Part shown: piece by piece, positions 1 through 52,490 of the stretch
Numbering within the stretch: position 1 is the stretch's first letter
How the letters are laid out: each line of letters begins with the position of its first letter
IMG/VR virus record: IMGVR_UViG_3300006065_000007
Coordinates: 84,459-136,948 of that record
Source of the DNA: a virus
Reading direction: 5' to 3' (one strand)
Length of the DNA: 52,490 nucleotides
Made by a program: the position numbers and the translations under genes
The notes under the pieces: model-generated
What the model was told of the DNA's origin: nothing
Seen by the model: only the letters and a program-made list of their open reading frames with translations
Database searches by the model: none

Positions 1-1834
1 TAGCAACTCTCTGTACATATGATTCAACATCTTTATCATCCATATTACCTACAAAAACCTTAAATACACGTCTTTCAGGTGCTCTAGATGTTCGATATAT
101 TAACATAGCATCTTCTGCTAATAACAATTGTTTCCAAATTCTTCTTATTTTATCTAACATACTAGTTCCGTAGGGTAATTTCCTATCATCACCAAGTATT
201 CTAAAATGTGCCATTTCCCATGATTGGAATTCAATGTCTTTATTCTTCCATGCAAATCTTAATTCTTTAGTTGACGATAATTTAGATGTGGTAAGTTGTG
301 TATTCATACCATCGTTAGACGAACCTTCTATACGTTCTATTTCGATGTTTGGTAATTGTTGACAACCTACTATTCCTTTTTCAGGATCTATTTTCAAATA
401 TACAAAGTCATCACCATATTTACACATACCTCTAGTCCACATTTGAAGGTTAGTATCAATATCTAAAGTATTTTTAAATAAATCTTCTAAAACACTCTTT
501 ATTCTTTTCGATTCTGAATAAATTGTTAAAATTTCACCTTTCTCTGACATTGTACAACTTTCCTCCGCATATATATCTAACGCAGCAGATATCTCAGGTG
601 TATTATGTGAAAATATAGTATCAGTTGCAAAATTTTTATATCCTGGAACTGTCAAATCATAAACAGGAACAACACCATAAGGTTCAATCGATAATATTTT
701 ATGATTTAAAACATATTTATCACCTTTAACTTTTGCTGTTGAGTATTTTGATTTTTCAATATTATACGCATCACAAAATGTTGACCAATCTTTATATCCA
801 GCCCACATAATTTCTCTTTGTAATTTTGTATGTGCAATATTTAACGCTTTAGATGTTTTCTTTAATGTTTTATATTTTTTTGCTGTTTCAGTTATTAAAT
901 CAAATGGAATATGAAAATAAGCTGGATTATTTTTACCACTACGTTTACCATTCCATGAAAAATTTTTAGGTGACCTTGCAACTATTTTCATTTTTTCTAT
1001 ATAAACAGGATCACTCCACATTTTTTTTTTATTATGAATATTAGCATGATATGAGCGATGTTCATTTACATTCATAATTTTAAGATTTTCCGGTAAATTA
1101 TTTTTACCGTTAAAATCTATATGATGTACTTCTTCATTTTTTTCTTTTTTTCTATAAAACCATTCAGCTATTAAATCATGTTCAGCAACCCAACCATTAT
1201 GACCTTCATTTGAATTACAAGTATAAATCCAATTATATTTTTTATTGTTATAGAACGATTTTCTATAAAAGGGCATCATTGAATCCCCAACATTTAACTC
1301 TGAGATTCTAGAGAATGAACCATCACGTTTCATTAATCTATGATCCCATGTACCTATAATGAATCTTCCATCATCAAATGTGACTTTATATGTCATTTCA
1401 TCTCTTGTGTGATGTGCATTTTTAGCCAAAGCTGGAACAACTTTTTTTAAGTTATGGTCGTAAGAATATACTATAAATTCATAATCTTTTCCTTTATCTG
1501 AAAGTTCCTTAATTGATATACTACCATTAGGTGTAACTATTTGAGTATCACCATGTAAACAAAATTCCATAGACTCATAATCGTAATACGCTGATAATCT
1601 GTTAGGTTCGTAATAAACTGATTGGTTATATAATGTTTGATCAATCTTAGTCCATTTATCGGCTAGATATTGAGATTGTTGTGCTTGTAATAAAGCTTTT
1701 TGATAATCTTCTTTACTATCTGTTTTCAACAATTCATCTTTAGTGAATTTATAAGTAGGTAAAGATTCTTCTCCGTTTTGAAATCCAAAAACTTTAGTTA
1801 ATTTTTGGAATATAGTTAAATTATTATTTGCCAT
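1..1834 (-). CDS. Portal protein (T4 gp20-like) with intein; runs off the window start
   Basis: Manual translation from ATG 1834 (MANNNLTIFQKL...). The C-terminal part reads RKIWKQLLLAEDAMLIYRTSRAPERRVFKVFVGN, the T4-type portal motif. It is adjacent to the terminase. It is absent from the ORF track because no stop falls in the window. Confidence 0.9.
   Translation of the reverse strand, partial: MANNNLTIFQKLTKVFGFQNGEESLPTYKFTKDELLKTDSKEDYQKALLQAQQSQYLADKWTKIDQTLYNQSVYYEPNRLSAYYDYESMEFCLHGDTQIVTPNGSISIKELSDKGKDYEFIVYSYDHNLKKVVPALAKNAHHTRDEMTYKVTFDDGRFIIGTWDHRLMKRDGSFSRISELNVGDSMMPFYRKSFYNNKKYNWIYTCNSNEGHNGWVAEHDLIAEWFYRKKEKNEEVHHIDFNGKNNLPENLKIMNVNEHRSYHANIHNKKKMWSDPVYIEKMKIVARSPKNFSWNGKRSGKNNPAYFHIPFDLITETAKKYKTLKKTSKALNIAHTKLQREIMWAGYKDWSTFCDAYNIEKSKYSTAKVKGDKYVLNHKILSIEPYGVVPVYDLTVPGYKNFATDTIFSHNTPEISAALDIYAEESCTMSEKGEILTIYSESKRIKSVLEDLFKNTLDIDTNLQMWTRGMCKYGDDFVYLKIDPEKGIVGCQQLPNIEIERIEGSSNDGMNTQLTTSKLSSTKELRFAWKNKDIEFQSWEMAHFRILGDDRKLPYGTSMLDKIRRIWKQLLLAEDAMLIYRTSRAPERRVFKVFVGNMDDKDVESYVQRVA
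602..1561 (-). mobile_element. Intein (320 aa) with HNH homing endonuclease in the portal
   Basis: In-frame 960 nt. Starts ESMEF|CLHGDTQIVTPNG, has block B TWDHRL and an HNH motif EEVHHIDFNGKNNLPENL, and ends VYDLTVPGYKNFATDTIFSHN|TPEI. Confidence 0.9.
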
Positions 1835-1895
1835 TATTATAAATAGTTGAGTGTTCTAATTTAAACTTTTTTATTTTAATAATAAATACTTAATA

Positions 1896-3671
1896 TTATT
1901 TAGGTTTACCAAATAACCAATAATATTCTTTATACATTTCTTTTACATTATTCATTGGGTTATCCATATAATAAAGTTGGTTATTATCTGTTTTCATACT
2001 ACCGACAGCATCCAACACAGTACCATATGAATAAAAGCTAGAATTTGGGTCATAAGTTCTTTGAGTAATAGTCCATGAGTTTAGAATTGCTTTATTGAGA
2101 TCTTCATTTCTTTTCAATTGACTAAAACAAATTTCCCCAGCATACATTGCAATCGCAATACTCATTATTGAATCATCGTGAGTACCTTTCATGTGGTCAG
2201 GTCTTCCATTAATATAAACAAACGTATTTAATTCACTAGCTAATCTTTGTGATCTAACAATGAAATCATGTCTAAGTTGTTCTTCAAATGTTGCAACGAT
2301 TTGTGTACGTTTACTATTAAAATTAATTCCGGGAATCTTATCTAACAATTTTTCATTATATGACCATGTATCTTTTACGTTTATACCATCAATAAATAAA
2401 TCTTTATATCCAAATTCCTGTAATTTTCTAGATGTTGCGACACCCATTCCACCTGTTATATCAACAACAATAAATGCTTCATATAATAAACCCCATTTAT
2501 AAGCAATGGAAGCTAAATCATCAGGTGGTATTTTACCAACATATTCTAAAACTTGTTCTCTATCATCAAAATCTATTATATTAATAGAAGAAAAATCATC
2601 ACTATCACCACGGCTAACATCTATACCCATAATATATCTATGACCTATTATAGGTTCTTTCCATTGCCATAGTTGACCCATCATATATTTTTCAATAGGT
2701 GTTCTTACCATATTTTTAACGATGTTATTTTGTATTTCTTTTGGTATAACACTATCACCTGAACCTAAAAAGTCACATTCAATTTCTTGAGCAATTTGTC
2801 TTCTATCAAATTTAAATTTTTTAGCCATACCCTCAAACCATGAAGAAAATGGTTTATAACCTTGTTTAATTAATTCTGGATATTCCGATTTATCTTTAGC
2901 GTGTATAGTAATTTCATCATCATTATATAGTTCTCTATTTAACATATAATGTACCATGTCATCCACCTTTAACCATATTAAATCTTTGGTATATCTAGGG
3001 TCATTATACCAAGTAAGATCTGTTATATGGAAATTATTTTCACCATGAATAGATTGTTGATAAATTGCGTGATATATTGGATCAAAACCATTAGGTGTAG
3101 ATATTAAAATTATTTTACCACCTGTAGATAATGATGCCATAGATGCAGACCAAAAATCTTCACCTGCTTCTATATAAGCAGCCTCATCAAATATTAATAT
3201 TGTAGGTGTATAACCACGAAGAGCATCTTTTGAAGTTGCCACAGCTTTAACTTCACATCCATTATTTAATCTATATCTTGTTTCTGAATTTTTATCAGGT
3301 GAATAACCTACATTAATCCAATCAGGCCATTGATCAATAAAACCACGTATTTTATTTGCCATTTCTATAGCCGTATCTCTTTTATTGGCGATAATTAGTA
3401 CTCTTTCAGGAGCTTCAGGTTTTGCAAATTGAAGTTTTTTTGATATCCAAGCAGCGGTAACAGTAGATACACCAGCTTGACGATATTTTCTAGTTATATT
3501 TTCATTATATTGTTCGTAATCGTGTATTAGTTGTAATTGGTCAGGGAATAATTCTAATGGTACGAATTTTTTTTGTGTATTGTCATAAGTTTGTAAATAT
3601 GTTTTTAAAGCATAGGGGGTGTCTTTAACAATACGTACATATTCTTTTAATTGTTCTATTTTATTATTCAT
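1896..3671 (-). CDS. terL: Terminase large subunit
   Basis: Walker A-like RQAGVST, Walker B IFDEAA, motif III ISTPNG, and RNase H nuclease motifs MGIDVSRG and HDD. Confidence 0.93.
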   Translation of the reverse strand: MNNKIEQLKEYVRIVKDTPYALKTYLQTYDNTQKKFVPLELFPDQLQLIHDYEQYNENITRKYRQAGVSTVTAAWISKKLQFAKPEAPERVLIIANKRDTAIEMANKIRGFIDQWPDWINVGYSPDKNSETRYRLNNGCEVKAVATSKDALRGYTPTILIFDEAAYIEAGEDFWSASMASLSTGGKIILISTPNGFDPIYHAIYQQSIHGENNFHITDLTWYNDPRYTKDLIWLKVDDMVHYMLNRELYNDDEITIHAKDKSEYPELIKQGYKPFSSWFEGMAKKFKFDRRQIAQEIECDFLGSGDSVIPKEIQNNIVKNMVRTPIEKYMMGQLWQWKEPIIGHRYIMGIDVSRGDSDDFSSINIIDFDDREQVLEYVGKIPPDDLASIAYKWGLLYEAFIVVDITGGMGVATSRKLQEFGYKDLFIDGINVKDTWSYNEKLLDKIPGINFNSKRTQIVATFEEQLRHDFIVRSQRLASELNTFVYINGRPDHMKGTHDDSIMSIAIAMYAGEICFSQLKRNEDLNKAILNSWTITQRTYDPNSSFYSYGTVLDAVGSMKTDNNQLYYMDNPMNNVKEMYKEYYWLFGKPK

Positions 3672-3768
3672 TGATATTCTTTATTTTATATATAAATATC
3701 AATGAATGATAAATAAAAAAAGTGGCCTATATAGACCACTTAAATCAAAATTATAAGTTTATTAAATT

Positions 3769-4050
3769 TTAAAAGAGTTCAACTGATATTTTATAAGAAT
3801 GTTTAAATAGTTCATCATCAAAATTTTCGTTAGGATCTACAGTACTTAAATAATCAAATACAGTATTAAAAAATCTTGCGTCAGCAGTGGTTATTTCTTT
3901 GTTTTTAATTTTGTTACTTAAATATTCTTCTAAATTACCAAATAATAATTGTAATTCTCGTTCATATACAGCATTAATTGTTTTTTGTTTTGAAAGTAAT
4001 GATTTTATTTTAGAATCATTTTCACTTTTTTTTAAATATTCATAAAACAC
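3769..4050 (-). CDS. Hypothetical protein
   Basis: ORF in the co-oriented block, followed by a hairpin terminator at about 3716-3742. The true start may lie further upstream. Confidence 0.55.
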   Translation of the reverse strand: MFYEYLKKSENDSKIKSLLSKQKTINAVYERELQLLFGNLEEYLSNKIKNKEITTADARFFNTVFDYLSTVDPNENFDDELFKHSYKISVELF

Positions 4051-4129
4051 ATCTTCAGCTGTTGGATTTACAGATTTTCTTTTAATATTTTTTTTAATTC
4101 TCTATTTCTTTTTTACTTTTCATAACTAT

Positions 4130-5413
4130 TTAATTTAAAGTAATACCTAAACCGGCTAGAAATTCATCTAAATCAACATCATCGTTTTTGTGTTTTTCAA
4201 CAATTTCATTCATAACACTTCTGAAATGTGAATCATCTTCAGTAACTTCTTCACCATCGATAACCATTTTTAAGTCATAATACATTGCACCCATAAGTTT
4301 TTTACCATCATCAGTATTATCAATAATTTCTTTCATTGATATCAAAAATTCGTTAACAGGTAGATTAGCAATATTAACATACATATAAGATTGTAACATT
4401 TTTTCGTTTTCATCAGTTAATACAGCGTTAGGTAAAGTTTTTAATAATCTTCTCCATATTGCAGGACCAATCCTTATATCCCAAATTTCATGTACAAGTT
4501 GATCTTCTAATTCCATTGCTTTTTGATATTTTTCCTGATCTTCAGGTTCTTTTTCTTTACCTAAAAATTCCATAACACTTTTAATTGCTTCGTGAATTAA
4601 AAATGGAAATATCATAGCTTCAGCGTGTATAGTAGGTGGGTCAGTTGTGGTATCTATTTTTGCTTTACCTGCAGCACCTGTTCCTTCACTACCCATAGCA
4701 GAAGATAACATTTCATCAGAAAATTGCCAATAACCTAACATCATTGTTGCAACAAAAATAGAATATTTTTCTACAATATTTCTTACACCTAATATTCTTT
4801 CTAATTGTGGTTGTACAGTTCTAAATAAATAACTACCATCCACAGCGTGTCCTTGGGTCATTGCATTAATAAGCCTTCTTTTTGCTCTTTCTGGTGTTAA
4901 ATCATTAATATCATCTGCTAGTTCTTCTTCTTGTTGTTTAAGTTGTTCTTTTTTAGGTGTATTGTTTAGTTTAATAGATTGTTTAATTATTTTAAAATCA
5001 TATTGTAAAACATTATCAGGAATTTTAAAATGATTTTTTATTATTTCAACACATAATTGTTCAAGTTCTTCTTCGTGATTATTTTCTGCCATCATAATTT
5101 CCCTTAAAATACCAAAAGCAGCGTTAGATAATCTACCATAACTTCCAGTAACACCTGTACCGATATTTCTTTGTCCTGTATATTCTGCTAATTTATCTAA
5201 GGCGTTTTTATATTGTTCAGAAGCTAATAGTTCTTCATAATTATTATGACCTTCAGGTGTATCAGGAAAATCTACTTTATTAAAAGGTGTATCTCTAGTA
5301 GATAAATCACGTTCAACATCAGGTGATGGTCTACTTCCCGGATCACTAAAAGACATCTGTTCTTTAGGTTCAGTTTTTTGTCCTAAAATTAATTTTTTAT
5401 GTTTTTTTGCCAT
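4130..5413 (-). CDS. Hypothetical phage protein (427 aa)
   Basis: Long ORF tightly packed in the operon upstream of terL. Confidence 0.75.
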   Translation of the reverse strand: MAKKHKKLILGQKTEPKEQMSFSDPGSRPSPDVERDLSTRDTPFNKVDFPDTPEGHNNYEELLASEQYKNALDKLAEYTGQRNIGTGVTGSYGRLSNAAFGILREIMMAENNHEEELEQLCVEIIKNHFKIPDNVLQYDFKIIKQSIKLNNTPKKEQLKQQEEELADDINDLTPERAKRRLINAMTQGHAVDGSYLFRTVQPQLERILGVRNIVEKYSIFVATMMLGYWQFSDEMLSSAMGSEGTGAAGKAKIDTTTDPPTIHAEAMIFPFLIHEAIKSVMEFLGKEKEPEDQEKYQKAMELEDQLVHEIWDIRIGPAIWRRLLKTLPNAVLTDENEKMLQSYMYVNIANLPVNEFLISMKEIIDNTDDGKKLMGAMYYDLKMVIDGEEVTEDDSHFRSVMNEIVEKHKNDDVDLDEFLAGLGITLN

Positions 5414-5414
5414 A

Positions 5415-6065
5415 TTAATCGTTTTTTGTTAATTTCACTATATTACTAAAAAATAAAAATTCAGGTAATTCGATATTTTTTTCCATTTTAGGTCTTGGAT
5501 CAGGTCCTGGACCAGGTTTTTTCCAAGGTTCTTTAAATGGTCGTTTACCAGGTTCTTTTGTTGGTTCACTAGGTCTTGTTCTTGGTTCTTTAACTGGTGT
5601 TTCAATTTCAGGTTCAGCTACAGATTGTTCATTTAATTTTCTTTGAATTAACTCCATTATTTCATTTTTTGTTGTTACTGAATAATATTTACTTTCCACC
5701 AAATTTTCCACCCAATTTAATATTTGTGATTTTTCAATAGATTCATTTTTTGGTGTTACCTTTTTATGTGATTTTTCTTTTATTTCTTTTTTAGTTTCAC
5801 CACATTCATCAAGACAACCCTCTTCTTTTACAAAAGATTTAGAACCACATTCTGCTATTTCAGATTCAGGTACAATTCTAACAGTTTTATTAACTAAGTT
5901 TTCAGGTTTAATTTTTTTTAAATCATCCTGTTTTACAGTTAATGTTTCGTTTTCTTTTAAGATTCTGGTCGAAAGCATTTTTATTTGTTTATCGGACAAA
6001 GATACTAAAGTTTTTTCAGAAAACCCCTCTTTTATTAAAATTTCTATTAATTTATTTCTTTTCAT
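5415..6065 (-). CDS. Hypothetical protein with Pro-rich C-terminus
   Basis: ORF overlapping the upstream gene stop; PGPGPDPRP low-complexity tract. Confidence 0.7.
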   Translation of the reverse strand: MKRNKLIEILIKEGFSEKTLVSLSDKQIKMLSTRILKENETLTVKQDDLKKIKPENLVNKTVRIVPESEIAECGSKSFVKEEGCLDECGETKKEIKEKSHKKVTPKNESIEKSQILNWVENLVESKYYSVTTKNEIMELIQRKLNEQSVAEPEIETPVKEPRTRPSEPTKEPGKRPFKEPWKKPGPGPDPRPKMEKNIELPEFLFFSNIVKLTKND

Positions 6066-6463
6066 TTGTATTTGTATTTTACCTCCTCTTTTATTAACTT
6101 CAATTCTCTTGACGATAGTTTTTCAGTTACACTATCTACTGTTTCCCCATAACGGAAAAATAATCTTTCAAGTCTTTCTTCAGATTCATTATAAAACGGT
6201 TCCCAACCTAATGCGATTACACCATCTACAGCATCTATCACACCAAAATAATCTGAATTTTGTACTAATTCTAAAACTAAATCTGAATTTTTCAATAACC
6301 CAACTAAATCTATATTAATTATTTCTGGTGGTTTAGATCTTTCAGATGATGGTATAATATACCATTCCTCAACAATAATATCTATTTCTTTTCCGAAAAT
6401 AAATTCATATTGTTTCTGACCTTTATAATCTTTACCAAGTTCATTAATATAAATAAGATACAT
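6062..6463 (-). CDS. Hypothetical phage protein
   Basis: ORF with overlapping start/stop codons on both sides. Confidence 0.7.
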   Translation of the reverse strand: MYLIYINELGKDYKGQKQYEFIFGKEIDIIVEEWYIIPSSERSKPPEIINIDLVGLLKNSDLVLELVQNSDYFGVIDAVDGVIALGWEPFYNESEERLERLFFRYGETVDSVTEKLSSRELKLIKEEVKYKYK

Positions 6464-7677
6464 TATTTAAAATAGTTTTGTAAATTGTCTTTTATAACTT
6501 TATTCACAATATTTTTAATTTCATCAATATCGAATTCACGTACACTTGTTTCATCAAACTCATCGTCCTCAAATATTTCTGAATCAATATCTTCATCATT
6601 TGAATTATCACCAGTTGTTGCTAAATAGGCACTTATATTTTCATCTTCCTCATCAATACCTAATTCGTCCTTTCGTGCTTTAACCCAATCATCAGAATCA
6701 TACATTCTATCACTAGGACTTTGATATGATTTTCTTTCGTTTTCAATAGGGTCATAAATTTCTTCATCACCTTCTATTTCATCGTCATCAAATTTGGTGT
6801 TTTCAAAATCATCATCCGGATCAAATTCAAATTCAGTATTTATTAAATTTTCTAAATCTTGCATTTCACCAAGTTCATCTTCAGTTGGAGTTCCATCTGT
6901 TGGTATTTCTTCATCAAATGAAGGTTCATCATCAATTTCTTCACTATCACCATCAAAGTCACCTTCCTTATCTAAATCAAAATTAGCAAGAACATCATCT
7001 AAGTCTTCTTCATCTAATTTGTTTAGATCAATTGCAGATATAATAGAATTTAAAATATATTTTAAATCTTTACTTTCAAGTTCTTCTTCAGATGAACGTA
7101 TTTTTTCACCCAAACGACCAGTTAATTTTTGGATAATTTTTAAACCACTTTCATTGTCTTCACTATCCATATCATCATCAGATGAAGTTGGAAGATCCAA
7201 TTTGTCACCCATTCCACCTTCTGGTGTTGGATTTTCGTCTGGCATCGGATTTTCATCTGGTGCAGTAACATTCTCCGGAGCTGGTGCTGGTGTAGTATCT
7301 ACAGGAGGTTCAGCTGGTGCACTTTGTGTAGGTTTAGTTTTTAGTACATATTTAGTTGCCTCTTGAATATTTTCTTGACCTTTTAAAAGGTTCAATCTTT
7401 TTAAAGCTTCTGGATAAGACGAAAATCTATTTTTATTTTTCATAAATAAACCGCCAATATAATCAAGAGTATTTTCATTTAACCCCATTTTAACGTAATA
7501 TCCATCTTTTTCTTTCACAATACCATATACACCATTAACTGTTTCTACAAGATATTCATAATTTGCAGAAACATGATTAACATCTTTTTTATTATCATAG
7601 TATGTAAGTTCAAGGATTCTTTTCATTTTTTCATTACCCTGAAGTTTTTCACTACCAACTGGTTTAATTTCTCCCAT
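6463..7677 (-). CDS. Highly acidic hypothetical protein (possible head assembly or internal protein)
   Basis: Long D/E-rich ORF with a Pro-rich linker and a TATTTAT motif upstream. Function is inferred only. Confidence 0.65.
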   Translation of the reverse strand: MGEIKPVGSEKLQGNEKMKRILELTYYDNKKDVNHVSANYEYLVETVNGVYGIVKEKDGYYVKMGLNENTLDYIGGLFMKNKNRFSSYPEALKRLNLLKGQENIQEATKYVLKTKPTQSAPAEPPVDTTPAPAPENVTAPDENPMPDENPTPEGGMGDKLDLPTSSDDDMDSEDNESGLKIIQKLTGRLGEKIRSSEEELESKDLKYILNSIISAIDLNKLDEEDLDDVLANFDLDKEGDFDGDSEEIDDEPSFDEEIPTDGTPTEDELGEMQDLENLINTEFEFDPDDDFENTKFDDDEIEGDEEIYDPIENERKSYQSPSDRMYDSDDWVKARKDELGIDEEDENISAYLATTGDNSNDEDIDSEIFEDDEFDETSVREFDIDEIKNIVNKVIKDNLQNYFK

Positions 7678-7775
7678 TTTATTTTTTTTTTTATTTTTAT
7701 TTTATTCTTATCTAATAAATACAATAAATCTTTAAAAAATATTGATTTATTATATGTTATATTTATATCTTTGTT

Positions 7776-9086
7776 TTATTTTGATTCATAAAGATATTCA
7801 TCTTCGATGTCATCATATGATTTTGGTTTCACCCCATATATAAAATATCTTTTAATACCATCAATTATAAAATGTTCAGGAGTACCTTCATCATATTTTA
7901 TATAGGCATCTAAATTCATTTCAATAGTTATTTTACCATCATATTTACGTATTAATTTACGTATAACTTCAAATTGTTCTTGACTAGGCATAACGTTTAT
8001 TTCCATTGATTTTGATTCAGGTATATAACGAATAAACCCCATATCCATAGCAACTCTCATACCTTTCCAATATTTTTCGTTTAATTCTTCATAATTAACA
8101 GATTTAAGATTTAAATCATAAAATAAACCACCAATATTTCTATGATCTTGTACTCTAGATCCTTTACCTTCAGAAAAATCTAAAAGATATCCACTTGGTG
8201 TTATAAATCCTGCTTTAATAAATGAATCGGTTTTACCATAATGGTTCACAGCTGCTCTTTCTAATTTTATTATATCGGAATCTGGATATTTTTTTTCTTC
8301 ATTTAATGAAAGTTTTTTTGTGGTGATATCTTTATTTAAATTATATAGTTTTTCAATATATTTATTTCGTCTTAACAATTTAAAGGTTAAATTCTCATAT
8401 GAAAATTCACCACCAGTTTCTAACCCACTTTGTCTAAATTTTTTTAACTTATTTTTTATATCACTTATTTCATCAGATACATCTATTCCTTCTTTATTTT
8501 TTTTAGTTAAATCATCAATTAGTTTTCCGTATTCTTCACCTTTTTTTAATATCATATCCTCATCAATATCATATTTTTCTTTTTTAGGTTCTTTTATCCA
8601 TTCATTGTTTAAAATAGAATAAACACCAGATGATACATGTTTTTCGTTAATATCCTCAACATATAACTCTACATCATAATTTTTAATTTTTATTTTATGT
8701 ATAGTATTCCATATGTTTTTTTTATATGTAAAAAAATCTTTTATAATCTGTTTAATAATAGTTGAATTTTGTTCATATAATTCGTCCATATTAATTAAAA
8801 TATGTAAATCTATATCAGAATATTTTGACCAATTATAATTCGCTAATGAACCTGTTAATACTATATCATATATGAAGACATCAATATCTATATACGAAAA
8901 AAAAGCGTTAGAAACCTCTAGTAGTTTATTTCTAACACTTTCTATCATAACATATTTATCACTTTCTTTAGTGAAAACCACTGGTGATAAATTTTTTTTA
9001 AGTTTAAAAGTTTTGATAATTTTTTTATCAAATTCACTATCTTCTGTTAACTCGTCAACTAATTTTTTTGTAATTATATTTTCCAT
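7776..9086 (-). CDS. Pol-beta-superfamily nucleotidyltransferase with an extra C-terminal domain
   Basis: GS...DxD signature VLTGSLANYNWSKYSDIDLH, plus a third acidic residue in VELYVED. Confidence 0.75.
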   Translation of the reverse strand: MENIITKKLVDELTEDSEFDKKIIKTFKLKKNLSPVVFTKESDKYVMIESVRNKLLEVSNAFFSYIDIDVFIYDIVLTGSLANYNWSKYSDIDLHILINMDELYEQNSTIIKQIIKDFFTYKKNIWNTIHKIKIKNYDVELYVEDINEKHVSSGVYSILNNEWIKEPKKEKYDIDEDMILKKGEEYGKLIDDLTKKNKEGIDVSDEISDIKNKLKKFRQSGLETGGEFSYENLTFKLLRRNKYIEKLYNLNKDITTKKLSLNEEKKYPDSDIIKLERAAVNHYGKTDSFIKAGFITPSGYLLDFSEGKGSRVQDHRNIGGLFYDLNLKSVNYEELNEKYWKGMRVAMDMGFIRYIPESKSMEINVMPSQEQFEVIRKLIRKYDGKITIEMNLDAYIKYDEGTPEHFIIDGIKRYFIYGVKPKSYDDIEDEYLYESK

Positions 9087-9336
9087 TTATATTAGTACTA
9101 AAGAACTTTCCTTGTGAATCTGTCATTCTAAATTTTGTAAACATTTCCCAAGGAAAATCATAATACTCATAAATACTTCCATTATTGAAAGTGATCGTTA
9201 AAACTTTACTTTCAGTATCGTAAACCGCTTGTTTCAAATTACTTGATTTAATATCAACACTAATAATGTTTTTTTCAATTTTTTCTGTAATAATTCCCAT
9301 ATTATTTTTTTTTATAATATACGAAAAATAAATCAA
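9055..9336 (-). CDS. KTSC-domain protein
   Basis: SSNLKQAVYD..LTITFNNGSIYEYYD..SQGKFFSTNINGKY matches the KTSC pattern. Likely start is MGIIT at 9300. Confidence 0.85.
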   Translation of the reverse strand: MIYFSYIIKKNNMGIITEKIEKNIISVDIKSSNLKQAVYDTESKVLTITFNNGSIYEYYDFPWEMFTKFRMTDSQGKFFSTNINGKYNYKKIS

Positions 9337-9383
9337 ATAAAAAACCCCTCATAAAAAAAATCCCGAATGTTTCGGGATTTCAA

Positions 9384-9812
9384 TTAATTAATAGAAATGA
9401 TTCGTTCTATCATTTTTTTCTCGTTAAATGGTATTTTTATTTCCAATATACCATTCTTTACTTCGGCTTTAATTTCTGAATCTAAAACATTATCAGGTAA
9501 ATAATAAGATTTAGAGAAGTTTGATACAAAATAAACAGAATCTTCTTTTAATTCATTTTCAAATGAAATTTTTAAAATACCTTCTTTAACAACAATTTTT
9601 AAATCATCTTTTGTCAATCCAGGAACAGACATTAATAATGTATAACCATCATCTTTTTTGTTGATTGATGTTTTAGGTACAGAACCAACCTTTCTTGTTT
9701 CGAACACTTTATCTATAGTGTCAAAAAGTGAATCATTAAATAATGTAATCATATTCATTTTATTTTTTTTATTATTTATTATTGGTATGGTAATTGACAA
9801 ATTTCCTACCAC
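9384..9812 (-). CDS. Small heat-shock protein (Hsp20)
   Basis: VPGLTKDDLKI, FSKSYYLP and AEVKNGILEIKIP alpha-crystallin motifs. True start is probably near 9753-9759. Confidence 0.88.
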   Translation of the reverse strand: MVGNLSITIPIINNKKNKMNMITLFNDSLFDTIDKVFETRKVGSVPKTSINKKDDGYTLLMSVPGLTKDDLKIVVKEGILKISFENELKEDSVYFVSNFSKSYYLPDNVLDSEIKAEVKNGILEIKIPFNEKKMIERIISIN

Positions 9813-9924
9813 AAATAAAAATATGACAAAATTTCAGTTTTTTTTTTAATCATTCAATTTTGTTTTTTTTAAAAAAAACGTTACTTTTGTATAAAAAATT
9901 TAATTTAATTATAAATAAAAAATT

Positions 9925-11940
9925 ATGTCAGGAGTAGATTATTTCGAGGAAGGTTCAAAACAAACCCAAAAAACTAAAAAAACAACAACAAACACACCTA
10001 TTTTAGATAATTTTTCAAGGGATTTAACTAAACTTGCTAGTGAAGGTAAATTAGATCCGGTTATTGGTCGTGATAAAGAGGTAAAACGTATATCACAAAT
10101 TTTATCCAGAAAAAAGAAAAATAATGTTGTCATTGTTGGGGAAGCTGGCGTTGGTAAATCCGCACTTGTTGAAAAGTTAGCTATACAAATTATTAAAGGT
10201 ACGTGTACTACTAATTTATTAGAAAAACGAGTTGTTTCTTTAGATTTAACATCATTAGTTGCAGGAACTAAATATAGAGGTCAATTCGAAGAAAGAATTA
10301 AAGCTATAATTACAGAATTACAGGAAAATCCTGATGTAATTATTTTTATTGACGAATTACATACTATGGTAGGTGCAGGAAATGCTAGTGGTTCTATGGA
10401 TGCTGCAAATATTTTAAAACCTGCTTTAGCAAGAGGTGAAATACAATGTGTTGGTGCAACAACCTTTGATGAATATAAAAAACATGTTGAAAAGGATGGG
10501 GCATTAGCTCGCAGATTTCAGAAAATAATATTATCTGAATCTACTAAAGAAGAAACTATAGAAATTCTAAATAATATTAAAACAATATATGAAGATTTTC
10601 ATAAAGTTAAATATGAAAAAAATGTAATAGAAACAATAGTTTTATTATCATCAAGATATATTACAGACAGACAATTTCCCGATAAAGCAATTGATCTTTT
10701 AGATGAATTAGGTTCTGAAAAAAGAATATCAACAAAAATACCTGAATCAATTGAACAAATAAAAAAACAAATTGATGATATTAGGATTCAAAAAATAAAT
10801 GTTGTTAAATCTCAAAATTACGAACAAGCCGCTAAATTAAGGGATGAAGAAAAACGAATTTTACTAAAGTTAGATGAAGAAAAACAGATATGGAACGAAA
10901 AACAAAAAACAAATAAAACATCTATAACAGTTGAAGATGTTTATCAAATTGTTTCGTCAAGTACCGGTGTTCCTATTTCTAAACTAGATACTAACGAATC
11001 AACTAATCTTTTGAAAATGGAAGAAATTCTAAATAAAAAGGTAATTGGTCAAGAGGATGCTATTAGTAAAATATCTAAATCTATTAGAAGAAATAGAGTA
11101 GGTATTAAAGATGGTGACAGACCTATTGGTTCATTTATGTTCTTAGGTTCAACAGGGGTTGGAAAAACATATTTAGCTAAATCACTTGCGGAAATTTTAT
11201 TTGGTGATCCCAAAAAAATTATACGTATTGATATGAGTGAATACATGGAAAAACATAATGTTTCTAAACTTATTGGTGCACCTAGTGGTTATGTGGGTTA
11301 TGAAGAAGGTGGTCAATTAACTGAAAAAATAAAAAATAACCCATTCTCTGTAATTTTGTTAGATGAAATTGAAAAAGCACATAAAGATGTATTCAATTTA
11401 TTTTTACAAATTTTGGATGAAGGACATTTAACTGATTCTTTTGGTAAAAAAGTTAATTTTACTAACACATTAATAATAATGACATCAAATATCGGAGCAA
11501 AAAAAGTTGCTGATTTTGGTAAAGGTGTTGGTTTTAAATCATTATCATCAAATCAACAAGAAGATGAAAGAAAGAAAACTATTATCAAAAAATCATTAAA
11601 AGAACATTTTAATCCCGAATTCTTAAATAGAATTGATGATATTATAATGTTTAATAAATTAAACAACGATAATTTAACCAAAATTATTTCTATTGAACTT
11701 GAAAATCTAAAAAATAGATTGAAAAATAAAAATTTCATTATTGAATTTGATAAATCAATTAATAGTATCATATCTACTATGAACTCGGAAGAAGATTTTG
11801 GTGCTAGACCTATTAAAAGAATAATTCAAAATCTATGTGAAGATTTTTTGAGCGAAGAAATTCTAAAAGGTAATATCAAAGAAGGAAAAAAAATATTTTT
11901 GAAATATGATGGTAATAACATAGTTATATCAAAAAAATAA
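9925..11940 (+). CDS. clpC: ClpC/ClpB-like AAA+ chaperone lacking the Clp-N domain
   Basis: Two AAA modules ([14 protein letters not shown] and [17 protein letters not shown]), a UVR middle domain ([11 protein letters not shown]) and GARPIKR. Confidence 0.9.
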
Positions 11941-12141
11941 TATATTTTTTTATCTTTTTTCAATTTTTTATATATTTATTTACACGGAGGTTCTCTTTGT
12001 CGTTTACCTTTTCGTTTTAACTTATAACTATCATGGTGTTGAAACCTAGATAGAAAAGACCACTAAAAATCCCTACGATCCCGTTGGGATTTTTTTTTAT
12101 TAATATTTTTTTCTTATATTTTATTATTAAAAAATAATATT

Positions 12142-12435
12142 ATGTTAGAAGAAAGAACACTTGTATTTGAAAAAGATTTTGAAAGTTTTGTAGACTTTTA
12201 CCAAACATCAAATTATGAAATTTTTAAAGAAACCATAGAATTATTAAAAATTATAAAAGAAAAACATAAAGCTTCATTAATAATTACAGCAAAAATTAAT
12301 GGATTAGTATTTTCATCTGAATTGGTATATGATTTGTCAACCTATGAAGAACTAAGAAATATTCTTATTAATTATTTTGAAAAAATAGAAGATTATGAAA
12401 GTTGTGAAACTATTAAAAAACTAAACATTAATTAA
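12142..12435 (+). CDS. Hypothetical protein with a UvrB/C-like C-terminal motif
   Basis: C-terminal FEKIEDYESCETIKKL. Confidence 0.55.
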   Translation: MLEERTLVFEKDFESFVDFYQTSNYEIFKETIELLKIIKEKHKASLIITAKINGLVFSSELVYDLSTYEELRNILINYFEKIEDYESCETIKKLNIN

Positions 12436-12749
12436 TCTATTATAGGTGGATTGTCTCGTCTTTCATATTCATCGTTATTAATATTCTGATATGTATCAAA
12501 TTTTCTGAAGTTATTTTTTCTTGTAAATTTGTCAACAGTATCACTACCCATTCCAATAGCAGTTATAATCATAACAGAATCCACTAATGAATCTAATGGA
12601 GCATAATTGGAAACAGCACTAGCAACTAATGAACCACAAAGAAAAAATGCTCCAACTATTGCTACAAATGGTTTTACTGACGCATGATCTTCTTCATCCC
12701 TAAATAAATCTATAATCCACTCTTTGAACGTAATATCTGTTTTTTTCAA
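12432..12749 (-). CDS. Small two-TM membrane protein (holin-like)
   Basis: Two hydrophobic stretches and a charged C-tail. Confidence 0.5.
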   Translation of the reverse strand: MKKTDITFKEWIIDLFRDEEDHASVKPFVAIVGAFFLCGSLVASAVSNYAPLDSLVDSVMIITAIGMGSDTVDKFTRKNNFRKFDTYQNINNDEYERRDNPPIID

Positions 12750-12815
12750 CTTATTTAATTTTAAATTTTATATATTTATTATTATATTATTAATATTATA
12801 TAAATATTAAAAATT

Positions 12816-13797
12816 TTATCTAATCAATTTTTTAAACATTATTTTTATCTCATTAATGTTTTGATTTAACTTAAACTTATCAACAATTTTTAAGGCTTCA
12901 TCTCTTGTTAAATTTGGATTTTCATACCATTCTTCTTGAACAGCATTTAATATATCACTAAATATTTTTGATGGTTTAAATCCCATTTGTATTAAATCTT
13001 TACCGCTGATTGGTAATTTCATATTTTTTTCAGTTATTTGGGAATCTAACTTTTTTATTCGTTCCCTAACTATTTTTATCTGATTTGGCATAGACGATGT
13101 ATCACTATGTGATATATTATCCGCATGTATTAAATCTAATATTTCTTCCAAATTTTCACCAACAGCAGATATAAATTTTCTTAATGATTTATCCGATAGT
13201 TTAGTTGTATCATCCATTCCATGTTTTAATGACATATGATGTTTTACACCTAACGCAACCGAATTGGTTAAATCTTTAGGGTATTTTAATCAATCCATTT
13301 TTTAAATCTGATATACCATTACCTGTTATATCTATTATTTCACCGGTTGAAATATTTTTAAGTAGAGAATTAATCGTCAAATCTCTACGTAAAGCATCGT
13401 CTTTTAATTCACCCGAAGTTACAATAGGTTTTCTTGAACCTGGCTCATATGTTTCCTTTCTAGGTGCAACAAACTCTAATTCAGTTACAGGTAAATTTGA
13501 ATTATTGTTTTTTAATGATAATTTTGCCGTTCCAAATCTTGGATAAATTACTGGATTACTTTCTTTTTTATAATTACCCAATTCTTTTCCCAACCATTCA
13601 GCAAAATCAATACCACTAGTTAATTCCCCTAAAATTAAAAAATCCAAATCTTTAGGTTTTAACCCCATAATTTCGTCCCTAACTGCTCCACCAGCTAAAT
13701 ATACTTTACTCTCCCATTCAGTTTTTTTAATTTTATTTTTTAGAAAATCTAAAATATGTTCCTCGTTAGTAGACTCCTGTAACAATTTTTTTATCAT
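12816..13797 (-). pseudogene. cca: CCA-adding tRNA nucleotidyltransferase, internally deleted and frameshifted
   Basis: The N-part has YLAGGAVRD, KDLDF and DALRRDLTINSL. The C-part has LKYP..HHM..ADN and LPISGKDLIQMG. The central body and HD region are missing at a junction near 13280-13292. Confidence 0.8.
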
Positions 13798-13920
13798 TTA
13801 ATTCTATTATAATGTAATAAATAGTTTTGTTTTTTGTTTTTTTTTATATTTTTGTACCATTAAACCGAATATAATGGGGTTTTTTAAGGTTAAATGTAAA
13901 ATTTTAAAAAAAAATTCGAT

Positions 13921-13960
13921 TTTTATTTGTTTATTTGAATATTTATTTGTATCTTTGTAT
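13921..13960 (+). promoter_or_regulatory. Bacteroidota-type sigma promoter of the tRNA operon
   Basis: TATCTTTG (-7 element TAnnTTTG) at about 13950 with TTTG elements upstream. Confidence 0.65.
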
Positions 13961-13985
13961 CATCAAAAATAAATTATTACATATT

Positions 13986-14084
13986 ATGAAACATTTCGCA
14001 CATATTATTTCTTTTATTGCCTGTTCAAAATGGAACATGGAGCGTGATTTTTTCCTTATCGGGGTACATACTCATAATATGTAA
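13986..14084 (+). CDS. Putative leader (attenuator) peptide, 32 aa
   Basis: MKHFAHIISFIACSKWNMERDFFLIGVHTHNM*, lying between the promoter and a terminator. Confidence 0.6.
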   Translation: MKHFAHIISFIACSKWNMERDFFLIGVHTHNM

Positions 14085-14102
14085 AAAAGTAATGTAAGTT
14101 AC

Positions 14103-14138
14103 AAAAACCCCGAAATTGATTTTTCGGGGTTTTTTTTT
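14103..14138 (+). terminator. Intrinsic terminator (attenuator) upstream of the first tRNA
   Basis: AAAAACCCCGAAA-loop-TTTCGGGGTTTTT followed by a T-run. An alternative partner TCGGGGT lies at 14059-14065. Confidence 0.8.
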
Positions 14139-14153
14139 GTTCTTTTAAATATT

Positions 14154-14227
14154 GGGTTGGTAGTTTAGATGGCTAAAACACCTGATTTGCACTCAGGAGA
14201 CCGAGGGTTCGATGCCCTTCCGATCCA
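14154..14227 (+). tRNA. tRNA-Ala(TGC)
   Basis: Acceptor GGGTTGG/CCGATCC, anticodon arm CCTGA-TTTGCAC-TCAGG, GTTCGA T-loop. Confidence 0.9.
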
Positions 14228-14298
14228 CAAAACGTTCATTGACATGTTGGAATAAAAAAAAACAAAATAGGGTTATCATTAAGATAACCCCGAAAGAC

Positions 14299-14369
14299 GC
14301 CCTTATCGTCTAAAGGAAGGACACTACTCTTTCAAGGTAGAAATACGGTCTCGGGATCCGTTAAGGGTA
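14299..14369 (+). tRNA. tRNA-Glu(TTC), atypical T-loop
   Basis: Acceptor GCCCTTA/TAAGGGT, anticodon arm CTACT-CTTTCAA-GGTAG. Confidence 0.75.
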
Positions 14370-14406
14370 CTTTTTTTCATTTTGTTTATATTTATTATAT
14401 ATTAAA

Positions 14407-15720
14407 ATGAAACAAATGGACTATTAATGAAATAACATTATTAAAAAATAATTATGAAAAATTTGGAATTAAGAGGATATGTGAAGTAATACCAAATCAT
14501 AGTCGAAATAGTATTTTAAAAAAGGCTCATGAATATAATTTAAAAGTTGATAAAACTATATACTATCATTCTATAAATGAAATTGAAGACGTTGTTAAAT
14601 CTTCGTTATCTTTTTCAGAAGTTTTTAGAAAATTAAATAAATCGAAATCAGGAGATTCTTTTAAGGTATTAAAAAATTTTATTATTAAAAATGGTATTGA
14701 TACTTCTCATTTTGACCCATATAAAAATAATAAATCTAAAATAAAAAAAATATCTATTAATGATTGGTTAAATTATGGAACAAATATAACATCATCTAAA
14801 TTAAAAGAAAAATTGTATCAAGAAAAATTAAAAAATAAAGTTTGTGAATTATGTGGTCAAGATGAAAATTGGAACGGTAAAAAAATGTCACTAATTTTAG
14901 ATCATATCAATGGAATTAATAATGATAATCGATTGGAAAATTTAAGAATTGTATGTCCTAATTGTAACGCCACACTAGATACTCATTGTAAAGGATATAG
15001 GGGTTAAACATCAAGGAAGGTATTGAAAGAGTAAAGAGAAGTAAGCATGGTAGTAATGGACAGAAAAGAGCAAGAAGAGCATTAAAACAAAGAATTGACG
15101 AAACAGTAAAGGAATTATTTAAAGTCGAAACCCCTGATTTGATTGTTGTTGAACAATTAAAAAACATGGGACATAAAACAAAAGCCAAACGTCTATTGGC
15201 TAAAAATATGAGGCGTTCTATCGGTATTTGGAATTGGAAGTACTGGCTTAAAAGGTTACAAGAACACACTGAATTAAACCGTGTTTGGTTTAGAAGTGTA
15301 TCACCTTATTACACCAGTCAAACTTGTCCAAAGTGTAATCACACTGATAGGGGAAATCGAAATGGTGAAATGTTTAAGTGTTTGAGTTGTGGTTACACAA
15401 ACAATGCTGATATAAATGCAAGTATAAACATTTTAAATCGATTTCTCACGGGACAATACGGTGTCCGTTACAAACAAGAAAATCTACTTACCAATTTTTT
15501 GTAGATTTTTTTGAACGGTTTAATTAAAGATAATAATAATAATAATAATAATAAACAAAGAATAAATAAAAGAAAAGTTGAACGTCCTTCATATAATGAC
15601 TTATTAAATTATGTAAATATTAATGGATATTCTGCAACTGGTAGAAAATATGGTGTTAGTGATAATGCTATTAGAAAATGGATTAAATATTATGAAAAAA
15701 CAGAAAATATAATGTTTTGA
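14407..15720 (+). pseudogene. HNH homing endonuclease interrupted by a TnpB element
   Basis: The frame is open from about 14414 (KWTINE...) through CELC..LDHINGINNDNRLENLRIVCPNC..KGYRG and resumes as LIKD..KVERPSY..GRKYGVSDNAIRKW after the insert. The ATG at 14407 is one base out of frame. Paralog of 16451-17131. Confidence 0.8.
15004..15518 (+). mobile_element. tnpB: Truncated IS607/IS200-605-type element carrying the 3' part of tnpB
   Basis: RuvC-II IVVEQL, zinc finger TSQTCPKC..CLSCG and RuvC-III NADINAS. GG occurs at both junctions and the right end is ...TTTTGAACGG. Removing the insert restores the HNH frame. Confidence 0.8.
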
Positions 15721-15732
15721 TAATATATACAT

Positions 15733-15809
15733 GGTGTGTGGGGCTGCTTGGCGTGGCCGTCTGACTGTCACTCAGAAGATTCAGGTGGGTTCGATTCCCA
15801 TACGCACCG
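15733..15809 (+). tRNA. tRNA-Asp(GTC)
   Basis: Acceptor GGTGTGT/ACGCACC, anticodon arm TCTGA-CTGTCAC-TCAGA. Confidence 0.9.
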
Positions 15810-15849
15810 CATTATATGTTCTTTGACATGTTGATACAAATATTTTAAT

Positions 15850-15922
15850 GGTCGGTTCATCTAAATGGATAGGATATGAGACCTTCAATCTCATTATACG
15901 GGATCGTACCCCGTACCGACTG
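15850..15922 (+). tRNA. tRNA-Glu(TTC), second copy
   Basis: Acceptor GGTCGGT/ACCGACT, anticodon arm TGAGA-CCTTCAA-TCTCA. Confidence 0.8.
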
Positions 15923-15932
15923 CATTATAAAT

Positions 15933-16005
15933 GGTGTGATAGCTCCAATGGTAGAGCGAGGGACTGAAAATTCCTGCGTTGGTGGTTCAAGTCCACCTCA
16001 TACCA
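15933..16005 (+). tRNA. tRNA-Phe(GAA)
   Basis: Acceptor GGTGTGA/TCATACC, anticodon loop CTGAAAA, GTTCAA T-loop. Confidence 0.9.
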
Positions 16006-16038
16006 CAATAATTCAAAAAGAATTATTAATTAAATGAT

Positions 16039-16125
16039 GACTCTGTGGCCGAGTTGGAACTAGGCACCACACTTTTAATGTGGGATTCCAAAAGATGTAC
16101 GTGGGTTCGAGTCCCACCGGAGTCA
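16039..16125 (+). tRNA. tRNA-Lys(TTT) with a long variable region
   Basis: Acceptor GACTCTG/CGGAGTC, anticodon arm CCACA-CTTTTAA-TGTGG, 17-nt variable region. Confidence 0.8.
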
Positions 16126-16132
16126 CAAATTT

Positions 16133-16213
16133 CGGAGCGTAACCCTCCATCCTGATAAGATGGCTACGGGTAATTGGTAAGTGTAAATGTCAGTTCGATC
16201 CTGACCGCTCCGA
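16133..16213 (+). tRNA. Non-canonical tRNA-Ile(GAT)-like RNA with rearranged D region
   Basis: Acceptor CGGAGCG/CGCTCCG, anticodon arm CCATC-CTGATAA-GATGG only 7 nt after the acceptor, perfect T arm GTCAG-TTCGATC-CTGAC. Confidence 0.7.
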
Positions 16214-16283
16214 CAACAGTTTATTTTTTTTCATATAACTGTACTATTAGTACATAAAAAATATAAAAAATAAACAAAACATC

Positions 16284-16358
16284 ATAGGTGTGCCAGAGTT
16301 GGTCTATTGGCTCTGATTCCAAATCAGATGTTCGCGGGTTCGAATCCTGTCGCCTATG
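16284..16358 (+). tRNA. tRNA-Trp(CCA)
   Basis: Acceptor ATAGGTG/CGCCTAT, anticodon arm TCTGA-TTCCAAA-TCAGA. Confidence 0.88.
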
Positions 16359-16450
16359 CAAATAATACGGTTTATCTTTAAATAATCCGTATTTCAATTA
16401 GATTACCTAAACTTTTAATAGGGTTCGAAATATTTATATATAAAAAATAT

Positions 16451-17131
16451 ATGAAAACAATAACAAAAGATCAAATGTTAGAGATTATTAATAATTCTAA
16501 ATCTTTAAGAGAAGTTATTATAAAATTGGGTTTATCTACAAATGGGGGAGGTTGTTATAGTAATGTTAAAAATAAATTAAAAAAATTAGGGTTAGAAGTT
16601 CCAAAATATATAGGTGGTAACTATAAAAATTTTGTAAAAACAAGAAAAAAAAATACTGAAGTTTTTATTGAAAATTCAACATACCCAAGACAAAATTTAA
16701 AACGAAGAATTATAAACGAAAAATTAATTCCTTATATATGTAATAAATGTCATAATAATGGTATATGGGAAAATCAAAAATTAAGTTTACATTTAGATCA
16801 TATCAATGGAATTAATAATGATAATAGAATTGAAAATTTAAGATTTTTATGTCCAAATTGTCATTCACAAACTGAAACATATGGTGGAAAAAAAAATAAA
16901 AAGTTAATAGAAGAAAAATATCCTTTAATAAAACTTAAAAAACATACATTATCAAAAATTAAACAATATAAAAGTAAAACCAAACAAAGAAAAGTAGAAA
17001 GACCGTCATATGAACAATTATTAAATGAAATAGAACAACTTGGATATTCAGGAACTGGTAGAAAATATGGTGTATCAGATAATTCAATAAGAAAATGGGT
17101 TAAGTACTATAAAAAAGAAAAGGGGGTGTAG
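16451..17131 (+). CDS. HNH homing endonuclease with C-terminal HTH
   Basis: CNKC..LDHINGINNDNRIENLRFLCPNCHSQT. Its stop codon overlaps the 5' end of the next tRNA-like gene. Confidence 0.88.
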   Translation: MKTITKDQMLEIINNSKSLREVIIKLGLSTNGGGCYSNVKNKLKKLGLEVPKYIGGNYKNFVKTRKKNTEVFIENSTYPRQNLKRRIINEKLIPYICNKCHNNGIWENQKLSLHLDHINGINNDNRIENLRFLCPNCHSQTETYGGKKNKKLIEEKYPLIKLKKHTLSKIKQYKSKTKQRKVERPSYEQLLNEIEQLGYSGTGRKYGVSDNSIRKWVKYYKKEKGV

Positions 17132-17201
17132 TCGGTCCTGACTACGAATCAGGTAACTGTAATTGGATCTGAAAATGTGGGTTCGAATCCCACCACTCTC
17201 T
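17122..17201 (+). tRNA. Non-canonical tRNA-Arg(ACG)-like RNA with rearranged D region
   Basis: Acceptor GGGGGTG/CACTCTC, anticodon arm CCTGA-CTACGAA-TCAGG 8 nt after the acceptor, T arm GTGGG-TTCGAAT-CCCAC. Confidence 0.7.
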
Positions 17202-17227
17202 CGACTATTTATATATAAAGACATAAA

Positions 17228-17602
17228 ATGATAAGAAACACAAAGTTAAAAAGAATTTGTACTAATTGTAAAAAAGATATTAGTACCAATAGTAAAGAAA
17301 AAGAAATTTTTTGTTCTAAAGAGTGTGTTGAAGAATATCGTTCAACAAATAAAACAGATGTTAAAGTTAAAGAAAAAATTTTAGTTGAAGATATTTTAAA
17401 AGACATTAATAACTTAATTGTAGAACAAAATAATAAATGTAAAATTTGTAATGTTTCGTTTGATAAAATTAGACCACATATTTCAGAAACATATGATAGT
17501 AAAATAAAAGGTATTATATGTGAAAAATGTGATAAAGGATTAAAGTTTTTTTCAAATAACATTGGGATTTTAAAAAATGCAATAACGTTCTTAGAAAAAT
17601 AA
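17228..17602 (+). CDS. Endonuclease VII-like protein, probably degenerate
   Basis: QNNKCKIC...KIKGIICEKCDKGLKFF...LKNAITFL. The catalytic DH and N positions appear substituted. Confidence 0.65.
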   Translation: MIRNTKLKRICTNCKKDISTNSKEKEIFCSKECVEEYRSTNKTDVKVKEKILVEDILKDINNLIVEQNNKCKICNVSFDKIRPHISETYDSKIKGIICEKCDKGLKFFSNNIGILKNAITFLEK

Positions 17603-17603
17603 T

Positions 17604-17678
17604 GGGTAGGTGCTCGAGTGGTCAAAGGGAACGGACTGCAAATCCGTAAAGTCATCGGTTCGAATCCGATTCTACCCT
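17604..17678 (+). tRNA. tRNA-Cys(GCA)
   Basis: Acceptor GGGTAGG/TCTACCC, anticodon arm ACGGA-CTGCAAA-TCCGT, U73. Confidence 0.9.
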
Positions 17679-17691
17679 CACTTATATACAT

Positions 17692-17770
17692 GGTGTCTAT
17701 GGTGTTAATTGGTTAGCATGACAGATTGTGGTTCTGTTGGTGACAGGTTCGAGTCCTGCTAGACACACCA
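17692..17770 (+). tRNA. tRNA-His(GTG) with encoded G-1 and CCA
   Basis: Acceptor GTGTCTA/TAGACAC, anticodon arm ACAGA-TTGTGGT-TCTGT. Confidence 0.88.
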
Positions 17771-17772
17771 AC

Positions 17773-17855
17773 ACCGACATTGGACAACGGTTGTCCAGCA
17801 CTCTCATAAGGTGTGTTCTATATGAACATTATCGGTTCGAATCCGATTGTCGGTA
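17773..17855 (+). tRNA. tRNA-Met or Ile2 (CAT) with a variable-arm hairpin
   Basis: Acceptor ACCGACA/TGTCGGT, anticodon arm GCACT-CTCATAA-GGTGT, extra arm GTTC-TATAT-GAAC. Confidence 0.78.
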
Positions 17856-17954
17856 CAAATAAAAAAAAGTTCGGTATAAATTTGGTAATGTAAAAAATAG
17901 TTTGTATATTTGTACCATCAATTAAAAACAAGTTCTTTAAATAATGAAAAAAAT

Positions 17955-18089
17955 AGTGAGTGGTAATCGAAAGAGTTACTTCGTATTTTTAGATCAGTTG
18001 GATAGATCGTAAAATTTAGGTTTTTAATGTCGGTGGTTCGAATCCACCAAAATACAACATTGTAATACTCTTTTAACCTTTCCCTTACT
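17955..18089 (+). ncRNA. tRNA-like cloverleaf (TAG anticodon, 17983-18056) enclosed in a long bulged stem; Y-RNA-like
   Basis: 5' AGTGAGTGGTAATCGAAAGAG pairs with 3' CTCTTTTAACCTTTCCCTTACT. It has its own promoter at about 17906 and a boxA-like motif at 17932. Confidence 0.6.
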
Positions 18090-18098
18090 TTAATATAT

Positions 18099-18171
18099 TG
18101 TGGGGTGTTAGCAGAGGTAGCTAGCCGGGCTCATAACCCGGAGGTCGTGGGTTCAATTCCCACCCCCGCTA
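18099..18171 (+). tRNA. Initiator tRNA-fMet(CAT)
   Basis: 1:72 mismatch and three G-C pairs in CCGGG-CTCATAA-CCCGG. Confidence 0.88.
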
Positions 18172-18368
18172 CAAAAAAAATAAAAAAACTTTGGTATAAA
18201 TTTGGTAATGTAAAAAATAATTCGTATCTTTGTACCATCGAAAAAAGTTCTAAAAAATATATGGCGAGAAAGTTAAAAAAAGAAACTAAGACTAATTTTC
18301 TCTTGAATAGTAGTAATAGATTTAATTACATCGGAAAACAAATAGTATCATAATAAACAAATAACAAA

Positions 18369-18827
18369 ATGGGAGTAGATACCAAAGCAATCCTTAGAAA
18401 AGGAACAACGATTGAACAAATCGAAAAAGCAATTTCTGAAAAATATACAGAAGTTAAAGTTAGGGCAACAATGCCTGATTTTATGTATGTAATGTTCAAG
18501 GATGGTGCAGACCAAAGACAACTTGCAGTTTCATTTACAAATTCTTGCGAAAGAGAAGATAATATTGCAGGTGTTTGGACTTCTCTTGGTAAATGGGGAA
18601 ATTCAGTTGAAATAGCAAGATACCTTTGCGAATACTTTGGTGGCTACCTTGACGAAAACGATTGTGATGATGAAGGTTATTATCCAATAAACTTTCATCT
18701 TTACTCACAAGGTAATGAATTTACTAAACTTGATGAGTTTCGTCATAAGGTCATAAAAGAAGTTGGTTACGATAAACTAAAATCTGTTATGAAATTGCTC
18801 GATGAATATTTGGAGGTAGTGTCTTAA
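18369..18827 (+). CDS. Hypothetical protein, first gene of the cassette-like array
   Basis: ORF behind the promoter at about 18226, followed by GGCACATAAC. Confidence 0.7.
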   Translation: MGVDTKAILRKGTTIEQIEKAISEKYTEVKVRATMPDFMYVMFKDGADQRQLAVSFTNSCEREDNIAGVWTSLGKWGNSVEIARYLCEYFGGYLDENDCDDEGYYPINFHLYSQGNEFTKLDEFRHKVIKEVGYDKLKSVMKLLDEYLEVVS

Positions 18828-19065
18828 AATGGCACATAACGTATGGTGCTATGAGCAGGTTTGCCTTGCAGAAATGTTCAAGTTACCGAAAATGTTATTG
18901 GCAAACTTGCTTATAGCGTTAAATGTATGAAATGTAGGCGAATAGGAACTACTGCCCTATCAACCTGCACAAAACTAAATAGAAAGTAGAAAAGTATAAA
19001 CCTGCACTGAACTGCCTATATTTTATACATATTGTTAGGCGTATGTGCTTTATTTTTAAATCAAA

Positions 19066-19338
19066 ATGAGAAAACAAGTAGAAGAAGAATATTGGATTTG
19101 CATTATAGGTGCAGCCAATAGTAAAAATTTAAAAGGTGGCTCAGATTCGCCTATGAGAAATGCAGTTCAAAAAGCATTTGAGGAAACAACAGGACACGAA
19201 GACGAAACATGTTGGAGTGGTTGGGGTTCAGAAAAAGAAAAAGTAGATGTTGTAAATTCTGTTTGGTCAATGGATAAAGACGACCCATTATATGAAGCAA
19301 TTAAATGTATGCTCAAATGTGGTGGTCGGATTTCTTAG
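19066..19338 (+). CDS. Cassette hypothetical protein
   Basis: ORF bounded by complementary core sites. Confidence 0.7.
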   Translation: MRKQVEEEYWICIIGAANSKNLKGGSDSPMRNAVQKAFEETTGHEDETCWSGWGSEKEKVDVVNSVWSMDKDDPLYEAIKCMLKCGGRIS

Positions 19339-19412
19339 CATTACGCCTAACGGTCGAGTATTGGCGTTGTTGCCATCACAGAATTTAATTAATAACACTA
19401 AACTATAATATT

Positions 19413-19625
19413 ATGGAAAACTTATCAGAAAGCACGAACAGCAATAACGCTAATACTTTGTTAGCACCTGTTTATTCGCAAGATGAAGTTAAATCACTTA
19501 TTCAAGCGATATATTCAGAATTTGCAGAACTACCATTAAAAATGCACACAACTCATAACTTGCGTGGCATCATAGAACAAGAAGTTGAACAACACCCACT
19601 AAAACCAATTAAGATTTTTAAATAG
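19413..19625 (+). CDS. Cassette hypothetical protein starting inside the attC hairpin
   Basis: The ATG lies in the palindrome loop and the frame reads through GTTAGCA. Confidence 0.6.
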   Translation: MENLSESTNSNNANTLLAPVYSQDEVKSLIQAIYSEFAELPLKMHTTHNLRGIIEQEVEQHPLKPIKIFK

Positions 19626-19763
19626 GTGCTAACGGCGGTAATATGAAAAGTTGGCTTTGCAGACACTTTCAAGTTACCACATCAGTTTGATAGCCAATTT
19701 TTTATATTACGTGTTATCGGCTGCCTTTTATTAATCAAATTATTCACTTAAAATTTAAATAAA

Positions 19764-20081
19764 ATGGGATTAGATTTTTCACATACTTGTCCGAAAATAG
19801 ACAAGGCAATTTCAGAGGCAAAAGATACTATTATTGACTATCTGAAAAATTATATTACTGATTTATGCCCTTATATAAGTGATGATAAAGCAAATGAATT
19901 ATCAAAAGATTGGGGTACGGATTTATATAATAAAATTTCAGACGGATTTGAAGCCACAAGAGAAACAAATGAAGATATGAGAAAACAAGCAGACTATCAG
20001 ATTGAAAAACTCGAATCTGAAATTGAATATTTAAAGTCTGAAATTAAAGAACTCGAAAGCCAATTAGATGCTGTTTCTTAG
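19764..20081 (+). CDS. Cassette hypothetical coiled-coil protein
   Basis: ORF bounded by GTTATCGGC/GCCGATAAC. Confidence 0.7.
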   Translation: MGLDFSHTCPKIDKAISEAKDTIIDYLKNYITDLCPYISDDKANELSKDWGTDLYNKISDGFEATRETNEDMRKQADYQIEKLESEIEYLKSEIKELESQLDAVS

Positions 20082-20266
20082 GTTGCCGATAACGGTTGGC
20101 GGTATGAAATCGAAGCGGAATGCGAGCGATAAACTGTCAACCACTACAGAAGATTGAACGGGAGACAAAGCCCCAAAATAGCACTGAAACCGCTTTGTTT
20201 TATACCGCTTGTTATGGTTTCGTGCTTTATTAATCAGATTGTTAAACTTAAAAAATAAAATCAAAA

Positions 20267-20548
20267 ATGAAACAAACGGCAATTGAATGGCTATTAGAGA
20301 ATATGCCAGATTTAAGTCAAAATATAGAAATTGGGCTAACTCTTGAATTACATGCTAAACTTCAACATGCAAAAGAAATTGAAGAAGAGTTGCTAAAAGA
20401 TGCTTATTCAGATGGGATTAATGCACATCGTGTAAATTTTTGCAATAGGGATGAATATTTTCAAAAAGCATTCAGAGAAAATCAAACAGTTAAAAATCAA
20501 TTTTGCCCTTATTGTGGAAAATCTTCATGTTGTGGGGACTGTTCTTAG
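20267..20548 (+). CDS. Cassette hypothetical protein (MKQTAIEWL, Cys-rich tail)
   Basis: ORF bounded by GTTATGGTT/AACCATAAC. Confidence 0.7.
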   Translation: MKQTAIEWLLENMPDLSQNIEIGLTLELHAKLQHAKEIEEELLKDAYSDGINAHRVNFCNRDEYFQKAFRENQTVKNQFCPYCGKSSCCGDCS

Positions 20549-20792
20549 CATGAACCATAACGGTTGGGTGTATATGTAGTGTGAGATTTGAAAGACTGAA
20601 CTTGACTTAACCACAAATATTGATTAGAATGATGAACTTGGATAAACCACTGAATCTCACATTACATATACACCTTGTTATGTACAGGTGCGGTGAAGTT
20701 CAGACAAAACGCAATTAGAACCACAGACAAAAACAAAAAGAATTTTGGGTGGAAATTTTAAATTCAAATATTTATATATATAAAAGAAAACG

Positions 20793-21305
20793 ATGAAAGA
20801 TTTGAAGAAATTTATAGCGACTACAATAAGAGAATATCTGAACGAAAACATTTATAGTGAAATACCACAACCATTTGAGGGTATTGATGTAATTGGTATG
20901 GGAACATTTGGTAATAAACAATACCCAACAGATGCTTATGAAGCCTTTTCAGAACAATATGATTTACCAAATGAACCAATATTATATATACATAGTTTTT
21001 TCCCAAATGAAGAATACAGAGGTAAAGGATTAACAAAAAAATATCTATTAAAAACGCTTTCAGATTGGATTAATAATAGATTAAATAACAAAGAATTAAT
21101 TGAAAGAATAGGTATGCGTTCATTACGAAAATTTGGTGGGAGTGATTTATTTGGAACATCTTCTTTTTATGATGAAGGTGAAAAATTCTTCAATAATTTA
21201 GTTGATAATGGTTATTTAGAAAAAATTAATTTAAATAAAAACAAGGATGGTAGGGCTTTAAATTTATTTAAAATAACGGATAAGACTAAAAACCTAAATA
21301 TTTAA
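20793..21305 (+). CDS. Cassette protein, possibly GNAT-like, with its own TATTTATA motif
   Basis: LYIHSFFPNEEYRGKGLTK resembles GNAT motif A. Confidence 0.55.
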   Translation: MKDLKKFIATTIREYLNENIYSEIPQPFEGIDVIGMGTFGNKQYPTDAYEAFSEQYDLPNEPILYIHSFFPNEEYRGKGLTKKYLLKTLSDWINNRLNNKELIERIGMRSLRKFGGSDLFGTSSFYDEGEKFFNNLVDNGYLEKINLNKNKDGRALNLFKITDKTKNLNI

Positions 21306-21445
21306 AATGTGCGTTGGAAAATTCTTTTTGTTTTCTTCACTGAACTTAATTAGAAGTACTAATTTAGCACTTGTACATAACACGTTATATATTAACATTA
21401 ACTAAAGATTAACAAAAAGAATATCAACAAATTAAACTATAAAAT

Positions 21446-21679
21446 ATGAAAGATAATCAAGCGTTTGTTATTACTGTTCAAACTGAACTTGGACAATGTT
21501 ATTTAGGTGAAAGAGATAGTATAATGACTAAACCAAGTGGTGCTGTATTTTATCACGATGAAATGTATGCAAAGTCTGAATTAAATAGAGTTATTTCAAC
21601 ATATAGTTATACAGAAAATACATTCTTAAATGATAAGAGTAAATTGTCAATCAAGTTGGTTGAAATAAATATTTTATAA
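21446..21679 (+). CDS. Cassette hypothetical protein
   Basis: ORF between GTTATAT and TTATAAC. Confidence 0.55.
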   Translation: MKDNQAFVITVQTELGQCYLGERDSIMTKPSGAVFYHDEMYAKSELNRVISTYSYTENTFLNDKSKLSIKLVEINIL

Positions 21680-21882
21680 AATGTTTAATATTGATTATAA
21701 CGGTTGCAAATATTAAAAAGGATATGGTAAAGATGTTGAGGGTAGTATAATGAACTATGGTGAAATATGTAATTGTAATAGATATTTTCTTTGTGAACAT
21801 AGAATACAATGGATTGTGGACTTTATTAAGAAGAATTATGTATAACGGTTACAGATATATTTAGTTTTTTAATTATAATAAT

Positions 21883-22131
21883 ATGGAAGAAAAATATTTA
21901 GAACAATACAGAAACAACGGAATTAATTTTAATGAAACACAGGAAAAATTAAATATATCTGTTGTTATACAACGTTTGATTGAACGAAAAGAAAAATTGT
22001 TAAGAGATGTAGAATACTACGATTATTGTGTGAATGGAGGTGCTTATTTTCGTGAAGATGTTACTTATTACATTAGAACAATAAAGAGTAGATTAGTAGA
22101 GTTGGATTATCTTTTAGAAAATGTTGTCTAA
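21883..22131 (+). CDS. Cassette hypothetical protein starting inside the attC hairpin
   Basis: The frame reads through GTTATAC and its stop is part of GTCTAAC. Confidence 0.6.
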   Translation: MEEKYLEQYRNNGINFNETQEKLNISVVIQRLIERKEKLLRDVEYYDYCVNGGAYFREDVTYYIRTIKSRLVELDYLLENVV

Positions 22132-22218
22132 CGTCCTGGTGTATGATTAGTTTTAATTAATTATACCCATGAAAAAGGAAGTAAAAATAAAAGATTTTGT
22201 CAACAAACGTTAATTATT

Positions 22219-22467
22219 ATGGATGAAGTTAAAATGTTTTTATTCGCAAGGTGGATAGCTACTTGTTACGCTGATTCACATTTGGATAGTAAAATGAAGT
22301 GTGAACACGATGAAGGATTTAAAGAAAGTGAAGCAATATCTGTTTTAAATAGAGAAACAGGATACTGGTATAAGGAACAACTAAAACATTTTAATGATGT
22401 TGTATATCCAAATTACCTTGAAAACGGAACTGTTGATAATACGAAGCAGTTTTTTAATGTTTACTAA
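22219..22467 (+). CDS. Cassette hypothetical protein
   Basis: Its stop is part of TACTAACGGTTG. Confidence 0.55.
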   Translation: MDEVKMFLFARWIATCYADSHLDSKMKCEHDEGFKESEAISVLNRETGYWYKEQLKHFNDVVYPNYLENGTVDNTKQFFNVY

Positions 22468-22717
22468 CGGTTGGGTATATGTATGTAAAACAAAAATTAT
22501 AACTATGAAAAAAGAAGTAAAAATAGAAGATTTTGTTAGCAAAGATGAACTTGATGCTATGACAGAGACAGAACGTGAAATTTATGATAAAGTATTTCTG
22601 ATGAATAAACAAAATCTACAAGGATTGACTGACGCACTTGATATGATAAATAAAGTAAAAGAAAAAGATGGTGGATAATTTTTTATATCATATAACTAAA
22701 TTAAAATAATTGTCCAT

Positions 22718-24409
22718 ATGGAAAACTCAAAATATTTAAAATCATTCGGAGAACATTTGCGTCAATTAAGAGAAACTTCAGGACTGACACAAAAGGAAGT
22801 TGCTATTAGACTTTCTGTTGATAATTCTTTACTTGCTAAAATTGAACGCAATGAACGACCACCAACAAAAAAATTCATAAAAAATGTTGCATTGTTTTTC
22901 AAGGTTGATGAAAAAGAATTGCAGAATGAATTTTTAAGCGACCAAATTGCATACAGAATAATTGGAGAAAATGCTGATTTAAATATTTTTAAGGGTTGCA
23001 GAAGAGAAAGTGTTTTACTTAAAAAACAGAGAAAAATGTTAACAAAGGAATATATAAAAGAATTAAAAGGCAATGGCAACGGTGATATTGACCATCTGGT
23101 AAATATATTTCAAGATAGTGCTTCCTTGACTTTTATACTTGAAAATCTTGGTCAGTTGCCTAAAGACTTTGATGGTAGTTTCTTGCCTAATCTTTTATCT
23201 CATAAAAATGCAAATGTTAGGCTATGGGCTGTCAAAACCATTGGGAAATTAGTTAAAGAAGACTATTTGCCAATTCTTAAAAATACAGCTGCAACTGATA
23301 GCGACACAAATGTTAGACGCGAAGCAGTATCGTTAATAGGACGAATGAGAACCCCAAAAGGGCAAAAAGTTTTACAAGAGATACTCCAAGACAACGACCC
23401 TAAAATCGTATGCCAAGCCATTCGTGGTTTGCTTGTTTTCAAAGGAGACAACAGTATTGATAATAGTTTAAAACCATTGGTAAATCACGAAAACGAAATG
23501 GTTCGGACTGTTATTTACAAAGAGTATTTTGCAGTGCCAAAAGATAAAAACGGACAACCTCATACAGAAAGTTACGACTATTTAAAAAATGTTGTTGTTA
23601 ATGCCGATACAATTGAAACTATGAAATTGCTCAATGATGAAAGCATTCATTTGACTTTTACATCACCTCCATACTACAATGCAAGAGATTATTCAATTTA
23701 TCCAAGTTATAAAGCATATTTGGAATTTCTTGCAGATGTATTCAGGGAAGTTCACCGTATAACTAAAGAAGGACGTTTCCTTATAGTAAACACTTCGCCA
23801 ATAATAATTCCGAGAATTAGCCGAGCACATAGCAGTAAACGCTATCCTATTCCTTTTGACATTCACCCATATTTAATGGAAATGGGTTGGGAATTTATTG
23901 ACGATATTGTATGGATGAAACCAGAAGCAAGTGTAAAAAATCGTATTGGCGGATTTCAGCAACATAGAAAACCACTTGGGTACAAACCTAACTCCATAAC
24001 TGAGTATTTAATGGTTTATAGAAAATCAACGGAAAAACTTTTAGATTGGAATATACGTCAATACGACTGGCAGACCGTACAGGAAAGTAAAGTTCCTGAA
24101 GGTTACGAAACTACAAATGTTTGGAAAATTAACCCTTGCTTTGATAAGGTACATTCTGCTGTGTTCCCAGTTGAACTTTGTAAACGAGTTATTCAATATT
24201 ACTCTTACAAAGGCGATTTAGTTTTTGACCCATTTGGTGGAAGCGGAACAATGGGAAAAACTGCTAAAAGTTTAAACCGTTATTTTTTCTTGACAGAAAA
24301 AGATGAAAACTATTTCGAGTATATGAAATCGAAGAAAACAAAAGAAATGTTTGATACTTATGAAACAAAATTTTTAACACTTAAAGAATTTAAAGAAACA
24401 ATAAAATGA
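22718..24409 (+). CDS. XRE-HTH controller fused (probably by a 1-nt frameshift) to a HEAT-repeat N4/N6 DNA methyltransferase (beta class)
   Basis: HTH GLTQKEVA..LAKIERNER, HEAT repeats, TSPPY, HSAVFP and DPFGGSGT. A separate MTase start is likely at 23036. Confidence 0.85.
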   Translation: MENSKYLKSFGEHLRQLRETSGLTQKEVAIRLSVDNSLLAKIERNERPPTKKFIKNVALFFKVDEKELQNEFLSDQIAYRIIGENADLNIFKGCRRESVLLKKQRKMLTKEYIKELKGNGNGDIDHLVNIFQDSASLTFILENLGQLPKDFDGSFLPNLLSHKNANVRLWAVKTIGKLVKEDYLPILKNTAATDSDTNVRREAVSLIGRMRTPKGQKVLQEILQDNDPKIVCQAIRGLLVFKGDNSIDNSLKPLVNHENEMVRTVIYKEYFAVPKDKNGQPHTESYDYLKNVVVNADTIETMKLLNDESIHLTFTSPPYYNARDYSIYPSYKAYLEFLADVFREVHRITKEGRFLIVNTSPIIIPRISRAHSSKRYPIPFDIHPYLMEMGWEFIDDIVWMKPEASVKNRIGGFQQHRKPLGYKPNSITEYLMVYRKSTEKLLDWNIRQYDWQTVQESKVPEGYETTNVWKINPCFDKVHSAVFPVELCKRVIQYYSYKGDLVFDPFGGSGTMGKTAKSLNRYFFLTEKDENYFEYMKSKKTKEMFDTYETKFLTLKEFKETIK

Positions 24410-24490
24410 CATTAACAGAACAAGTAGCCAAGAACATCATTCGTAAACTTTTAAAAGGGGATGATTACAGAATTGAAGTAGTAACGCTTA
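24406..24490 (+). pseudogene. 5' stub of a type II restriction endonuclease (CfrBI-like)
   Basis: ATGA overlap with the MTase stop. MTLTEQVAKNIIRKLLKGDDYRIEVVTL resembles CfrBI-family N-termini as I recall them, then changes abruptly to AT-rich phage-like DNA. Confidence 0.55.
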
Positions 24491-25332
24491 ATTATATAAA
24501 AACTATGGTGCTTTTTGGTGGACACCTTATAAAAAATACCCTAGAGTTAAATTCCTGAAACAATTAATTAAAAAATATTCCAATGATGAAAAATAATGAT
24601 ACAAATTTATTGAATGATGAAATTTATAATATCATTAATTCAAAAATTCAAGACGAATTTATTTGTAAAACTCTTGATGAAGCTGTTCTTTGGCTTTCAA
24701 AACAAGAACATCCTATGGGTTATTCAGGTTGTAATATGTCTATCGGACTATACATCAATATTAATAATAAAAACCTATTTTTATTAAAGGTTTTGATGAT
24801 GAAGGACTAGCAAGAAAAAAACGAAAAGAATTAAAAAAAAACAATGAAAACTGATATTGAACTACTTAATTTATTCCTTAATGAGGTTAAATTACAATTT
24901 CCCGTTAACTTCAAAAATACATATGGCATCCCTCCAGGACTTTGCTACTTATTATTTTTTTTATTTAAAATGAAATTAAATGAAAAAATATCTAACGATG
25001 ATTATAATAGATTATTATAACTAATAATAGACCTAATAATAATAGACCTTATGATATGTACTGGTGGGAACCTTATATAAGAACCCCTAGAGTGAAATTT
25101 ATTAAACAACTAATACAATTATATTCTAATGAAAAGACTCGGCATTAATACAGTTCAAATTAAAAAAAGAATGTTAAATACATGTTCATCTTGTAAACAT
25201 TTCGGATCTCAAGGTTCATTAGGTCTTGTTAAAGATAATTCTAATAACGACTTTAAATCTTGCTCAGCATTTATTTTCCAAGATTTAATAATAATAATTT
25301 TTAATGACTATCTTTGTTTAAAAGAAAATATT

Positions 25333-26193
25333 ATGACACTTTGGAATAACGATACTGAAATTCAATTCTTTACGGAAGCGTTAAAAAACTTTGCTTCTCC
25401 TGAACAATTATTTTATAATCTGCAAGGTGGATACTTTGCTTATGTCCCAAAAGGCTCAGATGCCGAAGGACAAACTTTACAAAGCAGAAGCTCATTAATT
25501 GGACAATTTACAGAAAAATGGAGTAAAACTCTTTTTGAACCAATTGCAAATGAACTGGGACTATTTGCAGTTAACAGTGTAGTATGTGATGAACTCGGTT
25601 TATCAAGACAATCAAGTGCAGACCTTGCTTTTTGCACTACCAATCAGACAAACCAAAGGCCTGAAAACATTATACTGCTTTTTGAAATTAAAATGAGTGT
25701 TGTGTCGAACTACAAGTTTACACAGCCGAATAAAGTTGAATTCATTGGCGATTACAAGCAACATAAAGGCAATCCTGCATTACTGCGTTCTGACTCAATG
25801 TTAAAAGCAATAGGAAAGTCTATAAACATTCGTGTTTCAGGTATCGCTTCTACAAAAATACCAGTTGTAGTTTTGGGTAACAGCCCAATAACTGAAAGTT
25901 ATATTAAGAAAGTAGACTTTCTGAAAACTTCTGGAGTTATTCAAGGTTTTTGGTCGTTAAATCCAAAGCCAACTAATTCAGACTTTGTTAAAAACACTTC
26001 AAAATTAGGATTTCAAACTATCCTAAACGGAGAGCAACTACTTAATAACTGCAAAGAACTTGTAACAAATGATATGAATTATTTTTCTTCTATGATTTCA
26101 AAATTGAAATTGGGTGAAATAATTCGAATTGCAAGCCAAGAAGCAACTGACATTGCTAAAGCAGAGAAATTTTTAAACTTAATCCGAAGCTAA
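25333..26193 (+). CDS. Putative type II restriction endonuclease (PD-(D/E)xK)
   Basis: SADLAF...LFEIKMS, directly upstream of an MTase. A TATCTTTG promoter at about 25310 favours the MTLWN start. Confidence 0.7.
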   Translation: MTLWNNDTEIQFFTEALKNFASPEQLFYNLQGGYFAYVPKGSDAEGQTLQSRSSLIGQFTEKWSKTLFEPIANELGLFAVNSVVCDELGLSRQSSADLAFCTTNQTNQRPENIILLFEIKMSVVSNYKFTQPNKVEFIGDYKQHKGNPALLRSDSMLKAIGKSINIRVSGIASTKIPVVVLGNSPITESYIKKVDFLKTSGVIQGFWSLNPKPTNSDFVKNTSKLGFQTILNGEQLLNNCKELVTNDMNYFSSMISKLKLGEIIRIASQEATDIAKAEKFLNLIRS

Positions 26194-26194
26194 A

Positions 26195-27136
26195 ATGAAA
26201 AGACAAAACGGAACAGAGACAAGTGCTTTCGGAACAAACGGAAGAATTAATCACGATAGTTCAAAATTTTACAACTCTAAATTATATTCAGAACTAGGGG
26301 ACAAAAAAGTACTTGATAAAAACGAAAATGATTTTCCCGATAAATTGGAGAATAAATTTATTCTTGGCTCTGCCGAGAATATGAAAGAATTGCCTGACAA
26401 TTCAGTTCATTTGATGATAACTTCACCGCCCTACAATGTTTCAAAAGAATATGATGAAGATTTATCTTTAAAAGAGTATTTACAACTTCTTGAAAATTCA
26501 TTTAAAGAAACTTACAGAGTGCTTGTTAATGGTGGTCGTGCTTGTATAAATGTCGCTAATCTTGGTAGAAAACCTTACATCCCTTTATCAGATTACATTT
26601 CAAAAATGATGTTAGATATTGGTTTTAATATGCGTGGTGAAATTATTTGGAATAAAGCAGCAAGTGCAAGTCCTTCGACAGCTTGGGGTAGTTGGCAAAG
26701 TGCTGCTAACCCAATTTTGAGAGACATACACGAATATATTTTAATTTTTTCTAAAGGCGATTATAAAAGAGAAAAAGGTAAAAAAGAAAACACCATTTCA
26801 AAAGAACAATTTATGGAATGGACAAAATCAATCTGGACAATGAATGCAGAGAGTGCAAGAAGAATTGGACACCCTGCACCATTTCCCGAAGAATTACCAA
26901 ATAGACTAATTCAACTTTATTCATTTAAAGGTGATATTATCTTAGACCCATTTATGGGTAGTGGAACAACTGCTGTTTCTGCTTTGAAGACTGATAGAAA
27001 ATTTGTAGGATATGACATAAGCAAAGAATATATTGACCTTGCAGAGAAAAGAATTGAACCGTTATTAAAACAAACAAAGATAGCATTTAACCTGACAGTA
27101 TTGGAAGAAGAGCCACAAACCGCTAACAAAGGCTAA
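26195..27136 (+). CDS. N4/N6 DNA methyltransferase (beta class)
   Basis: ITSPPYN, HPAPFP and LDPFMGSGTT. Confidence 0.9.
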   Translation: MKRQNGTETSAFGTNGRINHDSSKFYNSKLYSELGDKKVLDKNENDFPDKLENKFILGSAENMKELPDNSVHLMITSPPYNVSKEYDEDLSLKEYLQLLENSFKETYRVLVNGGRACINVANLGRKPYIPLSDYISKMMLDIGFNMRGEIIWNKAASASPSTAWGSWQSAANPILRDIHEYILIFSKGDYKREKGKKENTISKEQFMEWTKSIWTMNAESARRIGHPAPFPEELPNRLIQLYSFKGDIILDPFMGSGTTAVSALKTDRKFVGYDISKEYIDLAEKRIEPLLKQTKIAFNLTVLEEEPQTANKG

Positions 27137-27251
27137 AATCAAGCGGGCAGAAAGTGCTAATTTGAAGGGTATTGCATCTAATAAACTTCATCGTAAATTG
27201 ACAGTGAAGTTCTCCGAAATGCCCGCCAGCTTTTAGCCTCAACCGTTATGC
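27121..27251 (+). repeat. Canonically oriented attC site
   Basis: CGCTAAC-aa-AGGCTAAAA..GCGGGCA...TGCCCGC..TTTTAGCCT-caacc-GTTATGC, overlapping the MTase stop. Confidence 0.75.
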
Positions 27252-27499
27252 ACAAGTGGAAAAAAGACAACGACACAGTAAATTGACAATGAAAATGGAA
27301 TATTAACCCACATTGCAGGGTTTTCCTCAAAAAATGATAAAAAAGCTGTTAATAACCCGGAATTTATTAACAATGATCCAATTTGCAGAATAAATAACCT
27401 TTGATAATCAAGTGTTTGCGTTTTTAGGTTACTTGATTTTGTAAATGTTGTACCCCCGCTCTTGTTGCTGATTAACAAACAGTTGCATAGCTTTACGGC

Positions 27500-28531
27500 A
27501 TGTTTGTCAAGCCATATATTAAACATAACAAGACAACCGGTGAGCGTTACACGGTTTACAAGCTGGTTGAAGGTTGCCGTGTGAACGGACAGGTAACCCA
27601 CCGGATCATTGTAAGCTTTGGCCGGCTGGATGAACTGGACACTGATGACCGGAAAAAACTTTTGGGGCGGCGCGTGGAACAACTAATTGTAAATGGTGGC
27701 AACACACTTAGCATCAGCCAGGCCGACGGGCAGGTAGAAGAGCTTGCGCGCTATTATTACGAAGAGGTAAAAAAGAGAAGGCGGTACGATATAAAGCAGG
27801 GGAAAGCCGATTGGGAAACGGTCGATATGTCCACATTAAAGAACAAAGATGCCCGTGAGGTTGGGGCCGAATGGTTGTGCAGGCAAGCCTTTGACCAGTT
27901 GGGCATTGGTGGTTTTTTGCAGCAATCGGGATGGGACCAGCAGGAAATTGCGCTGGCTGCCACACATATCATCAGCAGGGCGGTATATCCGGCATCGGAA
28001 CTGAAAACTGTTTCATATATAAGGGAGAACTCAGCCATAAGCGAGATAACCGGGGTTGACAGGGAAAAGGTAACAAAGGACAAGCTCTACGGCATATCGC
28101 ATAAGCTTTACCAGATCAAAGACCCGATGGAGCAGTACTTGTCAAAGCGTACCAACGAGTTGTTCGACCTTGAGGACAAGATCATCCTATACGATTTGAC
28201 CAACACCTATTTTGAAGGCCGGATGCAGGGCAGCCGGGTAGCCAAATTTGGCCGCAGCAAAGAAAAGCGCAACGATGCCCGGATAGTGGTACTGGCCGTA
28301 GTGGTGAACCGTGAAGGGTTTTTAAAATACTCGAACATTTACCAGGGTAACATGGCCGATTGCAAGACACTGGAGGGGATAATCAATGCAATCAGCGCAC
28401 AAACATCTTTTTCACACCGCAAGCCTATCGTAGTGACCGATGCCGGTATTGCCACCGATGAAAACCTGCGAATGCTCAAGGGCAAAGGGTTTGAATACAT
28501 GTGTGTTTCACGCTCCTCGTTAAAAGAGTAA
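27500..28531 (+). mobile_element. IS1634-family transposase, C-terminally truncated
   Basis: LYDLTNTYFEG, FGRSKEKRND and VVTDAGI. GC content is visibly higher. It ends at the IS1595 boundary. Confidence 0.85.
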
Positions 28532-29534
28532 ATGATTATCGTATTCGATACCTAAATTCATTTTTTGATGTTACGCCAACAATAAGTAATCGATCAAAAA
28601 GAGCTTCGCCAAAATATCTCCTATTGAATTTATAGCAAAACTCATTCAGGTAGCCTTGCAAATATTCTGGTTTGATGTTATGGTGTATATCCAGGATCAT
28701 TCTTTTTGCATTGCTAATTGCCAGGTGTACCCATGGTAATATTTCCCCTACTTTTTCTTTGGGGATTACCTGTGGCTGATGCATTGAAACAAGGTTACCC
28801 AAATCCCTGTAAGAAGTAGAATCATCCGTGATCAAAGTTGATCCGGGTGAAACATTTGCACTGACCTGCTCATTTATGGTGCCAGCTTTAAGGTCCGGGA
28901 TTACCTGCATCTTAATAAACCCCACCTTCCGTGGTTTACCCTTTTTTGACTGTTCTCCTTCGACCTTCTTGCTTTCAGCCATTACCAAAACTTTGGTCTT
29001 CTTTTGGCTACCCCTTCCCCGCTTCCTTGGTTTATACTTTTCTTCAGGTTTTATTTCGGTTGAGAAAAAGCCTTCATCCAACTCAATCTGACCGGAAAGT
29101 ATATATTGAGAATCTCTTTTACCCATCGCTATTCTGAGTTTATGCAGCATTGTCCAGATAGGCTCGTAGTATTTATGCCCTAATTGCCTCTGTAATTCCA
29201 ATGCTGAAAAACTCTTCTTCGTTGACGTTAGAAGGTGCATGGCAACAAACCAATAACGAAAAGGCAATTGGGAACCATGCATAATTGTACCACTTCGTAA
29301 AGTCGTCCTTGTTTTGCATTTTTTACATTCATATTGCCACTTGTCCCTTTTCCAATAATGGTCAGTGCAGCCACACCGTCTGCATATAACCCCTTCCTTG
29401 TCCCTGATTGCCTTCAGCTTCAATTTGCAGCTCTCTTCATCGGGGTATTGGCTGATAAAATTAAGCAAGTTCATATCCCATGTAGTTTAATGACCTTAAA
29501 GATAATACAATTAGGCACAATATACGATATACAT
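28532..29534 (-). mobile_element. IS1595-family element; transposase at 28536-29474
   Basis: Zinc ribbon CRRC..CKKC, IELDE, LITDD and YLNEFCYKFNRR. Imperfect terminal IRs ATGATTATCGTAT / ATACGATATACAT. Confidence 0.85.
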
Positions 29535-30548
29535 ATAATTTTTTTTTATACCTATGCCAAAATGGAAAATTACTTTTTCAACTTCCAATTTAAATTCCGA
29601 TAAATATATTAATTATAATAATAATATATTAATTGTTCATAAAGATTTCGGTTGCGTTAATCATAACTCTAATTTTGATAAAGAATGAAAACAATAACTT
29701 CAATTATTCATCTTTTACCTACTAATTCTAATATCGAATTATCTAAAATTGTAAAAGACGACTGGTGTATTGATACTGAAAATAATACCATTACTAGAGC
29801 AAGATTTTATGACCAATACAATTTTCAAAAAATAATCGCAACTACCAATAAAAACCTTTCTCTTCCATCTTTTGATGATTTTTTTTTATTAACCATTTCA
29901 TGTATAATTTTAATTTTAATATTTTTATTAAATATCCTTTATTAAACCTTTATGATGATATGTCTTTGTTTTTAAATAAAAATAATCAAGTTTCTTTTTA
30001 TTATACTGATGTATCTATTAAAGAACAAGCTTTAAACTGGTGGAACAATCTAGAATTTATAAAAAAATACATTTTAACTCCGATAATGACTTCCAAATGT
30101 CTGAAAAATCTATTATTGAATTGTGGACAAAACTTTTTAATGTTTGCAATTGTATGGAATTAACTTGCGATGTTTACGAACCTGACCAACAAATACTTAA
30201 TAAAACTAAATTATCCGCTCAACAACATAATAATATAGAAAATATTGCCAACTCTTTATACCCTAACTGGTACTCAGACTATGAAGAAGGTCTAAAAAGA
30301 AATCACTTCATTTTAGGGTTTGAAATGGGAATTAATTATAATCCATCACTATGAGAAAAAACGCTAAATATAGATTTATCCCTTGCTGGTATGAAGAATC
30401 TTCTGATGAAATATTCGGGAAAAACTGGATATATCATATCATTTTCAAACTATTCCTATGGTTCGATATTTTTATCCTTCTTAAAATCGAACTCCCTATA
30501 TGGATCGATGAAAATCAACAATAAACTATCTAAATTATTATTCATAAA

Positions 30549-31529
30549 ATGTTTAAAAGCTCAACGACCGAAGAATTTATTAAAAAAGCTATGGAAGTTC
30601 ACGGGAAAAAATATGACTACTCAAAAGTAAGTTATATTAAAAATTCAATTAATGTAATTATAATATGTCCTGTTCATGGAGAATTTCTACAAACACCAGC
30701 ATCCCATTTAATAGGATCAGAATGTAATAAATGTAGTTTAATTAAAAGAGGGTTAAAAAGAAGAAAAACCACTGAATTTTTTATTGGAAAAACTAAAGAA
30801 ATTCACGGAGATAAATATGATTATTCTAAAGTAGTTTATACTGGAAATGATAAAAACGTAATAATAATATGTCCAGAACATGGAGAATTTAAACAACATC
30901 CTAGTAATCATGTATCGGGAAAAGGTTGTTCAAAATGTGTTGTATATCCATTATCTATAACAACTGATGACGTTATTGAAAGATCAAAAGAAAAACACGG
31001 AGACAAATATGATTATTCTAAAGTAGTTTATAAAGGACCTAATACTAAAATAACCATAATATGCCCCGAACATGGTGAATTTAAACAAGACCCATATAAA
31101 CATATGAGAGAAACTGGATGTCCTAAATGTAATGGTGGTGTTAAACATAATATTAACGATTTTTTAATAAAAGCTAAAAAAAAACACGGAGATAGATATG
31201 ATTATTCTAAAGTAGTTTATGTAAATAACACTATTAAAGTTACCATAATATGTCCAGAACATGGTGAATTTAAACAGGCTCCAAATAAACATTACACTTA
31301 TGATGGATGTCCTAAATGTTCAGGTTCTTATATGGATACTGAATATTTCATTGAAAATGCTAAGAAAGTTCACGGAAATAAATATGATTATTCTAAAGTT
31401 AATTATAATAAAATAAAATTAACAATAATCTGTCCAGAACATGGAGAATTCCAACAAATATCAACGTCCCATTTAAGAGGATCTGGATGTCCTAAATGTA
31501 ATGGTAGGTTTAAATTATTTGTCATATGA
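30549..31529 (+). CDS. Zinc-ribbon repeat protein (five HGxKYDYSKV..CPEHGEF..GCPKC units; DUF723-like, homing-endonuclease related)
   Basis: Repeats are visible in both protein and DNA. No nuclease domain is evident. Confidence 0.75.
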   Translation: MFKSSTTEEFIKKAMEVHGKKYDYSKVSYIKNSINVIIICPVHGEFLQTPASHLIGSECNKCSLIKRGLKRRKTTEFFIGKTKEIHGDKYDYSKVVYTGNDKNVIIICPEHGEFKQHPSNHVSGKGCSKCVVYPLSITTDDVIERSKEKHGDKYDYSKVVYKGPNTKITIICPEHGEFKQDPYKHMRETGCPKCNGGVKHNINDFLIKAKKKHGDRYDYSKVVYVNNTIKVTIICPEHGEFKQAPNKHYTYDGCPKCSGSYMDTEYFIENAKKVHGNKYDYSKVNYNKIKLTIICPEHGEFQQISTSHLRGSGCPKCNGRFKLFVI

Positions 31530-31601
31530 TGATAAAAAAAATAATAATAAAACCATTTAATATAAAATCAGCTAATAAATATAAAGAATGGTGGAAAAAT
31601 A

Positions 31602-32204
31602 ATGAAAAATTTTGTAGGGAAAATAGAATCCCTAAATATCCAGATAATGTTTATGGTTAAATTGAAAGAAGAATACAAAATTAATAGATTTATTCAAAAA
31701 TCAAAAGAAGTACATGGAGATAGATTTGATTATTCTAAGGTAATTTACATAAATCCATATACCAATGTTATTTTAACATGTAAAAAACATAACTTAGATT
31801 TTGAAATATTACCCGCACATCATTTTAGATCAAATATATCGTGTGATGAATGTAGAAAAACCAAAAATAATGATTTGTTTATAAAAAGAATTAAACTTAA
31901 ATACGGAGATAGATATGATTATTCGAAAGTAATTTATACGAGCGCACATGATAAAATAATTCTTATTTGTAATAAACATAATAAGGAATTTGAAGTATAT
32001 GCAAGTCATATACTAAATAAGGAACGTGGATGTCCTCTATGTCATAAAAAGGGTTATGTTTATGCCCCTTATGAAAAGGTAAAACCATTTAATATAAAAA
32101 GTATGAAAGATTATTTTGTGTGGTATGAAAATAATTTGCAATTTTGTGAAACCCATAGAATACCCAAACATCCTCATAATTATTATAGTAAAAAAGTTGG
32201 GTAA
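31602..32204 (+). CDS. Zinc-ribbon repeat protein (two units)
   Basis: HGDRFDYSKV..CKKH..CDEC and YGDRYDYSKV..CNKH..GCPLC. Confidence 0.65.
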   Translation: MKNFVGKIESLNIQIMFMVKLKEEYKINRFIQKSKEVHGDRFDYSKVIYINPYTNVILTCKKHNLDFEILPAHHFRSNISCDECRKTKNNDLFIKRIKLKYGDRYDYSKVIYTSAHDKIILICNKHNKEFEVYASHILNKERGCPLCHKKGYVYAPYEKVKPFNIKSMKDYFVWYENNLQFCETHRIPKHPHNYYSKKVG

Positions 32205-32249
32205 TAACCTTATTTTTACGTATCTTTGTGGTGAACTAATATTCATAAA

Positions 32250-35200
32250 ATGATAAATAAACCCGATTTTTTACCATATGATGAGGCTAGAAAAATTGTT
32301 AGGTCTTTAAATATAAAAACACAAAGAGAATGGTATAAATATGTTAAGAAAGAAGATTTTCCTATAAATATTCCTAAAGCACCTAGAGCAGTTTATAAAG
32401 AATGGGTAGGTATGATAGATTGGTTAGGGACAAATAAAAAACCTTTTGAAGAATGTCGGGAATTTGTTCAGTCATTAAATTTAAAAACAAGAGATGAATG
32501 GAAAGAATATATAAAAAGAAACAATTTTCTAATAGACATCCCAAAAAATCCAGCTGAATATTATAAAGATGATGGTTGGAATGGGTGATTGGTTAGGTAC
32601 AGGTAGAATTGCTAACCAAAATAAGGAATTTGTTTCATAAAAAAAAATATTATAAAACCGTTTAATATAAAATCAATAGTGAAATATTTTGATTGGTGGG
32701 ATAATAATAAAGAGTTTTGTATTCAAAATAAATTACCTAGAAATCCATATACAATATATGGTAATAAAAAAACTATGAAAGAAGAAAATAAGGTTTGGGT
32801 TTCATGGTACGACTTTTTAAGTCAACCTGAACCCGTTAATAGTAAAAAAAAACTGGAGTTAATAAACAAAATAAAAGATACCGATTTATTAACTATGGAT
32901 CCCTATGAACTAATGATAATCATTGGTCAAGGTAATTTACCCGATGAAATCAGAAACATTCTAGATACCGATGCCGGAACTCCCGATAGAATGGTAGCAA
33001 TCCAAAATGTAATCGATGATTTATCTGATAATGAAGAAGATATTAATGAAATTATACAAATAGATGACGTTGATATTAGAATTACAGAAAATGAAGAAGA
33101 TGAACCTACATTACCAATCATTTCAACAGTAGATGAATTCAGATCTATAGATAATTCTATTTATTCTTCAATGGATGAAGAAGCCATTGAATCATTAATC
33201 CAATATAAATTCCATAAACTATGGAACTATGTCCTTAATGAACAAATATCAGTAGATAAAATTATAAATGAAACAGGTGGAGAATACTTTAATAAAAAAT
33301 TCCTTTCTAAAAGAATATAACGATGTTAATCAATGGCACCCTAAAGATAACTATTCAAATTACCTAACACCAAACCTTATGCAGAAAGTAACTGTTCACC
33401 GGTTACTAACTTATAAATCGTATGGTAACTGGTCAGGTACAGGAGCTGGAAAAACTTTATCATTCATCCTATCAAGTAGGGAAATTGACGCAAAATTAAC
33501 TTTAATTATCGTTGTTAACTCCACTACTTCACAAATCGGACAATCAATTATTGACGCTTATCCGGATAGTACGGTTCATTATAACTACCATAAAGGTCAG
33601 GTATTCGATAGAACCAAACATAATTACCTGATTTTGAACTATGAAAAGTTCCAACAGGATTATTCAGAAGAACGATTTCAATCACTAACAAACGATAATT
33701 TAATTGATTTTGTGGTAATTGATGAGGTTCATAACGCAAAACAACGTCAAGGTATCGATGAATCAATCAGACGTGGCGTATTAAATCGTCTTATGGGTAG
33801 AATAAGGGAAAATAACCCTAATTTATACACATCAGTTATGTCTGCAACTCCCGTTATAAATGACTTGTTCGAGGCTAAATCATTACTAAAACTATTAACG
33901 GGAAAAGAATACGATGATATTGATACAAGAAGAACTTTAAATAATGCCCTGAAGATATACCAACAACTGTTCTTAAATGGGTTAAGATTTAAACCAAAAT
34001 ACGATCTTTCAGTAGAAGAATTAACTGGACATAACACCACAGAATTGAATATTGATGGTACACACCTAATTGATGATTTAATTTCAAATAGATTTAATTT
34101 ACTTGCAACTGAAGTGGTTTTGTTAACCGAAAAATTAAAATCCATTGATTATTATCTAAGAAAGGGTGTTATAATATATTCACACTATGTTGATAACATC
34201 ATAAATAAAACTAAAGAATATGTCGAAAGTAAAGGTTTTACGGTTGAAAGATATACTGGCGAAGAATCTCTTGAATATAGAACCGAAACCCTTTATAATT
34301 TTATTAATGGTAATATTGATCGCTTCAGACCCAATTACAACAGGTGTAGACGGTTTACAGAAGGTTTGTAATAGAATGTTTATCTTAACATTACCCTGGA
34401 CAGATTCAATATATACCCAATTAAAAGGTAGAATATATCGTCAAGGTTTTAATCCTCAATTTAATCATGTGGAAATTGTTATACCACAAGTAAGAATAAA
34501 TTTAGGTGATGACGAATTTTGGTCATGGGACATTCAAAGACTTATTTAAAAATAAAAGAACTTTAGCCGATGCAGCTGTTGATGACCTTGTTCCTTCTAA
34601 AATCCTACCTACAAAGGAAACCATGCATAAGAAAGCGATGGAATCATTAATCGCATGGAAAGAAAGAGTAAGTAAAGGTAATATTCATAGTTTTGAAAGG
34701 GAAAATATAAATATAAACCTTTATCCCGAACTAAGTGAAGAAGAAAGAAAAAATAGAATCAATTCAGAACTAACGGAATTCAATAAAAGAGGTAAAACCA
34801 CTCTTTCATCTACAATGAATAAAGAATTTAATGAAAACCCTGATTCTTCCTTTAGATATCATAGGTTAAGAAGAGAAAGTATGAAACATTGGAACGAAAT
34901 ACCTTATCAATATATCGCAGATAAAATTAAAGATACTACTGATGTTGTTATTGACTTCGGTTGCGGTGATAATCAATTTAAAAACTGTATCCCTAATAAT
35001 AAAGTAATTTCTGTTGACCATATTGCCTTCGATGATACCGTAATCGCTTGTGATATGAAAGACCTTTCTCAACACATTGATGATAAAAGCGTGGATATAG
35101 CTGTTTTCAGTCTATCTTTATGGGGTATTAACTATCGTGACTATCTTAAAGAAGCTAATAGAGTATTAATTAAACGAGGAATGATTTATATCGCCGAACA

Positions 35201-35396
35201 AATACATAATTATCAAACAGAAGAAAGTAATATAGAACTAATTAACTTGATTAATAATGCAGGTTTTGAAATTGTAGGAAAAATTGAAAGAAGAACTAAA
35301 TTCATTTATATAACTGGAATTAAAATTAAAATACAATTCATAAAATACCCATTTTATTTGTATAATTGTACTTTAAAAATATCTATCAATGAATAA
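32250..35396 (+). pseudogene. Frameshifted large gene: repeat units + SF2 helicase + class I (Rrp8-like) methyltransferase
   Basis: Consecutive overlapping ORFs carry YDEARK..REW..IPKAP repeats, Walker A GTGAGKT, DEVH, SAT, motif VI QLKGRIYRQG, then IDFGCGD and DIAVFSLSLWG. Confidence 0.75.
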
Positions 35397-36160
35397 TACA
35401 ATTAAAATTAAAAGAAGAATTACCCAACTTGATATTCTTTCTTTCGTTGAAAATGGTCTTAATACACCTATCATTAACCAATATAATATTTGATGATATA
35501 TTATTATATTAATTATCAACATACTGACTATTTCAGAATAGATAATGTTCTTGAATCTAGATATACTAATGAAACATTATTTATCTTTAGAACAGTATGA
35601 AAAATGTAATTTAATCAAAATTATTAACTAAAGTTTCGCACCAAAAAATATAGTTGATAATTAATAGGTTAATGTTGAAAAAAGCAGCATGATTTTTAAT
35701 TTATAATATGACTATTAACATTAACGATTTTGAAGAGGGTTTTTAACCCCCTTTTTCTTAACCTTAATATCACCCATCCCAGTACCGATAATCTTTTTAA
35801 ACCACCTTAAAAACGATTCTGAATCATTTTAAAACACTTATTCTAATAGACATTCTTTGTCGTAGGTAAATTTATCTAATACAGATGGTTACAAAATCTT
35901 TAAAATATTGATACTCTATGTTCCAATGTATTACAATATAATTGTATTACCTTTACAGGAATTGTCCTATGTGTAAAACTCGACCCATTTTTTTAAAATT
36001 CTCAATCGGGTGTAATACGTTAGGACATAGGTAATTCTCAACCGGGTGAAGTTATAGTTAACAATATGTCATACAATATATGGATTTAATAACAAAAAGA
36101 TAATTGAAGTATGTAGTTGAAAAAATAAAATGTCAGAATAGTGGGTAAAAAGATAACATA

Positions 36161-36228
36161 ATGTCATACGAAATGGTGTAGGATGAGAATTAAATAATAT
36201 GTCATACGAAATGGTGTAGGATGAGAAT
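36161..36228. repeat. 30-bp direct repeat x2 (38-bp period)
   Basis: ATGTCATACGAAATGGTGTAGGATGAGAAT at 36161 and 36199. Confidence 0.9.
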
Positions 36229-36299
36229 GACAAGGGGATAAAAAAAAAGGATCCAAGTATAACAACAAGGATCCTTAATGAGGGAAAAACGGAGTTTTG

Positions 36300-36518
36300 T
36301 TAACCACGCAATAATTTAGTCTTACATTGAAGAGCATCTCTTAAAGATGAATAGTTCTTACTGGTACGTACTCCGTTTTTAGTAACTCTAACGCGGAATG
36401 AAAGACCATCGTAATATATATTATTCGTTACGGGAACATATATAGTTACTGTATTACGTCTTAGAGCGAGTGATCTAGCTTTACGTTTAATACGTCTAAA
36501 AGAGTTTTTAAAATTCAT
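36300..36518 (-). CDS. Small basic protein (possible AP2-like DNA-binding)
   Basis: NNIYYDGLSFRVRVTKNGVRTSKNYSSLRDA; terminator hairpin at about 36240-36275. Confidence 0.5.
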   Translation of the reverse strand: MNFKNSFRRIKRKARSLALRRNTVTIYVPVTNNIYYDGLSFRVRVTKNGVRTSKNYSSLRDALQCKTKLLRG

Positions 36519-36875
36519 AAAATAAAGATTAATGTATATATAAAATATACATAAAAAATATTAAAAAAACAAATAAGTTAGATGAATATTTTCATTAAGA
36601 AGTGGACAATAATAGTAAGAACGACAACAGGCCAAACGAAATAAAGTACGAATGATATGGTTCCGGCAATAAGGGATAGAGATAAAACGTCTTTAATCGG
36701 ATCATCTTTTTTAACGAGCCAGGTTAAGAATGGTTTTTCAGAAAATGGAAAATAAAGATTAATTCCGACAGTAATATAATAGCTTATAGAAATAAGACCG
36801 CTTAATATAAAATACCAATTATCCATTAAATATAAATATCAAAGAACTTATAAAACATTAAACATAAGTTTATAA

Positions 36876-36974
36876 AATTGCCAATTAAGTTTCGGATAAA
36901 AGTGGATCCGGTTGAGAATTGCCAATTAAGTTTCGGATAAAAGTGGATCCGGTTGAGAATTGCCAATTAAGTTT
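36876..36974. repeat. 41-bp tandem repeat, about 2.4 copies
   Basis: AATTGCCAATTAAGTTTCGGATAAAAGTGGATCCGGTTGAG at 36876 and 36917, partial at 36958. Confidence 0.92.
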
Positions 36975-37402
36975 TAGGATTAGGTATATTAGTACCAGAA
37001 TAGTTTATTATTTTATTATTAACAAGATTGAATAATGAAATTAATAATTGGACAATCAGGTTATAAAAGAGTATTAATAATATAATAGGTAACATAATAA
37101 TAGTAATAATAACACCAACTAAAGACATAAAAAAGTTAAATATGTTCATATTGATAAAAGTTTAAAAATTTCAATACAAGATAATATAAAGATACCGATA
37201 AAGATTAATTTTAATGGTACGATACCTAGATAAAGAATTTTCTCCAGTGTATTTTGAGGTTTAGATTTTACGTTATGTAAAATACCGATAAGAGAAAGAA
37301 TAATAATAGTAAATAATAGAAGTAGTTCAAATAAAATTTCCATAGTAAATATAACCCCCTTTTTCTAATAAATATAAGAAAAAGGGGATTAAAAAACAAG
37401 GA

Positions 37403-37933
37403 TTAGTCATCAAAATATTCGTCGTTAATAAATTTGATTTTAAATGATACTACTTTATCGTCTTTTTTAGCAATATAAAGGTCATACGACCCATCTCCGT
37501 ATCCTGACGTAGATACAACACCATGTTCGATTACTCCCCATGAATCGGGTTCATTTATGGTTAAAGAACAAATTTTGCTATACCATTTATTCCCGTCATT
37601 TTTGGGATATTCATCATCGAACGCTGGTTCGATGTCATACGAATCAGAATCATCATCGTTTCTATAGTGGTTTATATCGAATATACCAGCTTGTCCAGAA
37701 TCTACACCGATAGTAAAAGGGGTATTTTGGTAATACAAATCATCGGATTTATGGTTAACGTGAGTGGCGACAAATTCAGCAACTCGTCTTCCCCAACCTT
37801 GGTCTTTAGCTTTAATTATGTTAGCGATATATTCACCGGGTAATACATCATTAAGAACACCCTGACACCACGTACCTAATTTATAACAAGGGTCAGATAC
37901 AACTACTGTTTCACCTAATTTAAATTTTTTCAT
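37403..37933 (-). CDS. DUF4241-like protein
   Basis: VSDPCY, IGVDSGQAGIFD and STSGYGDGSY. Confidence 0.65.
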   Translation of the reverse strand: MKKFKLGETVVVSDPCYKLGTWCQGVLNDVLPGEYIANIIKAKDQGWGRRVAEFVATHVNHKSDDLYYQNTPFTIGVDSGQAGIFDINHYRNDDDSDSYDIEPAFDDEYPKNDGNKWYSKICSLTINEPDSWGVIEHGVVSTSGYGDGSYDLYIAKKDDKVVSFKIKFINDEYFDD

Positions 37934-37971
37934 TATTAAGAATTTAAAATGTTATACAAAGATAAAAGAAA

Positions 37972-38778
37972 TTAATCAAAAATAAAAGATAATTCTCTAT
38001 GTGTCTGACATAAAATGTCTTTACATAATTTATCAGGAATAGAGCTACGTTCAAGATACGATTTATGTTTAACGACCCCTTTAGGTTGTTTTTTATGATC
38101 ATATCTTTGTTGAAAAGTATCGGAATGATGGCAAGTATTTGTTTTACTTTTCTTAGGGCACCATTTAAGGTTAAGTTTTAAATTGCTAAAGATACTTGTT
38201 TCTTTACGATATTGTGAACCATATTTGCAATAGGTTGTAATATTTTCGTAAAAAGTTGGTATCAATTTTTTGAGATAAAACCTCATATAACCGGTAGCGG
38301 GATTTTCGATAAAATAAATAAGGTTAGGATTTTGAACCTGGTAGTGGTTAATGATATCGACAGTTTTAATTAGGATATCGGTGTGGGTAATTCTTTTTCG
38401 AATTATTCTATCAGGATATTTAAGTCTTTTATCAATGGTAAAATTGGTTCTAGGTTTAATATCTACAACTTTGCCATTTAACTTTATGGATTCCCAGTAT
38501 CTATTTCCACCTCCTTTCATAGCGGTTACAATGCTCCATGTTTCGCAAGGTGGTGAAGCCCAAATAACATCGGGAATAAACCCATTGATGTCTTCAGGGT
38601 TGAATTGAAGAATATCAATGGGTATATCAATGTGATCTAGGTTTAGAATGTCCAATGATTTAACATGGTAACCCAGATTTTTTGCCATTTTACTTATGCA
38701 ACCGGATCCATCGAACAGGACTAGAATCTTTTTCTGTTCATGTTTCATCAAGTAGTTATCAAATAATTTATTAAACAT
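37972..38778 (-). CDS. Orphan C5-cytosine DNA methyltransferase-like protein
   Basis: Motif I LFDGSG, motif IV WASPPC, motif VI IENP, and QYRKET. Confidence 0.75.
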   Translation of the reverse strand: MFNKLFDNYLMKHEQKKILVLFDGSGCISKMAKNLGYHVKSLDILNLDHIDIPIDILQFNPEDINGFIPDVIWASPPCETWSIVTAMKGGGNRYWESIKLNGKVVDIKPRTNFTIDKRLKYPDRIIRKRITHTDILIKTVDIINHYQVQNPNLIYFIENPATGYMRFYLKKLIPTFYENITTYCKYGSQYRKETSIFSNLKLNLKWCPKKSKTNTCHHSDTFQQRYDHKKQPKGVVKHKSYLERSSIPDKLCKDILCQTHRELSFIFD

Positions 38779-39319
38779 TTTGATAGATGTAATTAAATTT
38801 TTGTAAAGTTTTTTCTATTTCATTGGACATTGCAACATGAAGTTTTTTAATAGCACTATCCACTAGATTTTGGTTTTTATAAAGTTCATTCATATCGTCA
38901 CCTAAATCTGTAGTTTTTCCGGCGATAATTCTGATATCTTTGATATCGTTTTTTTTTCTATAGAATATAGATCTAGCATAGATGTATTCACGTGAAATAG
39001 CGAATTTCATTTCTGATTGGATCATTTCACGACATCTTAATTGAATTATTAGTTCTTCAATTTGAGATAGTTCAACAAGCACATCTTCGATTGATTTAAC
39101 GTTCAACAGATAGTGTTGTTTGATAGAATTCAGTTGATCAGATTCTTGAATAGATAAAAGCATATCGGTATTCAAAAATTTGTCATACGCGTGTGGTTTC
39201 ATAGAATCCCCTATAATGTTTCCAAAAACCATTGTTAATAATTTATTGCTTCTTGACATAATAAATAATTTTTTTAAACAAAATAAAAGGGGGAAAATTC
39301 CCCCTAATTGGTAATACAA
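38771..39319 (-). CDS. Hypothetical protein
   Basis: ORF overlapping the next gene; likely start MSRSNK. Confidence 0.6.
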   Translation of the reverse strand: MYYQLGGIFPLLFCLKKLFIMSRSNKLLTMVFGNIIGDSMKPHAYDKFLNTDMLLSIQESDQLNSIKQHYLLNVKSIEDVLVELSQIEELIIQLRCREMIQSEMKFAISREYIYARSIFYRKKNDIKDIRIIAGKTTDLGDDMNELYKNQNLVDSAIKKLHVAMSNEIEKTLQKFNYIYQNV

Positions 39320-39660
39320 TTATTTTTTAAAATTCTTCATCATCTTCATTGTGTTCACAAATTTTTATGAAATCCTCTTCAGATGGTAGTTCAGAGAAAT
39401 TGAAAACGTGTTGTTTATTCCAGTTAACGGTAAAGGTTTTATTATCCAGGTCGACACAATAAGTACCTTCGCAGAATAGTCCATCTATTTCAAAAGATTT
39501 TGAATCTTGTAACCAAATAACATCATCAGTTGAATCATTGATGATATTTAAAATATCGGCACCATGATCTCTTGAAAAATTAGGATACTGTGACCGCTAG
39601 GATAGTGGTACCATTGTCCATATTGAGCTACTTTTATTTCACCCTTATGTATTACTTTGG

Positions 39661-39972
39661 TTAACCCTCTTGTTCCCATACGTCTGTGGTATTAAATTGT
39701 TTTTGAACTTCGTCCAGAATAGTACATAAATCCTCAACCGAATAAGAATTTATGTCACCCTCTATTTCAGTACCAATTTCGTCTTTAGCGACTACTTTGC
39801 CGAAGTTGTGAATTTCCACAATGGAATCTTCACAAATTACAAATGGATTTTCACTAAAATCCATAAAATCCTTACCCTCACAATTAGATAGAATTTCCTC
39901 AACCAATAAGGTTTTCAATTCTTTAATTTTTTCTGTAAAATACATAATTTTAAATTTTAAATTGTTATACAA
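39661..39972 (-). CDS. Hypothetical early protein
   Basis: Lies behind a TATCTTTG promoter; likely start MYFTEK. Confidence 0.6.
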   Translation of the reverse strand: MYNNLKFKIMYFTEKIKELKTLLVEEILSNCEGKDFMDFSENPFVICEDSIVEIHNFGKVVAKDEIGTEIEGDINSYSVEDLCTILDEVQKQFNTTDVWEQEG

Positions 39973-40302
39973 AGATAATAGTTTTTTTTAATTATACCAA
40001 AAAAATAAAACTTTATTTAGTTTTTATTTTTGAAATACCATTTTATAAATTCTATAACATAATAATAAGCAGTTTGAATATCGACACTTATATACATTCC
40101 CATTTTTATTTTTTGTTTATACAAAGATAATTCTTTTTTATGAATGTACCAAATATTTTCGATATTTTTTTTACGCGGACTGAAGGTTAAAAACTTAAAT
40201 GGCAAATGTAATACGAATCGCCATTTAAGTTTTGAATCCAGATGATCTATATCTGGTTGATTAAAGCAAAAAAAAGGTGTTCATTTTGAACACCCTCTTT
40301 TT

Positions 40303-41061
40303 TTATTGAATAACAAATTTATTATCAGTAGTTAGTTTGTTTCTAACTTTTTTAAACTTTAACCCGACAATAACATTTTTGGGGTCTAAGTATCTCATAT
40401 CATATAAGTCACCGTTAATTACTTTAAACCCGTTGAAAGTTTCAGGTACATTTTTAAATACCATAGCTACACGAATATTATTATTTAACATTTTAATACA
40501 TTTATCCATATTGTAACCGTTATATGAATAAGTTACATCGTAGTTAGGATATTTTTTCATTAGTTCTACTCTACCAGAAATTTTAGTATAGTCATAAAAT
40601 TGAACATCTGGAAACAATTGTAATACGTTTTTTCGTTTACCATTTATTTTAGTATAAATTGTTTCGGGTGAAATATCCGACGTATTATTTAAACGAACAC
40701 TAAAACGTAAGCCCAATTTATTAGCTCTATTTTTAGCTCGGTTAATTTCACTAATAACCCAATTACAAAAAAATGAATGATGTTCAAAATACAACCGGGT
40801 CTTTTTAATTCTACAAATATTAATACGGTTACTTTTATTAGACCGGTTACGACCTGACTCATTTAAACACATAGCGGTACACTCATCGGTACGTACAGAA
40901 CATACTTCATATCCACTCATATTAGCCGGAGAAAGATAAATACTATAAACCATTTCATTATATTTCTTCGCTTTCTCATGTTTGGTTGAGTTATTAACCT
41001 TACCTAAATAAGTAACACCTGATAATTTTCTCGCTAGTTTTAACGTTGTAAATTCATACAT
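40303..41061 (-). CDS. GP88-like phage protein
   Basis: C..C...CL Cys cluster, VRLNNTSD, QFYDYTK and GDLYDMRYLDP..IVGLKFK. Confidence 0.7.
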   Translation of the reverse strand: MYEFTTLKLARKLSGVTYLGKVNNSTKHEKAKKYNEMVYSIYLSPANMSGYEVCSVRTDECTAMCLNESGRNRSNKSNRINICRIKKTRLYFEHHSFFCNWVISEINRAKNRANKLGLRFSVRLNNTSDISPETIYTKINGKRKNVLQLFPDVQFYDYTKISGRVELMKKYPNYDVTYSYNGYNMDKCIKMLNNNIRVAMVFKNVPETFNGFKVINGDLYDMRYLDPKNVIVGLKFKKVRNKLTTDNKFVIQ

Positions 41062-41292
41062 ATTCTATATTTTTTTTTTGTTTTACAATACAAAGATAAT
41101 ACTTTTTTATTAAACCGCCAAATATTTTTTCTTTTTTTTTTATTTACTGAAGTGGGACTGAAGGGTTAAAACTTAAATGGCAAGTTAAATTTTGCCAATT
41201 AAGTTTTGTGACCTGAAGACAAAATAAGATGGTTATAACAAAAAAAAAGGTATCCATTTCTGAATACCTTTTGTAAATTACAAATTGTGTGA

Positions 41293-41832
41293 TTATTCAA
41301 CTAAATCAAAGAAAATTTCTTTTCCTTTACGGGGTTTAGTTGTTTGCATAATAACCCTGTTGCGAGCCCACGTACCAATTAAAGGATGCTGTTTGCGATA
41401 GTCACCACCGCCTCGTCCGTTACCCTCACAAGTTAATAAAGGTAAAGGGTGAATACGATACTCATAATCTTCATATATTTTAGTAACAGGTACTTTTTTC
41501 AAATCAACCCATTCATTTTTATCCAGGTTAACCAGATACTTTAATTTTCCGTCATACTCTGGTACAGTTGGTTTAATGTTATTTTCGTGAACCATAGAAT
41601 AAATGTTACCGATTTCTTCGCCTTGCTCGTTCAGTTCGTTATCTGCATAATCGCCAGCCCAAACAATACGGTCACCGAACCATTTTCCACCTTTTGAAAT
41701 AAGACGTTCAACCACATTCACAAAATTGTTACCAATCCAGGAATGTTCCATTAGTTTCAATCCGTTACTAAAATCGTGTGAATACACACTTTCCATTTTA
41801 TCCAACGAAGTTGGCATGTAATACTGACCCAT
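41293..41832 (-). CDS. Hypothetical phage protein (MGQYY...)
   Basis: ORF with its own promoter and terminator. Confidence 0.7.
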   Translation of the reverse strand: MGQYYMPTSLDKMESVYSHDFSNGLKLMEHSWIGNNFVNVVERLISKGGKWFGDRIVWAGDYADNELNEQGEEIGNIYSMVHENNIKPTVPEYDGKLKYLVNLDKNEWVDLKKVPVTKIYEDYEYRIHPLPLLTCEGNGRGGGDYRKQHPLIGTWARNRVIMQTTKPRKGKEIFFDLVE

Positions 41833-41908
41833 AATTTTTAAGTTTTAAATTGTTTATACAAAGATAATTCATTTATATGAAATTACCAAATAAATTGACA
41901 ATTATTTT

Positions 41909-42403
41909 TTAAATTACTTGATTAATAATAAAATGAGGTACATTTTGTTTTATGATTTCTTTATATAAAGCGGATTTCATAAACATTGATAGAGGTTCAT
42001 GTCCGAAAATACTTTTTGGTTCTATTTCTCTGTAAAATATTACACCAGTTTCGTTTATTACATCTATGTATGTAGAATAATTTAAACCTTTGGTATCAAC
42101 AAGTAAATTACTTAATTCAGCAATTTCTTTTAAACCCTCAGTTACGGTGAAAGTAGCCACGTAATTTCTTCCATCTTTTAAAACATAGTAACTAAAATCA
42201 ATACCATTTATAGTTGCGGTATTATCTTCACCCTCACTTATTTCACAATCTAAATATTTTCCTGTTGCTTTTCCATTAAACGACCAGTGACCCATACCAT
42301 AACTAACACCAGTTAATTTAGGGTGAATTTCTTTTACATCTTTAAAAAGTTCAATGATTCTAGATATAATTGGTACTGCAATCATTGCTTCTTTTTTTTT
42401 CAA
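41909..42403 (-). CDS. Hypothetical protein
   Basis: ORF behind the promoter at about 42476. Confidence 0.6.
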   Translation of the reverse strand: MKKKEAMIAVPIISRIIELFKDVKEIHPKLTGVSYGMGHWSFNGKATGKYLDCEISEGEDNTATINGIDFSYYVLKDGRNYVATFTVTEGLKEIAELSNLLVDTKGLNYSTYIDVINETGVIFYREIEPKSIFGHEPLSMFMKSALYKEIIKQNVPHFIINQVI

Positions 42404-42855
42404 TAAGTTTATAAACTTTTTGTTTTTCCTTTTTTAAATCAAATTTTTTCATTTCTATAAGTTTTAAATTGTATATACAAAGATAAATGTTTTATATGAA
42501 ATAACCAATTATTTTAATTGTTTCAGCTCCGGATCCAAGGTTTTAAATATTAATTGGCAATTATTTTTGCCAATTAAGTTTCTTGAAAGGCCCCAATCCG
42601 CATTATTAATGTAAAAAAAAAGGTGTTCATTTCTGAACACCTTTTTTAATATGAATATTATACTTTTTTCATTAAAACATCATATTCTTGAATTATTTCA
42701 AAAATTTCATCAATTATGGAATCCGGTAAATCTTCATATAAATATCTGTTTGCTGAAAGTTCAATTTCATCCTGGTAAGTAATTGTTCTAACATCGAATA
42801 AATTGAAAGTTTCAATCAATTCTGAAATATTATTTCAATCTTATCTTCCTTAATA

Positions 42856-43372
42856 TTAAAAAAAATGAATAGGTGGTACATAATCTTTTGGTTGAAGTTG
42901 AATAACAGCATCTTCATCCGATTCGTTTAAATCAACTGAAAATAAATCTTTTGTTTCTACATCTTGTACATAGTACTGCCGGTTGTCGCCCGGGTCTTGT
43001 AACCATTTTTCAACTTCCTTTGCAGCACCAAATGGAGAATCTTCCTGGATTGAAATTTCAAAAACAACATTATACGTTTTCATAATTTTAAAATTTATTA
43101 CCGTTAATACTTTCAATGTCCAAAGACAAAAATAATTCCTCTAAACCTAGTTTTTCAACTTCTGATTTTAATAATGTTTGTATTACATTATCTTTTACAT
43201 AGATATACCATTTAGGTTTTGCTTTATTAATTAAAACATCAATATCCATATAAGGTACATTAACATTTACTGTTACTCTCCTTATATATCTAACTGAACC
43301 TACCTCAACATAATGAGAAACAAGTCTTTTTATTTCTACATGTGTTACTTGACTACGATTTAAAACTTTCAT
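42856..43372 (-). CDS. Two small hypothetical proteins (43088-43372 and 42856-43116)
   Basis: Adjacent ORFs behind the promoter at about 43396. Confidence 0.55.
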
Positions 43373-43420
43373 GTCTTTTTATTTAATGTTACAATACAAA
43401 GATAATACATTAATATTAAT

Positions 43421-44017
43421 TTACCAAAACATTGAAAATTTTTTTTCTTCTTTTCGAGCAAGTTCACATCTGTATCTACACCAACTTTCCTGATAATCAC
43501 AACGTTTACCATATTTGCGGTGTAATTTTTTCATTTCATCAATATTATCAGCAGAAATAAAATCCCATATATCATGCCATACACAATTCCATCGTTGACC
43601 TTTTGGTGGAATCCATGTAAAAGCATCCGCGTGAATTATGGTAACCCGTGGATCTTGGTATGATGGGGCAACCAATTTAATCACATCCTCAGAATTTTCA
43701 ATTACTGTGATATGGTCAATTTTTCTTTTCCCATCCTTTTCCAATAACATTTTAACGGTTGTACCCAACCCTAAACCATTAATCAAAACCGTACCATGAG
43801 CATAATTATAAAACGGAATAAAATCTGAAATTTCATCCGGTGTATTACTCATAACAATTGTGTTTTTTCTCATTAGTCGTTTATATATACCAGCCGGTAC
43901 ACTACGACCATATTTCATAGCAGAAATCATTTGTGAAAAATCTTCTTTTGGAACTGTAAAAGTTTCCACTCTCCAATCTCCCGAAACACCATCTGGTACA
44001 TCAATATATACATTCAT
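43421..44017 (-). CDS. Class I SAM-dependent methyltransferase (spermidine-synthase-like fold)
   Basis: VLINGLGLG, TVIENSEDVI, IIHADAF and WHDIW. Confidence 0.75.
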   Translation of the reverse strand: MNVYIDVPDGVSGDWRVETFTVPKEDFSQMISAMKYGRSVPAGIYKRLMRKNTIVMSNTPDEISDFIPFYNYAHGTVLINGLGLGTTVKMLLEKDGKRKIDHITVIENSEDVIKLVAPSYQDPRVTIIHADAFTWIPPKGQRWNCVWHDIWDFISADNIDEMKKLHRKYGKRCDYQESWCRYRCELARKEEKKFSMFW

Positions 44018-44142
44018 AATAAACGTTTTAAATTATAATACAAAGATAATACATTTATTTTAAACCACCAAATTATTTCTGAAGAATTTGATGACGGGGC
44101 TGAAGGTTGATAAAGTTAATTGGCAATAAAATAAAACACATA

Positions 44143-44645
44143 AAAAAACCTTTGTATTACCATCCCAATCGGACAAGGGTACAAAGGTCTAAAATTCTAT
44201 ACTCCGAGTTTTTTATCTACCTCTTAACGTATTACCTAGGTAAATAGGTATAAGTAACCATCTCGTTAAAAGTCTTTTGGGTATTGTCACACTTATTTTA
44301 ATCATGTGTCATAAACATTGTGTAACACCCTCACGTTTATCCAAGTTCCTAAACTCATAGTTACGTGAGTTTCTTACTCATTGGTTAGAGTAACCACAAT
44401 GGATACAAACGCTACTCTCCATTGCTTGTGTCATTATTTACCCCATAGAGCTTTACTTCCCACACGACACAAAAAGAAGGTTGATAACCGCAACTTTACG
44501 TCTTTACTAATACAACAGCACTGATTTCTATAATAAGAAGATCATCTTTGATATCCTTACACGTAAGGACTTTGAATAGTGTTACATTCAATCTCAGAGT
44601 CTAATCCCCGGTGGGTTTAACCATCGTATTTTCAACAATTTCATA
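44143..44645 (-). ncRNA. Candidate ~500-nt structured ncRNA
   Basis: ORF-free, with a promoter TATATTTG at about 44650, a terminal hairpin plus T-run at about 44143-44187, and many internal hairpins. Confidence 0.55.
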
Positions 44646-45198
44646 ATACAAATATACAAAATAAAATTCAAAAAAACAAATTAAACACTAAAAGTTTCTA
44701 CTAACATTGACCTCAATAACTCGTCATCTTCAGTATAAAAAGAATTGTCTTTTGGAACGTAATACAGAATTTCTTCATATTCTATACAATCGTGATTATC
44801 CATGTACATTTCTACTGAAGCTTCATCTTCATTTTCCGGTACTCTTACACAGTAGTTCTTTAAAAATTTTGATTAATTTTTTTAACATGATTATAAAATT
44901 TAAGTTGTTTTTGCCAAATAAGTTTAAAATTGAAGCAACCCCTTGTGTTTGGGTTTTCTGTAATACGTTTTATTTGTACGATGAACCTTGTGAATAGATT
45001 TCCACCCATTTTCAAATGAAAGTTCAGCATCTCTACTTCCTTTTCTATTCGCTTTCACATAATCCATTGTTTTCATTTTATTTATTTCTCAAATTTGTTT
45101 TTTTAATTAATTCATTGTGCAATTTTTCTTGCTTAATTGTTTCACCAGGTTTTCCTAGTATATTGTTATACCTTTGGTTAGGTATCAAAATCGGATTT

Positions 45199-45420
45199 TT
45201 ATTCTTTTTTTTCATAACAACAATTTTTAAATTTTTTTCCAGAACCACATGAACAAATATCATTCCTTTGTATTTTAGGGTTTACCTTACTGTCACGTAC
45301 TGGTTTAACCTCATAACCCCGCAATTTTTTAGGTACATCAGGTAAATCAATATCATATACCGGAGGTATATATATTTTCCCAAACGGATAAATTAAACTT
45401 TCAACTATACCTTTCATCAT
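45199..45420 (-). CDS. SEC-C motif protein
   Basis: KIQRNDICSCGSGKKFKNCC. Confidence 0.8.
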   Translation of the reverse strand: MMKGIVESLIYPFGKIYIPPVYDIDLPDVPKKLRGYEVKPVRDSKVNPKIQRNDICSCGSGKKFKNCCYEKKE

Positions 45421-46135
45421 TCCAAAATATTAAATTCATATCATACATAAATTTTTTTAAAATTTCACTCATTTTTCCAATATATAAAAGTTAATATTGT
45501 TGTAAGAATTACCACACCCAAAAATATTTTACTTTCAAGTAAAAGGTTTTCATTTTTTTATAAAAACTACGGCTATAAACCGACCAATAAAAACCCCCAA
45601 TATCGTAAATACTAAATTTTTAACTTTCATCTTAAATATGTTTTTGAATGTTTTTTTACAATTTCTTTGTGTTAAATTTCACGTTTTAATTCAATTTTTT
45701 TGATTAGTCTCATATATTTTTTGTTTTTATACACAATATATAAATAATCAAAAATTTGATAACCAAACGAACCAATAGAAAGTGAAATTACTGTTGATTT
45801 ATTAAATTCACCCTCCAATAAATAAAATAATATCGCAAGAATTAATACTGTAATAGTACTAATAATAAATCTCGTAAATAAAGAAACTTGTGTTTTCATT
45901 TTATATTTCTATTTATACAAAGATAATTGTTTTATTTATGTTTTATTTAAATACACCAAATTATTTTAAACTTTTTTTCTGAAGAATTTGATGACGGGGC
46001 TGAAGTTACAGAAAGTTAATTGGCAAACCATATTACAATTGCCAATTAAGTTTTTGGTGCGAAGACGAGATTCATCGAAAAAAAAAACCCCTGACTTTCG
46101 CCAGAGGTTTAATGAACTTTAAATAAAATCTATAA

Positions 46136-46969
46136 CTAAACTAAAACAGACAATTCATTCCAAATGTGTCTTTCTTTTCTACCTGCAACCCCTAAAATTT
46201 TACTTTTGGAATTATCAGTACTTTTCATTGAATGTGTGGTATAACGTGTAACCGCTGAAAATAAACCCCAAAGATTGTCACCTTTTGTCGATACCTCAGT
46301 TTGAAAATCAAAATCAAACTTTTTAATCAAATTTAATTTTCTGGTCGATAAATCCTCCAACCTTTCCTCAGCCTTAATGTCAAACAGATAGTCAACAACC
46401 AATTTCTTAACCTCAGGCGTTATTTTTACATCATTGAATTTATCAATGGTATTGAAAATTTTTCTTTCCTCAACCAATAAAAAATCAATTTGTTTTAAAA
46501 TTTCATCAATTCGTGGTCTCATGTTCTGTGAATGTCTCAATTTTTCGTCAAGTAAATTGTACCCTCTCCAGAATGAATTTCTACACGATATGGTGAAATA
46601 ATAATTACCAAAAGCCAATGATGTTGAACCATCAAATGAATTTAAACCAGTTATATAACCTTTGATTGTGTCACCCCCGATATTGTGATCATTTGATTTT
46701 AATTGAAAAAATACCTTTTCACCACCATCAAACATACCGCCAGAATGAAATGATAAACCGGTTTTATTCGTTATTTTAAATAACAAATCAAGCAACTCCT
46801 CATTTTGATAAGGGTCATAATTTTTGGAATGAACCCCCAAAACTTGGCTTGTATCCTCACGAACTAATGCCATTCGACTGGGTATTTCTAACCCAGATAC
46901 GGTCTTAATGTTCTCAGAAATAACTTTCCAATTCAGACCACTTTTTTCTAAAATCTCTAATTGTGTCAT
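46136..46969 (-). CDS. DUF932 (LGT_TIGR03299-like) phage/plasmid protein
   Basis: GLNWKV, YQNEE, NSFDGSTS, SCRN, LRHS and LWGLFSAVTRYTTH. Confidence 0.8.
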   Translation of the reverse strand: MTQLEILEKSGLNWKVISENIKTVSGLEIPSRMALVREDTSQVLGVHSKNYDPYQNEELLDLLFKITNKTGLSFHSGGMFDGGEKVFFQLKSNDHNIGGDTIKGYITGLNSFDGSTSLAFGNYYFTISCRNSFWRGYNLLDEKLRHSQNMRPRIDEILKQIDFLLVEERKIFNTIDKFNDVKITPEVKKLVVDYLFDIKAEERLEDLSTRKLNLIKKFDFDFQTEVSTKGDNLWGLFSAVTRYTTHSMKSTDNSKSKILGVAGRKERHIWNELSVLV

Positions 46970-47022
46970 ACGTTTTAATTTTAAAGTTTATACTACAAAT
47001 ACTTTAACAATTCACCAAATTT

Positions 47023-47280
47023 TTAATCCAAATAAATAATAAATTTTGAACCCATTGGAAAAAATAAAAACATCCTATTATCTAACATAGCAAAAGCCTC
47101 ATCATTTTTTAAAACCAATTCTTTTGCCTTGCGAATTACTTCTATTTTATTGTTTTTTAATGTCACATCTCTAACACTAGACTCAAACTTGAATATAAAT
47201 TTATTCATCTTTTCACTTAATTCCTTATCTTCAACCAATAAGATAAGTTTCTCTTTGTATGTTACTCTTATATAAACCAT
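47023..47280 (-). CDS. Hypothetical protein
   Basis: ORF behind the promoter at about 47303. Confidence 0.55.
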   Translation of the reverse strand: MVYIRVTYKEKLILLVEDKELSEKMNKFIFKFESSVRDVTLKNNKIEVIRKAKELVLKNDEAFAMLDNRMFLFFPMGSKFIIYLD

Positions 47281-47760
47281 AGCTTTTAATTTTTAAGTTC
47301 ATTACAAAGATAATACATTTATTTTAAACTACCAAATAATTTTTGATTTTTTTTTCGACGGGAATGGAGCTAAAGTCAAAAACTTAATTGGCAATCGTAA
47401 TACAATGTTTAATATTGCCAATTAAGTTTCAATTTTTTTCAGGGAAGTCCATCAATCTTAAAATTACAACCGATTTTATCTTTCCATTTAATGTAATGTT
47501 TTTTAATTTGTTCAACAACCCATTTAGGGTCAGCTATAATATTCTTATTTTTAAATGTTTATCATTCAAAACTATCAAAGCCCTATTTAGTTCAATATTC
47601 ATATCTGATAATAACTCTTTATTAGTATTACGTTTATAATTAAGAATTTCCATCATGTAAGGAATGGCTTCTTTATAATCCGATATAATAGACAAAATAG
47701 TTTTTCTCTGATATTCTTCAGGAAGTTCAGTATTTAAAATTTCTTTTATTTAAATTCATT

Positions 47761-48321
47761 TCAATCTTCTATTTGTAGTTCAGCTTCTCTCATACAATCT
47801 TCTTTATCATCATACCCGAAACATGAACCAATATATTCTTTTGTACCATCTTCGTTTTTTTTGCTTATTATATAACCATAACTTTCACCGTTGAGATATT
47901 TGTCAAAAGTTTTAACCTCACCTATTAATATATTTTCTACTTTCTTTCTTATTTCTTTTGTGATACGTTTTACTCCGTATTCTTTACGAACATCTTCTTT
48001 TGTAGCGAATATAAATCCAATTTGACCACTATCCCAAGGACAACTAAAACCAGTCGTATTTATTGTTATTCCACTATGATCATAAATATAAACAGGTAAA
48101 ATAACACAAACTTTCTCATCTTTTATTAGTGTTTGTTTAAATTCGCCCCATCCATTATAATACATAGGGTTATATGTGTGTTTGTCACCCAAGTTATATT
48201 TCCTATGAAAACAATACATTTTTCCTAAATTACAATCTTCTCTAGGGTTACACGGATTTTCATCGATTACAATTTCAATTATATAACCGTTTACTTTCTT
48301 TTTTAAAACTACATTTTTCAT
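47761..48321 (-). CDS. Hypothetical phage protein
   Basis: LPVYIYDHSGITI..CPWDSGQIG; behind the promoter at about 48344. Confidence 0.7.
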   Translation of the reverse strand: MKNVVLKKKVNGYIIEIVIDENPCNPREDCNLGKMYCFHRKYNLGDKHTYNPMYYNGWGEFKQTLIKDEKVCVILPVYIYDHSGITINTTGFSCPWDSGQIGFIFATKEDVRKEYGVKRITKEIRKKVENILIGEVKTFDKYLNGESYGYIISKKNEDGTKEYIGSCFGYDDKEDCMREAELQIED

Positions 48322-49196
48322 TGTTCTTATTTTTAAAGTTCATTACAAAGATAATACATTTATTTTAAACTACCAAATAATTTTTGATTTTTTTTTTCGA
48401 CGGGAATGGAGCTAAAGTCAAAAACTTAATTGGCAATCGTAATACGGTTTACCAATTAACTTTCATTACTCACAATACTCTCTAACGTAACTCATATTTA
48501 CTCTAGTAATACTCTAAACTCTAAAAATAATAAAACCAAAAATCTTTTGGGATCAGAAGACCGGTTAAAATCTTAAATGGCAAATACAACCTTTAAAAAA
48601 AAAAGACCCGATGATTAACCATCAGGTCTTTTTAATGAATAAAATGTTTAAACTGAAAAACCGATTAAATCTTAGGTACAAATATAGTTATTTTATTATT
48701 ACGTTCTATCATTTCACGTAAAAAAAAAATAAAAATATCTAAAATATTCATTTTTTTTCATGTTGTATTGACTTTTTTTTATTAAATAATAAATCTGATT
48801 CGTTGATAACAATCCACATTTAATCAAATCATCAATAGGTTTCTTCTGTACATAGATATTCTAATAAACAAAAATCATTCGACCACACACAAAGTTACAC
48901 TTTTTCTTCGTATTCCATAACGTATCTAATTTGAATAATTTCATTTATTATTATCTTTTCCATAGTATAAAGATAATCTTTTTTATTAATCTACCCAAAT
49001 TTTTCACGAATAATTTGATGACTGTAGGTCAAAAACTTAATTGGCAATCGGTATTACGATTGCCAATTAACTTTCATTTTTTTTGAGCTACGTATAACAA
49101 CCGATATAAACAATTATTTTTCATTATATATACAATCGTAATACAAAAAAAAACCCCTGACTTTCGCCAGAGGTTCGTTGAACATTAAACAAAACA

Positions 49197-50168
49197 TTAT
49201 GAATAAACTAATGATTGTAACTTCTCAACCGTTGATTTTAAATCTTTAACATCACAAATTTTGTGAAACTTTTGATTTTCGTATGACCAATCACAACCAT
49301 TTATAATTTCACCCAAACAATTTAAATAAATTTGACTTTCTTCAAAATCATCTAAAGATTCTATTGTATTTATAAAATTTTCTCGACCCATTCTAGATCG
49401 ACCCTCTTTTATTAAACTAATACCATGTTATAGCCAATTAAAAGTGCGTACACGTTTCAGCTGTTCGTTAAATTTGCAAGGGCAATAATAATCAGAGCAT
49501 TCAACTTTTGGATTACCTGCTGCACAATCAATACAACGCCCTTTCATCCAAGTATCGCCTTCAAATTTAACTTTCTTAAATTGTAATCTCCAAAATATTC
49601 GTTTTATCAGTTTCATAATTAAATAATTAACTGGCTATAACAAGCAATATAAAACAGTTGCCAGAAAACTGCATCATATTTTGAAACGTCTTATAAGGCA
49701 ACCGTTTCATATTGCCGACCGATAATAATCGAAATTATTTTTTTCAAATTTAAATTTAAAAAAAGACAAACCAGATAATAATGAAATATCATAATCACAT
49801 TCATATGAATGATAAATGTCATTTGATACATCAACAGAACAAAATTCTTTCTCATCACAATATGAATACATTTTTAAACAAAATAAGATAAATTCCTCTG
49901 TTATTTTAACACCATTAGTTGCGATATAAAAAGAACTAATTGGAATATTTAATTCTTTTACCCTATTCAAAAAATAATTCATAATAAGTACATTTAATGT
50001 CGGTTCACCACCTGTAAACGTTACGGTACTAATACTGTCAACCTGAATTAAAAGTTGATCAATGTAAACCTTTGAAATATTTTTATTCATCGGTTCACCC
50101 CTCAAACAATGTTCACACATTATGTTACATTTTCGAGTTACTTCAATCATTAAATTTCTAATTTCCAT
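49197..50168 (-). pseudogene. Radical SAM protein split by a cassette insertion
   Basis: CNIMCEHC, FTGGEP and ATNG in the 5' part. HGISLIKEGR..IYLNCLGEIINGCD continues in the same frame beyond the 294-bp insert. Confidence 0.8.
49428..49721 (+). mobile_element. Single integron-like cassette (attC 49635-49721 on +; ORF 49428-49616 on -)
   Basis: G^TTATAGCCA...TGGCTATAAC-aa-GCAATAT..GTTGCC...GGCAAC..ATATTGC-cgacc-G^ATAAT. Confidence 0.8.
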
Positions 50169-51041
50169 TTTGTTTTATTTTAATGTTCTATACAAAGATA
50201 AAACTTTTTTTATTATATAATCAAATTTTTTATCGGAATTAAATTGATTTTTTTTTCGGGAATTAAGTTCCAGGGGACTGAAGTTTCATAAACTTAATTG
50301 GCAAGTATAATACGGATTGCCAATTAACTTTTTGTTTTTTCTCTCTGGTCCTTCTTTAGGTTATTTCTGTTTCTCGGTACAATATATTTTTATCGTCTCG
50401 GTTTATTAATTAATTTTTTGCCAATTAAGTTTTTGGCACGAAGACAAAAAAAATCCCCAGTAACGAATTACTGGGGTAATCGTCAGGATACCTAACACCA
50501 TACCAACCATCCTGACTAATTTGTAAATTCTTTAGTTTCCAACATTTAAATATTCAACTCTTTGATATATATAATTCCAGAATCTACAAACTATCTAAAT
50601 ATAATATATTTTTTTAAAAAAATCAAGTCTATTGCCATTTTATTTTTAAATTTTAATCTAGATAAGGATTGTTGCGCACAAAAAAAAAGCCTCGATATCA
50701 CATCGAAGCTTTTTATAAAACACAAAACAAGTAATTAACAAAACACAAAACAACCTAACAAATATGACCAATAAAAAAAATATAACTGAAATGAAAAAAT
50801 CTTTTTTATTTGTATTGTAATACAATTTTATTTCTTTATACATGACCATAATTTAAATATAATAAAATAATACTGAAAGAACAATAAAAACCACACCTAT
50901 TAATTTTAAACCAAAATGTATTAAAATACACCCAATCGTGAATATTGGAAATAAAAATAAACCAATAACCATTAATATTATCTGAACTATCGACATAACT
51001 TTAAATTTTAAATATTACACTACAAAGATAATACTTTTTTA

Positions 51042-51293
51042 TTAACCTACAACACTTTTATACTTTAAATAATACACATTTGAAACTTTTTTTTCAACAT
51101 AAAATTCAAAAAAAGCATCTGACCTTGGATGAATGTTTTCTACATGAATTATTTTCAATGGTTCATTCTCATAAACAAACTCCTCTATAACTTCATGTTT
51201 TTTAAAATGTTCTTGTAACGACTTCAAACACATTTTGTAAAAATCTACACCTAATCTGTATTTAACACTTTCGTTTAAAATAAATTTCATCAT
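51042..51293 (-). CDS. Hypothetical protein
   Basis: ORF behind the promoter at about 51315. Confidence 0.55.
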   Translation of the reverse strand: MMKFILNESVKYRLGVDFYKMCLKSLQEHFKKHEVIEEFVYENEPLKIIHVENIHPRSDAFFEFYVEKKVSNVYYLKYKSVVG

Positions 51294-51692
51294 ATCAAGT
51301 ATTTTAAAGTATAGTACAAAGATAAATGTTTTTTATAAATCTACCAAATTTTTTATTGGAATTAATTGATTTTTTTTTTCGGGAATTAAGTTCCAGGAGA
51401 CTGAAGGTACATAAACTTAATTGACAAATGTAATACCGATTGCCAATTAACTTTCGTAATTGACTATCTTCTACTACTGACCTAAACCCTCAGAAGTAAA
51501 TGGGTGTAAATCACGGTCATAAAAATTTTTTTTTTCGGGAATTAAGTTCCAGGAGACTGAAGGTACATAAACTTAATTGGCAAATGTAATACCGATTGCC
51601 AATTAACTTTTTGATCGCTATCCAGATCCGGATCGTTAAAACAAAAAAAAAGAGACTTTTCAGTCTCTTTCTTCTTTCACTTTCAACAGATT

Positions 51693-52223
51693 TTATACCT
51701 TGACGTATTTTATACCATTCAAAGTAAAAGAAACAATGTTTTCAATTTTCGGTGTGATAACCATTACTTTTCTTTCCTGTTCTTGTTTTTTGGATTCGGA
51801 AACCTTAACCATGTAGTCTTGAAATAATTGTTTTTCAATGGGGTTTCCATCCATTAAAAATTCAACTTTTGGTTGTACTTCGTCGAAACGTTCAACCATT
51901 AAATAAAATGTAGTTCCTGTTTTGTCATCGACCAATACACACGGTGAAACATGATTTTTACCACTTGGTTTTTCAACCTGAAAAGTATCAGGGTTTAAAC
52001 CTTCTTTTTCCATGTTACTTCTGACCCGTTTTTCGTAGTTAACGCCTGTTAAATAATTCGTGGAAGATAGTTTTTTAACCTTACCATAAAACGGATTATT
52101 TGTTTTGTTCATCCTTACATCTGTAAGGGTTACAACGTTTATAAAAGTTCCGTTATCAACGGTCTTTAAAACTTCTACCATTTCAGGTAATGAAACATTT
52201 ACGATTTGTTTTTCAGTTTTCAT
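51693..52223 (-). CDS. Hypothetical phage protein
   Basis: ORF with a promoter at about 52253 and a terminator AAGAGACT-TTTC-AGTCTCTT at about 51650. Confidence 0.7.
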   Translation of the reverse strand: MKTEKQIVNVSLPEMVEVLKTVDNGTFINVVTLTDVRMNKTNNPFYGKVKKLSSTNYLTGVNYEKRVRSNMEKEGLNPDTFQVEKPSGKNHVSPCVLVDDKTGTTFYLMVERFDEVQPKVEFLMDGNPIEKQLFQDYMVKVSESKKQEQERKVMVITPKIENIVSFTLNGIKYVKV

Positions 52224-52490
52224 AATGTTATTTTTTTAACGTTAAACATACCACAAAGATAAGGATTTATTTTAAACCACCAAACAATTTTAAAAAAAAA
52301 AGATTATTTTTTCTACTAAAATTTCCCCTTTATATTTGAAACTTAAATGGCAAATTTAACACATTAGATTATTTGAATTTTAAGACCATTTTAAGACCAC
52401 AAGATTAAAAACCTTATTCCGTATCGACTTTATTTAAAAAGTTCTTAAATACCCCCCATATACCCCCGTATAGGGTATATACCCCCTACC

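Follow-up and report, generated by a model that had tools for sequence, protein, structure and literature searches.

Why phages carry tRNA genes of their own has been an open question for 50 years (PMC10264068), and the locus described here raises a more particular one: what are a short open reading frame and a strong terminator doing directly in front of a phage tRNA array? The locus lies in a window of 52,490 nucleotides, which is one part (positions 84,459 to 136,948) of the IMG/VR virus record IMGVR_UViG_3300006065_000007. This record has 136,948 bases, is 44% complete, derives from a hot-spring metagenome and encodes a T4-like terminase; the window sequence is identical in four runs of one sample, which are not independent of each other. 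With a probability of roughly 0.8, we propose that the reading frame and terminator form a ribosome-coupled attenuator that works as an OR gate on the supply of each tRNA under its control and would be closed again by its own products.

The elements of the locus follow one another on the plus strand in the order promoter, leader ORF, antiterminator arm, terminator, boxA, 12 tRNA genes and next promoter. The first promoter (13926..13957) is of the Bacteroidota sigma-A type, with a -33 TTTG at 13926-29 and a -7 box TATCTTTG at 13950-57. Many promoters of the form TTTG..TAnnTTTG are found in the record, in agreement with the Bacteroidota sigma-A consensus TAnnTTTG at -12..-5 (PMC9723704), and this agreement points to a Bacteroidota bacterium as the host, whose polymerase would read the leader promoter and start near 13962. 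The -7 box lies 28 nt from the leader ATG, the corresponding distance at the phage's other promoters of this type being mostly 18-31 nt. A sigma-70 scan gave 39 against 36.6 expected and is uninformative for such a host.

The leader ORF (13986..14084, ATG..TAA) has 32 codons; two upstream starts, TTG 13935 and ATG 13874, were rejected since both lie 5' of the inferred transcription start. The intrinsic terminator (14103..14138) has a 13-bp stem and a 6-nt loop (stem-loop 14103-14134, -17.6 kcal/mol) followed by a U run, and the first gene of the array, tRNA-Ala(TGC), starts 15 nt after it. This arrangement of promoter, ORF, strong terminator and tRNA is the one that an earlier note on this DNA had described. 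The same note had proposed that TCGGGGT (14059-65) within the ORF pairs with ACCCCGA (14107-13) of the terminator 5' arm and had suggested folding the region for the alternative structures. Indeed, the pairing is recovered; with an inner 5-bp helix (14066-70 with 14078-82) and a small hairpin (14089-14102), the antiterminator, whose 5' arm spans 14059..14070, reaches -14.8 kcal/mol in total against -17.6 kcal/mol for the terminator. The antiterminator uses the terminator 5' arm, making the two computed folds mutually exclusive, and the small hairpin, of 5 bp, is compatible with both. At equilibrium the terminator always wins in the full transcript, and the switch must therefore be kinetic, as the choice between folds is in known attenuators.

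Folding with modelled ribosome footprints, which end 12-16 nt past the P site, leaves the antiterminator free as long as the P site is at codon 20-21 or earlier, and blocks it once the ribosome has moved on. A high antiterminator probability at codons 32-33 was dropped as an artefact of RNA pairing across the ribosome. The codon 20-21 boundary is derived from structure and not from codon composition, and all 11 specificities sampled by the leader fall inside the stretch where a stalled ribosome frees the antiterminator. In the model, a stall at whichever codon up to 20-21 opens the switch, as would also be expected of a general translation-stress switch of the whiB7- or ABC-F-type, in which any slowing of the ribosome (by antibiotic, ribosome damage or host shut-off) opens the array and the codon content is incidental or a matter of tuning. 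We return to this explanation below.

A further element, additional to the earlier observation, is a perfect 13-bp helix whose 5' arm (13977..13989) covers the start codon and whose 3' arm (14072..14084) overlaps the antiterminator inner helix and the stop codon. None of 500 shuffles attains 13 bp, and the equilibrium population of the helix is no more than 0.39-0.73. Its two arms can pair ahead of synthesis of the terminator arm, at the cost of the antiterminator inner helix, and it could therefore act like the trp 1:2 pairing as a candidate protector; a pseudoknot could still permit the 7-bp antiterminator pairing in its presence. As a feature of the class the helix was rejected, a start-codon helix at p<0.05 being present in 7 of 35 leader families only.

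ARAGORN, Rfam and a pattern search together place 14 tRNA genes in the array, all on the plus strand. The tRNA-Ala(TGC) gene (14154-14228) is followed by tRNA-Glu(TTC) (14299-14370) and then by a block at 15733..16359 with tRNA-Asp(GTC) (from 15733), a second tRNA-Glu(TTC) with a C33 loop (15850-15923), tRNA-Phe(GAA) (from 15933), tRNA-Lys(TTT) with a long variable arm (16039-16126), tRNA-Ile(GAT) with a rearranged D domain (16133-16213) and, as its last gene, tRNA-Trp(CCA) (from 16284). A block at 17122..17856 holds tRNA-Arg(ACG), also with a rearranged D domain (17122-17201), tRNA-Cys(GCA) (from 17604), tRNA-His(GTG) (from 17693) and a CAT tRNA, Met or Ile2, with a long variable arm (17773-17856). 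The second promoter (17881-17912), which has no terminator, lies in the segment 17881..18172 ahead of tRNA-Leu(TAG) (17983-18056) and an initiator-type tRNA-Met (from 18099). The gated block thus comprises the first 12 genes, in 3.7 kb of largely untranslated DNA, with 11 specificities on the assumption that the CAT gene is Met, or 10 should it be Ile2.

Several of these genes are unusual. tRNA-Ile(GAT) and tRNA-Arg(ACG) have no D hairpin and show instead a 4-bp helix around the anticodon arm followed by a D-loop-like stretch. The same build is found at loci L316, L337, L287, L289, L357, L108 and L192, and in other phages with GAT, TAT, CAT and TCT anticodons; the leader ATT and CGT codons match the two rearranged tRNAs. 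The long variable arms of tRNA-Lys(TTT) and the CAT tRNA are rare among about 40 and about 90 distinct homologues, respectively. The loop of the second tRNA-Glu, CC-TTC-AA, is common to 12 distinct Glu tRNAs from the phage loci compared, and this C33 form may be resistant to anticodon nucleases. A pairing of C33 Glu tRNAs with GAG codons was unsupported (3/3 vs 7/12, p=0.5). tRNA-Leu(TAG) has a short variable loop, is very AT-rich and is nearer to Ile and His than to Leu tRNAs, which leaves its identity uncertain.

The codons of the leader correspond closely to the gated block. The sensing window, codons 2-21/22 (13989-14051), contains A, C, D, E, F, H, I, K, M, R and W together with the unmatched S, S and N, and has no codon for Tyr, Gln or Pro; codons 2-22 include at least one codon for each of the 11 amino acids carried by the gated tRNAs, and 18 of these 21 codons are in this set. 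Among 32,894 windows taken from the proteins of the phage, only five contain the full set of 11, and not one of the five also reaches 18 of 21. The control codons are scattered, at one to three per amino acid and with none in tandem. The earlier note had singled out the run A-C-S-K-W-N-M-E-R-D-F, which is indeed made up of 11 different residues, nine with a tRNA in the array, along with His and Ile codons, both of which fall inside the sensing window. Its remark that the leader Arg codon is CGT, fitting tRNA-Arg(ACG), likewise holds, despite the phage's strong preference for AGA (879 vs 168). It had also taken the leader to control the array as a whole. The match to the gated block supports this for 12 of the 14 genes, Leu(TAG) and the initiator lying outside the gate. 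These are the tRNAs that the leader does not sample (Leu first appears at codon 24, beyond the sensing window) or cannot sample (the initiator, because a stall in elongation cannot sample initiator tRNA).

The three codons without a tRNA (S, S and N) must be read against a record that is 44% complete, in which no Ser or Asn tRNA remnant was found. The nearest leader families (L245, L293, L254 and L035) share a C-x-K-W-like core and have similar tRNA blocks, some of which include Ser and Asn tRNAs. This suggests that the Ser and Asn tRNAs may have been lost here or may lie in the unsequenced part of the genome.

Could such a layout arise by chance, as an ORF that happens to precede an ordinary terminator, or could the leader specify a small peptide or an sRNA with some separate function? 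In AT-rich DNA short ORFs arise often, and the 7-bp complement alone is not rare, a comparable helix being present at 15 of 115 (13%) control terminators. The joint occurrence of the features is far more discriminating. A first search, with the terminator pattern alone, returned 14 sites with tRNAs behind the terminator and 115 without; a short ORF preceded 11 of the 14 as against 7 of the 115 controls, and an ORF with an antiterminator helix preceded 9 of the 14 as against one control. A second search of IMG/VR, for terminator plus boxA and blind to both ORFs and tRNAs, gave at least 119 matches. Among the matches listed, 100 sites have a tRNA within 450 nt; 96 of these have an ORF of 20-50 codons ending 15-50 nt before the terminator arm, and 91 have both the ORF and the antiterminator helix, compared with 1 of the 115 tRNA-less controls. 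The 107 leaders among the matches listed form 34 families at 50% identity, in which the upstream region pairs with its own terminator arm at -14.2 kcal/mol versus -9.8 kcal/mol after permutation (0 of 20,000). Residue order varies between families while composition tracks the tRNAs, which is not what a functional peptide would predict, and no Rfam family matches the leader. This class comparison largely refutes an origin by chance or a separate peptide or sRNA function, to which we give hardly any credence.

The design recurs beyond this phage group's promoter type. Leaders of 39-46 codons at loci L012, L030, L049, L102 and L121 lie behind TTGACT/TATAAT-type promoters, sample up to 19 of the 20 amino acids and precede arrays of 20-25 tRNAs, indicating that it is not limited to Bacteroidota-type promoters. 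In GTDB genomes (596 Gb), the terminator and boxA signature has 11 matches, of which one is a real cassette. This is a complete leader-terminator-boxA-tRNA arrangement at 150-3100 of a 362-kb contig in a Patescibacteria MAG (JBAZIW010000001.1, L379); the contig is probably a mis-binned jumbo phage.

We further note that leader codons track tRNA content in other phages, a comparison that the earlier note had put forward as a check. In the 32 usable families among the matches listed, the amino acids of a tRNA block are found in its own leader window with a recall of 0.93 (0.66 permuted), and window codons belong to the block with a precision of 0.74 (0.52 permuted). Neither value is attained in 20,000 permutations or in 10,000 within composition clusters, figures that overstate independence because the families share ancestry; in addition, some tRNA blocks are truncated where a locus stops, and odd tRNAs escape ARAGORN. 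The reading of the leader as a multi-tRNA sensor, which the earlier note had offered, is therefore well supported by comparison across leader families.

The match extends to the level of isoacceptors. Across the families listed, codon boxes follow the anticodons of the block for Ser-GCT with AGY (p=3e-5), Ser-TGA with TCN (8e-5), Leu-TAA with TTR (7e-5), Arg-ACG with CGN (7e-4) and Arg-TCT with AGR (6e-3); matching of Ile-TAT with ATA is not significant across these families. Within families, 42 of 80 single-base differences are at third positions and 41% are synonymous, which is an indirect sign of coding selection in families other than that of this leader. The isoacceptor match bears on a possible sensor of amino-acid starvation, acting through uncharged tRNA like the ilv and thr leaders and gating tRNA genes by happenstance. 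Stalling of ribosomes by amino-acid starvation is an established attenuation mechanism, and a ribosome short of one of the 11 amino acids would stop within this same stretch of codons. The tracking of block anticodons by synonymous codon boxes (Ser AGY/TCN, Leu TTR, Arg CGN/AGR) points instead to tRNA supply rather than amino-acid supply. Tandem control codons like those of trp and his are lacking, and a shortage of amino acids would presumably not be cured by more tRNA, making a starvation sensor quite unlikely.

The position of the matching codons also carries information. Across the families listed, the in-block codon share stays at 0.77-0.87 between 18 and 4 codons ahead of the antiterminator, then falls to 0.59 and 0.46 at its edge, where a ribosome would block the antiterminator. 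A general translation-stress switch predicts neither this loss of match at the occlusion edge nor the isoacceptor-level correspondence of leader and block. It would account for the fact that the antiterminator also forms without a ribosome in most of the other leader families (28 of 34 among those listed), and diverse uORFs are known to respond to antibiotics and many starvations (PMC10274678). The two explanations are partly compatible, as general stress would still trigger a tRNA sensor; as a full account of the cassette, translation stress seems to us unlikely.

A different concern is whether this particular cassette still works. Direct orthologues of the leader were not found near CCA-enzyme neighbours in IMG/VR, by patterns of the first and odd tRNAs (one related odd tRNA only), by leader patterns in viral and metagenome contigs, or by blastn against GenBank phages (tRNA and promoter pieces only). 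Homologues of ClpB (74-82% identical) and of the CCA enzyme (70-74%) lie on sequences that stop before the leader (L360) or do not adjoin tRNA arrays. Near the leader, the CCA-adding enzyme gene and two endonuclease genes are broken, suggesting that the locus may be partly decaying. The CCA-adding enzyme gene (12816-13797, minus strand), divergent from the array, lacks residues 173-333 of the 490-aa homologue P0121 and changes frame, on which the four runs of the sample agree. An HNH-type endonuclease gene (14407-15720) within the array has its long frame cut off from ATG 14407, and its HNH part is split from its C-terminal HTH part by the remnant of an IS that bears TnpB (about 15005-15519, with PF07282 at 15139-15504). 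Farther downstream, 18834-22468 contains small ORFs with TAAC...GTTA palindromes between them, resembling an integron cassette array.

The record also contains a motif, ATATTTA(T/A), located 4-33 nt 5' of 20 of its 134 ORFs, the terminase among them, which is a candidate late promoter of the phage group (window positions 3671, 13939, 14388, 16430, 17205 and 20793). One copy of this late-type motif, ATATTTAT at 13939-46, lies within the spacer of the leader promoter, and others at 14388, 16430 and 17205 precede endonuclease genes inside the array, so that downstream tRNAs may be transcribed regardless of the switch. These motifs, the adjoining broken genes, the three unmatched codons and the lack of an orthologue that would show selection would all suit a cassette that is a relic or a fixed throttle here, its tRNAs coming mostly from internal late promoters or phage-driven antitermination. 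Against this, no damage is seen in the ORF, either helix, the terminator or boxA, and the leader continues to cover all 11 specificities; we judge a relic to be very unlikely.

The boxA-type element (14139..14153), between the terminator and the first tRNA, is a second addition to the earlier observation; further copies lie inside the array at 14234 and 15818. Its motif is the same as the boxA of Bacteroidota rrn spacers, being present in the 16S-23S spacer just before the 23S rRNA in 7 of 12 Bacteroidota loci scanned, and also occurs before a host tRNA-Thr (L373). Its place right 3' of the terminator fits a probable loading of the host Nus complex upon read-through.

The mechanism that we infer for the proposed tRNA sensor, from leader translation to feedback, would run as follows. 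Host RNA polymerase would start near 13962 and a ribosome would translate the 32-codon leader. If codons 2-21 are all decoded promptly, the ribosome would cover 14059-70, the terminator would form and the array would stay off. Scarcity of even one of the 11 tRNA types would hold the ribosome upstream, the antiterminator would take the terminator 5' arm and polymerase would read through and pass boxA, where the host Nus complex would probably be loaded for antitermination along the 3.7-kb array. The new tRNAs would then relieve the stall, closing a negative feedback loop. On a transcript that no ribosome has entered, the 13-bp helix would form first and weaken the antiterminator, and this copy would therefore lean towards off. 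With one to three codons per tRNA, the switch should respond to severe loss more than to mild shortage. The shortage may come from defence nucleases, from phage-driven RNA decay or from demand; the host anticodon nucleases considered in the earlier note are just one of the ways in which tRNA can be depleted.

How does this leader compare with known systems? The multivalent leaders of E. coli ilvGMEDA, ilvBN and thr, and the single-signal leaders trpL, hisL, pheL and pheM of pheST, are the classical examples of attenuation. Like ilv and thr, the phage leader combines a promoter, a short ORF and mutually exclusive antiterminator and terminator folds, with ribosome position proposed to decide between them, and the 13-bp helix over its start is a candidate counterpart of the trp 1:2 pairing. 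Features by which attenuators can be recognised in sequence are present: a short ORF close to the promoter and followed by an intrinsic terminator before the regulated genes, an exclusive antiterminator on the terminator 5' arm that co-varies in the 34 families listed, control codons placed to suit stalled and running ribosomes (footprint folding and positional profile), and a relation of these codons to downstream gene function. It differs from amino-acid-operon attenuators in that the genes controlled are phage tRNA genes and not biosynthetic or synthetase genes, in having 11 signals from scattered codons instead of tandem runs of end-product codons for one to three, in that its product is the sensed molecule, and in the boxA 3' of the terminator. 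The tandem end-product codons and biosynthetic or synthetase genes of the classical amino-acid-operon type are both absent.

Leader-peptide attenuation has been indicated in Flavobacterium (PMC9723704). A further parallel is the whiB7/wblC uORF of Actinobacteria, which encodes many different amino acids and in which one codon is enough for sensitivity and a stall leads through an antiterminator to read-through; a single Trp codon suffices in M. smegmatis whiB7 (PMC10274678). That uORF is Ala-rich, is unmatched to a downstream gene set and controls a general-stress transcription factor, and loss of its start codon raises expression (PMC10274678); in the phage leader, the 13-bp helix would push in the opposite direction. 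The boxA resembles that of rRNA antitermination in motif and differs in lying behind a conditional terminator in a phage, where Nus binding is putative. A T-box works without translation, its specifier loop making direct contact with a single uncharged tRNA. As in a T-box, tRNA status would control terminator versus antiterminator, unlike a T-box through proposed leader translation; no T-box match was found in Rfam at E<=1, nor a specifier loop and T-box bulge. Judged by its sequence, the phage tRNA leader would thus work like the ilv/thr and whiB7 leaders, and belongs neither to the classical amino-acid-operon type nor to the T-boxes. We found no description of attenuation of tRNA genes in the literature searched, whose coverage takes in few subscription journals.

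A motive for an inducible array is provided by previous literature on counter-defence, in which tRNAs from the phage stand in for those of the host that defence nucleases have cut (PMC11555353, PMC10264068, PMC12445682). The T5/SP15 tRNA-Tyr counters retron-Eco7 PtuAB, the rescue being ascribed to a strong promoter (PMC11555353); the words "attenuation" and "leader" are absent from that text, which describes no regulated tRNA array. An anticodon-loop hypothesis (PMC10264068) and work on P2-OLD (PMC12445682) also treat phage tRNAs as counter-defence. Tentatively, and at somewhat less than even odds, the leader may be a surveillance switch of large phages, whose inventory of codons for the encoded tRNAs detects any host isoacceptor cleaved by defence nucleases and releases the corresponding set of nuclease-resistant replacements.

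A regulator that reads tRNA supply would make phage tRNAs an on-demand response to shortage and not a fixed supplement to codon bias. Attenuation, so far a matter of one to three amino acids, would be extended to 11 tRNAs that are read as an OR gate and feed back directly as its products. Leader codons would predict which odd genes of an array work as tRNAs, as ATT and CGT do here for Ile-GAT and Arg-ACG, and defence systems that cut tRNAs could be detected by using the cassette as a reporter. If the surveillance reading is true, the codons of these leaders would be a readable record of the tRNAs attacked by host defences.

What the first reader, a model, noticed from the sequence alone, without database searches (positions are those of the whole stretch)
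16133..17201. Two tRNA-like genes with rearranged topology: anticodon arm first, D-loop motif afterwards
Seen: 16133-16213 (GAT, Ile) and 17122-17201 (ACG, Arg) both have a 7-bp acceptor stem, U8-A9, a perfect 5-bp/7-nt anticodon arm and a perfect T arm, but no D hairpin. Instead a 4-bp helix (ACCC/GGGT; CGGT/ACTG) can enclose the anticodon arm. A D-loop-like TAATTGG follows it in a 17-18-nt linker ending AAAT before the T arm. The same layout in two unrelated sequences argues against decay. Inference: an alternative connectivity that rebuilds the L-shape (D-stem equivalent stacked on the anticodon stem, GG still contacting the T loop). It may evade host tRNA nucleases or act as a decoy. Standard tRNA scanners would probably miss or mis-score them.
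Basis: partly seen in the sequence, partly recalled or inferred. Interest (0 to 1): 0.85.

Follow-up and report, generated by a model that had tools for sequence, protein, structure and literature searches.

The report
Phage tRNAs with a rewired D-domain
The two odd genes are real isoleucine and arginine tRNA genes of a widespread, almost phage-only design in which the usual D hairpin is replaced by a helix wrapped around the anticodon arm; gene finders mostly miss it, and I found it in no paper.

Summary
Observation confirmed. 16133-16213 (GAT) and 17122-17201 (ACG) each have a 7-bp acceptor stem, U8-A9, a 5-bp/7-nt anticodon arm and a normal T arm. Neither has a D hairpin, and a TAATTGG motif lies after the anticodon arm.

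They are not unrelated. Both belong to one family: 96 distinct sequences in viral contigs and in isolated phages (Pseudomonas PA11/IME180 group, Boevelstad, Maribacter Panino, Felix O1).

Covariation supports two 3-bp helices that enclose the anticodon arm:
TAATTGGA is therefore an 8-nt bulge.

Other evidence:
- Its third base covaries with the last linker base (A-T 91, G-C 5, no exception), like the R15-Y48 Levitt pair.
- All Arg-anticodon members read carry A after GG (ArgRS determinant A20).
- All Ile-type members carry discriminator A.
- Their anticodons mostly complement the canonical tRNAs beside them.

Best reading: working, host-charged tRNAs with a non-cloverleaf core (about 0.8). Nuclease evasion or a decoy role is untested.

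ARAGORN misses both genes. Rfam finds only the Arg gene, at 33 bits.

This scan noted the same class earlier on other DNA.

The parts
16133..16213 (+). Noncanonical tRNA-Ile(GAU), 81 nt, no encoded CCA
   Evidence: sequence. R1 model 62.5 bits. Not found by ARAGORN or by Rfam, even at E<=10. Near-identical core in L050, L045, L041, L004, L167, L168, with compensatory changes in the acceptor, anticodon and T stems.
16142..16146 (+). Ile gene: 5' strand of the two short helices (ACCCT)
Evidence: Family register: A16142-T16182 and C16143-G16181 (helix 1); C16144-G16170, C16145-G16169 and T16146-G16168 (helix X). The Ile subfamily is too invariant to decide between them. The AC/GT pairing recurs in the other Ile subfamily, L056/L057 type.
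16147..16163 (+). Ile gene: anticodon arm, anticodon GAT at 16154-16156
   Evidence: 5 bp plus the 7-nt loop CTGATAA. The stem covaries across the family.
16171..16180 (+). Ile gene: D-loop-like bulge TAATTGGTAA (A14, A15, G18 G19, U20 equivalents)
   Evidence: Invariant motif. A16173 pairs in the Levitt-like covariation with T16188. T follows GG in Ile-type members.
16189..16205 (+). Ile gene: T arm (5 bp, loop TTCGATC)
17122..17201 (+). Noncanonical tRNA-Arg(ACG), 80 nt, no encoded CCA
   Evidence: R1 87.7 bits. Rfam tRNA 33.2 bits, aligned with the D arm deleted and a 20-nt insert before the T arm. ARAGORN finds it only at an 80% threshold and with wrong ends.
17130..17135 (+). Arg gene: 5' strand of helix 1 (17130-17132) and helix X (17133-17135)
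   Evidence: Helix 1: A17130-T17170, G17131-C17169, T17132/T17168 mismatch. Helix X: C17133-G17159, G17134-T17158, G17135-C17157. Family covariation.
17137..17153 (+). Arg gene: anticodon arm, anticodon ACG at 17144-17146
   Evidence: 5 bp plus the loop CTACGAA.
17160..17167 (+). Arg gene: 8-nt bulge TAATTGGA between the 3' strands of helix X and helix 1
   Evidence: Invariant in the family. A17162 with T17176 is the Levitt-like pair. A17167 is the A20 equivalent, present in all 68 Arg-anticodon members where it could be read.
17171..17176 (+). Arg gene: A-rich linker GAAAAT to the T stem
   Evidence: GAAAAT is the commonest form in every Arg group. Its role is inferred only.
17177..17193 (+). 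Arg gene: T arm (5 bp, loop TTCGAAT)
14154..18172 (+). tRNA cluster that holds both genes: 12 ordinary tRNA genes on the same strand, none for Ile or Arg
   Evidence: Canonical anticodons: Ala TGC, Glu TTC twice, Asp GTC, Phe GAA, a type-II tRNA with TTT, Trp CCA, Cys GCA, His GTG, Met CAT twice, Leu TAG.
16451..17131 (+). HNH endonuclease-like ORF (226 aa) between the two genes; its last 10 nt overlap the Arg gene
   Evidence: Weak Pfam HNH match, 19 bits, below the cut-off. blastn similarity to annotated phage HNH endonucleases.

Best explanation
Both genes encode working tRNAs, Ile reading AUU/AUC and Arg reading CGU/CGC/CGA. They are transcribed with the rest of the phage's tRNA cluster and charged by the host's IleRS and ArgRS. 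Their core is wired differently from the cloverleaf.

After U8 the chain does not form a D hairpin. Nucleotides 9-14 act as one splint strand. Its lower half (12-14) pairs with the 3 nt that end in the G before TAATTGG. Its upper half (9-11) pairs with the 3 nt that follow TTGGA. Together these helices enclose the anticodon arm. TAATTGGA becomes an 8-nt bulge that carries the A14, R15, G18-G19 and position-20 equivalents. An A-rich linker (GAAAAT) then leads to a normal T arm.

Shown here: the secondary structure (by covariation), an R15-Y48-like tertiary pair, the kept identity bases, and the phage-restricted distribution.

Inferred: the stack of anticodon stem, one mismatch layer, helix X and helix 1 replaces the canonical stack of 26-44, D stem, 8-14 and 15-48, so that an L-shape of normal length results and GG meets the T loop. 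Why phages keep this design (for example escape from a host factor that reads the canonical core) is not known.
For: 1. Family. The pattern GTAATTGG-N5-9-AAATG-N4-TTCGA gives 82 viral loci, most with the same layout. The CM search of these loci finds 111 matches, 96 distinct, including members not selected by the pattern.

2. Structure, on a MAFFT alignment that was not fitted to it. All 23 pairs: 91.4% paired against 38-47% in slid registers. The six new pairs alone: 86.9% against 15-38%, covariation score 0.517 against at most 0.144, and 0 of 500 shuffles reach it. The variable new pairs show all four Watson-Crick types. In a mutual-information scan, 20 of the 21 strongest column pairs are pairs of this structure, including five of the six new pairs; the sixth never varies.

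3. Tertiary pair. The bulge's third base and the last linker base read A-T 91 and G-C 5, with no exception.

4. Identity elements. A follows GG in all 68 Arg-anticodon members where it could be read. T follows GG in 19 of 22 GAT/TAT/CAT members. The discriminator is A in all 22 of those. These match the bacterial determinants A20 for Arg and A73 and U20 for Ile (PMC9976931).

5. Decoding sets. In loci with at least 5 canonical tRNAs, 67 of 78 members have no canonical neighbour with the same anticodon. Large clusters show complementary Arg sets, for example canonical TCG and CCT plus a noncanonical TCT. The window's cluster has no other Ile or Arg tRNA.

6. Codon use. The phage uses 1741 ATT/ATC codons and 270 CGT/CGA/CGC codons in 92 long ORFs.

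7. Synthetases. No ArgRS or IleRS gene lies in the 137 kb held.

8. Distribution. Only 4 of 68 pattern hits in 596 Gb of bacterial and archaeal genomes are members, all on small MAG contigs.
Against: - Transcription, end processing, CCA addition and charging are therefore all inferred.
- RNAalifold predicts only the acceptor, anticodon and T stems and does not call the two 3-bp helices.
- In the window's Arg gene, helix 1 has a U-U mismatch.
- In the Ile gene, helix 1 is only 2 bp and its register is unresolved.
- Geometry is untested. With only one base (A) between GG and helix 1 in Arg-type members, a strictly coaxial helix 1 plus a canonical G19-C56 contact looks strained by my own reasoning.
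- The sequences are related, so shuffle statistics overstate independence.
Confidence: 0.8

Rival explanations
1. Non-decoding decoys or sponges. The RNAs mimic Arg and Ile tRNAs to occupy a host tRNA-targeting nuclease or another tRNA-binding defence protein, and are not used by the ribosome.
For: - The distribution is phage-restricted.
- Canonical anticodon loops are kept on an altered body.
- Phage tRNAs are known to counter tRNA-cleaving defences (PMC10264068 and PMC11555353, listed).
- Some phages carry both a canonical and a noncanonical copy of the same anticodon: 11 of 78 members.
Against: - A decoy needs no synthetase identity bases. Yet A20 tracks Arg anticodons and A73 tracks Ile-type anticodons without exception among the members read.
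- Anticodons mostly fill gaps in the canonical set rather than duplicate it.
- The full 7-bp acceptor stem and, in many members, an encoded CCA are kept.
Confidence: 0.08
2. tRNA-like processing signals. The elements serve only as RNase P / RNase Z cutting sites that punctuate the cluster transcript.
For: - They lie 6 nt after the preceding tRNA and next to endonuclease ORFs.
- The acceptor/T half, which those enzymes read, is the best conserved part.
Against: - The anticodon arm is maintained by compensatory changes in all five pairs.
- Anticodons are restricted to Arg and Ile-type, which a mere cutting signal would not need.
- The Levitt-like pair and the GG motif are kept.
Confidence: 0.05
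3. Decayed or endonuclease-scrambled tRNA pseudogenes. Insertion and repair around the HNH gene rearranged two ordinary tRNA genes.
For: - HNH-like ORFs abut the Arg gene here.
- An HNH endonuclease ORF overlaps the Felix O1 member.
- Single-sequence folding z-scores are weak.
Against: - The same architecture occurs in 96 distinct sequences from many unrelated contigs, with compensatory changes in every stem.
- Most members have no adjacent HNH gene annotated in the isolates examined.
Confidence: 0.02
4. Precursors that are cut and religated (permuted or intron-bearing genes) into an ordinary cloverleaf tRNA.
For: - Permuted and split tRNA genes exist in algae and archaea (own knowledge).
- A phage RNA ligase gene lies just upstream of the Boevelstad member.
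Against: - The acceptor ends are already at the termini.
- Restoring the canonical order would require moving the anticodon arm past the D-loop motif, which neither intron removal nor circular permutation can do (reasoned from the order of the parts).
- The two extra helices covary, as expected of a mature structure.
Confidence: 0.02

Closest known systems
Canonical bacterial and phage tRNA-Arg and tRNA-Ile (Rfam RF00005)
   Same: - 7-bp acceptor stem, U8, 5-bp/7-nt anticodon arm with U33 and A37, and a 5-bp T arm with the TTCGAAT-type loop.
- GG and A14/R15 motifs, an R15-Y48-type covariation, A20 (Arg) and A73 (Ile).
- About half of the members reach Rfam's tRNA threshold, at 30-42 bits.
   Different: - There is no D hairpin.
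- The strands that would form it lie on either side of the anticodon arm and both pair with nt 9-14.
- The D-loop motif is a bulge 3' of the anticodon arm.
- The 'variable region' is an A-rich linker that starts from helix 1, not from the anticodon stem.
- Length is 79-82 nt.
Metazoan mitochondrial D-armless tRNAs (e.g. mt-tRNA-Ser(AGY), Ascaris mt-tRNA-Ser(UCU); review PMC7609411)
   Same: Functional tRNAs without a D hairpin. Standard finders need special models for them.
   Different: - Those replace the D arm by a short unpaired connector.
- They have lost the GG/T-loop elbow contacts and are shortened.
- Here the D-loop motif, the Levitt-type pair and a full T loop are kept, the molecule is longer than normal, and the setting is bacterial translation.
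allo-tRNAs and other 'novel cloverleaf' tRNAs from metagenomes (8/4 and 9/3 acceptor/T branches; PMC5389517)
   Same: Noncanonical tRNA designs found by sequence mining, some of them in phages.
   Different: Those alter the lengths of the acceptor and T stems but keep the cloverleaf order of arms. Here the stem lengths are canonical and the order of the elements is changed.
Circularly permuted and split tRNA genes (Cyanidioschyzon merolae, Nanoarchaeum; own knowledge)
   Same: The order of tRNA parts in the gene departs from the canonical one.
   Different: Those are processed into a canonical mature tRNA. Here both acceptor strands are terminal and no simple processing restores the cloverleaf.

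Membership tests
tRNA (Rfam RF00005, canonical cloverleaf) | 7-bp acceptor stem with unpaired discriminator | tested here: met
   Both genes have 7 pairs. The family acceptor stem is 96% paired, and all seven pairs have compensatory changes.
tRNA (Rfam RF00005, canonical cloverleaf) | Anticodon arm of 5 bp with a 7-nt loop, U33 and purine 37 | tested here: met
   Loops are CTGATAA and CTACGAA. All five stem pairs covary.
tRNA (Rfam RF00005, canonical cloverleaf) | T arm of 5 bp with a T-Psi-C-type loop (TTCRANY) | tested here: met
   TTCGATC and TTCGAAT. The stem is 96.3% paired in the family.
tRNA (Rfam RF00005, canonical cloverleaf) | D hairpin (3-4 bp stem closing a 7-11-nt loop) between position 9 and the anticodon arm | tested here: not met
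   Only 5-6 nt lie between A9 and the anticodon stem. Infernal aligns the Arg gene with the D arm deleted. A relocated hairpin after the anticodon arm is not supported either: 7-26 of 64 sequences pair in that register.
tRNA (Rfam RF00005, canonical cloverleaf) | Score at or above Rfam's gathering threshold (29 bits) | tested here: inconclusive
   The Arg gene scores 33.2 bits and passes. The Ile gene gives no hit even at E<=10. In 16 other loci, 13 of 28 members pass, at 30-42 bits.
tRNA (Rfam RF00005, canonical cloverleaf) | Core tertiary partners: U8, A14, R15-Y48, G18 G19 | tested here: met
   The bases are present but in a relocated segment. T8, TA and GG are invariant in the 64 pattern-selected sequences and near-invariant in the wider set. 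R15/Y48 equivalents covary A-T 91 / G-C 5. That they form the canonical contacts is inferred.
tRNA (Rfam RF00005, canonical cloverleaf) | Processed, CCA-ended, aminoacylated and used in translation | not testable with these tools
Indirect support: identity bases and complementary anticodon sets.
Mitochondrial-type D-armless tRNA | D arm replaced by a short unpaired connector; GG/T-loop elbow contacts lost; shortened molecule | tested here: not met
   Two covarying helices and an invariant GG-bearing bulge are present, and length is 80-81 nt.
Permuted or split tRNA gene | 3' half encoded upstream of the 5' half, or halves in separate genes, joined by processing at a bulge-helix-bulge motif | tested here: not met
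   Both acceptor strands are at the ends of one 80-81-nt unit in normal order.

The most novel reading that the evidence does not exclude
Phages maintain a second, non-cloverleaf solution to the tRNA fold that bacterial synthetases, EF-Tu and ribosomes accept. They keep it because the altered core makes these Arg and Ile tRNAs invisible or resistant to a host factor that reads the canonical D-arm/variable-loop core, such as a tRNA-cleaving defence nuclease or a tRNA-modifying or degrading enzyme. If so, it would also be a natural scaffold for orthogonal tRNAs.
Probability: 0.25. Interest if true: 0.92.

Novelty: new variant of a known kind. Interest (0 to 1): 0.8.

Why it matters
[quoted passage not shown] A 2020 review of noncanonical tRNAs does not mention phages at all (PMC7609411).

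What would follow if the reading is right:
- A conserved design in which the anticodon arm sits inside the D-domain, yet the synthetase identity bases and the elbow motifs are kept, would show that the L-shape can be reached by a different strand path in a bacterial translation system.
- Phage tRNA inventories are undercounted. The genes are unannotated in Felix O1, the PA11/IME180 group, Boevelstad and Panino. This affects studies of codon usage and of defence evasion.
- Isolated phages and hosts are available, so the question of how much of the tRNA core the translation machinery really needs becomes directly testable.

Tried and rejected
- RNAalifold on the MAFFT alignment returned only the three classical stems. 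The two short helices rest on pair counts and mutual information, not on energy.
- A D hairpin simply moved behind the anticodon arm is rejected: the two 3' strands do not pair with each other.
- A 3-bp pseudoknot of the bulge (ATT) with the linker (AAT) is rejected by eye: only the 15-48-like pair covaries, and variants such as TAGCCGG/AAAAC and TAACTGG/GTGAAT break the neighbouring pairs.
- A second pattern scan for Ile-type relatives gave only near-identical cores, so the Ile register stays unresolved.
- blastn of the Ile gene against isolated phages gave no match. 80-nt blastn is insensitive, and members in isolates were found through the Arg gene and the CM.
- Promoter and terminator scans were uninformative.
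- No ArgRS or IleRS gene lies in the 137 kb held.
- Five literature searches found no description of this fold. The library lacks most subscription journals, so prior description cannot be excluded.
- No RNA 3D modelling tool was available.

Full report
**Setting.** The window is the last 52.5 kb of a 136.9-kb IMG/VR viral contig, estimated 44% complete and 27% G+C. A tRNA cluster lies at 14154-18172 on the + strand. ARAGORN tRNAs there and Rfam's tRNA model 13. Nuclease-like ORFs are interspersed. The two genes of the finding lie inside this cluster. The Ile gene starts 6 nt after the preceding tRNA. The Arg gene starts 10 nt before the end of an HNH-like ORF.

**Observation.** Each has a 7-bp acceptor stem, T8 A9, a 5-bp/7-nt anticodon arm (loops CTGATAA and CTACGAA) and a normal T arm. 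Only 5-6 nt lie between A9 and the anticodon stem. GTAATTGG lies 5-6 nt after the anticodon stem.

- ARAGORN at default settings finds neither gene. At an 80% threshold it calls the Arg gene with wrong ends.
- Rfam's tRNA model gives 33.2 bits for the Arg gene, by deleting the D arm and inserting 20 nt before the T arm. It gives nothing for the Ile gene even at E<=10, and no other Rfam family fits.

**A family, not two unrelated sequences.**
- An exact-pattern scan of viral contigs for GTAATTGG, 5-9 nt, AAATG, 4 nt, TTCGA returned 82 loci. Most carry the same layout.
- I aligned 64 distinct sequences with MAFFT (A1) and built a covariance model (R1).
- R1 scores the window's Arg and Ile genes 87.7 and 62.5 bits. 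Both genes are in its training set. The useful contrast is that the window's canonical tRNAs score at most 21.6 bits and five whole bacterial genomes at most 37.9 bits.
- Run over the fetched loci, R1 found 111 matches, 96 distinct. They include members that do not fit the search pattern and so carry informative variation.
- Anticodons are TCT, TCG, ACG and CCT (Arg) and GAT, TAT and CAT (Ile-type or Met).

**Secondary structure.** Reading the aligned sequences showed two short helices.
- Helix 1 pairs nt 9-11 with the three bases after TTGGA.
- Both enclose the anticodon arm, so TAATTGGA is an 8-nt bulge in the 3' strand of a 6-bp composite helix.

On the MAFFT alignment, which was not fitted to any structure:
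- The six new pairs are 86.9% paired, against 15-38% when the partner is slid by 1-3 columns.
- The covariation score is 0.517 against at most 0.144. None of 500 shuffles reaches it.
- The four variable pairs show every Watson-Crick type, for example A-U 23, G-C 22, U-A 3, C-G 2 at one pair and G-C 33, C-G 14, A-U 8 at another.
- In a mutual-information scan of the 96 distinct sequences, 20 of the 21 strongest column pairs are pairs of this structure, including five of the six new pairs; the sixth never varies.

Caveats:
- RNAalifold predicts only the three classical stems.
- The sequences are related, so the shuffles overstate independence.
- In the window's Arg gene helix 1 has a U-U mismatch.
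- In the Ile gene helix 1 is 2 bp.

A D hairpin merely relocated behind the anticodon arm is not supported.

**Tertiary and identity signals.**
- The third base of the bulge and the last base of the linker read A-T in 91 and G-C in 5 of the 96 sequences, with no exception. Neighbouring positions do not covary. This is the signature of the R15-Y48 Levitt pair.
- T8, the A14-like A and GG are invariant in the 64 pattern-selected sequences. The pattern fixes the A and GG there, and a few CM-found members depart at GG or at A15.
- The base after GG is A in all 68 Arg-anticodon members where it could be read.
- That base is T in 19 of 22 GAT/TAT/CAT members, and the discriminator is A in all 22 of those.
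- A20 is the main bacterial ArgRS determinant, and A73 and U20 are listed among the IleRS determinants (PMC9976931).
- From my own knowledge, the 7-nt anticodon loops equal those of the E. coli Ile-GAU, Arg-ACG and Arg-UCU isoacceptors.

**Use in decoding.**
- In loci with at least five canonical tRNAs, 67 of 78 members have no canonical neighbour with the same anticodon.
- Large clusters show complementary sets, for example canonical Arg TCG and CCT plus a noncanonical TCT.
- The window's cluster has no other Ile or Arg tRNA.
- The phage uses 1741 ATT/ATC codons and 270 CGT/CGA/CGC codons in 92 long ORFs.
- No ArgRS or IleRS gene is in the 137 kb held, so host enzymes would have to charge them.

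**Distribution and annotation.**
- The same pattern in 596 Gb of bacterial and archaeal genomes gave 68 hits. Only 4 are members, all on MAG contigs of 3.3-16.5 kb. The class is therefore essentially phage-borne.
- Members occur in isolated phages: the Pseudomonas PA11/IME180 group, Pseudomonas phage Boevelstad and Maribacter phage Panino.
- None is annotated as a tRNA in these records.
- ARAGORN at default of the 111 matches, several with the wrong identity. Rfam's tRNA model passes 13 of 28 in a sample, all at 30-42 bits.

**How it most likely works.** The shown parts are the secondary structure, the Levitt-like pair, the identity bases and the distribution. The rest is my inference.
- Counting stacked layers, the anticodon stem, one purine-U layer (G-U or A-U in 40 of 64), helix X (3 bp) and helix 1 (3 bp) make 12 layers.
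- That equals the canonical count of anticodon stem, 26-44, D stem, 8-14 and 15-48. The anticodon-to-elbow distance could therefore be preserved.
- The bulge would supply A14, R15 and GG to the core and elbow, and position 20 to the synthetase. The A-rich linker may lie in a groove, as the variable loop does.
- One difficulty remains. In Arg-type members only one base separates GG from helix 1, which seems short for a strictly coaxial helix 1 with a canonical G19-C56 contact. The real geometry needs a structure.

**Rivals.** The identity bases and the complementary anticodons argue against a decoy or a mere processing signal. Pseudogenes are excluded by the compensatory changes. Processing to a canonical tRNA is excluded by the order of the parts.

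**Prior knowledge.**
- Five full-text searches found no description.
- The 2020 review of noncanonical tRNAs has no mention of phages.
- The library lacks most subscription journals, so this is not proof of novelty.
- Earlier AI notes of this scan describe the same class on other genomes. They are leads, not independent evidence. I re-derived the structure here before reading them, and checked the Felix O1 lead myself.

Noticed in passing
window 16039-16126 (+): An 88-nt tRNA with a long variable region and a 3-bp D stem (type-II body, like Leu/Ser/Tyr), but with the anticodon loop CTTTTAA, anticodon TTT (Lys). AAA is the phage's commonest codon (2787 of about 33,700 counted). Which amino acid this tRNA carries is open.
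   Followed up: no
window 12816-13797 (-): A CCA-adding enzyme / poly(A) polymerase head domain (Pfam PolyA_pol, 78.9 bits) lies in an ORF that stops after 173 aa. The next ORF, in another frame, has a weak tRNA_NucTran2_2 match. This may be a split, frameshifted or mis-assembled tRNA nucleotidyltransferase gene next to a cluster of tRNAs without encoded CCA.
   Followed up: partly
window 15139-15504 (+): A 121-aa ORF inside the tRNA cluster matches the Cas12f1-like/TnpB TNB domain (66.6 bits). It looks like a fragment of an IS200/IS605-type transposon-associated nuclease.
   Followed up: no
window 14813-15007, 16451-17131, 17228-17602 (+): Three nuclease-like ORFs are interspersed with the tRNA genes: HNH (64 aa), HNH-like (226 aa, below the Pfam cut-off) and Endonuclease VII-like (124 aa). 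The 226-aa ORF overlaps the Arg gene by 10 nt. In Felix O1 an annotated HNH endonuclease ORF starts inside the noncanonical Arg gene (L163, record 26003).
   Followed up: partly
L057:4121-4197, L041:513-588, L037:4761-4837, L057:5269-5347: Shorter relatives (76-79 nt; anticodons GAT, TAT, CAT) keep a helix around the anticodon arm and TAATTGG, but have only a 4-6-nt linker and apparently no helix 1. This may be a second sub-architecture of the same idea.
   Followed up: no
L165 (LR756504.1 309819-309896): A 636-kb uncultured huge phage, the best DNA match to the window's tRNA region, carries one family member (53 bits) at a different place in its genome.
   Followed up: no
L083 62-1192 (Pseudomonas phage Boevelstad): An annotated RNA ligase gene lies about 300 nt upstream of the noncanonical Arg(TCT) gene, on the same strand.
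   Followed up: no
window 17773-17856 (+): The tRNA-Met(CAT) call is 84 nt long, unusually long for a class-I tRNA (Rfam 48.6 bits). It was not examined.
   Followed up: no

Follow-up and report, generated by a model that had tools for sequence, protein, structure and literature searches.

The textbook case of genes being captured at folded sites of single-stranded DNA is the integron, regarded as a bacterial system and defined by its integrase, IntI. Within the searchable literature, the only precedent for the locus described here is the work of Qi et al. 2023 (PMC9892861), who reported CALINs, clusters of attC sites that lack an integrase, in virulent phages, often with DNA methyltransferase cassettes. 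T4-type phages carry PeSLs (promoter-early stem-loops), stem-loop repeats on either side of small accessory genes; they occur in the variable regions of large phages and are associated with modular gain, loss and swapping (PMC2839356, PMC4122927). The DNA analysed here is a stretch of 52,490 nt (the window) from a viral record of IMG/VR, the carrier being probably a large virulent-type phage with a host among the Bacteroidota. It likely contains some ten mobile gene cassettes that belong to an integron-like system carried by the phage, in which each unit would consist of a hairpin and a gene, exchange would take place at TAA|C, and the enzyme would be of the Xer type.

Sites and genes of the array

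The array extends from 18837 to 22538 on the plus strand and comprises seven intact hairpin sites, four decayed sites with cores present and stem slight or absent, and ten small ORFs of 31 to 170 aa between the sites. The initial annotation had described about nine small ORFs among palindromes bounded by TAAC and GTTA, which is borne out, and the array reaches approximately 70 nt beyond the end given there (22468) because a decayed site lies at 22465-22538. The motif TAACGGYNG occurs eight times in the window versus 1.07 expected. A promoter had been proposed at about 18226, and a predicted Bacteroidota-type motif, TTTG-N20-TATCTTTG, is indeed located at 18201-18232 (plus strand), 5' of the array and of a 152-aa ORF (18369-18827, plus strand) that precedes the first site and ends in its left flank, aatggcaca-TAAC, with no partner GTTA flank on its upstream side. 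Such motifs number 21 in the window versus 3.65 expected, with none inside the array.

The first site, S1 (18837-18921; TAAC-gtatggt, then an 18-bp stem, loop and GTTA; DNA fold of -14.2 kcal/mol, z -2.0), is followed in tandem by a second hairpin, S1b (18919-19037), with an 18-bp stem including G.T pairs, a degenerate left core TTAA and the right end att-GTTA; this hairpin differs from the minimum-energy fold of its sequence. The first cassette ORF (19066-19338, 90 aa) has no family match and is flanked by GTTAggcgta and tacgccTAAC. S2 (19348-19463, 17-bp stem) holds in its loop the ATG of the next ORF (19413-19625, 70 aa), which reads across the GTTA core. S3 (19630-19716; predicted fold with a 19-bp stem) precedes a 105-aa ORF (19764-20081) matching phrog_32976, of unknown function, in PHROGs. 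S4 (20090-20214), supported by its fold and by flank pairing, has a stem with one bulge, and the 93-aa product of the ORF behind it (20267-20548) is Cys-rich at its C-terminus. S5 (20558-20680) is the best hairpin (22-25 bp stem, fold z -4.6), and its 123-nt type is common in IMG/VR; the 170-aa ORF that follows (20793-21305) begins with a 5' UTR and approximately 19 codons that form a leader module common to many other cassettes. The hairpin has been lost from S6 (21378-21387), a scar reading TAAC-ac-GTTA whose left flank still pairs with the right flank of S5 at 10 out of 12 positions. Behind a 77-aa ORF (21446-21679), the sequence of S7 (21698-21706) retains only left core and spacer, TAACGGTTG, with the right arm absent. 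A 31-aa ORF (21750-21845) ends with the TAA of the core of S8 (21843-21967, 19-20 bp stem), whose loop contains the ATG and 28 codons of an 82-aa ORF (21883-22131) that crosses the S8 GTTA core and has the TAA of the S9 core as its stop codon. S9 (22129-22202) is a decayed paralogue of S10 with the right core GTCA and carries a truncated leader ORF, MKKEVKIKDFVNKR plus stop codon. Another 82-aa ORF (22219-22467) stops at the TAA of the core of S10 (22465-22538; TAAC-ggttg ... ttt-GTTA), which lacks a stable stem and contains the ATG of the last small ORF (22505-22678, 57 aa), the third that starts inside a site and passes through its GTTA. All these features lie on the plus strand. The cassette ORFs matched no Pfam family and gave two PHROGs matches only, both of unknown function, and Rfam at gathering thresholds, a library that does not include the attC covariance model of IntegronFinder, returned only tRNAs for the window. 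Searches with the phage collection (one hit of 4%), a 563-aa methyltransferase and ORF 19066 yielded no close relative of the array, which left no basis for a direct comparison of its gene order.

The intact sites follow the layout TAAC-GGTTG-stem-loop-stem-TT-GTTA, with 4-7 nt after TAAC versus 0-3 nt before GTTA. The outer R box is formed by TAAC/GTTA and their flanks, with the unpaired spacer GGTTG on one side and TT on the other; a conserved inner box, nnGTATR/YATACnn, leads into a variable stem and loop. The sites thus show the features of the attC type: AAC/GTT outer cores, an inner GTAT/ATAC box, a conserved one-sided spacer of 3-5 nt and an imperfect hairpin. Attachment-site-like folding had been named beforehand as a check, and both the folds and the one-sided unpaired spacer were found. 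The window sites conform to a wider family pattern, TAAC-(G-rich 4-6 nt)-nnGTATR stem...stem-(1-3 nt)-GTTA with the flank ATTnnnnA-TAAC, and two of them align with 23 diverse members of this family. Across 495 distinct sites, stem positions 1-19 are paired in 80-100% of cases, each with 2-5 or more pair types; positions 8 and 13 pair largely via G.T, and RNAalifold finds compensatory changes at 15 of 17 pairs. Among non-Watson-Crick stem positions, G.T or T.G occurs 695 times versus 35 for A.C or C.A, and the strand reading TAAC-GGTTG is more stable than its complement in 92% of the sites; it would be this strand that folds. The G.T bias is equally compatible with an RNA and with a DNA hairpin. 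Our ungapped scanner missed S4, because of its bulged stem, and a lone cassette site with the hybrid core TATC, which were recovered by eye or with G.T pairs permitted. Scanner matches at 8948-9200 and 25018-25231 are weak and look like chance.

Located on the transcribed strand and bearing conserved G.U-compatible wobbles, the hairpins are interspersed with small ORFs in a variable region and in places enclose start codons. They might therefore be regulatory RNA elements (terminators, processing or stabilising hairpins) between early genes, exchanged by homologous recombination at repeats, for which the PeSLs of T4-type phages provide a precedent (PMC2839356, PMC4122927). We regard this as very improbable; none of the stems in the array is followed by a T-run, and several observations reported below leave such RNA hairpins without an explanation.

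Flank pairing and the proposed mobile unit

The two cores around one ORF had been claimed to be complementary. We took the 12 nt after each GTTA and the 12 nt that lead up to the next TAAC, reverse-complemented the latter, and counted 59 matches out of 96 in the window array, versus 27.9 +/- 5.8 for permuted partners (59 or more in 0.005% of permutations), and found no pairing between the flanks of one same site. For 272 cassettes elsewhere, flanks of the same cassette match at 8.1 of 12 positions, those of the same site at 4.3 and random pairs at 4.2. The claim thus holds in the window and far beyond it, and this complementarity supports reading the locus as a cassette array; judged from sequence, it would be the mark of units once closed as circles. 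A terminator model gives such gene-specific complementarity no role. No partner flank was found for S1 (GTTAtgtgcc) or, upstream of the methyltransferase gene, for the site at 27124-27248 (GTTAgcggtt), and these two sites are presumably array ends or solitary.

Comparisons between arrays locate the boundaries of the unit. Where the previous cassette differs, the upstream hairpin is nevertheless kept in 10 of 13 cases, and where the next cassette differs, the downstream hairpin differs as well in 13 of 15 (baseline identity 2%), these pair statistics containing contigs fetched twice and amounting to approximately 14 independent comparisons. Homology between otherwise unrelated contexts starts and ends exactly at the left TAAC(G), and the homology of the window array to more than 30 loci begins at 20556-20558. 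Moreover, a lone 294-bp cassette (49428-49721, minus strand) interrupts a radical-SAM gene; it consists of a site (49638-49724) followed on the same strand by a 62-aa ORF (49428-49616) that uses the TAA of the closing TAAC as its stop codon. Removing 49428-49721 restores the radical-SAM protein residue for residue (FDYY|HGISLIKEGRS), as in its homologues of 225-233 aa, the target having been cut at TAT|C. The breaks at the left TAAC and this precise insertion indicate that the unit is a hairpin plus its downstream gene with the crossover at TAA|C, in agreement with the proposal that the hairpin travels upstream of its gene. The three ORFs of the array that begin within a site and read across its GTTA point to the same unit. 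Cassette 19714-20112 also occurs in another phage contig, L291, with 89% identity and unrelated flanks. There, the cassette is shared only from G|TTA onward, which we read as loss of the hairpin stems (leaving a TAAT...ATTA scar); a right-hand crossover would fit too.

The proposed mobile unit would accordingly read hairpin then gene, with the gene on the strand reading TAAC-GGTTG and strand exchange at TAA|C of the left core. Exchange at this position would close an excised unit into a circle, where pairing between the 10-14 nt flanks of the gene would lengthen the hairpin. An RNA-hairpin explanation is difficult to reconcile with exchange at a core of 4-5 nt between otherwise unrelated hairpins, which is too short for homologous exchange, and with the precise insertion into coding sequence at TAT|C.

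The hairpin alone was also considered as the mobile unit and rejected, since the two flanks of a given site show no pairing. Sites of this family are common across IMG/VR. Near-identical copies of a few hairpin types occur over dozens of unrelated contigs, and transposase genes are found nearby at 27500-29474. These last two facts might suggest that the hairpins are miniature transposons (REP/PATE or IS200/IS605-like) spreading by themselves between genes, the genes in between belonging to no unit. The chance of this is close to negligible: the two flanks of one site should then pair, yet they match at the random level while flanks of the same gene do pair, hairpin and downstream gene move together, and the transposases at 27500-29474 are DDE types, not Y1/HUH.

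The recombinase of related arrays

The initial annotation noted that no integrase is present in the window, and this holds for the whole 137-kb record (44% complete), in which we found neither a tyrosine recombinase nor a remnant of one. In related phages, the array is followed at its 3' end, just downstream and co-oriented, by a tyrosine recombinase of the Xer/IntI-like type with 265-271 aa and invariant R-K-H-R-H-Y residues. No such co-oriented gene lies within about 1 kb 3' of the last site in the window, where the 57-aa ORF and then a methyltransferase gene are located. The recombinase is found in 11 of 24 records and in four of the five near-complete ones, and a relative is encoded at no fewer than 190 IMG/VR loci. 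Among these, the best 79 have 376 co-oriented sites within 10 kb upstream of the recombinase gene, compared with 13 downstream of it and 8 on the opposite strand. This 29-fold excess is not expected of RNA hairpins. The recombinase gene itself was considered as a cassette and rejected, as a complementary flank plus TAAC downstream of it occurs at control level.

With TIGR02249, whose cut-off is 265 bits, the recombinases encoded beside related arrays reach 151-171 bits, in two stretches; their N-terminal domain is of the SAM_4 type, and their alignment to IntI4 (2A3V) stops at residue 181, the IntI-specific insert being absent. Use of a host IntI had been suggested for the window array. Related phages point instead to a dedicated 265-271 aa Xer-like recombinase as the most likely partner, and this enzyme would carry out the chemistry at the sites. 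Since the recombinase is absent from the sampled 44% and four sites are stemless, the window array has probably been orphaned or depends on an enzyme supplied in trans; it looks partly decayed.

The missing recombinase gene would suit an integron remnant (CALIN) of ordinary attC sites recombined by the IntI of the host during infection, without a phage enzyme. The site geometry is attC-like, and the strand TAAC-GGTTG...CTT-GTTA is close to the aadA7 oligo TAAC-GCTTGAA...GAATT-GTTA (Qi et al., Table S3, PMC9892861). In addition, HattCI called a member of the family, P12002L_attC1, an attC (PMC9892861); its architecture and its loop, TCGTTTTAATG, are those of the 48-nt class of the family. This site, however, was the only one of six that yielded no verified IntI1 recombinants and was missed by the covariance model (PMC9892861), the arrays are tightly linked to a recombinase without the IntI insert, and Bacteroidota arrays with these sites likewise use an Xer-like enzyme. 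We therefore consider recombination by a host IntI very improbable. No tyrosine recombinase was found in the published attC carriers Pseudoalteromonas phage H101 and Polaribacter phage P12002L.

Polarity and comparison with known systems

A solitary site of the same family (27124-27248, minus strand, fold z -3.3) overlaps the end of a methyltransferase gene (26195-27136) and reads TAAC-aa-stem..stem-caacc-GTTA on the plus strand. It is the only canonical gene-then-site layout in the window. The asymmetry of the array sites had been described as reversed relative to a site near 27121, and this is indeed the same element on the other strand. In the array, the canonical order with the gene on the top strand and followed by its attC is not found; the genes lie on the bottom-like strand, 3' of the hairpin. 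This inverted polarity, also proposed previously, is corroborated by the aadA7 oligos (PMC9892861) and by chromosomal arrays of Bacteroidota (Maribacter CP138991, our locus L273, and loci L272, L259, L237 and L269), in which sites of the same family follow their genes as TAAC-aa...caacc-GTTA, the canonical integron polarity. The chromosomal arrays show the same flank-pairing logic, and L272 has the same 88-nt hairpin type. Over the part that matches, their recombinase shares 40-44% identity with the phage enzyme, but it is XerA-type, with 371-385 aa and an N-terminal extension of approximately 100 aa, and is encoded upstream of the array, whereas the phage enzyme lies downstream.

Tentatively, large Bacteroidota phages might thus run their own integron-like gene capture, with a minimal Xer-type recombinase and with the site, sometimes including the start codon, placed before the gene. 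The sites would be a currency common to phages and Bacteroidota chromosomal arrays and permit direct trade of cassettes, polarity would be fixed by the chemistry, and gene orientation would mark a cassette as phage- or host-adapted. If true, this would explain the gain and loss of small accessory genes one at a time in the variable regions of these phages and would let phages and Bacteroidota hosts exchange genes directly. A compact pair of recombinase and site would also become available for asking which features of attC-type recombination are essential. Caution is called for, as attC finders list such phage sites as ordinary integron parts.

The phage CALINs (PMC9892861) are likewise attC-like arrays that lack an integrase. 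Polaribacter phage site P12002L_attC1 belongs to the same site family, and P12002L_attC2 lies 3' of a methyltransferase gene in canonical orientation, comparable to 27124-27248. In that study, in contrast, the sites were treated as ordinary attC and tested with IntI1, where the family member failed, and the dedicated recombinase, the hairpin-first unit and the link to Bacteroidota arrays are all absent from the paper. The array shares with PeSLs the bracketing of small genes by repeated stem-loops in a region of modular exchange, but PeSLs are promoter-terminator motifs thought to be driven by homologous recombination without a dedicated recombinase (PMC2839356, PMC4122927), whereas the array described here is of a recombinase-linked type, in which dissimilar hairpins exchange at a core of 4-5 nt. 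An early promoter with a terminator stem-loop and exchange by homology within the repeat are not found in it, as it contains no host-type promoter motif, its stems lack a T-run, and breakpoints between unlike hairpins fall at the core.

The closest likeness is to integrons, above all the sedentary chromosomal ones. In both, the sites fold into hairpins and have AAC/GTT cores, a further box inside these and a spacer that stays unpaired; the structure is kept while the sequence varies; the core flanks within one cassette are complementary; the crossover is at AA|C of one strand; and arrays of small, mostly unknown genes stand beside a tyrosine recombinase with a SAM_4-type N-terminus. The phage system appears to follow the same logic with a smaller enzyme, reversed cassette polarity and large phages of the virulent type as carriers. 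The enzyme of related phages has only 265-271 aa, lacks the IntI insert and falls below the IntI cut-offs; it is encoded co-oriented at the 3' end of the array, whereas that of integrons is divergent across attI. The phage gene follows the hairpin, on the strand resembling the bottom strand of attC, and flank pairing extends over 10-14 nt versus 7 in integrons.

Hairpin sites and small genes of the array

The record (136,948 bp, approximately 27% G+C, completeness estimated by CheckV at 44%, with the 52.5-kb window at its end) contains at window positions 18837-22538 an array of seven intact (S1, S1b, S2, S3, S4, S5, S8) and four decayed (S6, S7, S9, S10) hairpin sites with 10 small ORFs between them; no family assignment was found for the cassette ORFs of the array. 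Intact sites consist, in this order, of TAAC, 4-7 unpaired nucleotides (typically GGTTG), a stem of 17-25 bp, a loop of 35-75 nucleotides, the return arm, 0-3 nucleotides (typically TT) and GTTA, and folded as single-stranded DNA the sites show a one-sided bulge beside the TAAC/GTTA pair. A 16-mer of S5 retrieved over 116 IMG/VR loci, and roughly 90 of these contain the full site. Among 495 distinct sites, stem positions 1-19 pair at 80-100% with two to five or more pair types per position (positions 8 and 13 largely via G.T), and the inner box GTAT/ATAC, the spacer and the flank positions ATT (five nucleotides before TAAC) and AGT (five nucleotides after GTTA) are also conserved. Compensatory changes were detected at 15 of 17 pairs (RNAalifold, 25 diverse sites).

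S5, the subsequent 5' UTR and the first approximately 19 codons of ORF 20793 (MKDLKKFIATTIREYLNEN) form one module (20556-20850), which is 70-87% identical across dozens of loci (88 blastn matches), the ORFs diverging thereafter. With its L-x-E motif, the shared N-terminus may be similar to the leaders by which T4 internal proteins are targeted to the capsid. S9 (22105-22235) and S10 (22440-22570) are paralogues with 79% identity; a leader ORF starting with MKKEVKI(K/E)DFV begins inside both, ending after 14 codons in S9 and running into a 57-aa protein in S10.

Immediately upstream of the array lies a tRNA cluster (14154-18172; 13 genes according to Rfam, 10 according to ARAGORN) with an HNH-endonuclease-like ORF (16451-17131) among the tRNA genes. 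The region directly 3' of the array (22718-29474) encodes an HTH-HEAT-N6/N4 methyltransferase, a second methyltransferase ending in a site of canonical orientation (27124-27248), and two transposases, one with a weak DDE match (27500-28531) and one of the IS1595 family (28536-29474, minus strand). Insertion sequences are unusual for a virulent-type phage. The Bacteroidota-type promoter motif TTTG-N18-21-TAnnTTTG occurs 21 times in the window compared to 3.65 expected occurrences, an excess which points to a Bacteroidota host. One copy is located immediately 5' of the array (18201-18232), and 13 copies, most of them near-identical (TTTGGTnnTTTAAAATAAATGTATTATCTTTG-like), are found on the minus strand at 39970-52284, 5' of minus-strand genes.

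The mobile unit and its point of exchange

In the array, the 12 nucleotides 3' of GTTA and the reverse complement of the 12 nucleotides 5' of the next TAAC match at 59 of 96 positions, compared to 27.9 +/- 5.8 for permuted partners, and no pairing was seen between the two flanks of a single site. For 272 cassettes from other contigs, flank pairing amounts to 8.1 of 12 positions within the same cassette, 4.3 at the same site and 4.2 in random pairs. The complementarity of the cores around one ORF, which the initial annotation had noted as expected for once-circular units, is thus seen both in the window and elsewhere, and it would represent the trace of a unit closing into a circle. That the flanks of one gene pair and those of one site do not excludes a hairpin inserting on its own; a transposon consisting only of the hairpin does not fit this contrary flank pattern.

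The limits of the unit are apparent from similar cassette bodies in different contexts (some contigs were fetched twice; approximately 14 comparisons are independent). With a different previous cassette, the upstream hairpin was kept in 10 of 13 pairs, the other pairs showing an identity of 0.80-0.82, at a baseline of 2%; with a different next cassette, the downstream hairpin differed too in 13 of 15 pairs. In the approximately 14 independent comparisons identity spans from the upstream site, beginning with its left TAAC, to TAAC(G) of the downstream site, where it ends even between unrelated downstream hairpins. A regulatory repeat swapped by homology, comparable to the promoter-early stem-loops (PeSL) of T4-type phages, does not fit breakpoints at a core of 4-5 nucleotides between unlike hairpins. 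In addition, three array ORFs (19413, 21883 and 22505) start within a site and read across GTTA, an arrangement that persists only if site and gene move together.

A lone cassette (49721 to 49428, minus strand) splits a radical-SAM gene (organic radical activating enzyme-like; 50168 to 49197, minus strand) as a 294-bp insert, which is made up of the site 49724-49638, one flank, a Cys-rich ORF of 62 aa in the same direction, a second flank complementary to the first, and TAA. Without the insert, ...FDYY joins HGISLIKEGRS..., residue for residue as in homologues of 225-233 aa, and cleavage of the target took place at TAT|C. This precise insertion indicates that the mobile unit is a hairpin followed by a gene, exchanged at TAA|C. 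The earlier proposal that the hairpin travels upstream of its gene is supported by the retained upstream hairpins, by identity starting at the left TAAC and by the hairpin-first order of the lone cassette.

Recombinases of related arrays and the state of this array

A tyrosine recombinase of 265-271 aa is encoded in 11 of 24 records, including 4 of 5 near-complete ones, and has relatives at at least 190 IMG/VR loci. At the best 79 of these 190 loci, 376 co-oriented sites are located within 10 kb upstream of the recombinase gene, as against 13 sites downstream of it and 8 on the opposite strand, with a gap to the nearest site of usually 60-1000 nucleotides. The recombinase gene was rejected as a cassette itself, as it is not bounded like one. 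The enzyme shows Phage_integrase and SAM_4 domains with invariant catalytic residues; its best matches are archaeal XerA proteins (NF040815, 177-195 bits, under the cut-off of 220; PDB 4A8E), and integron integrases match in two pieces only, the IntI insert being skipped. We infer the pairing of this enzyme with the sites, like circle formation and the folding strand, from evidence that is comparative throughout.

Recombination of the sites by a host integron integrase, as for a CALIN (an attC cluster without integrase), is unlikely, since the enzymes linked to related arrays are not IntI and P12002L_attC1 of a Polaribacter phage, the sole member of the family with a published test, yielded no verified IntI1 recombinants (Qi et al. 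2023, PMC9892861); this site shares its architecture and loop (TCGTTTTAATG) with the 48-nt class of the family. The host IntI initially suggested as the enzyme is therefore disfavoured, and a short Xer-like recombinase of the kind encoded beside related arrays is the more likely partner.

The window had been described as lacking an integrase, and neither a recombinase nor a remnant thereof was found in the whole 136,948-bp record (44% complete); the expected position 3' of the array is occupied by a 57-aa ORF and the HTH-HEAT-methyltransferase gene instead. Four array sites have lost their stems, one of them being reduced to a scar (TAAC-ac-GTTA); the flank of this scar and its partner still pair at 10 of 12 positions. 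Cassette 19714-20112 has a copy with 89% identity and unrelated neighbours in L291, the only contig sharing a window cassette, where the upstream site (L291:2900-2960) has shrunk to TAAT, 27 AT-rich nucleotides and ATTA; this remnant suggests that hairpin stems are deleted once out of use. Complete phage genomes with sites but without the recombinase occur (G017). In our reading, the array is an orphan in decay or is served in trans. The lone cassette at 49428-49721 is intact, which indicates that some recombinase acted on the phage lineage not long ago.

Site polarity and comparison with known systems

Along the sense strand of their genes, the phage sites have the form TAAC-GGTTG...CTT-GTTA, which is the bottom-like strand. 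The aadA7 oligonucleotide TAAC-GCTTGAA...GAATT-GTTA (Qi et al. 2023, PMC9892861, Table S3) has a complement that ends in GTTAGATGCACTAAGCAC. The class 1 3'-conserved segment starts with this latter sequence, so that the oligonucleotide would be the bottom strand; the colour coding of the table was lost. Chromosomes of Bacteroidota (Maribacter, Flagellimonas, Polaribacter, Crocinitomicaceae) also carry arrays of sites of this family, among them the same hairpin type of 88 nt; these arrays lie downstream of an XerA-type recombinase of 371-385 aa and have the canonical layout, with the gene followed by a site TAAC-aa...caacc-GTTA. This layout is shared by the window site 27124-27248, whose sequence overlaps the end of a methyltransferase gene (26195-27136). 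The inversion of the array genes relative to attC, as first annotated, is supported by this opposite layout in the chromosomes and at 27124-27248, and by the comparison with the aadA7 oligonucleotide as the presumed bottom strand.

Non-Watson-Crick stem positions are G.T or T.G in 695 cases versus A.C or C.A in 35, and the TAAC-GGTTG strand is the more stable one in 92% of the sites, by 2.1 kcal/mol on average. This bias and the greater stability indicate that it is probably the strand that folds; a role of the same hairpins as RNA is also conceivable.

In a Crocinitomicaceae MAG (L272:9349-9606), a phage-type 88-nt hairpin is located within a bacterial array downstream of a 385-aa recombinase. 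After this hairpin comes, on the opposite strand, the leader module known from the phage (window 20732-20850), and the locus has the appearance of a hairpin-first cassette of the phage kind that lies in a host array, its site polarity matching that of the host sites.

A full-text literature search retrieved on phage attC clusters only Qi et al. 2023 (PMC9892861), plus papers on PeSL (PMC2839356, PMC4122927), none of which mentions a short recombinase, a unit with the hairpin first or a connection with the arrays of Bacteroidota. Pseudoalteromonas phage H101 (NC_029094), in which no tyrosine recombinase was found, carries the PH101_attC2 forward oligonucleotide of Qi et al. on the gene-sense strand, and this oligonucleotide is taken to be the bottom strand, the colour coding of the table having been lost. 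The H101 sites (1100-1155, 2503-2560 and 3110-3170) are followed by a repeated leader of approximately 60 nucleotides and then by differing ORFs. Gene-inverted polarity may thus be common among phage attC-like sites.

Follow-up and report, generated by a model that had tools for sequence, protein, structure and literature searches.

We observed that a 294-nt DNA cassette interrupts a radical SAM gene in a phage genome, and we interpret it as an integron-like cassette that entered a secondary site through site-specific recombination, a reading to which we assign a probability of about 80%. The window analysed here is a stretch of 52,490 nt from a 137-kb virus record (IMGVR_UViG_3300006065_000007, positions 84,459 to 136,948). 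Comparison with the same site in other genomes fixes the unit, its crossover point to within 1 nt and its mobility between phages, and the cassettes of this kind are widespread in phages of Bacteroidota. That an Xer/IntI-type enzyme recombined a folded single strand was not observed; it is inferred from association and geometry.

Interruption of the radical SAM gene

The two parts of the gene lie on the minus strand, on either side of the insert. The 5′ part (49722..50168, 149 codons) contains the cluster motif CNIMCEHC (CX3CX2C) and matches the Pfam families Radical_SAM (8.7e-8) and Fer4_12 (1.3e-5), both above their cut-offs. Its PF04055 score of 32.9 bits against a cut-off of 29.5 meets the criterion for membership of the superfamily, and it corresponds to PHROG 1802. 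No NCBIfam equivalog was reached at its cut-off by the full-length radical SAM homolog P0002. The 3′ part (49197..49427, 76 codons plus stop) is still open and conserved, and 294 nt separate the two open stretches. When the interrupted frame is followed from the 5′ part, it continues for four codons into the insert (RSAI) and then meets a stop at 49707.

As the earlier note had claimed, deletion of 49428-49721 (294 nt) joins CCATG|ATAAT and yields one 225-codon frame. However, 817 other deletions in the neighbourhood likewise leave an open frame, so restoration of the frame alone is weak and we did not count it as evidence. The decisive evidence comes from the alignment with intact homologs that the same note had proposed. 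Relatives of the protein are nearly all single proteins of ~210-250 aa (best 119 of 278 matches, E ≤ 0.001), with identities of up to 68%, and the closest homologs among the matches listed are single proteins of 225-233 aa, to which the 5′ part has 57-67% identity. Against these, both halves abut without a gap (..NNFDYY|HGISLIKEGRS versus ..DNFSYYGGSSLIKQGRS; alignment A1). The 3′ part aligns with the C-terminal third of the homologs and retains 14/14 near-invariant columns, that is, columns at least 90% conserved in A1. Because the homologs are single proteins and the halves align without a gap, we conclude that a normally single gene has been split by exactly 294 nt.

We considered whether the insert could instead be a self-splicing intron or another RNA-level element, or the gene a naturally split one, with the radical SAM protein still being made. 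The insert length is a multiple of three, the ORF within it lies on the strand of the gene and neither half has decayed, all of which would be compatible with such an arrangement. Yet no Rfam 15 intron or ribozyme family was found at E ≤ 1 in the interval searched (49000-50400), the frame is closed by the stop four codons into the insert, and the element is one of a family of intergenic cassettes whose cargos are unrelated. A natural split is further contradicted by the close radical SAM homologs, all of which are single proteins. We find this explanation barely tenable.

In its present form, the interrupted gene is probably inactive. No other damage is apparent. For the C-terminal part, which contains a conserved Cys-rich block, no separate start is evident ahead of its residue 13. 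The undecayed halves could reflect a recent event, a retained function of the pieces or a population that is still excising the cassette, and these cannot be told apart. They are also the sole basis, one of sequence alone, on which the cassette might be called recently mobile, as had been suggested. The further idea that excision serves as an “on-switch” of the gene is untested speculation and we consider it unlikely. Searches of viral contigs with the radical SAM protein confirmed no related phage loci, and blastn of 48-52 kb against GenBank phages gave no match. The empty-site allele was likewise not matched, either by an exact 23-mer in metagenome contigs or by a degenerate 35-mer in viral contigs; since the nearest homolog is only 68% identical, this null result is uninformative.

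We also observed that the gene lies among short palindromes. The word TTAATTGGCAA occurs 29 times in window 36878-52353, against 4 copies expected, and the majority belong to short perfect palindromes, TTAATTGGCAA-N9-12-TTGCCAATTAA, between the genes of a minus-strand block. They flank the radical SAM gene on both sides (e.g. 49037-49070 and 50294-50327), have TTAATTGGC in common with the outer box of the cassette described below, and could be operators or terminators.

Anatomy of the unit and its crossover point

Read on the minus strand, the insert (49428..49721) is ordered as C-GGTCG, hairpin, TT, GTTATAGCCAGTTAA, the 62-aa ORF in sense orientation and TTAATTGGCTATAA; its plus-strand start is TTATAGCC, preceded by G. 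All of its features are placed on the minus strand. At the left junction stands CGGTCG (49716..49721), the central or spacer region, whose GTC forms a 3-nt bulge in the folded strand. Next to it, the hairpin (49644..49715) has arms at 49697-49715 and 49644-49662 and a 34-nt loop. Its stem of 19-20 bp is 89% complementary plus wobbles; two G.T pairs on the minus strand are A.C mismatches on the plus strand. The R′-like inner box GTTATAGCCAGTTAA (49627..49641) lies directly upstream of the cargo ORF (49428..49616), and the R″-like outer box TTAATTGGCTATAA(C) (49428..49441), complementary to the inner box, makes up the right end of the unit. A 16-nt inverted repeat (49426-49441 / 49627-49642) brackets the ORF, the unit ends in the TAA stop codon of the cargo, and the recombination site in the cassette is ~125 nt long.

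The target reads CCATG^ATAAT on the plus strand, with its left half at 49423..49427 and its right half at 49722-49726. Since a C (G on the plus strand, at 49427 and at 49721) is common to donor and target, the position of the break is uncertain by one base, and the boundary may shift by 1 nt, to 49427-49720. A single cassette has been inserted without target duplication and with only a 1-nt overlap; the target is unlike att sites and has only TA-^C in common with the donor box. Integron integrases insert cassettes outside att sites at a GWT consensus (Loot et al., bioRxiv 10.1101/2022.09.11.507474), and the proposal that G^AT served as a secondary site here fits that consensus.

The ORF had been described as an antisense, Cys-rich frame of 62 aa followed by an attC hairpin at the end of the insert. 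The frame itself holds, and it contains the pattern GRCxxC..C..YYCPC, but it shares the strand of the interrupted gene and becomes antisense only when the plus strand is taken as the reading direction of the cassette. The position of the hairpin also holds, since a hairpin that comes first on the ORF strand becomes, on the opposite strand, an attC that comes last, with the ORF antisense. The ORF is a real gene: eleven homologs of the cargo, with 55-95% identity, share invariant Cys residues. It has no significant family match in Pfam or PHROG. Some of these homologs sit in ordinary, tightly packed phage operons. In homologs outside cassettes, the native C-terminus ..FKWLYK is encoded by TTTAAATGGTTATATAA (L005:515-590 versus window 49428-49445), which matches the outer box TTTAATTGGCTATAAC at 13/16 positions. 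Judging from this similarity, a pseudo-site at the 3′ end of the cargo gene itself may have served in its capture.

An array at 18.8-22.5 kb of the window carries sites of the form xxxTAAC-GGTYG-stem..stem-TT-GTTAxxx on the plus strand, and each of its ORFs is flanked by complementary boxes. The lone insert shows the form TAAC-GGTYG-stem..stem-TT-GTTA only on the minus strand; with this shared form, it is confirmed as one complete unit of the same site family. Because boxes and hairpins alternate, the array alone cannot assign a hairpin to a gene or identify the exchange box. Its pattern, box x-ORF-box x′-hairpin-box y-ORF, fits one reading in which the hairpin belongs to the preceding ORF and the break lies in GTTA, and a second in which the hairpin belongs to the following ORF and the break lies in TAAC. 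Since the lone insert starts with the hairpin and ends with x′-TAA, it supports the second. The inference of array polarity from the lone insert, made in the earlier note, is logically sound, and the boundaries of same-site units in unrelated contexts agree with it. In an integron cassette the cargo ORF, on the top strand, would precede its attC; that arrangement is absent here, where the hairpin goes with the ORF that follows it in the ORF's own reading direction. The short boxes alone (GTTATAGCC, GTGCATAAC) occur in the window at chance level, so only the full structure is informative.

The same site is present in many other genomes. Exact searches retrieved the 19-nt hairpin arm GCAATATGAAACGGTTGCC from 40 IMG/VR contigs and the 17-nt inner box from 26; the chance matches expected for such searches are estimated at well under one, and all copies of the arm or inner box show the full structure. 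The 19-mer is also found in 5 Bacteroidota-type MAG contigs among GTDB genomes (11 matches). The other 6/11 GTDB matches, which include the only one in an isolate genome, lie inside unrelated genes and were set aside as chance matches (~4 expected). Upstream boxes comprise 25 distinct 8-mers and downstream boxes 11, TAGCCAGT being found 15 times; these numbers tie the hairpin to the box that follows it and not to the one before it. Downstream boxes co-vary with the loop variant.

We then have 15 same-site units, the window copy and 14 others, which measure 294-447 nt; their cargos, of 61-113 aa, include at least 12 that are unrelated to one another. Column conservation across them is 1.0 inside the site and 0.3-0.6 just left of TAA|C-GGTCG and right of ..GGCTATAAC, and the ends of the window insert coincide with those of the 14 other units. 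The left flank is TAA in all 15 units except the window copy, which has TAT^C (G^AT on the plus strand); as the sole exception, this copy is taken to occupy a secondary site. Two cassettes were each found in two contexts: L007 and L019 share 97% identity over 347 nt, their flanks only 30% and 33%, and the pair L022 and L029 likewise shows one cassette in two different contexts. A crossover at G^TT (TAA^C on the other strand), as previously inferred, is thereby supported, since the 15 units lose similarity exactly there and two cassettes each occur in two contexts. Both the insert junctions and the conservation boundaries of the 15 units place the break between G and TT to within 1 nt. In the first cassette pair, 3/5 spacer bases differ (GATTG versus GGACG) despite the 97% overall identity; either the bulge is unconstrained or some exchanges take place at the far side of the central region.

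These boundaries bear on the possibility that the insert arrived without site specificity, by illegitimate recombination or template switching at the hairpin, or is an assembly chimera, its integron-like ends being coincidental. No recombinase is encoded in the record, which would suit such an origin, and no read-level data were available. Against this, both ends match the ends of the 14 other units to the base and the insert is exactly one circularly closed unit, whereas a circle of 294 nt broken at random would open at the canonical position only about once in 300 times. We therefore regard a coincidental origin as very unlikely and retain site-specific insertion as the preferred reading.

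Several further local features were observed. A second lone site of the same family lies at window 27110-27252 in minus-strand polarity (TAAC-GGTTG-21-bp stem-TT-GTTAGCGG) and overlaps the last codons of an N6/N4-type methylase-like gene at 26195..27136 on the plus strand; no partner box was found for it. Within the array, one cargo ORF (21883..22131) has its start codon in the hairpin loop of a site and is read on across the 3′ arm; this site, at window 21843-21975, has the form TGTATAAC-GGTT-20-bp stem with a 72-nt loop. The segment 27400-29500 has 40-50% GC within a 29% GC phage, and its ORFs, by eye, look like an IS1634-family transposase (27500..28531, plus strand) and an IS1595-family transposase (28536..29474, minus strand).

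Folding strand and linked recombinase

To describe the folding of the site, we compared both strands of 117 distinct sites under a scoring scheme that treats G.T and A.C alike. The TAAC-GGTYG strand has 205 G.T wobbles versus 23 A.C mismatches. When the circular junction was rebuilt (DNA parameters), its sense strand folded at -26.7 kcal/mol into an outer stem of 16 bp and an inner stem of 20 bp with the 3-nt bulge GTC between them, and the antisense strand reached only -19.5 kcal/mol. The wobble excess and the fold energies show that the ORF-sense strand is the one selected to fold; whether the fold acts as DNA, RNA or both is not settled. An attC site was defined as R″(RYYYAAC)-L″-variable loop-L′-R′(GTTRRRY), an imperfect palindrome with extrahelical bases. 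The insert has the AAC and GTT triplets, the two stems, the 3-nt bulge and the 34-nt loop, and its CTATAAC/GTTATAG miss 2/4 degenerate positions. The break lies in the 5′ arm of the folding strand at AA^C, followed by a 5-nt spacer. In integrons, the attC bottom strand is cleaved at AAC (bioRxiv 10.1101/2022.09.11.507474); its geometry is the same as that of the phage folding strand, and the phage cargo is in that sense inverted. The cleaved strand and the chemistry in the phage are inferred from this analogy.

No tyrosine recombinase (PF00589) was found in this 137-kb record, which is estimated to be 44% complete. A PF00589 match is present in 6/36 other cassette-bearing virus records, and in 0/15 of the records that are at least 90% complete. 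Since neither this record nor those 15 contain one, the enzyme that acted here is unidentified. Where a recombinase is linked to an array, it has 266-279 aa, is co-oriented with the array and lies just beyond its end. In L062, L076 and L078 its gene starts ~35-50 nt after the TAAC of the last cassette, and in L059-L061 a co-oriented array lies within a few hundred nt upstream of it. These contexts count as six independent ones, because L077 shows the same place as L076. Between the last TAAC and the recombinase start there is a shared motif, TA(T/G)ATTATATAT (L062:1115-1160, L076:5950-6003, L078:5950-6003), which is a candidate for an attI-like primary site; a search of this genome for an attI-like motif returned AT-rich noise only.

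Profile comparison ranked XerA best for this recombinase, then XerD, IntI and XerC, all below curated cut-offs; on TIGR02249 it scored 151 bits in two stretches (cut-off 265). It aligns over its full length to Pyrococcus XerA (4a8e), and to VchIntIA (2a3v) only up to residue 181. Its length of 266-279 aa leaves no room for the IntI-specific insertion. The family comprises 4955 clusters at E ≤ 1e-40, with 76-93% identity among the best 120 of the 4955. The I2 helix is reported to be important for IntI (PMC7790495). An integron in the strict sense would encode an IntI with this specific insertion at its platform; there is none in this record, and the enzyme elsewhere is short and Xer-like. Since the linked recombinase is not an IntI and none is encoded here, we use the term “integron” only by analogy. 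The integron reading of the earlier note thus stands for the unit, the crossover and the secondary-site target, and not for a bona fide integron, as the recombinase lacks the IntI-specific insertion.

We also weighed whether a single-strand HUH transposase (Y1, IS200/IS605-type) could have inserted the cassette 3′ of a TAAC-like tetranucleotide beside a strand-specific hairpin. Such an enzyme would account for the absence of target duplication, for the strongly strand-specific folding, and for an insertion 3′ of TAAC (here TATC) with a unit that ends in TAAC. IS200/IS605 elements have two subterminal hairpins, whereas there is one hairpin per unit here. Moreover, Y1_Tnp was found in 1/37 cassette-bearing records and in 0/15 complete ones, whereas a tyrosine recombinase gene abuts or lies near array ends in six independent contexts. 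This explanation appears highly doubtful to us.

Under the preferred reading of site-specific recombination, the donor would be a circular cassette in which a folded recombination site of ~125 nt is joined to the gene of the 62-aa cargo. The site in this circle would read TTAATTGGCTATAA^C-GGTCG-(20-bp stem, 34-nt loop)-TT-GTTATAGCCAGTTAA, and it would be opened at TAA^C, the boundary of the outer box and the 6-nt central region; opening at this point would give the linear order hairpin, inner box, cargo ORF and outer box. Insertion would take place at G^AT of the plus strand, which reads TAT^C on the strand of the gene. The predicted circle junction is ..GGCTATAA^CGGTCG.. (that is, TTAATTGGCTATAA^CGGTCGGCAATATG), and the predicted empty site is ..TTAT^CATGG.. 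(that is, GATTATTAT^CATGGTATT). The putative catalyst would be a short tyrosine recombinase of the Xer/IntI superfamily, of the kind found at array ends in other large phages. It might be supplied in trans by the missing part of the genome, a co-infecting phage or the host, and would act on the folded ORF-sense strand as IntI does on the attC bottom strand.

Relation to known systems and meaning

Parts of this picture have been published. SALINs at attG sites (bioRxiv 10.1101/2022.09.11.507474) are lone cassettes at GWT sites in bacteria. They likewise consist of a single cassette with a folded attC-type site in a gene, with crossover at G^TT / AA^C, a GWT-type target (here GAT) and no target duplication; they differ in that the gene entered here belongs to a phage and the linked recombinase is not an IntI. 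For integrons, there are also reports of excision at the point of insertion. Compared with integrons in general, the phage cargo ORFs lie on the strand equivalent to the integron bottom strand, which places the hairpin before the ORF, and the outer and inner boxes pair over 15-16 nt versus 7 nt.

Integrase-less attC clusters in phages are also already known. CALINs and attC sites without an integrase were described in virulent phages, including a Polaribacter (Bacteroidota) phage, with methyltransferase cargos noted (Qi et al. 2023, PMC9892861); the sites were predicted with IntegronFinder and tested with IntI1. Our cassettes resemble these attC-like clusters without integrase in phage genomes. 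That study (PMC9892861) reports neither a gene split by an insertion nor the conserved family of sites, the inverted cargos and the Xer-like platform seen here. The open-access literature gave us no account of a phage gene that contains a cassette, nor of the site family, its cargo polarity or its Xer-like platform; this is not proof of novelty.

Two further systems share features with the phage cassettes. At the CTX-phi attP, Xer recombinases use a folded single-strand site, and the whole genome integrates at one dif via host XerCD. There too, a one-strand hairpin has two binding arms around a ~6-nt centre, an Xer-like enzyme acts, and the crossover lies at the arm/centre boundary after ..ATAA. 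In contrast, small cassettes stack here in arrays beside a dedicated short recombinase. The PeSL (promoter-early stem-loop) regulatory cassettes of T4-type phages, reportedly described by Arbiol et al. in 2010, are likewise said to be small accessory ORFs in hyperplastic regions of large phages, bracketed by conserved stem-loops. Their shuffling is reportedly thought to be homologous, between repeats, whereas the site here is non-homologous and the ends are base-exact.

A lone cassette in a well-conserved gene settles which gene owns the hairpin and which box is exchanged, and same-site units elsewhere agree. With the donor site, break point, natural secondary target and candidate recombinase defined, the cassette system is now directly testable. 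The route by which cassettes enter outside att sites is extended from bacterial chromosomes to phage genes, and the recombinase offers an I2-less relative of IntI for asking how recognition of single-strand sites evolved. Since the folded site precedes the cargo, each cassette may be a self-contained expression unit. In conclusion, we lean, with no great confidence, towards the view that phages of Bacteroidota run their own integron analogue, in which a short Xer-like recombinase without I2 lies beside an attI-like end and the folded site stands before its cargo. If so, the lone insertion would be a natural experiment that fixes the crossover point and shows entry into, and perhaps reversible switching of, ordinary phage genes.
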